A stretch of 64,000 bases of DNA from Heteronotia binoei (GCF_032191835.1 NC_083237.1:29698001-29762000), one strand, 5' to 3'; shown: positions 1 to 64,000, counted from the stretch's first letter. A program made the numbers and translations. Notes: a model not told the origin generated them from the sequence alone.

Positions 1-3000
1 CTGGGCCCTGGCAGCTGCCCTGCCTCAAGATATGCTGACGCCAGCCCTACCCACTGGTGAGAAAAGTGAGATTCGATTGAAGCAAATAAACAAAAGAATA
101 CTTGGGATTGTATTGTAAATACACTTCATAGAATCATAGAGTTAGAAGGGACCTTCAGGGTCTAAAACTTAAACACTGTTGTTTAGGAGGGGGGGGACGA
201 CATTATAACAGCAATTTTGAATGCCAGACCTATTCCTATCCCAGCCCTTTTACCTGGGGAAAAGTGTGTGTGTGTGTACACATAGAGGCCTTCTCCCTGC
301 TGCTTGCTCTTAGCTCCATTCAGCTCCTCTTCCCCTTCTCAGAGCTAGGATCCATCCATGTGTTTTAATTCCATTTTGGCTCTGGCTGGTTTTTCCAAAA
401 GCTGAAAAGCTGGAAAAATACCGAGAAGGAAAGAAGGCAGGCCCAACTGTGGTTGGCAGGAGTGCATCTGGGCTGGGGAGGATGGCTCGGGGTGTGTTGC
501 GAGAAAACTGGCTCTGCTCTGCTGTTCCTAACCTGGCTTTGAGCAACTTTGGGTTTCCATCCAGGAAAAGTGAAGAATGGGAAAGAAAGATGGGAGGGGG
601 GGCTGCCAAATCATGGCCACCTCTTTCCTTTCTAAACTGGGGGTGGTGGGGGGGGATAGTTTCTAAGCCCTGCCATCTCAGTACAGTTCAACATTCCTAA
701 ATCAGTATATTTCCACACATACCCAGTTTCCTTTACTTTATTCTGAAACCCCAAACTACCAAATATGGGGTATGTGACATCATGACAGCCTGTGATGCTT
801 TTGATGTTCCTGACCTAATCTAGCCAAACTTAGTCCAGACTAACTGCTCCATCTCCCAGTTAACAGCTTCCAATAGCTGTTTCTAGGCATCTTCCAAGAT
901 GGCAGAATTCCTGAACAGCCTAACCTTTCCCCATAAAAGCATCCATCCAGGGCCTCTAAGGTGGTAGCCCCCCAAGCTAGACAGATTTCTTAAAATAAAT
1001 TGCCAACATACCCAGGGGTCATTTTGTGGAAAAAGAGGTGCCAGAGCTCACTAGCACAACTCATTTTCATAACTCATTTGTATATGCCACACGCTCCTGA
1101 CATCGCTGGAAAGTGTACTAAATTATATCAGCTCAGCATCGACCTTAAAATGCTTCTTGAATTATAATTCTCATAATAAACCTTACTCCCATCATACTTT
1201 TAAAATTGCTTTCTCCTATGACTCAGCCTTCCATCATCCGAGGTTGGTAAAATGAGTACCCAGCTTGCTGGGGGGAAAGTGTAGATGACTGGGGAAGGAA
1301 ATGGCAAACCACCCCGTAAAAAAGTCTGCTGTGAAAACGTCATAATGCGACGTCACCCCAGAGTCGAAACCTTTACCTTTTTATGTGGCCACAGTGGCAT
1401 GATGAAGATTTCCATCGATCTGTGTTCTTTGTTTTGGTTATTTTCCCATTTTTTGTGGGGGAAATTTTTAGAAAGTTTGTCAAATCGTAGAGGTCAGCAA
1501 AATTCTTACAGGGGGTTTGACCAATGGAGCCCAGAAGCAAGTATTTCTTTGGGGGGAGGGGGGAGCACAATAAAATTTAGAGGTTCTGGAGCTCTGCTTC
1601 TGTGAGCTTCTGCTCAAAATGAGGCCTGAACATACCACAAATTAGTGGGTGCCCCCCCCTCCGGCAACAAACCTAATATTTTACAGCTATCCCTAAAATT
1701 GCACAGAAACTATACACAATCTGATTACACACTATTTGTGTACTCCAGAGAGGGACTAACACAACAGGATCCCCTCCAAATAACTGCCGTATCCAACTTA
1801 AGACTGAGGTCTCAAATATCTTCTCATGTGCCACATCTGAGGTGCCACATCTGTAAATTCACAAAGTCTACAGCCACCGTGCCCTGCAACAGGCATGTCC
1901 CCACAAACTGGAGACTCCTCACAAGCATCCATGCCACAACCCCACTGAAAGTCTGTACCTTTATCAACCACCCACTCAATCCACAGCAGTGATTTCCCTC
2001 CACTTCTTCTGCCCTTCTCAAATAATATTCACTACCCGCGCCTCCCAAATTATGTGTCCTACAAAACAGACCGAAAAGTGGCCTTTTGCCAGAATGACAA
2101 TATCAGTTCCTGGAGAGTAAATATTATATGCCTTTCTTATATGTGGTATAGGAGCCCCCCACCCCTGCATTTCACCCCATTCCCTATAACCTTTCCTATA
2201 ACCGTAGGCTCTCTCTCCCTTGACATTCTTCACATCACTATTTTCATCCAATTTTAGTGCATACTCTGTGTTTTTTGGACACCCCTTTCTCCCCATTTCT
2301 TTTTTCCTCAGCAAATGCCCAGCCTGCAGTTCTTCTCCCCACTGGGAATAAGGGACACTTACCCTCTGAAGGGGCCCCCATCCTGCCTCTTCCTGCCCCC
2401 AAAGCAACAAATGGCGGCAGCTTTCAGCTGGGTGAGTGGGACGGCGGAGGGAAGAGGAGAGAAACTTGGGGCAGGTGCCAGGGAGGACTTAGCTGTGGCG
2501 CTCTCCCTTTGCTGCTGTCTCTCTCACACTCCCGCTGCTCGCTAGTTCTCCATCCGTGCCTGCCACACTCACTAATTCACAGCGCCTCCCTCCCTCGAGC
2601 GCTAGCTTCATCCAGCTACATCGACTGTTTATTCATCCATCTTCAAAGACTCTCCCTTTAAATGTGTAACCTAATCTCTATTCTCCTTATTTTCACTTGA
2701 TTTCTCTGTCCGCTCATCCCCCAAATATACGATTTCATTTTGTCATCTCTTTTTACGAGTTTTTATTAGGTTTAACTTTTTTCCCCTGTCTCAAACCATT
2801 GATTCATTTCCCCTCTAATACAATTTTCTTTTGGTCTGTCTAAGTTCTCTTGTATGTACCATAAAACAAGAGAGTGATTTCCATCCGTATGATATTTCTA
2901 TACAATAAACTGTTGGACTCCATTCATTAACATAGATCCTTCACTTGGGGAAATTTTTCCCCCATGCCTCAAATCTGCCAGGTCCAATACTCAGTAATAG

Positions 3001-3723
3001 TGTGTGTCATAAACCCCAAGAAACCAGCTGGTCTTCATGGTGTTCCGCAAGATTTTTTATTGTTATGGCTGCCACATGGCTACCACTCTGGCTTTCATTC
3101 TAAGGCAGAGTAGCCTGAACCAATAAAGAGATCTTAGCATTTGCACCCATGCAAGTTGCCTTTTCCTCTACCCCTTTATCTTTTCCTTTGCCCTCTCAAT
3201 TATCTGCCCTACATTTTCAAAACCACATGTATCCTTTTTCCTCAAATCCATTAGGAATGCATAAAGAAATCTTTATACCTTTAGAAAGTTCTAGAGGCAA
3301 ACCTCCCCTCTTTATCTTATCAATCTTCATAGAAATGCTGTGGGTGGGGTGAGGAAGATCACAATGGTTTCCTTTTTAACTGGCAGGAAAAACTGGCAAT
3401 GAGAACTCACAGCTTGCCCAGTGAGGCGGAATTTGAACCCAGCACTCCATCCCACTGGCTCACACTTTTCCCCCCATTGTGCACCGTTTGAACAAACTGT
3501 TTGTGATCCACTCCCCCTTCCCAAGTCTATCACTCTATGATGCTGACTCTCATTCTTCACTCTTTTCACCTACTTTCCCCCCTTGCACCCACACCCCGTT
3601 CCTTTGTGCCAGTTTCACTTACCCTTTCCCCCTTTCTCCTTCTCTCCGGCCTTTTCTTTCATGCCGCTGCCTTCAGTCCAGAAGACCCCAAGGCTGGAAA
3701 GAGGCTTGGCTGTTGGAGGATGA
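1..3723 (+). CDS. Unidentified candidate exon chain (1-56, 2312-2431, 3677-3723), Pro-rich peptide, 5' end outside window
   Basis: Donor GTGAGA at 57; 120-nt phase 1-1 exon with acceptor ttttcctcag and donor GTGAGT; third acceptor after a long pyrimidine tract. Only the phase-1 join is open: WALAAALPQDMLTPALPT-ANAQPAVLLPTGNKGHLPSEGAPILPLPAPKATNGGSFQL-VQKTPRLERGLAVGG*. No homology recognised. Confidence 0.25.
1219..1385 (+). mobile_element. Sauria SINE, 3' part
   Basis: gactcagccttccatc...gtaaaatgagtacccagcttgctggggg...ggcaaaccacccc, matching the full copies at 7121 and 25541. Confidence 0.75.
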
Positions 3724-4585
3724 ATTAGGCCTGGAAAATTCCTGGCTGGGGAATGTCAAACTTCAGAAGGGAAAGGGAGGGGGGGGGGTGACATTCATGC
3801 TCTGATTAACCCTTTGCTGCTAAAGCCATCATTCGTTATCTCATGGCCCCCCACCCAGACATGGAGGCATTGCTGTGGAGAAGCTCCCAGCGCTACTGTC
3901 CCCACACAGTGACCCTGGCAGGCAAAAAAGTTGTTTCCTATGTGCTGTCCCGGCACATTCCTGGCCACTCCACGCCCTGACAGCTGCCACAGCTGCACCC
4001 CTGGCCCTTTTCCAAAGCTCTGGGGAGTGAGGTTCTTCCATTCCAGGGTGACATCGCATATACATGCGGGCAGGCAGCAGATTTCAAATGTTTTACTAAG
4101 GTGGTTATGCAGGGGAGAGGCTGTCTTGCCAATAGATTTTTCTCTTTGTTCAGGACGCCAAAAGTAAAAAAATCCACTGCAGTTATTTAGGCTACATTCT
4201 CAGAGATGAAAGGAAATCTAACAGCCTATCCAAAATACCAATAACTGTAAAAAATCAGGACGTTCCGTGGAGTTTCAAAAGCAACAAAAATTAGGCCAGT
4301 TATTAATACATGTCTGTGTCTGTGCTGGCATTCAGAATTTTTGTTCTGTATGTAAACACATTTGTTTGTTTGTGTGCATGCAGTTTTATTTCAGTTTTTG
4401 GCAAGAATTAGAAAAGGAAGATGGGAACATTTGGAGCATTTCCTGGAAGTTTTTAGGGATTGGGAACAGAAGCAACCAGTTTCTGTGTCCAGGATAGTTC
4501 CAACCCCTTTAACTGCAGGGATTCCTATCCATTCCTCTGCCTTGAACAAAAATTGGCTCACACAGTTTTAGTGATTTATCCCTAC

Positions 4586-5031
4586 CTGGGCTGGCCCTCC
4601 CGCTAGGCAAACCAGGCAGTTGCCTAGGGCGCCGAGAGGCGGGGGGGCAGCAAATTGGGCTCTTGCCCCCCCTCCAGTGCCCCAGGCAAGCGCTTAGCTT
4701 GCCTCCCTCCCCGTCGCTGCTGATGCTAGCCCCCTCTGGGCTGCCACCGCCGGCCCCCCTTGCGCAGGCGCGAGCTGCTCGCCAGCTAAGCTTACTTTTA
4801 GCCAGCAAGCCCGAGGGGGAAGGGAAGGGAATGAGTGGAGCGCTGCTGCTTTTAGTGGTGGCGGGCAGGCAAGCGGAGCGCTGGGGAGGGGTGGGTGGGA
4901 CACTGCGCCGGGGGGGAGGGAAGGGGGCATGGAGCCATGGGGGCGAGCCTGGGGGTGCTTTGGGGGGGGAGCCTTGGGGGCGCCAGGCAGCAAGTCTGCC
5001 TAGGGCACCCCAGGGCGTCGGGCCGGCCCTG
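4586..5031. mobile_element. GC-rich non-autonomous DNA transposon (MITE-like)
   Basis: Approximate inverted termini gggctggccc / gggccggccctg; subterminal ctaggcaaa...tgcctagggcgcc motif also seen at about 9780 and 53957-54113. Confidence 0.5.
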
Positions 5032-6429
5032 CTTTCTACAGCTACCGGGACTAGGCACTTACTGAAATGAAATCTTTAACTTCTAAAGGCTCCAAATTCA
5101 ATATATTCGGTGTTGTATTCAGTGTGTCAGCGAGATGGTCAAGCAAAATCCAGGCCTCCCTGTGTATTGTCACCAATGACTTCTGCTGAGTCCGTTTTAC
5201 ACCCTCCTGCCATAGCAACTGCAACCCCTTCCTGCTGTTGCAGATCACTGGGCTGGGCTACACAGAAAGCCAGGGGCAGCCCCACACTGTCTCCAGAGAA
5301 AGAGCTGGAGAGGAAAGAGTAGGATCCCATCTCAGCTTCCTTCAATCTGCATATTCAGTGGTAGTCCAAACCTATAAATATCCCCTCATCCTTCTCCCAC
5401 ACCCGTCGCCTGGCTCAGCCTCTGAGAGCAGGAATTCACAAGCCGTCTATTTTGAGGGAGGTTTCTGGTTTCAGCAGCTAGTTGCTACCATTTTGAGGGC
5501 CTGAACCACCTGGAGAATAGGCTGGTTCAAAGAAGAAAACTGGATCTTGTTTTTCTCCCCCCTCTCTGCAGGGTAGTCAACATACCCTGAGTGGGGGGAG
5601 CTGCCCAGGCCTAGGACTTCCAGGAGGGGCCATTGCTGACATTCTCCCCTACTCACTTGCTAGCACTCTGCCGCCCATCTTTGCACACTTCCCAGGGACA
5701 GGGGTTGCAGGAGGTGCAGGTGGCTGTAAGCCTGGGCAGCAGGAGGCCTCACAGGCAGGTGGGAGGCATGAGGAGGGGTGGAAGGGAAAGAGGGTGTGAG
5801 CAGGGCCTGGTAGTTGGCAGAGGAGGGGAAGTGGGGGCCTTGGGAACTCTCTGCCCCAGGGGGCCTCCTAAAACCTGAACCCAGCCCTGATTTGAGGAGG
5901 AGGGTATACCAGGAAACCCCAGGGAACAGCTGGTATTATTAGGGGGCTAAGACTTTTCCTGAAGCTCAGATGTAGCAGAAGGATAAGAGAACCAGAGATT
6001 TGTGGTAACTAAATGAGGGAAAGAAGCTTGGTTTCCATTCCAGATATATTAGGGATCATGGGTGCCTTAGCCCTGGAAGTTCTGGAACCCAGATGCAGCC
6101 TGGTAGAGATTTCCTCTCATTGTGTCATTTCCAAAGTATGAGGGCAACAGAACTGTTTTTACATGTCTTTTTTTGGTGAGCTGGCATTCTGCAATCCACT
6201 GCGTACAACAGCTGGCATTCAAGATGGAAATTGCAAGCCTCTCAACGCCACCTGCCAATTTGTAATTTGTATTTTTTGCAGCCATTGTTCAGGCCTCTGC
6301 CAATGCAATGCAAAATACACATTCATTCTCTGTTTCCTGGCTTTTGAAATGAAGCCCAATCAGCACCATTACTCCTAGGTAGTGTTCCTTCTAAGCTGTG
6401 TTAATGTAAACTAGCTCACAGTTTGTTAT

Positions 6430-6965
6430 AGGGTTGCCACGTCCAATTCAAGAAATATCTGGGGACTTTGGGGGTGGAGCCAGGAGACTTTGAGGGTGGA
6501 GCCAGGAGACATTAGGGTAGAGCTATGATCAAGGCTGCGACAAGCATAATTGAACTCCAATTATGGCCATCACATTTAAAGGGTCGGCACACCTTTTCAA
6601 TGCCTTCCTTCCATAGGAAATAATGAAGGATAGGGGCACCTTCTTTTAGGGTTCATAGAATTGGACCCCTTGGTCCAAACTTTTTGAAACTTGGGGGGTA
6701 TTTTGGGGAGAGGCACTAGATGCTATACTGAAAATTTGGTGCCTCTACCCCAAAAAACAGCCCCCCCCCCAGAGCCCCAGATACCCACAGATCAATTCTC
6801 CACGATTTTCTATGGGAATAAATCTCCATAGGAAATAACAGAGTTCCCAGCAGACATTTCCCTCCCCTCCCCCTGCTTTCTGATGACCCTGAAGCAGGGG
6901 AAGGGCCTCCAAACTGGGGGAACCCCTGCCCCCACACACCCTGGTACCAAGCCAGCTGGAACTGC
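6430..6965. repeat. Unclassified interspersed repeat (tagggttgcc... family)
   Basis: Related sequence recurs at about 39410-39592, 44147-44342, 49428-49600 and 51720-51840. Confidence 0.5.
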
Positions 6966-7120
6966 ATTCCTGCTAAAAAAAAAAAGCCCTGCTCCTACGT
7001 AACTCCTACTGAAGCTGCTCACACAGTTCAGGTATTTTTACTTGAGTGCAACCTTGGGGGTTTAGCTTGGAAGAGACCCTTTGTGTAGCTTTCTTTTCAA
7101 GGCTGCTCTATCATTTTTAT

Positions 7121-7418
7121 AAGAGCCCCGTAGCGCAGTGTGTTAAAGCTGCAGTACTGCAGTCCTAAGCTCTGCTCACGACCTGAGTCCGATCCCTGGT
7201 GGAAGCTGGGTTTTCAGGTAGCCAGCTCGAGGTTGACTCAGCCTTCCATCCCTACGAGGTCAGTAAAATGAGTACCCAGCTTGCTGGAGGGAAAGAGTAG
7301 ATGACTGGGGAAGGCAGTGGCAAACCACCTCGTAAAAAGTCTGCCATGAAAACGTGAGAGCAATGTCACCCCAGAGTCGGAAACGACTAGTGCTTGCACA
7401 GGAGACCTTTCCTTTCCT
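7121..7418 (+). mobile_element. Sauria SINE (Squam1-like), near full length
   Basis: tRNA-like head aagagccccgtagcgcagtg, conserved core and (ccttt)n tail; similar along its length to 25541-25835. Confidence 0.85.
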
Positions 7419-10285
7419 ATCATTTTAACCTTTACTGGCCATTTATTTACTTTATTTATATCCCAACTTCCCCCCAATGGGGACTGTGGAGAAACGCCAT
7501 CTTAGTTAATGTTGGTGCTTCATTGGAAGGGAACATTAAACTACTAAAGCAGGCTTTGGCCTAGCCTCTCTTCATCCCCTCCTCCCTTCCAGAGTTAAAC
7601 CAGCGACTCTAGGGGGATAGCCTCCTAGAGGGGCAGGAAGTTCTTTTGTTTTATTTATTTGAGTTAGGCGGGAAAAGGCCAGTTCTCAGCTGGCGCTCAA
7701 AGGAAGAGGTTGCCAGTGTGGGGGCTCTTGCCTGTGGGAGAGGCCTACTCAAGAGGAAAAGGACCCCAAGCAGTCAGACCGAGTAAGTCATCCACAAGGC
7801 AGGGCACGTTTAGACCAGGGACAGTAGGATGCGTTTAAATCCACCTTTTATTTGTCATGCTGGTTGCTGTGCGGGTGCTGTGCTGTGCTAAACTTTTACA
7901 TGCAACTGTTTTTGTTTTGTTTCTCTTTTCTTTTTCTCCTTTAATTAAATATTTTTACTGTTTTGAATGCTGGCAGTCAAACTCTGTACCACATAGATCC
8001 CCAACCGCTTTAGACCACACTTTATGAAGGGGGCCCCGGGGAAAGGGGGAAGGCCTGTGGTTGGATAAGGTGCCAATCCTCCAGGGGTTCCCTGAAGAAG
8101 TGCTGTGGTCTCTGTGAATCCCAAGTACAGGGTGGCAGAGGACCGCCTGGGCTCAGAGCTGGAGAGGGGGATTGGGAGTCCTGTTCCTCTCAATCCGAAC
8201 CCCTAGACTGAGCAGGTGGTGGCAGCGAGCCCAAGTGGCCGAAGGAGAAATAGCTCCCTCCAGGAGTTGGTGACTCAATAGGGAGTTGACGGGACTGGGT
8301 CTGAAGGCAGAATTGGGCCGGTTCCGTCACAGGGACCAAAGCGGCTTACGTAGTTCTTCCCTCCTGCAGCTTATCCTCACAACAACCTTGTGAGGTAGGT
8401 TAGGCTCAGAATGTGTGACTAGCCCAGGGTCGCCCAGCAAACTTCCATGGCAGAGTGGGAATTCAAACCTACGTTTCCCAGATCCTAGTTTGCCACTTTA
8501 ACCATTACACCATGCTGTTTCTCTATTATGACCTACTTGGGCCCCAGAAGAAGGCTAAGCAATCCTTTTAAAAATATTGAGAAAGGAATTAGCTGAAGAG
8601 TAGGATGCTAGTCCATACAACTATTTTTTGTGATTTTCCTATAAGCCACAATACAGAGTCCATCGAAAATTCATCTTCCCAAAGCAAAACTCCCTCTTTA
8701 CACTTTTTTTTAGACGGGTGCATCAATACAGACGGTTTTCTGTGCCTTGGCTTCCAAAATGCAGCGAGTTGTTTTGTCGCATCCACATGACGTTGTCTTC
8801 CAATAATTCACTTTCCAGGCTTTCTCCATTCTTGGCATGTCCTTTCTCAAACCTGATCTGCTATGATCTTTCCATAAAGAATGCAGTCCAAGCACCTCAG
8901 CAAGCTGTCTGAAAAGGAAGGTGCACATTTCCATAGGTCCCACTCACACTAGTGCTATTTTCTTTCCATCAGCCGATCAGTAATTGCTATCGCACTGTTA
9001 ACACAATGATCCATTTCCGCAATTTATTAGTTCCTCTGAATTTTCAGCTTTGTTTAAAAACAAACAAAAAGGGGTTCCTCTCATACCTCTGGAACAAAAA
9101 GGGCACCAGTTTCTTTTTCAATAAATGGAAGCCAGGAATTCAAAAGGAGTAGATCATAGCAAGAGATCATCATGGCATTATTTCACTATAAAGCAATATC
9201 AATCAATAATTTCTTAAAAACCTCTGGGAATATGGGGAGGGATGCAGGAAAAAATGGTTGCTGACAGAGGAAAATGTGCACAAAACTCCCATTTGCATGC
9301 TCCACTGCTCCTGTGACTACCTGTGGAGTCATAGCAGCTATGGAAAACAGAATCCTTGCTCTGTGAATGTAGCCTTGAGAGATACTTACTTTGTAATAAT
9401 CATAAAGAGCCTCGCAGCACCGTAAACACTTGATTGTGGCATTTGCTTTTGTGATCACTTTGTCAGAGGCACAAAACCACAATCAATTCATGAACCTTTA
9501 CTGTGCCATAAGATTCCATGCTATTTTCGGCTGTATTTTGGAATTTACCTTATGATGACTTTGGGACCCCTTAAGTAATCATGCACGGCACATACTGTAA
9601 GGTTCCAGGCTTCACACGAGAAGAAATGCTAATTATAACACAACTAAGCACAGATTAAAAATACCTTAGTACATATTTCCTCAAAATAGTTGTCCGTTTG
9701 GATTCCTGCAATCACACTGCATGAAAAGGACAGGCTCCCAGGCTGATTTGTGGCAGCCCAAAGATTACATTAGAGCAAACAGGGCCAGCGCATGGGAATA
9801 AGCAAACTAGGCAAATGCCTAGGGTGCCAGCTCCCAGCAGGGGCGGGCACCCCCTCCCCACTCGCGCCATCCCCTAATCTTCAAGCCAAACTCTGCGAGC
9901 GTTCCAGAGGGAAACCAACCAGAGTTTTTTCTTGGCTATAAGGGGTCAGGAGAGCTCCCGACCCCTTAAAGCCAAAAAACCAGGGCTTCCCCTCTCTACT
10001 GCCTGCAAAGCGCTGCAGAGGGGACGTGCTGAGTGCCTGGTATGATGACATCACCTCTTGGTGACATCATCATGCTGTGTGCACACAAAGCATGCGCGCA
10101 AGAAATCTACTTGGAGAGGCATATGTTGGGGTTCTGCCTCAGGCGACAGAACCCCACACACCAGGCCCGAGAGCAAAGACCTGTTTCTAGTAGCAAAATA
10201 CCCACAGTGCAAATCAATGGGAGGCCCACAACCCTTCTTTCCAAGTAATTTTTCTGGCCTGAAACAATCCCAAAGTGGTGGTGGT

Positions 10286-10793
10286 CAGTGTTCCCTCTAA
10301 ACTGCAGAGTATTGTGAGCAAAAATTCTACTTTGTGAGCTACTGGCGTTAAAGTTGTGAGCTACTGGCATTAACCTTGTGAGCTACTGTGTAAAGAAGAC
10401 GAAGTAGATATTGGATTTATATCCCGCCCTCCACTCCGAAGAGTCTCAGAGCGGCTCACAATCTCCTTTACCTTCCTCCCCCACAAGAGACACCCTGTGA
10501 GGTGGGTGGGGCTGGAGAGGGCTCTCACAGCAGCTGCCCTTTCAAGGATAACCTCTGCCAGAGCTATGGCTGAGCTAGCAGGTGCAAGTGGAGGAGTGGG
10601 GAATCAAACCCGGTTTTCCCAGATAAGAGTCCGCACATTTGACCACTACACCAAACCGGCTCTCCACACCAAACTGGATCTCCAAATTAGTGTGCTCTGA
10701 GGCCATCCTTCCTGAGCTAAGACAAAAATGTGTGAGCTGGAAGCTAAAAATCTGTGAGCTAGCTCACACTAACTCAGCTTAGAGGGAACACTG
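10286..10793. mobile_element. hAT-type MITE (TIR cagtgttccctcta) with a nested L2-tailed SINE (about 10390-10670, minus strand)
   Basis: TIRs cagtgttccctcta / tagagggaacactg; 8-bp TSD GTGGTGGT at 10278-10285 and 10794-10801. Sister copies at 12468-12660, 29730-29897 and 60107-60299. Confidence 0.8.
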
Positions 10794-11320
10794 GTGGTGG
10801 TGGTATGTGCCCAGCTAAGTAAACTTATGTGCAGGCTGTGGCTTGGTAGGAGAGCATCTGCTTGGCATGCAGACAATCCCAGGTTCTATCCCCAGCAGCT
10901 CCGATTGAAAGGGACCAGGTGTCAAGCATGCGGTTTCAATGACCAGTCGAGTTTGATACAAAACTACGTTTATTGATAGACTGATACTTTCAGTGTAACA
11001 GATTCTTGAGAGTGATGCTAAAGATACACTGATACAATACTTTAAAGGCTTACTTCAAAAGGATTGCAAAAGGTGGGGGCGAGGGATGCGCTCTCACACA
11101 TAAACTATCATAAATGTCTACATTCTCATGGCGTTATCAGTATCTCGTCCTTGCTTTCCCCAGATGTGTCACACTCCCTAACAGGAATGTATGGGAAGGT
11201 ACTGATTACTCTTTCTCAAGTTAGTTTTGTTTCTCTCCACTTCTACTTTGCAAACAATAAAGTAAGAAGGGGGAGGGGGAAAGAATAACAACGCTAACAA
11301 ACCTTGGCCCTCCATATTTC

Positions 11321-11475
11321 ACAGACCAGCTTTATGGAGGACCCTAAAACAATCAATTACCATGCTTGACACCAGGTAGTAAGTAAAATGGTGGAAGACA
11401 GGAGGGCCTGGCGTGACTTTGTCCATAGGGTCACAAAGAGTCGGACTCAACTGTGTGACTGAACAACAACAAAAG
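11321..11475 (+). mobile_element. BovB (RTE) 3' tail fragment
   Basis: gaagacagggagggcctggcgtg...gtccatagggtcacaaagagtcggactcaactg...tgaacaacaacaa is the characteristic BovB 3' end. Confidence 0.7.
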
Positions 11476-12760
11476 TAGGTAAAAGACTTTGGAGAGCTGC
11501 TGCCTATCTGAGTAGACAATACTGACCTTGATGGACTAAGTATGAGGCACAGTCACAGGAAGGCTTAAGCTCTTGTCTACCCATGCACCCCTGGCTCAGT
11601 CTGAATCATCTCCCCACCTTTAACCTGGGAACTGAGCTCCAGGCATTGAAATCACAGCACATGTCTAATCACCAAAGCTCTTGGAGGGGTGGGGTGCAAG
11701 GAAAATGCAACACACACTTAGGCCCTAGCTAAACTGCCAAGTATGGAGTAGCCATCAGAGTATTAGGCTAGAGGCAGGGAGGCTTGGGATCATATCCTCC
11801 CATAGCCATGGAGGTCACTGGGCAATCTGGAATGCATTGTTTTCACTCTAACAGGCTGCATAGAGTTGCTGTGGGGATAAAACAGAGAAGTGGAGAACAC
11901 CATGGTTGCCATTCTGAATTCCTAGGAGGAAGGATGGCATTTCTCTTATATATATAGTCAGAAGCCAGCACATCAAAAGTGGTTTAAGGAGCTTTGTGAT
12001 CTGAAGAACGGGGCTGGGATAGAACTAAGTCAAAATCTGGTCCAGAAGATAGATCTTTAAACTTAATCTGGGTCCCTCTGCTAAGTCTCCTTGACTGGCC
12101 AGGGGGAAATCATTGTTCACGCATTTCCAGTCTGAAAACTGGGAATGTTTTCTCCCTGTTCTAAACAAAGAGAATATTGTGACATACATAAACAATGGGC
12201 AGCTGGTGTTAGTAAAGCTCTTAATAAAAAGAGAATTGTACTAATGCAGCAAGGCCACACTGAAACGCACATGCTAATGTCACGCATGAGAATCTACATT
12301 TAGGTTTTGTTTCCTGCTGTTTTATGCATCCAAAGGCTTCCCATGGTGACAGGTGCTCCGAGAACCAACACAGGATAGCAGCCAAAGCTGCAACTGTACT
12401 CTGTGTGTAATTCCTTGGCAGTAAGCCCCATTATCTCAATTCTGTGTAGATTTATAGACCAAACGGTCAGTGTTCCCTCTAAGCTGAGTTAGTATGAGCT
12501 AGCTCACAGTTTTTTAACCTCTAGCTCACACATTTTTTGTCTTAACTCAGGAAAAATGGCCCCAGATCATACTAATTTATGCAGAAGCTCACAACTTTAA
12601 TGCCAGTAGCTCAAGGAGTAGAATTTTTGCTCACAAGACTCCGCAGCTTCCAGGAAGTATTTTAAGCGGTCCCTATTTTAGATCTTGTTTTTACAACGAA
12701 CTCACCAGGTGGTCTTCGGATGCCCCCACCCACCCGGAGACCTGCAAATGATACCAAATT

Positions 12761-12860
12761 CCCCGTCTGATGAAGTGTGCTTGGAGCACACGAAAGCTTC
12801 CGTTCTGAATAAAACTTTGTTGGTCTTAAGCGTGCAACTTGACCCCTACTTTGTTCTACG
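12761..12860 (+). mobile_element. Penelope-like element terminal relic with a minimal hammerhead-like motif
   Basis: CTGATGA(12767-12773)-A-GTGTGC-ttgga-GCACAC-GAAA(12792-12795)-GCTT followed by gaataaaactttgttggtctt; same family at 38440-38575 (-), 38728-38820, 53777-53860 and 56510-56580. Confidence 0.6.
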
Positions 12861-13059
12861 GCTGCCCACTTGGATCTATTTTTTGGAAATGGAGAACATT
12901 TCGACCTTCCAAGCGATAACAGATTTAAAGGATACAATAGTTTAGCGGCACCCTCATTATTCTACATGTGCGAGCCAGGCCTTACTCTTGCCATTCCAAA
13001 TAACTTCATAAGAATTCTATTCCTGGAATGCATAAACTCCGACAAACTTAATACTCCCA

Positions 13060-13352
13060 AAAGGGAGATGCGCCGCGTGTTAAAAAGGAAGAGATGAATG
13101 GGCATCTATCCACTCGGCTCCACCTCCAGCACCCGACCCGCTCACTACGCACGCGCGGCAGCGAAAGGCGACATCCGCTTATCCAGGCAGACGGAAAGAT
13201 CGGTGCGCCCTTGCTTCAATTAGGCGCCTGCGCAAAACGGCGAGCCTTGGGCGGGCGTCCTATCCGGAAGTGTGGGAGGGGCCAAGGAGAGTGAAAGTAT
13301 AAAAAGGCCACGTGGCGCGAATTTGTTCTTTTTCGATGGCGCCGGGAAGGTG
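13060..13352 (+). promoter_or_regulatory. CpG-rich promoter with NRF1, GC box, ETS/GABP, TATA, E-box, TCT/5'TOP initiator and YY1 core
   Basis: GCGCCTGCGCA 13224-13234; GGGCGG 13249-13254; CCGGAAGT 13264-13271; TATAAAAA 13298-13305; CACGTG 13309-13314; CTTTTTC starts at 13328, 30 nt after the TATA start; GATGGCG 13335-13341; donor GTGAGT 13353. Confidence 0.85.
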
Positions 13353-14399
13353 GTGAGTCTGGGGGGTTCAAAAAGGTGCAGGCGAACCGGGTTTTCTTTG
13401 TCCCCGCCCTTAGTGCCTATAGCAGTCACAGTCATTCAGCTGCAGTTTGATTTCACTGTGCAATCCAACCGGTGAAGCTCATCCTAGCTCTAAAAACGGA
13501 CAGCGGAACCTTTGGGATTTCTGCCCGGCTAGAGGTCGAAAATGGCAAGGTTGGAATGGGCGATGGGCATGGAAGGCGGGGAGGTGTATGGGGCTATCTG
13601 GACTCCTTAGGAGTAAAGGGGAAAAGGAGCGGATTAAGAAGCCGCTGCTGGGACGTAAACGTGGCGAGAGAGTCTTAAATACAGGAGAGAGGTTATTTCG
13701 GCGTCAAGGTGCTAAAGCTAAATTCCATAAGGTGGTGGTGGCGCTGAAATTAAGGTGGGAGAAAGAGATGCATGGTAAGGGGGAGTTGGGAGGGGCTTCA
13801 GCAAGGTGATCCTGTGAAAGAACTGAAAGGTGGTGCTGTGAGTGTGGGGAGAAGGCAAAGCATACTCTTCTGTAGGACTAAAGAACAACACTTAAGAGCA
13901 GAATTACATGTGTAAAAGGAATCAAGGTGGGGTGATGGGGGTTCCTGGCACATGTGAATAATTACACATCTTGTGTCTTACTTGCAGGAGCTTTTCTTTT
14001 CACTCTTCTCTGTTCCAAGCAATGAAGCAAGAATTGAAGGCTGCCAGCCATTTTGTGATGTTACTGTACTGGGTAAGCATTCCCTGGGAGGGCATGCATC
14101 TTCAGGCTGTGGTCCAGTGATGTGTGGGGTCCCATTAGGGGATTGTCTGCAGAAAAATCTGTAGTTGGGTGAGGCTGCACTGTTCAGCTTTCCCCTTTGA
14201 GGTACAGCTGCGTGTGTTGGGTTTTGTGCTTTGGTTTTGTGCTGGTAGTTCATACAGGATGACAGTCAGACCAAGACAGAGGCCTGGCCCAGCACCGAAA
14301 GTAGAAAGCTTTCCACTTCAGTCTTCCCTTATTGCTTCTTTTCAGAGATTGCTGTCAATAAAAGATGTTGATGACAGCTTATAGGCGTCAGCAGGATCC

Positions 14400-14478
14400 C
14401 TTCCATGATGTTAGCACTGGGCTCGGATTACTGTGACGATGACTGTGCCCCCCTAGACATTATGGGGGACTGAGGAGC
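14400..14478 (+). ncRNA. SNORD88: C/D box snoRNA, SNORD88 (HBII-180) family, copy 1
   Basis: C box ATGATGT 14405-14411; guide AGCACTGGGC then D' CGGA; internal C-run/G-run stem; D box CTGA 14470-14473; terminal tcc/gga stem. Guide complements the 28S rRNA sequence GCCCAGUGCU. Confidence 0.88.
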
Positions 14479-15154
14479 AAAATCCCTGCTTATTCCAGGT
14501 TTCCACCTTTTTCTCCTTTCAGTGTTTCCTTACCAGTGTGGGAATTATTGGCCTTGATTAGTCAGGAGTCCCTTACCTTTCCCTATAGTTTAAGTCTTGG
14601 TCCTTAAAAGGAATTCTAATGGATATAACTGGTTGAATACAGAACTGTGTGTGTTAATTTAAGAAGATGAAGTTTTGTGGAGGCAGGTTCAAAGTGCATG
14701 TTCCAAGGGTGGGGTTAGGGGGAAGCCAAGACAATAATTTAGGAAGTCAAGAATGCTGTTTTCTTCTGCCCTTCTCGCAGAGCCATGCATTTTGATTGTG
14801 AATGGGGGGGAGGAGGTAACCATCTTTCTCTTCTCCCTTTCTCCAGCCTATTCAGGAGGGTTCCTGACATAGTGAGAGACTGAATAGATTGAGAATTCCT
14901 ATTAGTGTCTAGCTGTTAACTACAGTTGCTTTTTCTTGGTAGATGGCGTTAATCATTTTGCATGTGGTCCCAGCATTAGCCCCAGGATGAAGATGGCCAC
15001 TTTATATGAATATGGCTGCCTTTGGGGGTGTTCACTGTTGGAATAAGGTAAGAAAGGTTGTCTGGCATTTGCTTGGGGTGACAGGGAGGAGAGATGTGGA
15101 AGAAAGATGCTGGAGTTAGCAACGCAGCAAAGCTCAAAGTGGAGAAAGGAGACA

Positions 15155-15240
15155 CCCCCAATGATGTCAGCACTGGGCTCTGAGCACTGTGAAGTCACGT
15201 GTGCCTCCTGGGGACTTGACACCCCAGGAGACTGAGGGGG
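15155..15240 (+). ncRNA. SNORD88: C/D box snoRNA, SNORD88 (HBII-180) family, copy 2
   Basis: Terminal stem CCCCC/GGGGG; C box ATGATGT 15161-15167; guide AGCACTGGGC; D' CTGA 15180-15183; 9-bp stem CTCCTGGGG (15205-15213)/CCCCAGGAG (15222-15230); D box CTGA 15232-15235. Confidence 0.92.
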
Positions 15241-16323
15241 TTCTGAATCTGACTATGCTTACATGTATATACCTGGCATGCTGAAGTGGAACAGTTACAG
15301 CCATGGATTCCAAGCCCTGATTCTTCTTTCTTAAAGGGAATGGTTAGATCTGGGGAGACTCCATAAAGTAATCTTGGCCATTCAGTTGATGGTGAGTCTC
15401 TGAATTGTGACCAGCTGGAAATGTGGAATAAAAAATGCCAAAATGTCTATTTCAAAACTTCAGGAAGTGAAGAACTTCTTGAACTTAAATGAACTTCAGA
15501 AAGTGAGAATTTAGAGTGGAAAAACTGCAAGAAGCAATGCATGGGGTTGGACTAGATGGCCTGTATGGCTCCTCCCAACTCTTGTGGCAAATTTTTTTAT
15601 TAGTAACATATGGTAGCAAAACTATATCTACAACTTATAAAAGCTTAAAATGAAAGAAAAAACTTTCTGCCCCACATCTTACTTTTCCCGCACCCCTCCC
15701 CCCGTTACTTGACCCCCGCCAGTGTTATTTACTTAAAGAAAGCAAATATTAAGGGTACCCTTAACTATTAAAAAGAAGAAAGAGAAGAAAAGAAAAAAAA
15801 CCCCAGAAGTTATATTATTATTTTAAAAACCTTAATCATTATCAAAGATTGTCCAATGTCCTTTTATTTTCCACTCTTTTTCTACGTATCTTCTGAATTT
15901 CTTCCACTCCAACTTAAAAAGTTCCAAATCAGAGTCTCTTAATTTTCTTGTTAATTTGTCCATTTCACTCCATGACATAACTTTTGTAATCCAATCCCAT
16001 TTCTCTGGTATTTTTTCTTGCTTCCACAGCTGCGCGTATAATGTCCTAGCAGCTGAGAGCAAGTACCATATTAAAGTTCTGTCTTCTTTTGGAAATTTTT
16101 CCATTTGTAATCCCAGCAGAAAAGTCTCTGCCACTTTATTAAATTCATATCCCAAAATCTTAGAAATCTCTTGCTGAATCATTTGCCAAAACATTTTAGC
16201 CCTTTCACAAGTCCACCACATATGGTAGAAAGAACCTTCATGCTTTTTACATTTCCAACACCTATCTGGCATCTTGTTGTTCATCTTTGCTAATTTTTTT
16301 GGAGTTATATACCATCTATACAT

Positions 16324-19300
16324 GTAATGTAATGTAATGTAATGTAAAATTTTATTTATATCCCGCCCTCCCCGCCGAAGCAGGCTCAGGGCGGCTAACA
16401 GCATTTCAGGTAAACAATAGTAATAAAAACATTAAATTCACATTAAAATTCACATTAAAATCAGTCAATAATCAATAATTAATTAAAACATTCCTAAGTC
16501 AACATTGGCGGTAAACGTTACTAATCTGGCGGTAAACATTAATTCAGTTATTGGTGAACGCCTGTTTGAAGAGGGCGGTCTTGCAGGCCCTGCGGAACTG
16601 GTCTAAGTTCCGCAGGGCCCGCACCTCCTCTGGGAGTTGGTTCCAGAGTTGTGGGGCCGCAACAGAAAAGGCCCGGGTGCGGGTGCTTTGAAGTTTAACT
16701 TCTTTTGGCCCAGGGATATTCAGTCTGCTTTTCCCCACTGACCTCAGTGCTCTCTGGGGCTCATATGGGGAGAGACGGTCCCTCAGGTAGGTCGGTCCTT
16801 GGCCATATAGGGCTTTAAAGGTTATGACCAGCACTTTGTACTGGATCCGGTATACGATTGGCAGCCAGTGCAGTCCGCGCAGCCCTGGCCGTATATGCTC
16901 CCATCTTGGGAGACCAAGTAGCAGCCTGGCCGCCGCGTTCTGCACTAGCTGCAGCTCCCGGGTCCGGTACAGAGGCAGCCCCATGTAGAGAGCGTTACAG
17001 TAGTCCAATCTTGAGGTGACCGTCGCGTGGATCACCATTGCTAGGTCCTGACGCTCTAGGAAAGGGGCCAGCTGCCTCGCCCGCCTCAGGTGGAAGAAGG
17101 CTGATTTGGCAGTGGCTGTTATCTGGGCCTCCATTGATAATGAAGGCTCCAGTAAGACGCCCAGGCTCTTTACCCGCTGCGCCGTCTTCAGCGGCGCCTC
17201 GTCAAAGGCCGGGAGAGATATTTCCTTCCCCAGAGTGCCGCGACCCACATGGAGAACCTCTGTCTTCGCTGGATTTAACTTCAGCCCACTCAGTCTAAGC
17301 CACGTTGCAACAGCCCGCAAAGCCCGATCCAGGTTCCCCGGGGCGGAGGCGGGCCGGCCGTCCATTAGTAAATAGAGCTGGGTGTCATCTGCGTATTGAT
17401 GGCAACCCAGCCCAAATCTCCGGGCAATCTGGGCGAGGGGGCGCATATAGATGTTGAATAACATCGGGGAGAGAACTGCTCCCTGGGGCACCCCACAGTC
17501 TAGTGTGCGCCTCTGGGATCGCTCACCCCCAATCGCCACCCTCTGTCCCCGACCCATGAGGAAGGAGGAAAGCCATTGTAAGGCTAGCCCCTCAACCCCT
17601 ATGTCGGCGAGGCGGTGGATCAGCAACCGATGGTCGACTGTATCAAACGCAGCCGACAGATCTAGTAACATCAGTATTGCCGCACCGCCTCGATCCAGTT
17701 GCCGCTGGAGGTCGTCCACCAAGGCGACCAGGACCGTCTCCGTCCCGTGGCCCGGTCGGAAGCCAGACTGGCACGGGTCTAAGACAGAAGCGTCATCTAG
17801 AAATCTCTGTAGCTGTAACGCCACTGCCCTCTCGATAATTTTACCTAAAAATGGTAAATTGGACACCGGTCGGTAGTTTGCCAATTCGGCCGGGTCTGCT
17901 GTAGGTTTTTTCAAGAGGGGCCGGACCAAGGCCTCTTTCAGAGGCGCTGGAAAATGCCCCTCTAAGAGGGATCTATTTATGATGTCCCGTAGAGGACATC
18001 TAAGCTCCCTCTGGCAGGATTTAATCAGCCAAGAGGGGCAAGGGTCCAAATCACATGTTGTTGGGCGAGCAGCAGAGAGAATTCCATCGACTTCCTCCAG
18101 GCTGAGTGGGTCGAAGTGGTCCAGTACTAAATCTGAAGACAGGCGCGGAGCCTCAGTTTCACTTACTGTGTCTAATGTGATAGGCAGGTCTTGGCGGAGC
18201 GATGAGATTTTATCTGCAAAATATTTCGCAAATGCCTCACAGCCTATTTCTAATTCCCTAATATTTGGTTTGCCTTGTGGCAATGTTATAAGATCTCCAA
18301 TTACTCTAAACAATTGTGCTGGGCGCGATTTTGCAGATGCAATCTTGGCTGCGAAGTATTCTTTCTTTGCAGCCTTGACTGCCATCTCATAAGACCTCAT
18401 AAGCGTTCTATAGGATGTTCTCGTCGCTTCGTCCCGAGTATGCCTCCACCGTCTCTCTAGTCGTCTGAGCCCTTGTTTCAGCTGGCGTAACTCCAAGGTA
18501 TACCATGGTGCCAGCCTCTTGCGAGGGCGCAGAGGGCGCCGAGGTGCAATTTCATCGATAGCCCTGGATAGCTGGCCCTGCCAGACTTCCACCAGGTCAT
18601 CGAGAGAATTGCCAGTGGGCCAGGGATCCCTCAGGGCTGTTTGGAACCGTTCCGGGTCCATCAAGCCCCGGGGGCGAGCCAAAATAGGCTCTCCGCCCAT
18701 ACAGGGTTGGGGCAACGTCTCCATACGGGCCTTAAGGGCTAGGTGGTCCGACCATGGAACCGCTTCAGCCGCGATATCGTTCACCAAAATCCCGGATGCA
18801 AAGATCAGGTCTAATGTGTGCCCGGCCTGATGCGTGGGAGTTGTAACAAATTGAGAGAGCCCCAGTGTCGCCATGGAAGACACTAGGTCCATCGCCTGAG
18901 TGGAGGCCGTGTCATCGGCATGGACATTGAAGTCACCCAGGACCATAAGCCCCGGGAACTCCAATGCCCAGCCCGCCACTGCCTCCAATAGTGATGGTAA
19001 GGCGCTGGCTGGTGCGTTGGGCGTACGGTACACCAGCCAGATCGCCAACCCCTCTCCAACATCCCACGTCAGGCCGGCACATTCAATGCCATCGATCCTT
19101 GGAGCCGGGAGAGCCCGAAAGGTGTAATCCTCCCGTATGAACAACGCTACCCCTCCCCCCCGCCCGTTATTCCGTGACTGGTGAAAGACCGAGTAGCCTG
19201 GGGGGGTCATCTGGGAGAGAGCTACTGTCTCTCCGTCCCGCACCCAGGTCTCGGTCACGCAAGCCAGGTCCACATCCTGTTGGAGTAGAAACTCCTTGAG

Positions 19301-19998
19301 GGTCGAGGTCTTGTTGTTAATAGACCTGGCGTTGCATAACACCAGTGACGGAGACGGGCATTTCCTCTTGGTCCCACTACCTACCACCGTTGGGATGGGA
19401 AGTAGACTAGAAGGTGGCCGAGCACCGTTTTGTCTCTGTCTCCTTCTCTTGTGTATCTGTCTATTCCCACCGTCATATCTTCCCCTCCCCAGGAGCACTG
19501 GAATCCCTTGGGCAGACATCCGCACTTGTCCGGATAGCTCACAGTATGTCCTCTTACGATTGATCTCCTAATCTATCCCTACCTGTTGTTTAACTTGTCC
19601 CCCCCCCCTACCAACTCCTCCTATTCTTGGCTGCTAACTCACTAATTACATCTTAATTTAATTAATTTAATAGCCCAACCCAATCTCCCCTTCTGATCAA
19701 TTAATAAGAAATTATAAATTCAATCGATTCCAGCACAGTTAATAAATAAATAAATACTCCCTCCCACCATTCCTAGTTACTGTGCTAAAATTTGTAAATA
19801 TAGATATATATAAATTAATATATAAATATATTATACATAATCAATCATTAATTAATTGACTAAAATCAAATAAATTAATTAATAACAGTTTTAGTGAAAT
19901 TCATTAGCGGTCAGCAGTCAGTTGGTTCCTGGTTTATAAGTCCAAGTAATCAGTAGAGGGTGGTAGTATATATTGTCGATGGGGTACAGATGTTAGAG
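16324..19998 (-). mobile_element. L2-clade LINE, apparently full length, single intact ORF
   Basis: 993-aa ORF 16544-19525 with APE domain (CNARS, LACVTETW, GDFN, SDH) and RT (LLDLSAAFD, PQG, YADD); 3' end ccgccctgag...gggcgggatataaat followed by a (TTACA)n tail. Confidence 0.93.
16544..19525 (-). CDS. L2 endonuclease/reverse transcriptase ORF
   Basis: Uninterrupted 993-aa ORF with APE and RT motifs. Confidence 0.92.
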   Translation of the reverse strand: MRMSAQGIPVLLGRGRYDGGNRQIHKRRRQRQNGARPPSSLLPIPTVVGSGTKRKCPSPSLVLCNARSINNKTSTLKEFLLQQDVDLACVTETWVRDGETVALSQMTPPGYSVFHQSRNNGRGGGVALFIREDYTFRALPAPRIDGIECAGLTWDVGEGLAIWLVYRTPNAPASALPSLLEAVAGWALEFPGLMVLGDFNVHADDTASTQAMDLVSSMATLGLSQFVTTPTHQAGHTLDLIFASGILVNDIAAEAVPWSDHLALKARMETLPQPCMGGEPILARPRGLMDPERFQTALRDPWPTGNSLDDLVEVWQGQLSRAIDEIAPRRPLRPRKRLAPWYTLELRQLKQGLRRLERRWRHTRDEATRTSYRTLMRSYEMAVKAAKKEYFAAKIASAKSRPAQLFRVIGDLITLPQGKPNIRELEIGCEAFAKYFADKISSLRQDLPITLDTVSETEAPRLSSDLVLDHFDPLSLEEVDGILSAARPTTCDLDPCPSWLIKSCQRELRCPLRDIINRSLLEGHFPAPLKEALVRPLLKKPTADPAELANYRPVSNLPFLGKIIERAVALQLQRFLDDASVLDPCQSGFRPGHGTETVLVALVDDLQRQLDRGGAAILMLLDLSAAFDTVDHRLLIHRLADIGVEGLALQWLSSFLMGRGQRVAIGGERSQRRTLDCGVPQGAVLSPMLFNIYMRPLAQIARRFGLGCHQYADDTQLYLLMDGRPASAPGNLDRALRAVATWLRLSGLKLNPAKTEVLHVGRGTLGKEISLPAFDEAPLKTAQRVKSLGVLLEPSLSMEAQITATAKSAFFHLRRARQLAPFLERQDLAMVIHATVTSRLDYCNALYMGLPLYRTRELQLVQNAAARLLLGLPRWEHIRPGLRGLHWLPIVYRIQYKVLVITFKALYGQGPTYLRDRLSPYEPQRALRSVGKSRLNIPGPKEVKLQSTRTRAFSVAAPQLWNQLPEEVRALRNLDQFRRACKTALFKQAFTNN

Positions 19999-22330
19999 TC
20001 ATCTTAAAACAGTTTTCTTTAATACTATGACATGTTGCAAGTTTCATAGAATTTTTCCACAAATATTCCCAAGATTCCATCTTTATTTCTTTATTTACAT
20101 TAATTGCCCATTTTATCATTTGAGATTTCACTACTTCATCTTCTGTAGACCATTGTAAGAGTAATTTGTATACTTTTGAAATTAATTTCTCATTATCCTC
20201 AAGCAGAACTCTTTCCATTTCTGTTTGCTCCTTCCTTATTCCTAGTTTTAATATCATTCTCCACCAAACTTTTTATTTGTTGCATTTGAAACCAGTCATA
20301 TTTATAACTCAGTTCTTCTGCAGTTTTCAGTTCTATTTTTCCACTTTGTATTTTTAGTATCTGATTGTATGATAGCTGTTTTTCTTTGGCTGTTTTAGCC
20401 GTTATCTTTATCACTTCAGCTGGCACTATCCACAAAGGTCTCCTCTCATCACCATATTTCTTATACTTCATCCATGCATTTAATAGATTACTCCTTATAT
20501 AATGGTGAGAGAAAAGGCCATCCATCTTCTTTTTTCCATAATATAAGTATGCATGCCAGCCAAATTTTTTTCCATGGCCTTCCAACATTAAAAGTTTTTT
20601 ATTTAACAGCGTTATCCATTCTTTCATCCATACTAAACAAACTGCTTCATGATACAGTTTCAAATCTGGTAATTGGAATCCACCTCTCTCTTTTGCATCT
20701 GTCAAGATTTTCATTTTAATCCTTGGTTTCTTCCCAGCCCACACAAATTCTGAGATTTTCCTTCGCCATTTATCGAACTGTTTAGCATCTTTCGCAATGG
20801 GAATAGTTTGAAACAGATACATTATCCTTGGTAGAATGTTCATTTTTATCGCAGCTATTCTGCCCAGCAATGACAAGTTGAGCTTGTTCCATTTTAACAT
20901 ATCTTCCTCTATTCTATGCCATAACTTCTCATAATTATTCTTAAACAAATCCATATTTTTCATTGTTATCTCTACCCCTAGGTACTTTACCTTAGAGGTA
21001 ACTTCACAGCCCGTTAATCTTTGTAATTCTTGTTGTCTATTTATCTGCATATTCTTGCACAAAATTTTAGATTTTTCTTTATTTATGTACAGTCCCGCCA
21101 ACTCCCCAAACTCTTGTATTTTCATTAATAACAAAAGTGTAACTTGTATGGGGTTTTCATTTATAAACATTATGTCATCAGCAAATGCTCTGTACTTGTA
21201 GGTATAGCCTTCTATTTGTAGTCCTACTAGATCTTTTTCTTCTTGAATCTGCATCAATAAGATTTCAAGAGTCATTATGAACAACAATGGTGAAAGCGGG
21301 AGGCTCCTTCCAACTCTGATTGTATGACTGTGTCCAGGGGTGGAATTCTAGCAGAAGCTGCTTTGCATATTAGACCACACACCCCTGATGTAGCCAATCT
21401 TCCAAGAGCTTACAAGGCTCTTTTTGTAAGCTCTTGGAGGATTGGCTACATCAGGGGCATAGCCTAATATGCAAAGGAGCTGCTGCTAGAATTCCACCCT
21501 TGATAGTGTCCCCCATGGCTGTGGAATTTTTCCCTAACGTTCTTGTTGTAAATGTGCCTCATGGGAGAAAAACAGTGTGGAGGGGGGAGACAAATTCTGA
21601 ATGGAAAATAGCAGGGAAGGGGTTAAGTTTTGCTGTTTAAAAAAACAGCATTAGAGTATTGCTTCTTAGTGTGTAACACATATGTAGCCCTACAGAGTAG
21701 CTGTAAGTGATCTGAATGGTGGGATAGATACATGGGAGAAAGCAGAATATGCTTTGCAAAAGCTAATACAATTTGAACAGGTGGCCAATCTCTGTAATTT
21801 TCAGTTTTCAACAGCCTCCACTCAAGGGTGGCAACTAAAGATCACTTATAGAAAGGAGAGCTGCAGTTTGGGACAGACAGATGCATGAAATGGGAAAGAT
21901 GATCAGGGTAAAAATATGGGCAGGGAATTGGTAACAATCTAATACTGATGTTGAGATAGGTCCCAAAATTGTAGAGAAAGGGTAGGGAACTCTGCTTTGC
22001 TAATTAGTTTGCTTTCCACCCTCCCTCTGCAGGTTAGTTATGGAGTCTTCCAAATCCTGGCTTTTTGGTGGTGTTTCTAACCTGATCCGTGTCTGAGAAC
22101 TTGCAGGTATAAGGGGCAGCTTGGGACTGAGGGAAAGGTGAACAAAGTCTGCATGTTGATGTGCCATGTTGGTGTGGGGGGGGGGGACTCGGTTGGGAGA
22201 GATCAGGAGTTAATGGTACAACATCCACAAGCTTTGAGCATTCTGTGTGGTGTTGGAGAGACATTTTTGCAGGTGGAGGTGGAGGCAGCTATTACCCCTT
22301 CTTCCCACACCCAGCACCACTTTACTCAAA

Positions 22331-23808
22331 AGAACATAAGAGAAGCCATGTTGGATTAGGCCAATGGCCCATCCAGTCCAACACTGTCACACAGTGGCAA
22401 ATTTTTTTTATATATATACACACACACACACTGTGGCTAATAGCCACTGACGGACCTCTGCTCCATATTTTTATCTAAACCCCTCTTGAAGGTGGCTATG
22501 CTTGTGGCCGCCACCACCTCCTGTGGCAGTGAATTCCACATGTTAATCACCCTTTGGGTGAAGAAGTACTTCCTTTTATCCGTTTTAACCTGTCTGCTCA
22601 GCAATTTAATCGAATGCCCATGAGTTCTTGTATTGTGAGAAAGGGAGAAAAGTACTTCTTTTTCTACTTTCTCCATCCCATGCATTATCTTGTAAACCTC
22701 TATCATGTCACCCCGCAGTCGACGTTTCTCCAAGCTAAAGAGTTCCAAGCTTTTCAACCTTTCTTCATAGGGAAAGTGTTCCAGCCCTTTAATCATTCTA
22801 GTTGCCCTTTTCTGGACTTTCTCCAATGCTATAATATCCTTTTTGAGGTGCGGCGACCAGAACTGCACACAGTACTCCAAATGAGACCGCACCATCGATT
22901 TATACAGGGGCATTATGATACTGGCTGATTTGTTTTCAATTCCCTTCCTAATAATTCCCAGCATGGCGTTGGCATTTTTTATTGCAAACGCACACTGTCT
23001 TGACATTTTCAGTGAGTTATCTACCACAACCCCAAGATCTCTCTCTTGGTCAGTCTCTGCCAGTTCACAACCCATCAACTTGTATTTGTAGCTGGGATTC
23101 TTGACCCCAATGTGCATTACTTTGCACTTGGCCACATTGAACCGCATCTGCCACGTTGACGCCCACTCACCCAGCCTCAACAGATCCCTTTGGAGTTCTT
23201 CGCAATCCTCTCTGGTTCTCACCACCCTGAACAATTTAGTGTCATCCGCAAACTTGGCCACTTCACTGCTCACTCCCAACTCTAAATCATTTATGAACAA
23301 GTTAAAGAGCATGGGACTCAGTACTGAGCCCTGTGGCACCCCACTGCTTACCGTCCTCCACTGCGAAGACTGCCAATTTATACTCACTCTCTGCTTCCTA
23401 TTACTCAGCCAGTTTTTGATCCACAAGAGGACCTGTCCTTTTACTCCATGACTCTCAAGCTTTCTAAGGAGCCTTTGATGAGGAACTTTATCAAAAGCTT
23501 TCTGGAAGTCAAGGTAAACAACATCTATCGGGTCTCCTTTGTCCACATGTTTGTTCACCCCCTCAAAGAAATGTAACAGGTTAGTGAGGCAAGATCTTCC
23601 CTTACAGAACCCATGCTGAGTATTCCTCAATAACCCGTGTTCATCAATGTGCCTACTCATTGATAATGGTTTCTACCAACTTTCCCGGTATTGAAGTCAG
23701 ACTGACTGGCCTGTAATTTCCCGGATCTCCTCTGGAACCCTTTTTAAAGATGGGGGTGACATTTGCTACCTTCCAGTCCTCAGGAATGGAGGCAGATTTC
23801 AATGAAAG
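22331..23808 (-). mobile_element. CR1 LINE 3' fragment
   Basis: 407-aa ORF 22437-23660 (QHGFCKGRSCLTNL, LDFQKAFD, PQGSVL, FADD, LEKRRLRGD) plus a CR1-type 3' UTR; internal deletion near 23660. Confidence 0.92.
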
Positions 23809-23862
23809 AAATGCAATCTACACAGGATGCAAATAAGAATATTAAGGGGCCAGAATCTTATT

Positions 23863-24580
23863 TACTGTATTTTTCGCTCCATAAGATGCACCTAGTTTTT
23901 CCTGTTTTCCTCCTCTAAAAACTAGGCAAGGAGAGCTCCAGCAGCAGCCCCAATGGCTGCTCCCGGCGGTGGCAGGGGGAGGTGGCGGTGGCTTCCGGGC
24001 TGGCTCCAGCGCACAGCGGGGCTGCTGCAGCTCTCCTTGCTGGGGCTGCTGCAGCCGCTAGTCGGTGTGCCTTGCAACGGTGCCTTGTTCTTCTGGTTGC
24101 TTTTGCCCCACAGCGATGAGCCCTGCGGCAAGCTGCGCAGGGGTGGTGGTGGTGATGCTTTGGGTCCTCCGTGTCACGGTTGTGCAGGCGGATCAGCCCG
24201 ATCTTCCGCAGCAGAGTAGCCATCTTCTGCACAGCCTCCTTCCTTGGGTGGGGCAATCTGCCGCTGGCGCCTCCCAGCGCCAAAAGCCTGGGCGGGGGCA
24301 GGGGGGAGGCACTCCAGGAGGCAGAGCCCCCCTCTCGCCACGCTCACTCGCCGCTTTGTGGCACAGCCGTCGGGGATGCTGCTGCGGGCGGCATTGCAGC
24401 CTTTGGGCTGCCTCTGCCGGGGGCGTCAGAGCCGCGCAGCCAGAGCCAAGCAACAGGCATTTGCAGGCTGCGACTCCGGGCGTGGAAAGCGAAGGGGCCC
24501 CCCCTTCCTCCTGCTGGTGCTCGCTCCATAAGACGCACACAGTTTCCCACCCTCTTTTTTGAAAAAAAGTTCAAAAAAAC
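23863..24580. mobile_element. Tc1/mariner(pogo)-type MITE end enclosing a captured GC-rich exon-like fragment
   Basis: TACTGTATTTTTCGCTCCATAAGATGCAC at 23863-23891; TCGCTCCATAAGACGCAC repeated at 24521-24538; 10-bp inverted repeat at 23891/23917; CpG-rich interior; right terminus appears lost. Confidence 0.5.
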
Positions 24581-25540
24581 TTGAGAAAGCATGTAGGTTA
24601 TTTTGTCTGATTTTTAAAGAAAATTATTACACAATTTGGATTTAGAGATAGAATATTAACTGATGGGAGGTGCGTAGGCTTTGACAGCCTGTTGGCCAGA
24701 TTTAACCCACAGTGGCCACATGGATTTCTGGGATAGAACAATGAGATGTCAGGCTGTCTGGTGGAAGTATATAGATTCCCAGAAGCTAACACTGAATGCG
24801 TATTTCTTGCTATTTAGTCTCAAGTAAGCTGACTATTCTCTTCTTGGGACAAGGTTACAAGTTATGCGGTTGGCCCTGCAGAAGTCCAAGAGTTTTTTAA
24901 AGTGGATTCCCAACAAATTTACCAGTTAATCTCTGTGGACAGGGATTGTTATATTTTCTGTATGATAAATAAAATTCTAAAAGCAGTTGGAACTTAATAC
25001 ATGAATGTCTTGTTTCTTTTGCTTAATTCACGCCGCTTTATTCTCTTAATAAAGTTCAGATTTGGGGGGGGGGGGGGGCTAGGTGACTAGACAGATAAAA
25101 TCATAGAGGCAAGTAGTAGAAGCCAGGAGTGGATGTTGGAATGAGAGATGTGAGTTGAAGTGGCATTACTGAATGGTATAGGATAACCTGACACCATAAA
25201 TCATGTTTGCAAATTATACTGCTCCATCCTATGTTTCACCCAGCCTGAAATGTCCTTCCAGTCTCTCTCTCCCCCCTTCCCTTCATTACAAGGACTTGCC
25301 ATCTTGTACTTAGAAGCTTGTTTTCCATGAATAGTTGTAAAATTCAGATATTCCTGCTAGTGGGGGAAGTTCAGTGTATGGGAATGTCAGACACTGAAAA
25401 GGAGCATGTAGAGCCTTGATTCCTAAGGATTGTCTTGGTGGAGCAGACCGAAAGGCCTGAATTGTGCACACATTGGAATTCCACACAGAATGGCATGCAA
25501 TAGCAGATGTCTTATCTTCACTTTCCTTACAGTCAGTTAG

Positions 25541-25835
25541 AAGAGCCCTGTGGCACAAAGTGGTAAAGCTTCAGTACTACAGTCCAAGCTCTACTCACGA
25601 CTTGAGTTCAATTCTGCGGAAGCTGGGTTCAGGTAGTTGGCTCAAGGTTGACTCAGCCTTCCATCCTTCAGAGGTCTGTAAAATGAGTACCCAGCTTGCT
25701 GGGGGGAAAGTGTAGATGACTGGGGAAGGCAATGGCAAACCACCCCGTTAAAAAAGTCTGCCATGAAAATGTGAAAGCAACATCACCCCAGAGTCAGAAA
25801 CGACTAGTACTTGCACAGGAGATTACCTTTACCTT
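25541..25835 (+). mobile_element. Sauria SINE, full length
   Basis: Same family as 7121; flanking direct repeat ttacagtcagt at 25527-25537 and 25836-25846. Confidence 0.85.
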
Positions 25836-25911
25836 TTACAGTCAGTAGGGGAAGTAGTGAATGAGTAGTGACCGGGAAGACATCATTTTTGGGGTAAGTG
25901 ATGTTGGGCTG

Positions 25912-26371
25912 TTGAAGACGTAGCTGCGCTGGGCAGGGCATATTTCTAGGATGGAAAACCACCGCCTTCCCAAGATTGCCCTGTATGGCGAACTTCCCAC
26001 TGGCCATCGAAATAGAGGGGCACCAAAGAGGTACAAGGACTCCTTGAAGAAATCCCTTGGTACCTGTTGCATTAACCATCGCCAGTGGTCTGACCTAGCC
26101 TCAGATCGCAAAGCATGGAGGCATACCATCCACCAGGCTGTCTCTTCCTTTGAGAACGCATGCATAGCTGGTCTTGAGGACAAAAGGAGATTGAGGAAGA
26201 ATCGCACTGCTACAGCACCAACCCCAAATCAGACTTTTCCCTGCAGCTACTGTGGCCGGATCTGCCTGTCCCGCATTGGTCTTGTCAGCCACCAGCGAGC
26301 CTGCAGCAGACGTGGACTACTGCACCCTTCTTAAATCTTCGTTCGCGAAGTCAAGCCGAGAGAGAGAGAGA
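25912..26371 (+). mobile_element. RTE-clade LINE 3' fragment
   Basis: Near-identical to the 3' end of 40890-43812; C-terminal C2H2 finger (CSYCGRICLSRIGLVSHQRAC); (GA)n tail; 12-bp TSD GATGTTGGGCTG at 25900-25911 and 26372-26383. Confidence 0.9.
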
Positions 26372-26614
26372 GATGTTGGGCTGACTATGTTACAGGATGA
26401 TTATGAGAAGAATGTAGAGGAAGGGAGAACAGTATATTCAGTCAAGACTCCTTGGAGGAGGGGGAGGAAAGAAAAAAATTATACTAATCTCTCCTACTGC
26501 AGCACAAAAGAGCTGGCTCCTTGACTATGAGCCACTTCTCCCAGCATCCCTCACGCTAGGGCCTAGTAGGCCACTATAAAGCCGCACTTTTTACAAAAAA
26601 CAAAGATGGCTGTC

Positions 26615-26620
26615 TTTATT
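26615..26620 (-). terminator. ACP4 polyadenylation signal
   Basis: AATAAA on the minus strand about 40 nt after the stop codon. Confidence 0.7.
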
Positions 26621-26659
26621 TTGGTATGGGGCTTTCCTTGTTGCTGTTGGTCCATCTTC

Positions 26660-26745
26660 TCACCTCCTCCAGTACAAGACACAAACACCAACAAATGCCA
26701 CACTCAGCAGACCCACTACGACAGCCAAAGCAGTTATGGTGCGTC
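26660..26745 (-). CDS. ACP4: ACP4 exon 11 (TM anchor, stop)
   Basis: [28 protein letters not shown]. Confidence 0.88.
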
Positions 26746-29700
26746 CTGCAAACAAGTGAGGGAATGGGTGTAAGTGGGCTTTGCCTGACTCCTCTATCCC
26801 AAGGAGGGAAAACAAAGGCGGGAGCGGATGTTTCTAGTGCCCCACTGATGGACCTCCTGATGGCGCCCGGGTTTTTTTGCCACTGTGACAGAGTGTTGGG
26901 CTGGATGGGCCATTGGCCTGATCCAATATGGCTTCTCTTATGTTCTTATGATGCAGTCTCTGTTCTTACCTGGCCCTCCTTGCGGGTTTTGACATTCAGC
27001 TTCCCAGTCCTGAGGCATAACCCTACGTGTAAGGCGAATGAAGAGCGGCAGGGGGCAAGGTGTGGGGCAGCCAGGTAAGGCTAATGTGTGGGGTTGCTGG
27101 CCACTTTCATTGCGATAGAACATGGACACACTGAATGAACTGGAACAAGAGGAGAAAAATGGGAAAGCTCAGTTGAAGGTGCTTCTCAGCGCCAGTGGTC
27201 ACAGTGCCTCAAGATACGTGGTGCTTTCCTTCAAGCCCAGCCCTAAAAGTCTTCCACAGCTTCCTCTTTAACCTCTCTCTGTTCCGAATCTAAAATTTTA
27301 CTTGGTAGCATTGAGTCAATCACTGTTTCAGCCTAACCTCTACCACAAAGGGTTGCTAGTCAGGAACATGAGAAAAGCCCTCCTGGACCAATCTGAACAT
27401 CAGTCTAATCCAACATTTGGTTGCAGAGGCCAACTAGACGTGTTGGGAAGGTTCCCAAGTGGGGAGAGAAGAAGTAGTGCTTCCCCTCCCCCACTGAGGT
27501 ACATTGCCTCTGAAAATGGAGATTCCACTTAACTGTCATGGCTTAGCCCCCTCTGGATTTCCCTGGTTGCCTTGTAAAGCCCTTAACATCTGGCAGAGAA
27601 TTCCGTGTCAATTATGCATGGTGCTTTTCCACAGGAAACAATGTATAAAAGTTAGAAACAAATATTGGACTAAAGGGAATGAAAATATCTGCTTTAAACA
27701 ATACTGCAGCCTGCTCAAAAACAGCTGTTGTGTATAGTGTATGTGGTTGCTTGAGATGGGAAGATTGATAGGTTTTTCTTGGCTTATGATGCAGATAGGT
27801 AGTGTACACAGCCCTCCCTCTTAGCCTCAAGAGCTGGAAACTCCTAATTTTTAAAACAAAGTTGATGGCAGGAGATGGAGTTATCAGCCAGTATCAATGT
27901 CTGGCTCCTCTGAGTGTGCCCGCAAAGTCCTCACCATGATGCCTACATCTATTATTTCTGTGTAGCTACAGGATTATCTTCACAGGGCATACCTAAGCAC
28001 CATGTTTCTAAGTAAAAATAATCAAGTAGACATACTCATTGCTTTCTTGGTAGAACTCGAATCCGTGGCAGGCAGCGTATGGTGGAGGGTGACCATTGTA
28101 AATGCCCAGCGCCCCTTGCAGGGCAATTAAGGTACTGTCATGCTAAAACAGGACAGGAGAGCAGAAATAATTTATCAAAATGTGATTGTACATATTGGAA
28201 TACACTCGGGTACCTTCCTCCCTACCTAAAATAGTAGGTTCACCCATCTACAGCCTGTTTGGTGTAGTGAGAGGTTCACCCATCTACAGCCTGTTTGGAG
28301 AGCCAGTTTGGTGGTGTGGTTAAGTGCGTAGACTCTTATCTGGGAGAACCGGGTTTGATTCCACATTCCTCCACTTGCACCTGCTGGAATGGCCTTGGGC
28401 CAGCCATAGCTCTTGCAAGAGTTGTCCTTGAAAGGGCAGCTTCTGGGAGAGCCCTCTCAGCCCCACCCACCTCACAGGGTGTCTGTTGTGGGGGAGGAAG
28501 ATAAAAGAGATTGTAAGCCAGTCTGATTCAGAGAGAAGGGTGGGGTAAAAATCTGCAATTCTTCAGTCAACTGAGTTGTATTCTAATCCAATGGCAGACT
28601 GGTCTATAATATTCCACCATCACCTTTGAGGAGGGATATTGTCTAACACACACACCCTTGCCTTCATGCTGTTAATGGGATCTTGAATTTGCAGGTTTCA
28701 TTCGGAGAGAAGACAACAGTTCTCAGACATTTCAGTACCCTTGAAAACTATCGTTTGCACAGTTCTGTGCAGAGACAGCTTGGAGTTCTGTCCTCAATTG
28801 AGAGGCCTTAGTAGAAGAAGAGATTGGATTTATGCCCTGTCCTTCACTTGGAGTCTCAGAGCATCTTTTCCCCTTCCCTGCTACAGACACCCTATAAGGC
28901 AGGTGGGGCTGAGAGAACAGGTCTGAGAGAACTGGATGGCCCAAGTTCACCCAGCAGCTGCATGTGGAGGAGTGGGGAATCAAAACCAGTTCTCCAGATT
29001 AGAGTCCTCCACTCTTACCACTACACCAAACTAGTAGCTAGGTCACAGATCTGTGGATCAAGTAATCCCTAGTTCAAATGCCACCTTGGGTGCATCACTC
29101 ACACATTCACAGACCTTTTGCACACATTCATAGACATAATAGTACAGAAAATCAGGAATAAAAATTCAAAGCTAGGCACCAATAATTATAAATAAATTAT
29201 TGGTGCCTAGCTTTGGATTTTTATTCCTGCATCACGCTCTTTTAGGCTTAGTCCCTTATCTGTAATAGGGGGATAATAATATTGACTTATCTTACAGGGA
29301 AAATGAATGACAGTTTTGTGCCACCTTAAAGACTAGCAAATTGTTATTTTGGCGTAAGGTTTTGTGGACCAAAGCTCTCTTTGTCAGACGCACATCACAT
29401 TCACATATATGAAAAAGCATCTAACGATCTCTAGTCTGAAAGCAAACTCATTTGACTTGAAGATGCACAAGACTGGTCAGTTTTTGCTGTTACAGGCTAA
29501 CAAAGCTATTCGTGCATTACTGCCTTACAGGGTTTCTGTAAGTACAAGAATTTACAACAAGGCATTGGAAAGCAATATTCAAATACAGCAAGTGTAGTGT
29601 AGTGGTTAGAGTGGGATCTGCATTTGAATTTCTGCTGTTATGGAAGCTTGTTGGGTAACCTTGGGTCAGAGATGTTGTAAGGATAAAATGGAGGAAAGGA

Positions 29701-32700
29701 GAACCCTGTAAGCTACTTTGAGTCCAAGTCAGTGTTCCCTCTAAGCTGTTAGTGTGAGCTAGCTCACACATTTTTGTCTTAGCTCAGGAAGGATGACCCC
29801 AGAGCACACTAATTTATGCATTAGCCCACAACTTTAATGCCACTGGCTCACGAAGCAGAATTTTTACTCACAAGACTGCAGCTTAGAGGGAACATTTGTC
29901 CCCATTAGGGAAAAAAGTGGAGTGTAAATGTAAATAAATCCCTAGAGATCCTTGACTATCTGTGCCTTTCCATCTGGCCCTTTGAAACATTCAGCAGGGA
30001 AGGACTTACTGCAGAATACATGAGCATCTTCAGGGGCAGATCTCTGCACACAGCCTTGGAGAAGTTGCTCAGAATGGCACTCAGGAGCAGCCCTGCAAAT
30101 GGGGAGAGAATGCAGATCAAGAGACACAGCAGCACCAACTCTGTAAACCACAGGCAGGGGCAAGTTCTGCCTCACATCAGACAGCACTGTGGCAAGCCTG
30201 GAAGAAAAATGAGAGTGGACCTGGCCTTTCAGAAGCTGTATCTCAGACTCATCCAGCATGTGAAATACCAGCTCCTGCCACTTGGAGGTGCCATCCAACA
30301 ACACATCCATCCGTAACAGCAAAAAGGAGAATGAACATAAAACAGATTTGTAGCACAAGCTTTCATGGATTTTGTCAGAAGCACAAACAAGGCTTGTTCT
30401 CTGATGGCGCAAGGAGAAGGGCTGCTGTGGCTCACCTTGCTGCTGTCCAGAAGTGATACCAGAGAAGGTAATAAGCGTGCACACACACACAGGCTCTTGT
30501 GTGGTGACTTCTTGGACTTGTGCTGCTGGACCTCATACAAGCCCTGATGGCAATGTTAGTGTTGCAAGGTCCAAGCTGAGCCCCATGGCCCTGCTAGAGC
30601 TCAGTCTGCTCCTACAGCAGGAGGCAACCAGTAGCATGCCTGCTTGGACAACAAAAAGCCCATGCATGAGCCCTGTGACTGGAGTGTGTCCTCAGCTGCC
30701 AGACATTATGTTTACATGCTCAAATGCAGTCACTGAGGGAAGGGAGTAGTAAACGGTAGTCAAAAGCCCATGGATTTTCTTTTCTGTTCCCCCACTGTTT
30801 TCCTGAAATACATTTTACAATTTAAAAATCATGTTTTTATGTCTTATAAAGATAGACAGATATACACACAAATACAAGATTTTTTTTCTTGTACAATATA
30901 TTACAAGGGTTTTGGAAAAGTGCATGAAAGTCAAGAGATTTAACCTGGCACATTTCTCTCTGCAAAGCCAGAATTTGTACAACTGTTCTACTACTCTGTG
31001 CTCTCTGTTTCTATATGTTTTTATCTTGCTCTCACTGCATTATGTTTCTATTCACATATCATTTCTTGCCCTGACTTGGATGGCCCAGGCCAGTCTAGTC
31101 TCATCAGAAGCTAAGCAGGGTTGGCTGTGGCTAGGACTTGAATGGGAGACCCCCCTCCCCCCCCCCACCGGGAAGTCCAGGAAAGCTACACAGAGGCAGG
31201 CAATGGCAAGCCTGGTAGAAGTGAAGGCGCCAGCTCTCTTGAGCTCTTGCCTTGTAAACCCTACCGGGTCACCCTAAATTGGCTGCAACTTAATGGCACT
31301 TTCCACCACTGATACTGTTACTGGCATTCTTTAACATGTCACTTTTGATACTTATGCCTTGTTACAGATTTCTTCAGCTCTAATTCTTTACATTGTTTAT
31401 TAGATGTTTCTTCATCCTATTGATTGATCTCACATTATGCAATCCGCCTTAAGTCTCCATGAGAAAGGTGGACTGTAACATAAATGAATTCAAGGTAAGC
31501 ACAGTGGTAATCCATGACTGCCAGAATCTTGCTAGATTTATCAAACGTAACACCTGTTGTATGGAAAGAGCCCAGAATCATGACTGAGTCCTAGCCGGTT
31601 CATATCAAGTTTTCTTATGAATTCAGAGGATTTGAATGTTAGATTCTTCCTCTGGAGGCTCTTTTGTTGGAGAATGGTGGCTTTTAACTCAGCAGCAGAA
31701 TGCCATAGGAGAGTCATCCGATGAAACTGACTTGACACTTTTACCACATCTTATGCCCCTGTTGTTTTCACTGCTTCCAAAAGTTACTTGGGAATCTGTC
31801 CTCACCTCCAGTAAATCGGGCTTTCTCTTGGCTGGCATGCATTCCCACATGGGCTTCGACATTAAATGCTTCCATCTCCTGAAGTGTGGTCAGGACCTCT
31901 GGCGTAGCCCAGCTAGGCAAACTCAGATTGTGGGTTTTCTTTCAAAGAATGAGAAAGAAAGGTGTGATTGAAGGTTATCCATTGCTGAGGGAGGAGTTGT
32001 GATGAGATGCAGTCTCCCTACCTGGCAAAAGAGGGAATCGTGCACCCTCCAAAGGCCCCTCAAGGTTAGATGCTCAGGTTTTAGGCCTGTATAGTTGGCC
32101 ATAGCAGCTATGAAGCCCTGCAAGGGAGAAGAGGTTGAATAATTAGACTGGGAACTCAGGCCTGCCTGAGAAGTAACATGATCCGCAGAGGCCCTTCTCT
32201 GGGAGATCTGTGCCTTCAGAGGTGACACAAGTGGCTAACGGAACAGAGCCTTTTCTAAGGTGGCACCTTGATTATGGAACTCATTTCCCAGAACTGCCTG
32301 TTGAATGCCTAGTCTGTTTAGATTTAGGTGCCAAATTATTCATTTCCTATTCACTTGGCCTTTTCATTTTGGTTTCTTCCTTCTCCCAAAACACTACGAT
32401 CAACCGACAAAATTGAACAGGAGTAGATTCAGGACAAACTAAAGAAAGTACTGTCTGTTGTGGGGGGAAAAGATACAGGAGATTGTAAGCTGCTCTGAGT
32501 CCCTGATTCAGAGAGAAGGGCGGGGTATAAATCTGCAGTCTTCTTCACATTATAGACAAATTATACAAATGAACCAAAGTTGACAACTTCCGCATGATTG
32601 TTGTGGGTAGTCAGCACAGAACAAACTCATGAAGTTCTTTTACACAGTGTCAGACTCCCCAGATTATCATGGTCATTCTGATTGGGTACAGCTCTCCAGG

Positions 32701-35700
32701 ATCTCAGGCAGAGGAGTTTCACATCACCTACTAGCTCATCCTTTTAACTGGAGATGCTGGGGATTAGAACTGAGCAGCTTCTGCTCATCGAGCAGAAGCT
32801 CTACCTCTAAGCCATTGCCACATGGCTGCCTTACCCCTCCTAAATGACTTCATTCACAGATCAGCTCCTTCCTGTCCTAAACAACCATGTTAGAGTCCAA
32901 CCGTTTGAAAGATTTAGCAGTGGGCTGGGTATTTCTCAACTTGGGCAGACTACGCCAGAGCTAATTAAAGATATGGTTGCAGTGGAAAGCCCCCACTGCA
33001 CTGAAATGGTTTTTCATCAGCAACTACCTCATGTTACATTTCTGTGAAATAGGAGAGAAACTTTTCCCACATAACTTCTTTTGTTGTTGCTTTCCCTCCT
33101 GTTCTTAACCTCATTCTGTCATACCTTCCAAGCCTTCATCTTTGCCTGATAGCTGGGCAAATTAATTGTCTCCTCCATCAACTGTTGGGATCGTAGGCAG
33201 TTCTGTGTTGGTGGCTTCAGCAGCTGTAGGGTACAAATAGGAAAAATGGGCAATGTCCAACCAATGCCATTTGTCAAACAGAAACTAAAGATTTGAGTAC
33301 AACATGATGTTACAGTGTTGTACAGAAGCCATGAAGAATTGTGGTAGCATTGGATGGTAACTCTCTGGAGAATCGAATTTTAAAAGTAAATACAGTGCAA
33401 ATGTAGGATTTATATTTTCATTATTCCAAATGAAATCTTGTTGTTATTTTTAATTAGTTTCATTTATAGTCTGCCTTTTTCACTGAGTCAAGGCAGTTTA
33501 TGGATATGTTACGAACCGTTCAGGCAATCAGCAAATAAATTACAAAGTATGGAAAACATTTGAATCCAACAGCAACAATTTCTTGCTCTGTTGGTCTGCA
33601 ATATAACAGCTAGATTCAAGTCCAGTAGCTCTGTAGAAACCAACAGGATTATTATCAAGAGTGTTTTAATGGAGAGAGCTTTGACTCTTGAAAGCTTATA
33701 CCCCTAAAACAGGAGTGGCCAAACTTGCTTAATATAAGAGCCATGTAGAATAAATGTCAGATGTTTGAGAGCCACAAGGCATGAATGCCAGATATTTGAG
33801 AGAGGAAGGAAGGGAGTATAGATGGGAAGGGAGGGAGAGGTGGAAAGAAAGCAACTTTAACTTTAAATGCATTCTTTAAGCTGCTGGCTGACTTGGCTTG
33901 GAGAAGTGATTTAAAGAGATAAATGCCTTCTCTAAGATGGCTGACGGGGTGTTGGGGGCTTTGAGAGCCACACAATATGTGCGAAAGACCCATATGTGGC
34001 TCCCAAACTGCAGTTTGGCCACCCTGCCCTATAATCTAGTTGATCTTTAAGGTTCTATAGGACTCGGATCTAGTGAACAGAGTAATAGAGTGGGGCTGGG
34101 CAAACTACATGTCTGAGAAAGACTGTTCAGTCAATCAGCACACTGAGTATAAACTATGATAAAACAATTCCATTTAACTGCAAAGATCCTTAATAAAGCA
34201 AAATAATCCAGTGGAGCTGGGATTGGATGTTTGTTAAACAGCACAAGCAAACAAAAGACTGATGAAGGCAACAAAACAATGCGGGAAACATTTATTGCTC
34301 AAAGGTGTCACTTCCTGAACTGATCCATTAGACTATCATCATGTCATATCATGGCACAAAATGCTCTGGCACAGGACATGTATTGTTACATAACCAGCAT
34401 AATGTCCCTCCCAAAGAACTCAGGCTAACAGTGTCCTCCTCGTTTACCTTGTCATACCTAACAGGCACTGTGTGGATGGGAATCGGTTTCCAGCCAGTCT
34501 CAGGGTCTGAGCTTGGATAAAGCCCCATCAGGTTAGCTTGAGCACTCATTATGGTGCGGTCATAATCGGTGCTGCGAACGTATATCTGAAACAGGCACAA
34601 ACATGTTTTTTGTCACATGTGTTCACCACAAGGTGTTGCAAACAAAATCGTAATCAAGTGAGATGAAAAGGGGGGGGGGAGAATTATGGGAGAGGAACTA
34701 TTTGGAAAACTCCCAGTCCCCAGTTTTCTCCAGGAGTATGAGCAGGCAAACTTTTTTGCACCCCCCTCTCTTTAAATAACTCAAAACTGTTCTCAACATT
34801 CTTTGTATCTTGGGTCATATTCAGAATTCATCAGGCTGTTTTATTTTCTTTTGGTGAATTTACAAAGTCATATTTTCCTGCATACTTTGGGATCCTCCTC
34901 AGTATATCTACATTGTCTGTAGATAGCTTTTTGCTACTTTTGTGACTGGAATCAGATCTAGCTACAGTTATTAGATATAATTATATTTAGTACAACAGTT
35001 CTATGTGTTTTCGTAGTCAGATAAAAGAAGCTTGGGAAAACTAAGCATCTTGAAATGATAGCACCAATAATAATGCTTTAATTTTCAAGGGGCTTAGCAT
35101 CAGTTGTCATCCATGCAAAATACTGAGGTTAATCAATGTTGTCCCTGTATTACAGATGGGGGACTGGAGCTGTGTGGCTAAGGCAACCTTGTGGGTTCAT
35201 GAAAGAGAAGAGTTCAGGATTTTCTGATTCACAGCTTGTAATCTTCCCCAAACAATTTCTTTTTAATGAGGTGCAACAAGCTGAAAAATATGTCCAATTG
35301 TAGCCCCTAGAAGATATTCATGGCTGGCCTGAAGGGAAAAGTAGGAGACTCAAATCTAGCTCATCTGTTATTTTTGGTAGAGTTTGCCATGAGAGGAAGC
35401 TATTCAACAGAAAAGGTCTTATTCTATCATCACCTCCATAACATGAAGGACTGCATATGTTAACTTTCTGTTTGTCCGGTAATGGTTTAAAGACACAAGA
35501 GCCTCATTTTAAAAAGGGGGGAGGGGAGAGAAGATGGCAACCATAGAAAATAGTACAGGCCAGCAGAACTTCTGGCCCACCAACCCAAACACAGCCTCTT
35601 GGGCATCTGTATTGTGCCCAGCAAAAAAACCCAAAACCTTTTGCATAGCCCCTTCCAGGCCTCAAAACCAGAAGTCACCCCATCCCCCCACCCCAGGTCC

Positions 35701-38025
35701 CAGTGCATGGCAGGAAAGCTGCATGTATTTTGGTGAGTTAAGTTGTAAAGAGATTTCAATTATGAGAAACAAAGGTTGTAAAATTATGACCTATTTTACA
35801 GATAACTGGTTTATGGAGACTCCTGTTTTTGTGTTGTTTTTTTAAGGAAGGAAATAAGGTCTAGTGCCAGAGGTCTAAAAAAAAAAGGTTATGTGGCACT
35901 TCAAAGGTAAAACTGATGTGATTATCTGACCCATCCACGGGGAGGGGGGGCAGCGGTCCAACCGTCTCCTGCTGGTGACCAGGGAGATCACAACAAAAGG
36001 GGAGTATAGGTAAAGGGTGCTAAATTCTAAATTCTGACTTTCCACTTTCCCACCTGCCCACTTATCTCCTTACGTGAGCTCCAGTGTTCAAAGTGAAACT
36101 GGATAAAAAGACCAGCACCCTCTTTGTACATGATGGTTTAAATGCACAGTTTGCCACTTATTGCAGCATGACTTGGGGACATTGGTCATTGTGCCATGTT
36201 TGGGCTTGTCATGATGAAGATCCAGAGCATTCTCTGGATCCAGAACATGGAAGCTCCATTTAACCACCATGAAATAACAGCTATCACAGAACTTGTGTTT
36301 TGTGACAGACCTATCCAAAAACAGACTGCAAAAGAAATTCTACGGCACAGCAGTATTTTTCACTACCATAACTCAGTGGTGACCTGTAGCTCTATGAAAG
36401 CAGCAGCATCAGAGAAGAGAGATTCAGGGGCAGCACTGCTACAAAGAATAGCCAATATGAGTATCTGTCAGTCTCTTCCAGCCTCTGCTCTCCAATGCAT
36501 ACTATATATGAACAAGGGGATGCATTGATACAGGCAAATTTAAGATTATGGGGAGAAAGATCAAAGCTACAGGAACTCTATTTACCTCCTGTGGTTTGTA
36601 AGAAGCACTCAGAAATCCAGCGTATTTTTCCCTGAGGAAACGTCCCAGTGCTTTCTGTTGTAAGATACCTAACTGTAGTTGGGAAAGGGAGAAAAGGAGG
36701 ACAAGAAAAAAGGAGATGTAAATCCAGACATAGATGCACCACTTATCAGCACAGGAGGCCTGTTGTAGCCCAATGCCAAGATGGGAATCTGCCTAACATT
36801 TGGGGGGAGGCATAGATCATATTCACTCTCTCACATATACCAGTGGGGATGCACACAAAATTCAACTCGCTCTAGGTTCTACCTCAGTGAGTTGCTGGAA
36901 GCCTTGAGGCCAGGCTGCTGCTTTGTGGGGATCTGTGGGGTAGGTGCCCAAAGGGGATCGGTCACCATGGCGATAAACCTGAGGAGGAAGGAAAAGTGTG
37001 TGGGGAAATCACAGTATATAGAAAATCCAACACCTACTGAGGAAACAACAGCTTCTTAGATTCTAACCTACAAGACCAGTCAGACTAGACCAAAAATTTT
37101 CACCTCTGAAATGGGACCCTTGATTGTTTTCCTTGATGTAATATGTCCTCCTGTTTCCTTCTCTCTTTTCACTCCACCCCTGCCCCAACACACACACACA
37201 ATAGATGGCTGTGACCCTACTAGGGGGAAATTCAATCTTATATAGCTGCTTTGTAATAAATTTTCATTCAAACTGACTTTTGGTGGTCTGGGATACAGAA
37301 GAATGGGGTAGAATAATTACTGTGGGATACCACACCCCTTACTTAATCATTGAGATGGTGAAGACAATCCAGTCAATCAATTGGGATCCAGTGTGCAGCG
37401 TATACAGAGACACACTGGGCCCTCTCTTAGGACCCTTGGCAATATATTGGCCCTCTCATTTTCCTGCTGATCATCATGTTGATAATTTCTCTGTATGGAG
37501 CTTACCAGTACCCTAGGTAGAGATGCTAGCCTCCTGATGGGGTCTGAATTACAGGTCATTTCCAAACTACAGAGAAAATGGATGCTTTGGAGGGTGGACT
37601 CTGGCATTGTACCACACTGAGGTCCCTGTCCTCAGGCTCCACCCCCAAATCTCCAGGAGTTTCCCAGCCAGAAGCTGACAACCCTCCCCCCCATCCCCCA
37701 CCAGTGGCCAGGGGAGACCTGGGAACCCTAACCTTAGGCCTTCACTCATGTTTAAAATCATCCAGGAACCCTGGCTCAGCATCTTTCCTTCAGTAGTCCA
37801 TTCACAACTCCACAGAGTCCTTCCAAGGAACAAAAGAAACCCTTGTACACTGAGGTATTACGCCCTTCTCCATTCCCAGAGAACCCAAGCATTCTAGCCC
37901 CAGGCATCACCCCGCAGTCTGGGTACCAAGGTAACGAAGCGAAGAGTCCTTTCCTGGCCTGCTGTAGGAGCAAGAACGTTCTGGAGGAGAATCATCAGGG
38001 GGCCCAAAGTTATAGACAGCCTCAT
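26660..38025 (-). CDS. ACP4: Testicular acid phosphatase (ACP4/ACPT-type histidine acid phosphatase), 11 coding exons, 397 aa
   Basis: Exons 37927-38025, 36883-36978, 36586-36672, 34448-34585, 33125-33223, 32022-32117, 31806-31938, 30010-30092, 28036-28142, 26970-27139, 26660-26745 sum to 1194 nt, all GT-AG and in frame. Signal peptide, [20 protein letters not shown]-terminal TM. SNORD88 neighbourhood matches human ACP4. Confidence 0.9.
26970..27139 (-). CDS. ACP4: ACP4 exon 10
   Basis: [56 protein letters not shown]. Confidence 0.93.
28036..28142 (-). CDS. ACP4: ACP4 exon 9 (catalytic HD)
   Basis: [35 protein letters not shown]. Confidence 0.95.
28297..28565 (+). mobile_element. tRNA-derived SINE with L2-type tail
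   Basis: ggagagccagtttggtg...gtggttaag head with A/B-box-like motifs; tail ...gggtggggtaaaaat resembles the L2 3' end; related copies at 8330-8512 (-), 10390-10670 (-), 28815-29030 (-), 29580-29720 and 52585-52760. Confidence 0.75.
29153..29229. repeat. 77-nt near-perfect inverted repeat
   Basis: 35-bp arms 29153-29187 and 29195-29229 with one mismatch; 7-nt A/T loop. Confidence 0.9.
30010..30092 (-). CDS. ACP4: ACP4 exon 8
   Basis: [28 protein letters not shown], 83 nt. Confidence 0.93.
31806..31938 (-). CDS. ACP4: ACP4 exon 7
   Basis: [44 protein letters not shown], 133 nt. Confidence 0.92.
32022..32117 (-). CDS. ACP4: ACP4 exon 6
   Basis: [32 protein letters not shown]. Confidence 0.92.
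33125..33223 (-). CDS. ACP4: ACP4 exon 5
   Basis: [33 protein letters not shown], 99 nt. Confidence 0.9.
34448..34585 (-). CDS. ACP4: ACP4 exon 4
   Basis: [46 protein letters not shown]. Confidence 0.95.
36586..36672 (-). CDS. ACP4: ACP4 exon 3
   Basis: [29 protein letters not shown], 87 nt. Confidence 0.92.
36883..36978 (-). CDS. ACP4: ACP4 exon 2 (catalytic RHG)
   Basis: [32 protein letters not shown]. Confidence 0.95.
37927..38025 (-). CDS. ACP4: ACP4 exon 1 (signal peptide)
   Basis: [33 protein letters not shown]; Kozak accATG; donor GTACCC. Confidence 0.85.
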
Positions 38026-38089
38026 GGTGATGAAAAAGCTGCACCATCTGGATGCAAGTTCTTTGAGGGCTGGCAGACAAACTCTTTCG

Positions 38090-38096
38090 TTATATA
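38090..38096 (-). promoter_or_regulatory. ACP4 TATA box
   Basis: TATATAA on the minus strand about 65 nt upstream of the ATG. Confidence 0.6.
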
Positions 38097-38439
38097 GGCC
38101 CCTTCTCAGACCCTATAATCAACCCTCATTTTCCTTTGCTGACAGGTCAGATTTAAAAAGCGCCACCACAAAAGAAGTGTGCAAAGAGGGAGAAGGAACG
38201 GCACCTCCCCACACATTACTTTCCCTGATTACAAGGTCCAACCAAGACATTACGTCTCACAGGTTTGATCTGCAGAGCATAGAGGTTGCCATGCTGTTTT
38301 TTGTCCCTGGCTGAATCCCGACATCTTTAGCTGCAATATGACTGGCAGAAATTCAGCAGGCGTATTTCCTCCCACCCCCAGCATTTAGATGCAGTGATAG
38401 GGAGCTTCGCCTGATGAGTTTCATATATTTCTATGTAGA

Positions 38440-38820
38440 TAGATCCAAGAGGGCAGCCGTGTTGGTCTGAAGCAATTGATCAAAGCAGGAGTCAAGTAGC
38501 ACCTTTAAGACCAACCAAGTTTTATTCAGAACGTAAGCTTCCGTGTGCTCGCTAAGCACACTTCATGAGATGAGGGGATCAGGTATTGTGGGCTGAAATA
38601 CATGCAGTTTGTTGTTTAAGAATGCAGACTGGCTGTGGTCATGGGATAAAACAGTGTGGCTTGGGCATTTTGTCTGCATAGCCATAAAAGGTAATAAAGT
38701 TCCCTGCCAATTGGTGTTTTTGCAAATCTGATGAAGTGTGCTTAGAGACCACATGAAAGCTTACATTCTGAATAAAACTTGGTTGGTCTTTAAGGTGCAA
38801 CTTGACTCCTCCTTTGTTCA
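38440..38820. mobile_element. Inverted pair of Penelope-like terminal relics
   Basis: Minus copy about 38440-38575 and plus copy 38728-38820 share tctgaataaaacttggttggtctt and the hammerhead-like core. Confidence 0.6.
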
Positions 38821-39892
38821 TATATTTTAATGCCCTGTTTTCTCGTACCTCTCTGTGTTAATACATCAGTCTCTTTTGGAGGAGACATATAACACTGAAC
38901 TCAGTGGAGTAAATCTATCATTACTCAGCCTCTACATCCCGACATTTCATAGAGGAAACAGGGATAATCTTTGTTAAACCCTGAGCCCATTAGGGGACGG
39001 TGGGATATAAATTTGATAAATAAATAAAATGAAACAAATCTTTATTTTCATTCCAAGAACTCCTGCTACCTTACCTTCCCCTTCACAGAACTTATTGCTG
39101 GTTGTATGCTTTAACTCTAAAGTCTCCAGGTGTTTTCCAACACAGACCTGGCAACCCTAAACACAAAGCAATTTACAATACTGTTCTGCCCTCCTTGCTT
39201 TTGTCTTCACAAAAAGCCTGTGAGGAAGGGTTGACTGAGAGTGTGACTGGCCCAAGGCCTCCCAGCAAGGTTTATCATGGTGGAGTGAGGATTCAAACCT
39301 TTCTCCCGGATCCTTATATGGCACTGTAGCTCATATGTGTACTGCATGGTACCTAAATGTTGATGATATGTTGCACTGAGAACAGAACCAGAAGATCATT
39401 ATCATGTAAGGTTGCCAGATCCAGGTTGGGAAATTCCTGGAGATTTAAGGATGGAGCTTGGGACCTCAGTGGTATACAATGCCATAGAGTACTCCCCCCT
39501 TAAAGTGTCCATGTTCTCCAGAGGAACTGATCTCTGGAGATGAGCTGTAATTCCAGGAGATTCCCAGGTCTCACTTGGAGGCTGGCATCCTTGTTTATCA
39601 TTGCAAAGAGTACACTGAACCCTTCACAGGCTCTCATGACTGGATACATCTTGTCTCAAAGGCTTCATTATATGTATTAATATGACAGTGATCTTCTGGT
39701 TTTGTCCCCAATACATGTATAATATTTATATGAATGATCAGGGCTTTTTCTTTAAGGTTTAAGGTTTTTGTAGAAAAAGTCCAGCAGGAGCTCCCCCATG
39801 CCTTCCTCAGTGAGCAGGCTGAGGAAAGCTGAAGCCATTGGGGAGGCATTTAAAGATGCCCCGCTGTGCTTTCCCTAGCATGCCAGCTGGAA

Positions 39893-40075
39893 GGGACTTT
39901 TTTGTAGAAAAAGCCCAGCAGGAACTAATTTGCATATTAGGCCAGACCCCATGACATCACCATTGTTTCACATTGGGCTTTTTTGTAGAAAAACCTCAGG
40001 GGGAACTAATTTGCATATTAGGCCGCACCCCCTGATGCCAAGTCAGCTGGAATTGTGTTCCTGTGTGTTCCTTGG
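39893..40075. mobile_element. MITE-like repeat (agggcttttttt...aaaaaaagccct family), internally duplicated
   Basis: Two units of gtagaaaaa...ggaactaatttgcatattaggcc; copies at about 21340-21500, 50570-50660, 54595-54722, 55705-55816 and 62155-62340. Confidence 0.55.
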
Positions 40076-40889
40076 TCCAATTCTATGAGAGGACCTCCAA
40101 ACTGGGGGATCCCCTGCCCCCATCTGGGGATCGGCAACCCTATCAGGCGGAGTTCTGCTCCTGTCCCCCAAAAGTCCTGTGAATTATCATTAGAGGTAAC
40201 AGCTCCCTTGCTCAGGCTGCAGAGCCCTTGGAGAGAGAGTTGAACTCTGAAAAGTGATTGCCCTAACAATTTATGATATAAAAATGTTAAGATTTCCCCA
40301 AAAGCATAAAATTAAAGACAGAACAGAGGCACTGGTTAACCAGGGATAAAAATAAGCTGGAGTCTTGTAGCAACTTGAAGACTTAACAAAATTTTATTCT
40401 AGTAAACACTTTCATGGACCCACTTCTTCATACGCAGTGAATGGATCATCACCTTTTTACATAGGAGGTATAAAAAAAAGGATAGCATATTTTCTAATAA
40501 AGCAGCATTAATTTACAGAACTCAGGGCCATCGACCAGAAACTGTATGTCTTCTTTTCTTTCATATGTATCCATTGAGGGATGTGAAACTGTGCTTGTGG
40601 GGACACTGACAGCGCTTGCTGAAACCTCAGAAACCAGAGAAATTGCTGAATAAGATGGAGGATGGAGTATAAATTATTACCCCCAAGATTAGCAAAACAG
40701 GAGGAGCAGCTGCAGAAGCAGAGTATGTGGCTTGCAAGCGGAAACTCCCCCCTGGCATCTCCAGTTAAAGGGTCTCAAGTTAACAACTGCTGGGAGAGAT
40801 CTTGATGTACCTGAGATCCTGGCTGCCAGTCAGATGAGAAAGACTGGACTGGATGCACCAAAGATTTGATACATCTAAATGATTTCACT

Positions 40890-43812
40890 CTCTCTCTCGG
40901 CTTGACCTCGCGAACGAAGATTCAAGAAAGGTGCAGCAGTCCACGTCCGCTGCAGGCTCGCTGGTGGCTGACAAGACCAATGCGGGACAGGCAGGTCCGG
41001 CCACAGTGGCTGCAGGGAAAAGTCTGATTTGGGGTTGGTGCTGTAGCAGTACGATTCTTCCTCAATCTCCTTTTTTCCTCAAGACCAGCTATGCGTGCGT
41101 TCTCAAAGGAAGAGACAGCCTGGTGGATGGTGTGCCTCCATGCTTTGCGATCTGAGGCTAGGCCAGACCACTGGTGATGGTTAATGCAACAGGTACCAAG
41201 GGATTTCTTCAAGGAGTCCTTGTACCTCTTCTTTGGTGCCCCTCTATTTCGATGGCCGGTGGAAAGTTCGCCATACAGAGCAATCTTGGGAAGGCGCTGG
41301 TTTTCCATCCTGGAGATATGCCCTGCCCAGCACAGCTGTGCCTTCAACAGCAATGCCTCAATGCGTGTAAGCTCCGCCCACTTGAGGACTTCAGTGTTGG
41401 TCACAAAGTCACTCCAGTGGATGCTGAGGATGGTGCGAAGGCAGCGCTGATGAAAGCGCTCAAGGAGTCGCAGGTGATGACGGTATAAAACCCACAATTC
41501 GGAGCCGTAGATGAGGGTTGTCATCACAACCGCTTTGTAAACATTGATCTTTGTGCTTTTTTTTCAGATGCTTGTTGCTCCACACTCTTTTATGCAGTCG
41601 GCCAAATGCACGGTTTGCCTTTGCCAGTCTATTGTCAATCTCCTTGTCGATCTTGGCGTCTGAGGAGATGATGCACCCCAGGTAGCTGAACTGCTGGACT
41701 GTCTTCAAAACTGATTCACCCACAGTGATGCAAGGAGGGTTATAATCTTCCTGGGGTGCAGGCTGGTGGAGAACTTCTGTCTTCTTCAGACTAACTTCTA
41801 GGCTGAATAGCTTGGCAGCCTCTGCAAAGTAGGACGCCATATGCTGCAGAGCTGATACCGAGTGGGAGACAAGTGCAGCATCATCAGCAAACAGTAGCTC
41901 TCGGATAAGTATTTCCATTGTCTTGGAATGGGCCTTTAGTCTCCTCAGGTTGAACAGGCTGCCATCGGTGCGATAGCAGATGTAGACACCATTGTCATCA
42001 TCTAGATCTACTGCGGCTCTTTGAAGCATCATGCTAAAGAAGATCGTAAAGAGAGTTGGCGTGAGAACACGGCCTTGCTTTACACCTGTGCCTATTGGGA
42101 AGGGCTCCGAGAGATCATTGCAGTGTCTGACTTGGCCTCGCTGGTCTTCATATAGCTGGATGACCATACTGAGGAACTTTGGGGGACATCCTAAACGTTC
42201 CAAGATTTGCCACAGGCCGTTTTTGCTAACGGTATCAAAAGCTTTGGTAAGGTCGACAAAAGTCGCATATAGACCCTTGTTCTGTTCCCTGCATTTCTCT
42301 TGGAGCTGCCTGAGAACAAATACCATGTCGGTGGTGCTCCTGTTAGCTCTGAAGCCACACTGGCTCTCTGGGAGGAGTTCTTCTGCAATGGTGGGCACCA
42401 GTCTGTTCAGGAGTATTCTAGCAAGGATATTGCCTGCGATGGAGAGCAGGGTTATCCCCCGGTAGTTGGAGCAGTCTGACTTTTCCCCTTTGTTCTTATG
42501 TAGAGTAATGATGATTGCATCACGAAAGTCCTGTGGTAGTTTGCCTTGTTCCCAGCAGGTGACAAGTACTTTGTGAAGTGTGCTATGTAGTACTATGCCC
42601 CTATGCTTCCAGATCTCTGGTGGGATTCCATCAACTCCCGCTGCCTTGCCACTTTTCAGTTGCCTGATGGCTTTAACAGTCACTTCTAGGGTGGGAATCT
42701 CATCCAACTCTGTTTTCACTGGTTAAAGTGGGGTGAGGTGGATTGCTGAATCTTGAACTACGCGATTGGCACTGAAGAGAACCTGAAAATACTCCGACCA
42801 CCGGTTCAGTATGGATGCCTTGTCTGTGAGGAGCACTTGGCCATCTGCACTACCAAGGGACTCTGAGCCTGATATGATGGACCATAAACTGCCTTCAGGG
42901 CTTTGTAGAACCCTCTTAAATCACCAGTGTCTGCGCACAGCTGGGTTCTCTCTGCAAGCTTGGTCCACCACTCGTTCTGAATGTCTCGAAGCTTGCGCTA
43001 GAGGCCTGCTTGTGTGGGGAGGGCGGGATACAAATAAATTTTTTTTTAAAAAAAGGTTGCTACATACAGCGCGAAAGGTTGCTTTTTTCTCGGGACAGGA
43101 GGGCTGAGCAAGATGTGCTTGGTAGGCAGGTCTCTTTTTTGCCAGTAATTCTTGGATCTCTTGATTGTTCTCGTCAAACCAGTCCTTGTTCTTCCTTATG
43201 GAGAACCTGAGGACTTCTTCAGAGGTCAACAGGATGGTAGTTTTTAGGTGTTCCCAGAGTGCTTCTGGAGAAGGATCTGTGAGGCAACTGGGGTCCTCAA
43301 TTCTTGTCTGGAGTTTTGCCTGGAAGGCAGCTTTAACTTCGGCTGACTGAAGGCTGCCAACCTGAAACTTCCTCCAGGGGATACCGCCTCTCCTGGGTGT
43401 AGATTTAAAGTGAAGACGGAGATTGCCGCGTATAAGACGATGATCCGTATGACATTCTGCACTGGGCATTACTCGGGTGTGTAAGACATCTCGAAGGTCT
43501 CTCTGGCGCACCAGAGTGTAGTCAATAAGGTGCCTATGCTTGGACCGTGGGTGCATCCAGGTTGTCTTCAAACTGTTCTTCTGCTGGAAGATAGTGATGG
43601 TAATGGTGAGCTGGTGCTCCTTGCAGAATTCTAGCAGGAGGCGCCCGTTATCATTGCAGTTGCCAATGCCGTGTTTGCCAAGTACTCCTTTCCAGGCTTC
43701 TGAGTCTTTACCTACTCTGGCATTGAAGTCACCAGGGATGATCACCTTGTAATGTAGATCAGCATAGAACTTGTTCTTTTCTGCAGGATCTGCTTGAAGA
43801 GTTGGGGCATAC
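40890..43812 (-). mobile_element. RTE-clade LINE, 5'-truncated, frameshifted ORF
   Basis: APE (GDFNARVG, IDY, TDH), RT (FADD) and C2H2 finger over ORFs 42921-43814, 41460-42719 and 40922-41527; (GA)n tail; 19-bp TSD ACATCTAAATGA(T/G)TTCACT at 40871-40889 and 43813-43831. Confidence 0.93.
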
Positions 43813-44479
43813 ACATCTAAATGAGTTCACTAAATGGTACAAAACTTTAGAGCAAAAGTGCAGTCTTAAACAGAGTAGCACAATTTTAAGCCCACTGATC
43901 TAGAAGGGCATAACTCTGCTTTAGAACTGCACTGGCTGTTATGCCAAGCAAGCAAGCTTCTTGAACAGAAGAAATGAATCTTGTAAGTTAGAAATGAATC
44001 TTGAGAGACTGACAGGTCCAAGGTCACACAGCAAGGATTTAAATCTCCTGGGTCCAGCACTTTAACCATTGCAGAAAAACAGCTCAAAGACTAACACATA
44101 GGGTTGTTTGGACTCCCCCAGCTAATCAGCTAGGGATGGGGAGATAGGGTTGCCAGATCCAGATTGGGAAACTCCTGGAGATTTGGGGATGGAGCTTGGA
44201 GACGACAAGGACCTCAGGGAGATACAATACCACAGAGTCCACCCTCAGGGGATCCATTTTCTTCAGACAAACTGATTTTTGTAGCCTGAAGATGAGCTGT
44301 AATTCCAGGGGATCCCCAGGTCCCACCTGGAGGCTGGCATCTCTATGTAACACATAGGTTGGATCCATCCAACTTTTCCACTCGTTAAAAACAAACGAGG
44401 GAGTCCCATTTGGCCACTATGCTGCTAGTCATGGGCCTGCATGAACAAAAAACGTGTGCACTGAAGAGTGTCCTAAAGG

Positions 44480-44487
44480 GAGGAAGT
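44480..44487 (+). promoter_or_regulatory. PU.1/ETS-type site upstream of the I-domain gene
   Basis: GAGGAAGT about 270 nt upstream of the ATG at 44760; a single motif, weak on its own. Confidence 0.35.
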
Positions 44488-44759
44488 GGACAACACTTAG
44501 CAAAACAGCTGGCTGGATCCAATGCACTGTATGTGGACATACAGAGAAAGAGAGTAAACCCTTCCCTCCTCCCACTTTCTTTGCTGCAAATATTTGCACA
44601 CCAAAGAGCGGCTGCTGTCCCAAAAAGTGAGGCATCCTCTTTGCCTCCCACCTTTCCACTCAGTGCCCTTCTGACTTCTGACCCCACTCAGAGGCACTCT
44701 TTGCCCTGTTGCACCAACTCCAGCGTTCAGACAGTGAAAAGGTGATTTAGAGACAAGCC

Positions 44760-44811
44760 ATGGGAGCATTTGGAGTCTTTGTCGTCACCCTCCTCTTCTT
44801 TGGAGCAGCAG
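44760..44811 (+). CDS. I-domain gene exon 1 (signal peptide)
   Basis: MGAFGVFVVTLLFFGAA, phase-1 donor GTAGGC. Confidence 0.75.
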
Positions 44812-47800
44812 GTAGGCAGTGGCTCCCCCATACTGGGAGTTCCCATGCAAGGGGGGATTGAGAAATTAAAAGGGCAAGCTGGCCAGGAGTAAAGAGAATG
44901 AGGGACACCCATTGTCATTGCTACTGGCCAGGTCTGAGCCAAATGGCCTCACCATTGTTATCAGCAAAGCTGGGGTTTGGGCACAACTTGATTCAGGTCA
45001 CCAACAGCCCTCCAGGGCAGGCAACAGGCCACCCAAAACTTTCCTGGTAAGTTAAAGAGCCAGTCTGTCCCTTACCTTGTACCCCTTTCTCTGGGCTGAG
45101 GCAATATCTTCCTGGCCTTCTTAGTGTCTTGATGTTCTCGGCACATTCTCACCCCTTTTTCCTCTCTCACAGAGTCTGTTGATGGTGATTTTGACCTCTG
45201 GGATGCTTTAGATGTGCCAAAAATCCCACAAAGAAACGAGGGAGGACGTAAGCAAAGGGTTTGGGAAAAGATGGATGGAAAGGTGTCAGGCCAAGTGAAA
45301 AGATTTGGGGTGAAAAGGTGTAATAGTGACAAAAGGCACAGGCTGAAAAAACATATGTTGAAAGAAAAGCAGGAAGACGAAATATGATTTGAAAATGCCA
45401 TCTTGCATAGCTATCAATCATTTCAGAAGCACAGTACATTGTATTCAAAACTACCGCTCTGTCATGTATACCAGGCATGTCCAACTTCGAACAGGTCATG
45501 ATCTATTTTTTCCGGACAAAAGTGCTGGTGATTTACCACCATGAAAATTAAGTTTCAAATTAGTTTTGAATTAGATTCTAATCCACCAAAGTTGGGTTCC
45601 ACCGCCCCCCCCATTTACAATGTACCTTCTGTCATTTAAGCAAAATGGTAAGCAAAATAAGCAAAAACAAAACAGAGACGAAGATCCAGAAAAAACTGCG
45701 AACAGTTTTTCTTAAATTTTTATTGTTATAACTTTCTTTAACTGTCTTAATAACTTTCTTTAACTTTTATTGAGTAATTTGTGTTAAATGTAGGTCAAGT
45801 ATTGATCCAGGCTGATCTTGCGCAATCTTTAAAACTTTGCTCTTGCTAATTAGTTAGACGCCTGAGCCTCCAATTCATCCACCAGCTTTTTGAAGTTGGG
45901 TGAATATTGTGTGAGGGCCAGTCTCAGGGAATCCTGGAGATGTTCATCTGTCATGTTGGAACGCTATGTACTCTTTGTCATTTTCAGATGGGAAAATGCA
46001 GATTCACACAAATAAGTTGAACCGAAACAGGAGTGTACAGCTTCACTGCATCTTCTCAAGTTGGGGAATTTGTCTCTAGGCACTAGCTTCCAAAATGATT
46101 CTTGCTCAGCATGGGAAAAATGTCATTTTTAAGGGTTACTATTTCATTTTCAAGAGATGCCTTGTCCACTGAGTAATTTTTACTGATAGCAGCTGCAGTT
46201 TCCTTAATGTCCATATCTGTTTTGAATGGATATGGCAAGTACTCCACAACTTTTTCAGTTCTCTGGAAGTCACAGAATCTTTTTTTTGAATTTCTGGATA
46301 ACAGCAGATTTCTGTCACATACTTCTGAAAAACAAAATTTGGATATTGTCCCAGATGGTCCTGCGTATTACGAAAATGATCAAAAGTGTTGTTTGCAAGG
46401 TCAGTCAACATTAGCTCAAATTTGCTCGTGTAGGATGAAACTGTACTCATCATCATACCAGTGCATTTGTTTTTAATTGTAGTTCAAAGTTCACTTAGTT
46501 CGCCTGTAAAGTCAGCGAGAAATGCCAGATCACATAACCACTCCTCATCTTCCAACTCTGCTTTGTCATCTCCCCTCTCTTTCAAAAACCGTATTTCATT
46601 CAGCAAATCACGAAATCTTTGCAGAAATTTATGCCTACTTAGCCACCTTACATCTGTGTGCAAAATGATTTCCACTGCCCCTTCATCAAGAGTAAGATTG
46701 AAAAGCCATCTTTGAAGTGATCTTCCACGAACTGAATTTACAATTTTGAAAGTGATGTCCATGACAGTCTTTGTATTGAGTCTCTTGCTTGCCAAAACTT
46801 GCTGTTGAATGATGCAGTGGTAAGAAAAGAAATCTGGAAAGTCGTCATGCTGTCTACAGAGGCCTATGAAACCGTTAACCTCACCTGTCATTGCTCTTGC
46901 TCCATCAGTAGTGATGGAAACAAGTTTATGCAATGGAAGATTACGCTTTGTCACAAAAGAATGGAAAAAGCTGAATATTTCCTGACCGGTAGTTCTCCCT
47001 TTTAATTAAATCATTTCAAGTAGTTCTTTTTTGAAGACTTCAAAAACCATCTGGATAAAGACTAGTAACTGGGCTATGCCTCTTATGTCTGTAGACTCAT
47101 CCAGTTGGAGTGAGAAAGCAACACAAACTGAAACATCCTCCAATAATTGTTCAGTTGTGTCTCCACACATCTTTTCTATTCACAACGCGACGGTGTTTCT
47201 TGACAATTGTACATCTTGAAAAGCAGCTATGAGCTCTTTCTTATTCTTAAATTCTTCAAAAAGATTGTCTGCTGCTTCAAGAAAACAATCTTTTACAAAT
47301 TCTCCTTCATTGAAAGATTTGCATTTCTTTGTGATCAGGTTGCTGACCTTGAAGGATGCCATGGTTGCACTGACCGAATGTGACCTTGGCTTCACCATCA
47401 ACTGTTGCTGTGCAGCCAATTTAGATTTAAGTTCTTTGAGCTTCATTTTACGAATTTAATTTTTGGGTGGAAAATCAGCATCAAACTTATTGCTATGCAG
47501 AGCCTTATAATGACGCTCCAGATTACCTTTTTGGGCAAGGATACAGCGGCATTACAAAGTAGACAACAACACTTGTCTTTAACCATGATGAAAAAGCAGT
47601 CCATTTCCCACTCATCATGAAAGTGGTAGGTTTTGCTCTTCTTTGGAACACTCATCTTCATAATACTGGGGTGCTAAGTTAGCACTGGCTGAATCTGGTC
47701 CAAAACTGTCACTGTCCCAAAGTATTAAGGATCAACAGGAACTGAAGACCTCTGGATGATGCCAAAACCACACATGCGGTTCTAAAAGTAAAAATAAGAA

Positions 47801-50800
47801 TTCATCATACTGGCACCAATAATCAAATACCACCACACCAAACAATCATCAAAAAACCCCAAATACCTGTCCAGCAAACCACGAGACCAAGTGGGGCTGG
47901 TGATCTACCTCTGACCCCTCTGTGATCTACTGATAGATCGCGATCTACCTGTTGGACATACCTGATGTATACAATACCTGATGCTTGCACATTTAAAAAC
48001 ACCCCCCCCCCCAATTTGGGTGTATCAACGGCAAGAGAAAAAACTTTCAGTATGAATTCAGCCTTATGTAGCATATAGACAGATGCTAAACAGAAGTTCA
48101 CAGAAAATTATTTGAACCCTGTTTTAAACATACTGTGGCATATATGAGAAAGTTCAGTGCTGGTGTCATATCTGCCAATTGCCATTGTTAATCAGGAACA
48201 GTCCCTGGTTTGTCCTGTTTTTAGTCTTGGGAGGAGGGGGGATGCCCTTTAGCATGAGTTGCTGATGTTGTCATTCTTTAGGACTGAATCCCCTCTGAGC
48301 CTTGAGAAGTTAAATCTCTGCTTGGGGCAGCAAATGCCTCTTTTCTCCTCTAACATCTATGAGAATGGCCAAAATTAAGCAGAGAAAGCTTTTCCTGACA
48401 TGAAGTAGGGAGATTTGGGGGAGGGGAGGAGCTTTGCCTACTATATTTATTATTTTATTTATTTAATTCCATTCAGTTCGTATCCCACCCTCCCTGCCGA
48501 GGCAGGCTCAGAGCGGCTCACATGGTCATGCATACGCATGAATACAAGCATACATTAAAACAGTAAAAACAATTTAAAACATAGAAATTGACATTTCATT
48601 TCAAGTACTATGATCTTAAGTGTGTTGTCTTGCTATTCCAGCTAGGTGTTCTCCGTAAAGCAGATCTTAATGGTCCAGATGTTCTATATGGAGCAGATTG
48701 CAAGAGGTGGTCCAGATAATTTTTAGAGACTGTAGTAGCCAATGATCTAACTTGCAAATGCCTGGTGGAAGAGTGTAGTCTTACAGGCCCTGCGGAACTG
48801 TACAAGCTCTCACAGGGCCCTGACCTCCTCTTGGAGCTCATTCATCCTGTGTACAGGGGTGTTAAAGGCACAGGTGCCCCACCAGGAACAAAGTTGTCAA
48901 CCCTGGTTCAAATTAAACTCTGATGAACTGCCAGGCTGAGGTTGTTTGCCCATATCTTGGATCCTTTAATTGGATACGCCAGTGCGTACAATGGACCTTG
49001 GGACCTTCAGGATCCAAAGCATGTGCTGAACCACCAAACCAGGGCTCCTCAGTGACCTAAGGAATGCAGCTGAGTCTTAGGAATGGAGGGAAATGGTTTT
49101 GCCTATGAATAATCTGCTCTGCTCTGCTTTACTTCCTTTACTACACCCAGGGTGTCCAAATAATGCCCGAGATATTATCTTCTTAATTGATGGTTCATCC
49201 AGCATGCGATCCTCAGAATTCATGCATATGAAGGAGTTTGTTACACATACCATGAAAAGCTTTCCCAACAATACACAGGTAATACACAGTAGGGGGAGCT
49301 GTACTACAGGTAATGGGGATGGAACAGCCCCCTTGAATTACAGAGAAAGGTGTGGCAAGGAAGACGTCTAAGTGGCAATGAAGGCAAAAATTGACTTATG
49401 GGAACCTACCTTATAGCAAGTAGGAGCCTAGGTTGCCAACTCCCACTGGGAAATTCCTGGAAATTTGGGGGCAGTGAGTGGGAGGGGTGGTGCTTGGGGA
49501 GGGAGCTGAGCAGGGATGTTAGGCCCCATAGCTGACCTACTGAAGCTGCCACTTCCTCCAGGGGAAATGATCTCTGCAGTCCAGAGTCTACAAGTTGCAT
49601 GACTTAAATGCAGGGGTACAAAATTCCAGGCACAAAAAATAAATTAATTTTTTAAAAATCTGTTGTGGTGGCTAATGGGAAGCTGTGGAATTCTGCAAGC
49701 AAAGTTTCAGTCAGAAGAGCTCTCTTCCTTCCCACTAATTTCTCCCCATCCCCTCTAGTTCTCTCTCCTGCAGTTCTCCAGTCGCTTTCAGGAGCACTTT
49801 GACTTCAAGCAGTTCCACAGAAATCCTGATCCAGATCAACTGCTCAACCAGGTTAAGCAATTGGGAGGCTCCACGCACACAGCCTCTGCCATCAGGAAAG
49901 CTGTGTGGGTATCTTTGGTCTGTTTCTTCCTGCTCTGTGGCCAGCATGCCACAGAAATGTTTTTACGACCATTTACTGTCTCTCCTTTGTATTTATAGCA
50001 TTTTAGTATGCTTGTGAGGTGTGGTTCATAACTTCCTAAGTTCTCTTATATTCTTAAGTAACCTACCAAAAGTTCTGGAACCCTGTCCCCAAGCCTAAGT
50101 GCTGTATGAATTGTGAGCATCAGAAATATACATGTGAAATAAGTTATTTTTAAACTCTTAAGGGTTTACCTGCTTACAATGAACACTTTCCAAAAGTAAA
50201 TTATACTTAAATATTCCCTCTTTGAAGAACAATCTTATGCTGTTAAGTTAATCGTAACTAAAGGAGGGTTTTTCTGGGGATCATTTATTCCTCATAAAAG
50301 TGATAGAAATCTTGAAAAATTCACCTTTAGCCAGGGAAATTTTTTGGTGGGCCAGATGGTTGGTATTTAGAGTACCAAATAGTTTGGAGCGACACCAATT
50401 TTTTTAAAAAATAGACATATCCTTAATTTAAAAAATAAATTCTTACCCCCCCCCCCCCCCCCCCCGGAAATCTGATTGAAATCTGATTGGAAATCTGAAA
50501 ACAGCAGCTTTCCTGAAAAATATTTTAGGTGAGTGGTGCACATACCAGACTCATCCTAGCTATGGTTGGAAGGAACTCATTTGCATATTAAGCCACATCC
50601 CCTAATGCCAAGCCAGCCAGAACTGCATTCCTGGGCATTCCTGCTCAAAAAAAGCCCTGTCTATGGTCCTACAATGATTCTTAGTGGTACTGGCACAGGA
50701 CAAGAAAAGAGAAAAAAATAATGTCAACTGACCAGGAGATAAATGTCCTGATACTTTAATGGAGGTTTAATGAATGATAGTGAACAGTTGAAATTTTTAA

Positions 50801-53800
50801 TGTTATGGGGATAAATGACAACCCCTGGTATTTACTGCCAATCAAAAGGGCAGATAGAGGGACAAGTTTAATTTGGTATTGCTAATAGCTTTTGTATCTC
50901 CTCATTCTGCTCTCCTTTCTTCTCTCCAATGTTTAGAAGGGAGCTGTTTGTGCCACACAGAGGTGCCCGCAACACGGCCACCAAGATTCTCGTGGTGGTG
51001 ACCGATGGGCTGAAAACTGGGGACCCCTTAGAATATCTAGAGGTTGTCGAAGAGGCAGAAAGAGCTGGAGTTGCGCGCTTTGCAGTTGGGGTGAGACCTA
51101 AGTATCTGTTCTTTCTTATCTGCTGCCTTTCTTTCTTTCAACATGAGGCAGAAAACTTGGAGTGCAGATTTTGTCTAGAATCCATTATCCTGACAGTGCT
51201 GGATTAAACCCTGTGGAGGCCCCTAGGCAGTCAAAACCTCAGGGGGCCTCTTGCAAATGATTGCAGAGTTGGAGCGCCCATCCTGCCACCTGTAGCCCTC
51301 ACTGCAGCCTACAGGCACCTTCTCCAAAGCCCCTTTGACAAAGCTGTGGGGGAGAGGCAAACTTGGTGGCGATGCTAGCAGTGGCCTCCTCAGTCAAATT
51401 TGGCAAAGAGTGGCTCAGTTGCTGGCTGCATTGTGCAGGCTCTGAGAGTTGCAAGCAGGGAGAAAATCAGGGGGGGAAAGCTGGCCCGGGGCCCCTAAAG
51501 GCATGGGGGCTCATAGGCCAGTGCCCACTTGGCCTAATTGTTAATCTGGCCCTGTATCCTTAGGTCCTAACTTCATTTACAGCTTCTTGTGGGGCAAGAG
51601 ATTCCAAGATGGTGCCAAATGCAGACAGAAGCATGCAGTTGTCCCAGAGCAGTGGTCTTCAATCCTTCCAGACCTGTTATGACTTGAATATGGGATCCAC
51701 TAATCTGTGGTTTAGGGAGGGACTATAGAGTCCATCTTCCATGGCAGCCATTTTCTCTGGGGGAACTGATCTCTGCAACCTGGAGACTGGTTGTAAATTC
51801 CAGGAGATCTCCAACTACCACCTGGAGACTGGCAACCCTAGCTGCTCCAACTTGACTTCCAGCCAGTCTGTTTCCTGTGCTTTGCTTGTGACCCATAAAA
51901 CGCACCAATTACATGAGCCCTGTGTGTTGACACACTTGGGATGGGACTCTGTGCAGCCCACCTTGAATTGTGCCTTCAGAGAGATGCCTAAGCAACTCTG
52001 AACTTTTGTATTGCTTCTTCCAAGTCTACCTCTACCCTTGTAGCTTTTGAAGGCAGTTTGGTGGTGCTTATTAAATGTCTTTTCTCTTGGGAAGGTTGGT
52101 TTGGGCTTCATCAGTGCAACTGCCCAACAGGAGCTCCATGCCATTGCTTCCAGTCCTGCCACACAGCACACGTTCCATGTGAGACACTTCACAGACCTGC
52201 GTGACACCCATCACCAACTGCAAGAGAAGATTTGTTCCAGACGTGGTACGGTGGCTTATGGGGGAGGAGATTGGGAAGAGGGAGATTGTGGGAGATTCTC
52301 TGTCATGGATGTCAGAAATGGCCAGCTTTTTAATGCCTTTATACTTATCCCCCCTCCCCCCCCTGCAAAAAAAAAAAGTTTACAGCAGCATTAATAGCCA
52401 GCAGAGTATTGTGATCTATGCCTGCCTGGTGAAACAACAGAAGTCCTGGGGTGGCAGAGTGAACAGGATTTCCTGTAATTAAGAGGCGGGTTTCTTGTAC
52501 CCTTTTTGGAGATCTCTGTAGCATTCATCACTCTAGTGGCAGTGAATCATATATATTAATTGTACTTGTGTACTTCCTTTTGAGAGACAGCTAGTGTGAA
52601 TGATGCTAGGATTTTGGAGACCCAGTTTTGAATCCCCACTCTGCCGTGGAAGCACAGAGGGTGATCTTGGGTCAGTCATAGACTCTCAGCCTAACCTACC
52701 TCACAGGTTGTTGTGAGAATAAATTGAAGAAGGGGAAAATAACATTGTAAACTGCTTTTTTTTTTCAGTCAAAAATTTCTGTTTTCCAACATACATATTA
52801 CAGAACAAAGCAACACATACTCTATTGCACTAACTGAAACACACAAACAATAAACTAAATAAACAAATAAACAATAAACTGGAGAATAAGGGTTAAAGTC
52901 ATTTACAATATATCGCATCACTTCTATTCCCATCTATTACTTTCTCTTGACCTATTCATTTATTTCTGGTTTCTACAACATTCTTACCTACTACATTTCA
53001 ATTTATTTTTTTTTAAAACCAATCATATAGGGGTTGCCAGGTTTCTTTACACTCTCATATATTTCCTTCCTTCAGCTTCACTGAAAGATAGTCCATTTCT
53101 GCTGTTTCAAATAAGTGCTTTGGGACCCATCTGGAGAGAAAAGTGGTGTATAAATATATAACAACAATTCCTTTTTGTCTCTCCTGAATCTACTGCCAGT
53201 CATTTTAGTTTAGTGACTCTGTGTTCAGATTATGGGAAAGGGAGAAAAGGTTCTCTCTGTCCAGTCCACCATGTCTGCTTTTCCCCACTGCAGCTACCTT
53301 TTTAAAGCCAGATTTGAGTCCAGTAGCACAAGATTTTTTGGAGCATATGCTTTTTAGTCAAATGCCCTTTGTTAGAATCTGATAAAGGAAACTTTGATTC
53401 TTGAAGGCGAAGAACACAAAAATCTTGGTTTCTAGGGTTCTCCTGGACTCACATCGAGCTACCTCCTGCAGACCACCATGGCTACCTTCGGAAACTCTTT
53501 TTTTGTGAACATGTCATGTACCCAGTCCCCCTTAGTTAAGAGCAAAGCTCCAAACGCTTCAGCTTTTCCTCAAAAGAAAGGCAGTTCTTTAACACATTTG
53601 ACATATTTATTGTTTCACTGTTTTCCCCCTTAATTAAATCCACAGAACTATTGACCCTTTACACTTGTTAATCCTGTTTGTCTCTGCATATCTTAAGATA
53701 TCTTCACCATGCTATATGCTAATTTGCTGTTCAGCCTCTGTCTATGTTTGAACGGTTTTCTTCCATTTCATTTTATTTGAAGAAGTGTGTGCGCACCCGA

Positions 53801-54334
53801 AAGCTCATACCTTGAATAAAACTTTGTTGGCCATAACGGTGCCACTGGACTCTAATTTTGTAGGAGAATCTGTGGTCATCCAATGGAAGCAGTTCCGTGC
53901 TGGTTCTTCTGATTTTGCTCATTGCACTCCAGGAGGTTTTAGCAGTGGTTGTGTTCAGGACTGGCCCTGTCGCTAGGCAAACTAGACAACTGCCTTGGAC
54001 GTTGGTCTTCTGGGGGCACCAAACTGGGCACTCCTGTGTCTCAGTGACATTATCAGTGCGGAGAGGGCACCAGAAGTTAGCCTTGCCTAGGGTGCCAGTC
54101 TAGGGCTGGACCTGGTTGCGCTGAAGTTTTTGCTCTGTGCCTTTTCTAGGCCCTGCTGTGCCACAGCCCCCTGTTCCGCCGCAGTTGCCTGACACTTGTG
54201 CTTCACACTCTGATCCGCGAGTGCTGCAGAAACTGGAGCAAGTGTTGAGCAGCCTGGATGCGATGACTGCCAAGCTGGACTTGCTGGCCATCAGGCAGGA
54301 TAAATGTGGGCGCAGTTCCTATTCTTTGTCCTGA
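44760..54334 (+). CDS. Integrin alphaM/X/D-derived, predicted secreted I-domain (VWA) protein with C-terminal coiled coil, about 296 aa
   Basis: Exons 44760-44811, 45173-45247 (tentative), 49151-49278, 49759-49904, 50937-51090, 52095-52245, 54150-54334 = 891 nt in frame, all GT-AG. gccATGG start; MIDAS DGSSS...T...TDG intact; no TM or GFFKR. Confidence 0.78.
45173..45247 (+). CDS. I-domain gene exon 2 (acidic linker)
   Basis: ESVDGDFDLWDALDVPKIPQRNEGG; long pyrimidine tract, donor GTAAGC, phase 1-1. Confidence 0.6.
45472..47964 (-). mobile_element. hAT (Buster/Charlie-type) DNA transposon, full length, frameshifted transposase
   Basis: TIRs CAGGCATGTCCAAC / GTTGGACATACCTG; perfect 8-bp TSD ATGTATAC at 45464-45471 and 47965-47972; transposase pieces at 47443-47661, 47180-47446, 46484-46954 (SITTDGA, HCIIQQ, VRWLS) and 46139-46456. 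Confidence 0.92.
49151..49278 (+). CDS. I-domain exon A (MIDAS DxSxS)
   Basis: CPNNARDIIFLIDGSSSMRSSEFMHMKEFVTHTMKSFPNNTQ. Confidence 0.93.
49759..49904 (+). CDS. I-domain exon B
   Basis: FSLLQFSSRFQEHFDFKQFHRNPDPDQLLNQVKQLGGSTHTASAIRKAV, 146 nt. Confidence 0.93.
50937..51090 (+). CDS. I-domain exon C
   Basis: RELFVPHRGARNTATKILVVVTDGLKTGDPLEYLEVVEEAERAGVARFAVG, 154 nt. Confidence 0.94.
52095..52245 (+). CDS. I-domain exon D
   Basis: VGLGFISATAQQELHAIASSPATQHTFHVRHFTDLRDTHHQLQEKICSRR, 151 nt. Confidence 0.92.
54150..54334 (+). CDS. I-domain gene terminal exon (Pro linker plus coiled coil)
   Basis: GPAVPQPPVPPQLPDTCASHSDPRVLQKLEQVLSSLDAMTAKLDLLAIRQDKCGRSSYSLS*; acceptor ccttttctag; phase matches. 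Confidence 0.72.
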
Positions 54335-54476
54335 GCCAGGCAATATGATCTGCCCCAGGAAATGATTCGTAAGAAGGAAAGCTTCAAGTCGGTCTGGATG
54401 GAAGGAGACACATGGAAGTCCTCCCATGTTGTCTTTGATCTAGTTTTTGACTGAATGCTGATGTAGCCGTGATGCC

Positions 54477-54482
54477 AATAAA
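54477..54482 (+). terminator. Polyadenylation signal of the I-domain gene
   Basis: AATAAA followed by a GU/U-rich element (ctttgtgtgttcttttgttg) about 20-40 nt downstream. Confidence 0.7.
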
Positions 54483-56819
54483 TTCACCTGCTCACAATCT
54501 TTGTGTGTTCTTTTGTTGACAGCAGTAGTAAATCACAGACTTTGTCAGTGCAGCAGTGGGCTACAAAGGGCCTTGTGTGTATATTGTTAACTAATCCCAG
54601 TGCTTTTTTGGTAGAAAAAGCCCAGCCAGAACTCATTTGCATATTAGGCTACACCCCCTGACACCAAGCCAGCTGGAACTGCATTCCTGTGCGTTCCTGC
54701 TCAAAAAAAAAAAAGCCGTGACTAATCCCAAAAGCTAAGCATAATAAAAACAGCAGAGCCAAACTGAGGAAAATGCCACCACTCACAAATTCTTGTGGAA
54801 CGACACCAGCCATTCAAAAAGTGGTTTGGGCTGAACTTAGAAAATCCCACATTACCTAACTGGGGGCGAAGTTGGTTTTCAGTTCCTTGTCTAGAGTTTA
54901 GTTCCTGTTTGAATCATGCTACAAATGTAGTCAGAATTGGGATTTGAACACTGGGGCACCCATAAAGAAACTTTGGTATGGCTGGCTGAAGCCATTTAAC
55001 CACCCCAAGCATATGTATGTACATAGCTGCTTTGTACTGAATCAGACCATTGGTCCATCAAGGTCAAACAGGCAGCAGTGACTACTTGATCTTTTTAACT
55101 AGTGATGCCATGGCTTGAACCCAGGACCTTCTGCAGGCCAAGCTGATGCTCTGTCACTGAACCACGGCCCCCACCCCCTGTGCCACTGTGACTGAAGATT
55201 TTTTTGGCTTCCCCTATTTAATCTATCATGATCCCTTATTCTTGGCTTCTGAAGAAGTTAAAACCATTCTGTTCCAATAAATTGAAGTCTTGGGAAGATT
55301 CTTCTTCTGATGCTGGTCTTTTATTGGCTCTTTGCTAATGCTGCATGGCTACTTTATTACTATAGTACGAGTGACTGATATTTCATTTTATTTGTCTGGG
55401 GCTCATGCATTCATGTCTATATGCCTAATAGTATTTTAAAACTGTAAGCCATATTGAACGCTACTTTAGAAGAGATCAGACTGAGGGGGGAGCAAACACT
55501 CACCATAATGTGTGTGCAGATTTAACTGACCCTAAAGGAACTAGTTTGCTGGTAAGAGGTTATACGGAAGAGACCTCAATTTGTTCAGTATGTATATCAG
55601 AGTTGGTTAAGTATTCTCATCCAGCATTTCAAAAACAATTCAAAACACGCCGCTGCAGCTAATGTAACAGAATATTTTAATGATTTTATTAGTCTTCTCA
55701 GCATTTTTTCCTTAGAAAAAGCCCAGCAGGAACTCATTTGCATACCAGGCCACACCCCCTGACACAAAGCCAGCTGGAACAGCATTCCTATGTGTTCCTG
55801 CTTTTAAAAAGCCCTGAGTCTTGTAACAGCCAGAAAAACTTGACAGCATATTAAAAATATTTTTAAAACCTACATCATTAATATCTTTCCTAATGCTCTG
55901 ACTTCCCTTACCTCTTTTCCTGTTTTTGTTATCAGACACTCCCTTCCTAATGCTCTAAAGCAAAGTGCTAAATGACAGCCAGGACAATCTTAAACAGAGT
56001 TACACCCTTCTAAAGCCATGGACTTTCAGTTTAAGCCAGTGCTGAAAAGGGGGTGAAAGTGCTTTCTAAATTATGAGATAACTTGAAGAGCAGACTTGTG
56101 CAGTGCTACCATGGGACTGGGTCCAACCTGCTTTTTCCACCCAATTTCCCTCCTTATTACAGTCCTCATGCCCCGTGTATCACCAGCAAAGCCTTTTTTG
56201 GGTGATCCTCCCCCTCCCCCCTTTTCTCTAGCTGGTGTTAGAGTTTGGATCTAGTGTTTGGCTCACCGAAAGCCATGTGGATTAGCTCTGTAGAATTTGG
56301 CACTGTGGGCCAACTAGTATGGAAAAGAGGGCATCTGACAAGCTTTACAGGACAGAGGTGGTCCTTCTGTATAAGACACCTTGCAGGGACCTGAAGGCCG
56401 CCTGCATCTGGTAAAAAAACCCCAATTTGTACTTACTCAGTGTTATTCAACCACTATCTTTCAAAACAGGTTCACAAGTGACATGAAGCTTGCTTTACTG
56501 CAAACCAGTGGATACGAAAGCTTACATTCTGAATAAAACTTTGTTGGTCTTAAAGGTGTTACTAGACTCCTACTTTGCAAACCAGTGCTTCCAGTTCTGA
56601 TCATAAGCATTCCCTTTTAAAAACCAAAGCTTTATTTTCAGCCCCGAAACTTGATTTTCAATATCAGCTCAAGCCTCATCATCACTTTGTTTAATTTATA
56701 CCCCGCCCTATCCCATGAGTGGGCTCAGGGCGGCTTACAAACATTAATTAAAAACACTATGTGGCCTCTAAGCATGGGCAGAGTGTGTATCTCAAGCGCT
56801 CAGGAACCACCCCTCCTTT

Positions 56820-57380
56820 TTCCCCGTCCGGCCATCGACCAGAGACTCACTTCCAGCTCAAAGGTTCGGAGCGGGGGGCGGGGGATGAGCCCCGGTACAT
56901 TCTACTCCACCCAGCCGCTGCCTAAAAACAAACAAACGCCCCCCGCCCCCCCCCCCCCACGTCCGGCTTCAGCTCGGCTCCTTTCGGAAACATTCGGAGG
57001 GTTCCGAGACGTCCGGCAGCCTTCTTAGAAAAGAGCGAACTGGCGGGAAGGCACTGCCCCTTCAGCGGCACTCGGACATTTCCGTCCATACGCGACACTG
57101 CGGGCTTTTTTTTTTTGGTCGATTGTTCTCGTCTCTACTCGGCTATTTCCGGTTCCGCTCGGGCGACTCCGAATCCACTCGGCCTCCGGATCAGCAACAG
57201 CAGCAGAAGCCTCCGCGAGATGGAAGGTACTCTCGAGCCCCCCCTCCCCGCTCGTCATAGACAGGAAGAGGGGGCGGGACGACGGGAAGCCACGCCCTTT
57301 GAGCCCCCCCTTACAGCAGAGTTGTGGTTGACGTCACAGTTAGTGGGGGAGGTCAGAGGTCACGGATAGGGTGTTTGTCC
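56820..57380 (+). promoter_or_regulatory. CpG island promoter of RABEP2
   Basis: High CpG density, ETS-type TTCCGG near 57146, directly upstream of and around the first coding exon. Confidence 0.7.
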
Positions 57381-60300
57381 CAGTTCAAGCTGTTGGATTA
57401 CTTTGGGGTTAAAGGTCAAAAGGGGGGGGAGGAGGAAACTCAGAGGTCCTGGATTCAGATTCAGTCCCGGTTATAATTTCCCCAATTTCTCCCCCCCACT
57501 GCAAGAACCTCAGCAAGTGCAGGAGGTGGGTGCTTCCCCTGGTCCAGACCTCCCCAGAGAACCTAACCCCAATCAGACGATCCAAAACCTGCGGGTCCAG
57601 TTGGCAGCTGCACTAGCTGAGGTAGAAACTGTCCGGGCTGTGGCTGCTGTGAGTGAAAACACCAAGCATGAGGCCGTGGAGGCTGTCCGACGCCAATGCC
57701 AAGAAGAGGTGGCCTCTCTGCAAACTATTCTAAAAGGTGAGAGACCCAGGTGTCAGGCCAGAGGAGGAAGGAATGGGCTGGGCATACTGGTACAGAAGTG
57801 AAGAACCCTGCTGGAGCTGACCAAAAATGCATCTAGTCCAACTTCCTGGCTGACTGGAAGATGCTTAAGCAGGGTTGTGCTGGCCAAAGCCTCCCTCTAA
57901 TGCAGCTTAACACCCCCCCCCCCACACGTACTATTTAGAAAGACACTGATTTTGAAAACGCAGGTTCCATTCAGGCTTTCCAATGTTACCTCTGAGAATT
58001 GGTGTGGGAGGGAGGAGCAGGACCCCAGAGTTGAGCTGGCTTTCCGTGCACGTCAACAACATGAGAGTTCTTTTCCTACAGACACCATCTCTAGTTATGA
58101 GGCGCGTCTTTCGGCTCTAGAGCGCGACAGTCGGGAGAATGTGTGGAGCCGCCTCCTGCCAAGGAGCAGCCCCTTGGACTCCTTGGAGAAACAGATGGAA
58201 AAGGTGACTGAGGACTTCCTTCCGATCCATCGGGGAGGCAGAGAGCCTCTAGGTGGGCCTCTGACGAGTGTGTTTCCTCTCTCCCTGCAGGCACAGGAAG
58301 ACTCCGAGCGGCTCCGGGCCATTGTGCTGCCGATGGAGCAGGAAATCGAGGAACTGAAGGGGAAGCTGGCCAGGGCGGAGGGGCTGGTTCAGGAGCTTCA
58401 GAGTGAGCAGGTGAGCTGGGGAGGAAATGGAAAGAGAATCTCAAATGCCAAAGCTGCTTGGGTGGGCGAGACTGCGATGGGGAAAGGAAGGGGAATCTCT
58501 GCCAAAAGCACTCATGGGAACTGGGTATTCACAAATAAATTGGCATTTCAGTAAGTGTCTTTGAAAATCTAGGACAGGGGTGGCCAAACTGTGGCTTGGG
58601 AGCCACATGTGACTTTTTCACACATATTGTGTGGCTCTCAAAGCCCCCACTGCCCTGTCAGCTGGCTTGGAGAAGGCATTTATCTCTTTAAATCATGTCT
58701 CCAAGCCAGTCAGTCACTTAGAAAAGGCATTTAAAGTTAAAGTAGCTTTCTTTCCACCTCTCCCTCCCCATCTTCCTTCTTGCCTGCTTGCCTGTCTTCT
58801 GGCTCTCAAACATCTGACATTTATTCTATGTGGCTCTTATGTTCAGCCAGTTTGGCCACCCCTGCTCTAGGGCTACATATTTGCGCTGGGATGGTGTAGC
58901 TTCTTCTTTTTCTTTTTTTTAATCTCTAAATCAATAGAAGGTCAATATACAAATTAACAAATAACAGAAATTTGACTGATAGGTGCCAGAACAGTGGCAG
59001 GACAAATTGAAGTTTTAAGCAATGGCTGCTGTTCTGGCAAAATCCTGCTGGATTAATTATCTGTGAAAATTTGTGTTGCCAATTAGAACTTCTCCAGCTC
59101 ATGTAATTTTGGAGATTCCCTTTGGCCCCTGAAATTATAGGGCTGGGGCAACAGGTTTTCCTGCTGGCAGCACACAAATGAATGCTCATCCCATCCAGGC
59201 TGCTTTGGCATTTTTAGAATTTCTGTGAAGGCCTCTTATTAATTTGTAGTTTGTTTGCTATCAGGGCGGCCTCTTTAGCTCCTCTGAATCCCTCCTCACT
59301 GAGCCAGTACTCCCTGACGGACCAAGGAATGACCGTGGCACTTCAGAGGAAGGAGGGGTGGCTGAGAAATTTGCCTCTGGCCTTGACAGTGTCTCCATCG
59401 CCTCATCGTCCTTGCTGGTACCAAGCCCTGGGCCTCCAATCCGGCGCAGACGCTCCCCCAGCCCTGAGACCATATCAATTGCCTCCTCCAGTGGGACCCT
59501 GGTGCCAGAGACCATCTACCTATCACCTGCTGGGTTTCAGCTGGTGCCTGACTCAGAATGGACGCAACTTCACAACAAGGTGTGTGTACGCGTTAAGAAC
59601 AAGAGTGGAACCTGCAAGAGACAAGAAAGCTGTATAGGCTTTGGGGTGAAAACAAGTGTCCTCCCACCCTCTTTGTGGCCTTTCAATTGTAGCACACCTC
59701 TGAAGATCAGAGGAATGGTTTTGCTCTTGGCTGAACCTGGAGATGGAACTGAATGCTGGATTGGCTCTGGCTTGACCGTGACTTTTGGCTTCCTTCTAAA
59801 TGGAAAAGCCCCTGTGAGAGAATTCACAAGCCTGTCTCCTGTAGTGAGGAGGGGGACGGAGAGGAGGGGAAGTGAGGCCTGTCCCAGGAGATGGACTGGA
59901 TGATGTGGGACTAGTGAGAGAAGGAAAGGTGGGCAGAGAGCCCTGGGAGGGACCTGTTTTGCTGGGCATGTGCAGGACAGAACCAAATATTCTGGGCACT
60001 GCAGTTACACTTGGAGGCCACTAATATCATACTGATTCTTGGTGGACTTCCCCATCAGCCAGGTTTCAAAGGCAGCAACATCACCAGCAATTATGTATGT
60101 CATATCCAGTGTTCTCTCTAAACTGAGTTAGTGTGAGCTAGCTCACAGTTTTTTAGCCTCCGGCTCATACATTTTTGTCTTAGCTCAGGAAAAATGACCC
60201 CAGAGCAAACTGATTTATGCAGTAGCTCACAACTTTAATGCCAGTAGCTCACAAAGCAGAGGTTTTGCTCACAAGATCCATAGCTTAGAGGGAGCATTGG

Positions 60301-61664
60301 TCATACCAGGGGGAAGATGCAGAGTTAAAATTACAGTATGAAGGAAACTTGTTCCAGAGATCTGTTGCCAGGGAGCAGGACAGGAGAGGAAACGTGTTGC
60401 TTTTCTGACCTGCTTGCAGGCTCCCCCAAAGCATCTAGCTGGCTATTGGAGGAACAGGATACTGGGCCAAAAATTGCCATCCTAAGCATCTTCTAAGCCC
60501 ATAGAGCTGAATGGATTTAGGAGGTTGTGAATGTGTTTAGGGCTGTAGTGTTACACTCCTACGTTTTTAGTGGGCAAGGACCACAAAGCACTCCTGTTGC
60601 TCTCCAAGAATATACACCTGGCCTGACCCAGCTAACAGCTTCTCTTTTCTCCTGTTCCATTCTCCCATGCAAAAACAGCACCTTTATTTCAGTTGGGCAA
60701 TGAGCTGTGATAAACTGCAGTCCCTGGGCCATCTGACTTTTGCAATTGTTCCCATGAGCGCCAGGGGAATCCTGTTACATTCTTAATGGGAGAGGGGTTC
60801 AAAGAAGAACACTTCAAGCATACTGAATCAGGTCATTGGTTCATTGAGGTCCCTGATCTCTCATCTTGCACCATGGAGGCTGGACATGCGCCCAGCATCC
60901 AGCACCATCTAGTTAGCCTGAATAGGTAACCTATCTCTATCTCATAGCTGTGCTCTCCAGAATGCATTTCCTTTAATAAACGTTACTTATTAGTTTTAGA
61001 TCAGGTTACTGACTCTGTGTAACCTTGTAAGTCTGCTACCACACCTAGTTCTGGCTTTGCTGCATTGAAGCCTTGAGCTCTCTGCTTCATTTCTTGTGGT
61101 TCCCTGGCAGTACCAGAGAATCCAATAGCCACAGTGGTTTACTCAGAATGGTAGCAGTCCTCTAAGGTCTCAGGTGCAGATCTTTCATGTCACATAACTA
61201 CTTGATCCTTTTTTAAACCAGAGATGCTGGGGACTGAACCGGGAACCTTCTGCATGCAAAGCAGAGGGGTCTTCCCCTGAGCCACAGCCCCTCGCCAAGA
61301 AGCTGTGGAATAGTCAGAGTGGGACCCCAGCTTCCTTCTCTTACTCTTGATGTGGCCCTGATCCTTTCCCCCAGGTGCGGCAGCAACGGGAAGCTGTAGA
61401 AAAAGCATCTCGGGAAAAGGCCAACTTGGAGGAGATTCTGCAGCGCAGCAGTGAAGATTGCAGCAAGCAGGTACGTGTCGGCGGCATGCTGCTGAAACCC
61501 ACCCGGGACCTGTATCCTGACCACCTCTCCACACTCCATGACCTCTTGGTTCTTTCTTGGGGCAGGTCCAGGTTCTTTTTGCTCAGATCCAAAACTCAGA
61601 GGAGCTTCTCCGGGACCTCCAAAACTCGGTGAGCAAGAGCCAGCGGTTGACTCAGGAGCAGCTG
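57220..61664 (+). CDS. RABEP2: Rab GTPase-binding effector protein 2 (rabaptin-5 beta), first 7 coding exons; continues beyond the window
   Basis: Exons 57220-57226 (tentative), 57506-57736, 58082-58203, 58291-58410, 59265-59579, 61375-61470, 61566-61664, in frame. Motifs RQCQEEVASLQ.ILKD.ISSYEA, PLDSLEKQMEKA.EDSE.LR.IVLPME.EIEELK, GTLVPE.IYL and SEDC.KQ.QVL.AQ.QNSE.LLR match RABEP2. Confidence 0.93.
57506..57736 (+). CDS. RABEP2: RABEP2 exon 2
   Basis: EPQQVQ...LRVQLAAALAEVETVRAVAAVSENTKHEAVEAVRRQCQEEVASLQTILK. Confidence 0.93.
58082..58203 (+). CDS. RABEP2: RABEP2 exon 3
   Basis: DTISSYEARLSALERDSRENVWSRLLPRSSPLDSLEKQMEK. Confidence 0.93.
58291..58410 (+). CDS. RABEP2: RABEP2 exon 4
   Basis: AQEDSERLRAIVLPMEQEIEELKGKLARAEGLVQELQSEQ. 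Confidence 0.94.
59265..59579 (+). CDS. RABEP2: RABEP2 exon 5
   Basis: GGLFSSSESLL...SSSGTLVPETIYLSPAGFQLVPDSEWTQLHNK, 315 nt. Confidence 0.9.
61375..61470 (+). CDS. RABEP2: RABEP2 exon 6
   Basis: VRQQREAVEKASREKANLEEILQRSSEDCSKQ. Confidence 0.92.
61566..61664 (+). CDS. RABEP2: RABEP2 exon 7
   Basis: VQVLFAQIQNSEELLRDLQNSVSKSQRLTQEQL. Confidence 0.92.
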
Positions 61665-62346
61665 GTGAGTGTGATTTGTGTGCATTGACCGTGAGCAAGG
61701 GTAGGGAGGCCCGGGAAAGGCTGGGCAGCAAATGTTGGGGTTTGCAGAACTGTGGCTTTGAAGGGAGAAGGCTGGGAGTGAGTGTTGACTGGGAACTGGT
61801 TTGTGTTAAAGCTCCCCCCCACCCCACCTGTGGAAGTTCCTGGAAAAAATCCTGTGCTGGCCTGGGGATATGAAGCCTCTTCCCAAAGGCATTCCGCTCC
61901 TCCATCCCACTGCAGCATATGAAACGCATGAAACTGCCTTTTATTGCCTGCTCAGGCTGGCAGTGGCTTTCTGCTGTCTTCCATGTCATTTACTATCTGA
62001 TCCTTTTAACTGGAGATATTAGGGATTGAAGTAGGGACCTTCTGCGTGTGAAGCAGGGGCTGTGTTACTGAGCCACAGCCCCTCCCTTCTCTTCCCATCA
62101 CTGGCAATGGCTGTCTGTATGGGGGAGGGGGCTGTGCTGCTGCACTGACAGCAAGGCTTTTTTTGAGCAGGAACGAAGTTCTGGCTGGCTTGGTGCCAGG
62201 GGGTGTGGTCTAATATGCAAATGAGATCCTGCTGGGCTTTTTCCACAAAAAAAGCCTTGTGTGAAACAATGGTGATGTCAGGGTGTGTGGCCTAATATGC
62301 AGATTAGTTCCTGCTGGGCTTTTTGTACAAAGAAAGCCCTGACTGA

Positions 62347-63627
62347 TAAATTCGGCTGGCACACTTATATGTACTATGGAAAGAAAAAGTCGGATGGTTT
62401 TTTCCCTCACCATTATATAAGAAATAATCTACTAAATATTTGGATGAAGTACAAGAAATATGGCGATGAGAGAAAACCACTATGGATAGTGCCAGCAGAA
62501 GTAATAAGAATAAAAGCTGAGACAGGAGAGGAAAAAGGGATGTCATATAATCAACTACTAAAAATACAAAGTGGTAAAATAGAATTGAAAACTGCTGAAG
62601 AGTTGAATAATAAATATGATTGGTTTCAAATGCAACAAATAAAAAGTTTGGCGGAAAGCGATGTTAAAACTGAAGGAATAAGACGAGAACAAACAAATGG
62701 AAGAAGTTCTGCTTGGAGATAATGAAAAATTAATTTCGAAAATCTATAAGTTACTTTTAAAATGGTCTACAGAAGATGAAGTAGTGAAATCTCAAATGAT
62801 TAAGTGGGCAATTAATGTAAATAAAGAGATACAGATGGACACATGGGAATATCTGTGGAAGAACTCTATGAAACTCTCAGCATGTTAGAGTATTAAAGAA
62901 AACTGTTTTAAGATGATGTACAGATGGTATATGACTCCTAAAAAGTTGGCAAAGATGAACAATAAGATGCCAGATAGATGTTGGAAATGTAAAAAACATG
63001 AAGGTTCTTTCTACCATATGTGGTGGACTTCTGAAAGAGTGAAAAAGTACTGGCAGATGATTCAACAAGAGATTTCTAAGATCTTGGGATACGAATTTAA
63101 CAAAGTTGCAGAGACTTTTCTGTTGGGATTACAAATGGAAAAATTTCCAAAAGAAGATAGAACTTTAATTTGGTACTTGCTCTCAGCTGCTAGGACATCG
63201 TATGCGCAGCTGTGGAAGCAAGAGAAAATACCAGAGAAATGGGATTGGATTGTAAAAGTTATGACATGGAGTGAAATGGACAAGTTGACAAGAACCTTAA
63301 GAGACTATGATTTAGAAGTATTTAAGATGGAGTGGAAAAAGTTCAGAAGATACGTAGAAAAAGAGTGGAAAATAAAAGGACACTGGACAATTTTTGATAA
63401 TGACTTAAGTACAAGAGGGAGGAGGATATTAATTTTGCTTCTTATTAATTAAGTGTACCTTTAATATTAAGATTTTAAGTATATAACACCGGCAGGGGTC
63501 AAGTAACGGGGGGGGAGGGGGGGGTAGAAAGTAATATATGGGATAAATTTTTTTAAAAGTAATTATTAATGAAGTAAGAAATTGAAATTTATTACCATAT
63601 GTTACTAATAAAATTGTTTGTACCACA
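62347..63627 (+). mobile_element. 5'-truncated L1-clade LINE in a RABEP2 intron
   Basis: ORF2 C-terminal pieces nearly identical to 15583-21301; perfect 18-bp TSD AAAGAAAGCCCTGACTGA at 62329-62346 and 63628-63645. Confidence 0.93.
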
Positions 63628-64000
63628 AAAGAAAGCCCTGACTGACAGTAAATCCAGCTCTTGTGCATTGTTGGCTGGGCACGTAGCATCTCTCCTGCCA
63701 GCTGTGAGGAAAGCTGTCATGGAGCTCTTCCATGCATTTCAGCAAATGCACAGAACAAGAGGCTTTAAAATGTAATATCCACTGCCAAGGGGAAACACTT
63801 TCCAAAGCTTTCCATGTGGGCCTTGGAACATTTAAGCTGGCCCTTGAGAATCCCAGGACAGGGGTACAGGCTGAAGTATTCAGCTTCTCACTGTAGAAGC
63901 AGAAGAAGGCCAGCAAAATGAACTTCCTGGCGCAACTGAGAGAAGCCACTGCCTGTGGGCCATAGAGTGACATCGCTATGGTGAGAAGTCTCTATGCCTC

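What the first reader, a model, noticed from the sequence alone, without database searches (positions are those of the whole stretch)
44760..54482. Predicted secreted, oligomeric integrin I-domain protein: a leukocyte integrin alpha stripped of propeller, legs and membrane anchor
Seen: a signal-peptide exon, four I-domain exons (128/146/154/151 nt, phases 1-0-2-0-1) with an intact MIDAS, then a non-integrin terminal exon with a stop, AATAAA and a GU-rich element. The RABEP2 promoter starts about 2.3 kb later, and I found no FG-GAP, thigh/calf, TM or GFFKR exons in between. Known: these exon sizes and motifs match ITGAM/ITGAX/ITGAD exons 6-9 as I recall them; that I domain is the metal-dependent binding site for iC3b, ICAMs and fibrinogen. 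Inference: an exon-shuffled, beta2-independent soluble I-domain multimer. It could be an opsonin or decoy receptor, built like a matrilin (VWA plus coiled coil) but from integrin parts. I know of no described vertebrate protein like this. An automatic pipeline would probably label it a partial 'integrin alpha-X-like' gene.
Basis: partly seen in the sequence, partly recalled or inferred. Interest (0 to 1): 0.9.

Follow-up and report, generated by a model that had tools for sequence, protein, structure and literature searches.

The report
Secreted stand-alone integrin I-domain protein
Lizards and snakes carry an expressed, conserved gene for a small secreted protein made of the ligand-binding I domain of a leukocyte integrin (CD11b/c type) joined to a new self-associating helix; databases mislabel it "integrin alpha-M-like" and the papers I searched do not describe it.

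Summary
A seven-exon gene on the + strand (44760-54334) encodes a 296-aa protein. It has a signal peptide, a short acidic linker, a complete CD11b/c-type integrin I domain on four exons with an intact MIDAS, a proline-rich linker, and a Cys-flanked heptad helix.

RNA contigs from two runs join exons 3 to 7 at the predicted GT..AG sites and carry the end of exon 2. A full-length cDNA contig from another gecko maps to all seven blocks and ends just past AATAAA.

The window is Heteronotia binoei. Its NCBI model (236 aa) is truncated at the N-terminus. Orthologs of about 290 aa with the same seven exons and the same neighbours (His_Phos_2 | this gene | RABEP2) occur in more than 25 squamates, from geckos to snakes. 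No non-squamate protein has the tail.

dN/dS is 0.16-0.29 in geckos and 0.47-0.59 in snakes. All 22 members replace the integrin Glu that couples the I domain to beta2, and all gain a Cys at the end of helix alpha7. The tail models as a parallel in-register bundle (0.71 against a best control of 0.02).

The architecture is shown. Multimer size and function (humoral binder, opsonin or decoy) are inferred.

The parts
44683..44759 (+). 5' UTR (minimum extent)
   Evidence: The cDNA contig L016 of another gecko aligns from 44683 through the ATG.
44760..44811 (+). Exon 1: ATG and signal peptide (MGAFGVFVVTLLFFGAA), 52 nt, ends in phase 1
   Evidence: Sequence and GT donor. It is the only strongly hydrophobic segment. 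It is conserved in orthologs, and the cDNA block ends at 44811.
45173..45247 (+). Exon 2: 75-nt acidic linker with the conserved FDL(S/W)DAL motif
   Evidence: AG/GT sites. The loose end of the RNA contigs before 49151 equals its last 29 nt. cDNA block 45170-45248.
49151..49278 (+). Exon 3: I-domain exon 1 (Cys44, strand beta1, MIDAS D56-G-S58-S-S60; D56 = 49189-49191)
   Evidence: Pfam VWA positions 1-32. RNA joint to exon 4. CD11 paralog exon of 131 nt with the same phases.
49759..49904 (+). Exon 4: I-domain exon 2 (146 nt; MIDAS Thr124)
   Evidence: Pfam VWA positions 40-88. RNA joints on both sides. CD11 paralog exon of 146 nt.
50937..51090 (+). Exon 5: I-domain exon 3 (154 nt; MIDAS Asp157 in VVVTDG)
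   Evidence: Pfam VWA positions 91-138. RNA joints in contigs and in raw reads of run X5.
52095..52245 (+). Exon 6: I-domain exon 4 (151 nt; helix alpha7 ending KIC232-S-R-R-G, in place of the integrin KIFAIEG)
   Evidence: Pfam VWA positions 137-171. RNA joint 52245>54150 in both contig runs. Signature residues.
54150..54334 (+). Exon 7, coding part: Pro-rich linker, Cys252, heptad helix about 259-284, Cys288, stop TGA at 54332-54334
   Evidence: Translation. Single copy in the genome. Conserved in 20 orthologs. dN/dS 0.10-0.30. Parallel homo-oligomer model.
54335..54492 (+). 3' UTR with AATAAA at 54477-54482, followed by a GT-rich run
   Evidence: RNA contigs run to 54472 and 54488. The cDNA L016 alignment ends at 54492. 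Sequence.

Best explanation
This is a functional, squamate-wide gene for a secreted protein of about 31 kDa. I call it a soluble alphaI-domain protein.

Origin. It arose before the squamate radiation, when the four I-domain exons of a CD11b/c/d-type integrin alpha gene were copied as genomic DNA. They were placed between a new signal-peptide exon plus a small linker exon and a new terminal exon.

Mature protein. It has an acidic N-terminal stretch, one integrin alphaI (VWA) domain with a metal-ion-dependent adhesion site, a proline-rich spacer and a helix of about 3.5 heptads flanked by cysteines.

Likely mode of action (inferred). The helix assembles chains into a parallel bundle that is probably disulfide-stabilised, possibly a tetramer. 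Several I domains are then presented together, and each binds an acidic residue of a ligand through Mg2+ at the MIDAS. Avidity comes from multivalency, as in matrilins or collectins.

Independence from beta2. The protein has no propeller, legs or membrane anchor. It has also lost the invariant Glu of the IEGT motif that plugs into the beta-subunit MIDAS. It therefore cannot pair with beta2 or be regulated from inside a cell.

Possible clamp (inferred). A family-specific Cys at the end of alpha7 could pair with the Cys before beta1, clamping the domain ends as in VWF A domains.

Likely role (inferred). By descent from alphaM/alphaX, the most likely role is a humoral binder of CR3/CR4-type ligands (iC3b, fibrinogen, microbial or damaged surfaces), acting as an opsonin, bridge or decoy.
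For: Gene and transcript:
- Splice sites and reading frame are intact.
- RNA joints link E3-E4-E5-E6-E7, and the E2 end is attached to E3.
- A full-length cDNA of another gecko is colinear with all seven exons.

Protein:
- VWA is the only Pfam domain.
- There is one N-terminal hydrophobic segment and no transmembrane segment.
- PDB ranking is alphaM 187 bits, alphaX 169, alphaL and alphaE about 100, alpha1 and alpha2 about 50.

Origin:
- The same-genome CD11 genes lie 7.7 Mb away on the same chromosome at 43-62% exon identity.
- Their I-domain exons are 131/146/151/151 nt with identical phases, and they continue into an FG-GAP exon.
- The family is one clade (100/100 support) inside the amniote CD11 sequences, on a long stem.

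Conservation:
- More than 25 squamate orthologs of about 290 aa were found.
- The seven-exon structure is identical in 8 species.
- Synteny His_Phos_2 | gene | RABEP2 | TUFM holds.
- dN/dS is 0.16-0.29 in geckos. In snakes it is 0.47-0.59 overall, with the tail at 0.13-0.24.
- MIDAS residues are kept in 19-22 of 22 members.

Loss of beta coupling:
- E320 is replaced by H, R or Q in 22 of 22 members, and F317 by C in 22 of 22. Gecko and bird integrins keep KIFAIEG.
- The role of that Glu is described in PMC5054827 and bioRxiv 10.1101/2023.11.05.565221.

Oligomer:
- The best heptad register places seven hydrophobic residues in core positions.
- The tail Cys residues are conserved in 21 of 22 members.
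- A four-copy model scored 0.71 against a best control of 0.02. Partner pLDDT was at least 76 and the runs agreed on at least 94% of contacts. Contacts are in register, e.g. 24-24, 28-28, 31-31, 35-35, 38-38, 42-42, 45-45.
- In the tool's calibration that mark was reached by 21 of 30 solved homomers and 0 of 23 single chains, but the calibration used two copies, not four.
Against: - No protein-level data exist. Secretion, metal binding, disulfides, oligomer size and ligands are all inferred.
- The tissue of expression is unknown. One same-species transcriptome (X6) showed no exon reads, and another (X5) showed only low depth.
- The monomer AF2 model is confident only for the VWA core (pLDDT about 80). 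The tail and N-terminus are below 60.
- The complex test was run with four copies, outside its two-copy calibration, so it does not fix stoichiometry.
- Two lineages have MIDAS substitutions: Hemicordylus (D56H and D157A) and Crotalus (D157G). Metal-dependent binding may therefore not be universal.
- Snake I domains evolve fast, with dN/dS of 0.40-0.56.
- The Cys44-Cys232 clamp could not be checked, because no coordinates were available.
- Absence outside squamates rests on protein databases, not on genome searches of tuatara, turtles, birds or crocodilians.
Confidence: 0.8

Rival explanations
1. The molecule is the same, but its role is structural. It would be a matrilin-like extracellular-matrix adaptor that cross-links collagens and proteoglycans, not an immune or humoral binder.
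For: Language-model features place the full-length protein nearest the short matrilin-3a and cartilage matrix protein clusters (VWA plus coiled coil, 0.95 and 0.94). Structure neighbours include matrilins. The design, VWA then a Cys-flanked coiled coil, is the matrilin design.
Against: By sequence the I domain is CD11b/c-type, not matrilin or collagen VI type: 187 bits to alphaM against about 64 to a collagen VI alpha2 chain. The tree agrees. The tail does not match Pfam Matrilin_ccoil even at E<=10 in any of 20 members. There are no EGF domains. The fast evolution in snakes looks more like an immune gene than a matrix gene.
Confidence: 0.2
2. It is a transcribed relic: a partial integrin duplicate without function, or a non-coding or NMD-targeted transcript.
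For: It derives from a partial copy of an integrin gene. The NCBI models are inconsistent: truncated in Heteronotia, Tiliqua and Python, and chimeric with RABEP2 in Protobothrops.
Against: The open frame, exon structure and synteny are kept from geckos to snakes. dN/dS is 0.16-0.59, and the novel tail is itself constrained at 0.10-0.30. MIDAS and four Cys residues are conserved. The stop codon lies in the last exon, so NMD is not expected.
Confidence: 0.03
3. The exons belong to a larger transcription unit, for example read-through or fusion with RABEP2 or an unseen upstream integrin-like 5' part. On that reading the 296-aa product is not the main product.
For: The Protobothrops model P0018 joins family exons E2-E5 to RABEP2 exons. 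RABEP2 lies on the same strand about 3 kb downstream.
Against: RNA contigs in two runs join E6 to E7 and carry the stop codon and 3' UTR. An independent gecko cDNA starts 77 nt upstream of the ATG and ends after AATAAA. Sixteen or more independent full-length models agree. No propeller-like sequence was found anywhere in the 64 kb.
Confidence: 0.03
4. It is secreted, but the tail is not a multimerisation module. On this reading it is a flexible tail or a binding site for another protein, and the protein acts as a monomer or a simple disulfide dimer.
For: The helix is short, about 26 residues. As a monomer it has pLDDT of only 52-60. One Cys at each end fits a dimer as well as a tetramer. Structure predictors readily bundle amphipathic helices (caveats).
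Against: The heptad pattern is conserved across 20 species, with invariant L, L and D positions. The homo-oligomer score is 0.71 against 0.02 for controls, with in-register parallel contacts that reach both Cys residues.
Confidence: 0.12

Closest known systems
Integrin alphaM/alphaX/alphaD (CD11b/c/d) I domain, the ligand-binding domain of complement receptors 3 and 4
   Same: The ~190-residue domain is homologous: about 55% identity to the alphaM I-domain chain 6rhv_C, from the Cys before beta1 to the end of alpha7. It has the same MIDAS motif (DxSxS, T, D). Its four exons have the same sizes and phases as the CD11 genes of the same genome.
   Different: There is no beta-propeller, thigh, calf, transmembrane segment or GFFKR. 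The protein has its own signal peptide. The invariant Glu of the I/LEGT motif that ligates the beta2 MIDAS is replaced by His, Arg or Gln in all 22 members, and Phe317 is replaced by Cys. The protein ends in a coiled-coil tail.
Matrilins, especially short matrilin-3 isoforms and matrilin-1 (cartilage matrix protein)
   Same: The design principle is shared: a secreted VWA domain followed by a short C-terminal coiled coil with flanking Cys residues that makes disulfide-linked multimers. These are the nearest clusters by language-model features.
   Different: The VWA domain belongs to the integrin CD11 clade, not the matrilin clade. There are no EGF domains. The tail does not match Pfam Matrilin_ccoil and has no detectable homolog outside squamates among 1.84 billion representative proteins. 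The resemblance is analogous, not homologous.
VWF A1 and A3 domains and collagen VI VWA domains
   Same: They share the VWA fold. The Cys spacing before beta1 and after the last helix suggests a disulfide that ties the N- and C-termini together. That comparison is recalled from memory and was not tested here.
   Different: Sequence similarity is far weaker than to CD11 integrins. Those domains sit inside very large multidomain proteins.
Collectins and ficolins (humoral multivalent pattern-recognition molecules)
   Same: The proposed logic is shared: low-affinity, metal-dependent binding heads are multimerised by a coiled-coil neck to gain avidity in body fluids. This is inference only.
   Different: The head domain is unrelated (C-type lectin or fibrinogen-like, against VWA). 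This protein has no collagen stalk.

Membership tests
Integrin alpha subunit | Seven-bladed FG-GAP beta-propeller flanking the I domain | tested here: not met
   Pfam finds only VWA-type domains in five full-length members. tblastn with integrin fragments that carry propeller sequence finds nothing else in the 64-kb window. The same-genome CD11 genes do continue into an FG-GAP exon.
Integrin alpha subunit | Thigh and calf legs, transmembrane helix and GFFKR cytoplasmic motif | tested here: not met
   The protein is 296 aa and ends 60 residues after the I domain. There is no hydrophobic segment beyond the signal peptide: the highest KD-19 value outside the N-terminus is 1.47, in a VWA core strand. 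The transcript ends after exon 7.
Integrin alpha subunit | Invariant Glu in the I/LEGT motif after alpha7, the intrinsic ligand for the beta-subunit MIDAS | tested here: not met
   The position is H, R or Q in 22 of 22 family members and E in the gecko CD11A, gecko CD11B and Corvus integrins. The role of this residue is taken from PMC5054827 and bioRxiv 10.1101/2023.11.05.565221.
Integrin alphaI domain, CD11b/c/d clade (VWA superfamily) | VWA fold with significant best similarity to alphaM/alphaX I domains | tested here: met
   Pfam VWA E = 1e-31 to 1e-41. PDB phmmer gives alphaM 3e-54 and alphaX 1e-48, against alphaL 6e-28. The AF2 core shows alternating beta/alpha elements at pLDDT about 80. 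The family nests among amniote CD11 sequences.
Integrin alphaI domain, CD11b/c/d clade (VWA superfamily) | MIDAS residues D-x-S-x-S, Thr and Asp | tested here: met
   In the window these are D56, S58, S60, T124 and D157. Across 22 members: D 21, S 22, S 21 plus T 1, T or S 22, D 19. Metal binding itself is not testable here.
Integrin alphaI domain, CD11b/c/d clade (VWA superfamily) | Shared exon structure with CD11 genes | tested here: met
   The window has 128/146/154/151 nt, and gecko CD11A has 131/146/151/151 nt with the same phases 1-0-2-0-1.
Matrilin | Matrilin-type C-terminal coiled coil (Pfam PF10393) | tested here: not met
   No PF10393 hit at E<=10 in any of the 20 tails or in the full-length proteins.
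Matrilin | EGF-like repeats between VWA and coiled coil (absent only in some isoforms) | tested here: not met
   No EGF domain was found by Pfam.
Matrilin | Formation of disulfide-linked trimers or tetramers through the coiled coil | tested here: inconclusive
   The four-copy model passes (0.71 against 0.02) with parallel in-register contacts, and the flanking Cys residues are conserved. Stoichiometry and disulfides need experiment.

The most novel reading that the evidence does not exclude
Squamates have a humoral version of complement receptor 3/4: a beta2-independent, constitutively multivalent alphaM/alphaX-type I-domain protein in body fluids. It would bind iC3b/C3d, fibrinogen or microbial and damaged surfaces through its MIDAS, acting as an opsonin, bridging molecule or complement and adhesion decoy. 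This would be a class of soluble pattern-recognition molecule built from an integrin part, unknown in other vertebrates. The new Cys44-Cys232 pair would set its affinity state in place of inside-out signalling.
Probability: 0.3. Interest if true: 0.85.

Novelty: new variant of a known kind. Interest (0 to 1): 0.72.

Why it matters
As far as I know, and in the papers I searched, the integrin alphaI domain occurs in vertebrates only as an insert in integrin alpha chains. There its affinity is controlled through the beta subunit. This gene shows that evolution once cut the domain out, gave it a signal peptide and a new multimerising helix, and removed the residue that couples it to beta2. The result has been kept under selection since before geckos and snakes diverged.

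It matters in three ways:
- It is a natural experiment on what a free, multivalent CD11b/c-type I domain does. That bears on integrin allostery, for example how the open or closed state is set without a beta subunit.
- It is a candidate lineage-specific humoral immune or haemostatic factor in reptiles.
- It is a clear example of gene birth by exon shuffling plus a de novo or unrecognisable terminal exon.

In practice, more than 25 database entries named 'integrin alpha-M/X/D-like' are misnamed. Several are truncated or chimeric, including the model for this genome.

Tried and rejected
- Tail homologs. An exhaustive HMMER search with the 60-aa tail found only three snake proteins of the same family among 1.84 billion representatives. 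Pfam on 20 tails at E<=10 gave only scattered noise and no matrilin coiled coil. The atlas feature search of the tail gave only sub-threshold hits of 0.79 or less. The origin of exon 7 stays unknown.
- Tail copies in the genome. The own-genome search found a single copy.
- Remnants of propeller exons in the window. None were found.
- Outgroup for the tree. I tried to assemble collagen-receptor I domains from the loci on C1 and C4 as an outgroup. Only one exon of each was reliable, so they were left out. The tree was rooted on a partial fish sequence, and the exact CD11 donor stayed unresolved.
- Literature. Searches for the automatic names plus snake or lizard, for each name alone, for soluble I domain plus squamates, and for the SRA run id found nothing on this protein.
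- Earlier scan notes. None cover this place or the word 'integrin'.
- Monomer model. AF2 with a 16-sequence alignment gave only a moderate model (mean pLDDT 56.5). It was used only for secondary structure. No coordinates were available, so the Cys44-Cys232 distance could not be measured.
- Spliced protein as a query. I did not hand the spliced 296-aa protein to the database tools, because it has no reference. Exon references and ortholog ids were used instead.
- Expression level and tissue. Neither could be derived from the coded runs.

Full report
**1. What is in the sequence**

The + strand between 44760 and 54334 carries seven exons with canonical AG/GT borders.

| Exon | Coordinates | Length (nt) |
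|---|---|---|
| E1 | 44760-44811 | 52 |
| E2 | 45173-45247 | 75 |
| E3 | 49151-49278 | 128 |
| E4 | 49759-49904 | 146 |
| E5 | 50937-51090 | 154 |
| E6 | 52095-52245 | 151 |
| E7 | 54150-54334 | 185, stop included |

Spliced together they give an 891-nt reading frame and a 296-aa protein. E3-E6 tile the Pfam VWA profile from position 1 to 174 in order, each exon significant on its own. The window has no N. AATAAA lies at 54477-54482 and is followed by a GT-rich run.

**2. The gene is transcribed and spliced as predicted**

Logan contigs of two RNA runs from the same species label (X1, X2) were laid on 49000-54700. They show joints 49278>49759, 49904>50937, 51090>52095 and 52245>54150. All are GT..AG, at k-mer depths of 500-790.

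Raw reads of a third run (X5) support two of these joints. A fourth run (X6) has no exon reads, so expression differs between samples. The contig part that hangs off before 49151 is identical to the last 29 nt of E2. The contigs run through the stop codon to 54472 and 54488.

Independently, a 1162-nt transcript contig from another gecko (L016, run SRR6291277) encodes a 298-aa ortholog that is 82% identical. It aligns to the window in exactly seven blocks: 44683-44811, 45170-45248, 49151-49278, 49757-49904, 50937-51092, 52094-52246 and 54149-54492. It ends just past its own AATAAA.

So all six junctions, the start and the end are supported. There is no splicing from E6 to integrin-like exons and no assembly gap.

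**3. The protein**

- Residues 1-17 are the only strongly hydrophobic stretch. The next highest 19-residue window is a VWA core strand at 1.47, so there is a signal peptide and no membrane anchor.
- After the signal peptide comes an acidic stretch with a conserved F-D-L-S/W-D-A-L motif.
- The I domain runs from Cys44 to Gly236.
- The tail reads PAVPQPPVPPQLPDTC252ASHSDP, then a heptad helix, then KC288G.
- Pfam finds nothing but VWA-type domains in five full-length members.
- Against solved structures, the domain (queried as the Paroedura ortholog P0022) scores 187 bits with integrin alphaM, 169 with alphaX, about 100 with alphaL and alphaE, and about 50 with alpha1 and alpha2. The alignment runs from the Cys before strand beta1 to the end of helix alpha7.
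- AlphaFold2 on the Paroedura ortholog gives a VWA core at pLDDT about 80 and a 28-residue C-terminal helix at low confidence.

**4. It is a family, and it is squamate-wide**

The tail alone, searched with HMMER against 1.84 billion representative proteins, hits only three proteins. All three are snake proteins, and in each the hit lies at the C-terminus.

Full-length searches then recover orthologs of about 290 aa:

| Group | Genera |
|---|---|
| Geckos | Heteronotia, Paroedura, Eublepharis, Sphaerodactylus |
| Skinks | Lerista, Tiliqua |
| Cordylid | Hemicordylus |
| Lacertid | Zootoca |
| Amphisbaenian | Rhineura |
| Anguimorphs | Elgaria, Varanus |
| Iguanians | Pogona, Phrynocephalus, Sceloporus, Phrynosoma, Anolis |
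| Snakes | Python, Candoia, Crotalus, Vipera, Protobothrops, Naja, Thamnophis, Ahaetulla, Erythrolamprus |

Non-squamate hits (Corvus, Gopherus, Gulo, Arapaima) cover only the I domain. They look like fragments of true integrins; the Corvus and Gopherus sequences carry propeller sequence ahead of the I domain.

The Heteronotia binoei entry (236 aa) is 100% identical to residues 61-296 of my model. Its contig length equals that of the window's contig. The window is therefore H. binoei, and the public model is truncated: it starts at a Met inside the MIDAS motif.

**5. Conservation and selection**

I extracted exact coding sequences from eight species. All have the same seven exons: 52-61 / 75-84 / 128 / 146 / 151-154 / 145-172 / 161-212 nt.

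The neighbours are the same in Paroedura, Sphaerodactylus, Thamnophis and Rhineura. A His_Phos_2 gene lies head-to-head upstream and RABEP2 lies downstream on the same strand, followed by TUFM in Paroedura. In the window, the His_Phos_2 gene lies at about 26.6-38.2 kb on the minus strand.

Pairwise Nei-Gojobori dN/dS:

| Comparison | Whole gene | I domain | Tail |
|---|---|---|---|
| Among geckos | 0.16-0.29 | 0.16-0.24 | 0.10-0.30 |
| Among snakes | 0.47-0.59 | 0.40-0.56 | 0.13-0.24 |

The N-terminal linker is weakly constrained apart from its motif.

An open frame, fixed exon structure and fixed synteny from geckos to snakes exclude a decaying duplicate. From general knowledge, that split dates to roughly 200 million years ago.

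**6. Origin**

The genome has two CD11-type integrin genes, 7.7 Mb away on the same chromosome. Their I-domain exons are 43-62% identical to E3-E6. In CD11A they measure 131/146/151/151 nt, with the same phases 1-0-2-0-1. In both genes the fourth exon ends at ..KIFAIEG and is followed by an FG-GAP exon.

So E3-E6 are a genomic copy of the I-domain exon block, not a retrocopy. E7 is spliced at exactly the border where an integrin would continue into the propeller.

In a maximum-likelihood tree the 21 soluble proteins form one clade (100/100) on a long stem, nested among amniote CD11 sequences. Which CD11 gene was the donor is not resolved. Inside the clade, geckos, lacertoids, iguanians, anguimorphs and snakes group roughly as the species do.

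E1, E2 and E7 have no detectable source.

**7. Derived features that say how it works**

The MIDAS is kept. Across 22 members the counts are D56 21, S58 22, S60 21 plus one Thr, T/S124 22, and D157 19. The exceptions are Hemicordylus (D56H, D157A) and two Crotalus species (D157G).

Three changes separate every family member from the integrins compared. Positions use my mapping to human alphaM numbering.

| Integrin residue | State in the family |
|---|---|
| Glu of the I/LEGT motif (E320) | His, Arg or Gln in 22 of 22 |
| Ile before it (I319) | Polar in 21 of 22 |
| Phe after the conserved Ile (F317) | Cys in 22 of 22 |

The gecko CD11 genes and the Corvus integrin keep KIFAIEG.

That Glu is the invariant intrinsic ligand that inserts into the beta-subunit MIDAS to relay activation (PMC5054827; bioRxiv 10.1101/2023.11.05.565221). 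Its loss fits a domain that no longer has a beta partner.

The new Cys232 and the retained Cys44 sit at the two ends of the domain. These ends are close together in VWA folds. A clamp like that of VWF A1 and A3 is plausible, but this rests on memory and was not measured.

**8. Oligomerisation**

The tail helix has its hydrophobic residues spaced 3-4-3-4: V259, L263, V266, L270, M273, L277, L280. Leu dominates one core position and Val, Met or Ile the other, and several flanking positions are also hydrophobic. Cys252 and Cys288 are each present in 21 of 22 members. Snakes have an extra Cys, giving CxxC.

A four-copy model of tail residues 14-56 scored 0.71 in three runs, against 0.02 for the best of three controls. 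Partner pLDDT was at least 76, and the runs shared at least 94% of contacts. The contacts are in register (24-24, 28-28, 31-31, 35-35, 38-38, 42-42, 45-45), so the chains are parallel. Both Cys residues lie at the interface.

In the tool's calibration this mark was reached by 21 of 30 solved homomers and 0 of 23 single chains. That calibration used two copies, and the score is the model's own confidence. I take this as support for self-association, not as proof and not as a stoichiometry. From the heptad composition and the single Cys at each end, I suggest an even number of chains.

**9. Comparison with known families**

It is not an integrin alpha subunit. The propeller, legs, membrane anchor and beta-coupling Glu were all tested and are all absent. 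Its domain is a member of the CD11b/c/d I-domain clade.

It works like a matrilin or a collectin: binding heads multimerised by a Cys-flanked coiled coil. Language-model features place it next to short matrilin-3 and matrilin-1 clusters. But the VWA domain is of integrin type, there are no EGF repeats, and the tail is not a Matrilin_ccoil.

Seven full-text searches found no paper that describes it. The recent study of I-domain evolution mentions neither reptiles nor matrilins in the terms I searched, and nothing in the passages returned describes a free-standing I domain.

**10. Verdict**

Shown:
- the gene model and its transcription
- the domain identity and the exon-block origin
- family range, synteny and purifying selection
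- loss of the beta-coupling residue

Inferred:
- secretion
- a disulfide-linked parallel multimer
- MIDAS-dependent multivalent binding
- a humoral immune or haemostatic role

I rate it as a new variant of a known kind: VWA plus coiled-coil multimers, here built from an integrin part. Interest is high but not extreme, because function is unknown and the gene is lineage-restricted.

Noticed in passing
window 49189-54334; protein P0030: The public Heteronotia binoei model ('integrin alpha-M-like', 236 aa) starts at Met61, inside the MIDAS motif DGSSSM. It lacks the signal peptide, exon 2 and the start of exon 3. RNA and a related cDNA support the 296-aa form.
   Followed up: yes
protein P0018 (Protobothrops mucrosquamatus); window 57400-61700: This database model, named 'rab GTPase-binding effector protein 2-like', is a chimera. 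It joins this family's exons 2-5 to RABEP2 exons. It is either an annotation error or evidence of read-through transcription into RABEP2.
   Followed up: partly
window about 26600-38200, minus strand: A histidine acid phosphatase gene (Pfam His_Phos_2, about 397 aa in the orthologous models) lies head-to-head with the I-domain gene. It is colinear with the Paroedura locus L017. Its exact identity was not determined.
   Followed up: partly
window 50530-50650 and 54590-54700: Two copies of a short interspersed repeat show very high RNA depth, up to about 27,000. They also show many 'goes back' or 'skips 4030' joints between the copies. These are repeat cross-mapping, not splicing.
   Followed up: no
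window 16544-19525(-), 20199-21287(-), 22437-23660(-), 41460-43814(-): Long ORFs encode LINE-type reverse transcriptase and endonuclease. One is a 993-aa intact-looking ORF2. One insertion sits in the 6.5-kb interval between the phosphatase gene and the I-domain gene.
   Followed up: no
orthologs P0020 (Hemicordylus), P0002 and P0004 (Crotalus): MIDAS residues are substituted in Hemicordylus (D56H and D157A) and in two Crotalus species (D157G), while Vipera keeps Asp. This may mean lineage-specific loss of metal-dependent binding with the scaffold retained.
   Followed up: partly
window 45190-45215 (exon 2); residues about 23-30: An acidic motif, F-D-L-S/W-D-A-L, lies between the signal peptide and the I domain. 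It is nearly invariant across squamates although the rest of the linker evolves freely. It might be a pseudo-ligand for the MIDAS or a processing or sorting signal. This was not tested.
   Followed up: no
loci L017 (Paroedura) and L019 (Sphaerodactylus), exon 6; window 52246-52266: The models of these two geckos use a donor 21 nt further downstream, adding seven residues (GTVAHGG or similar). In Heteronotia the RNA uses 52245, and the +21 position has no GT.
   Followed up: partly
window 45238, 45242, 49197, 51048, 52153, 52172: RNA contigs of X1 and X2 differ from the reference and from each other at these exon positions. Three changes are synonymous and three are replacements (E40K, G41E, S205N). 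This is allelic or lineage variation within the species complex.
   Followed up: partly
snake orthologs, CDS from L020-L022: In snakes the I domain evolves much faster (dN/dS 0.40-0.56) than in geckos (0.16-0.24), while the tail stays constrained (0.13-0.24). Snakes also shortened alpha7 by two residues and gained a CxxC before the helix.
   Followed up: partly
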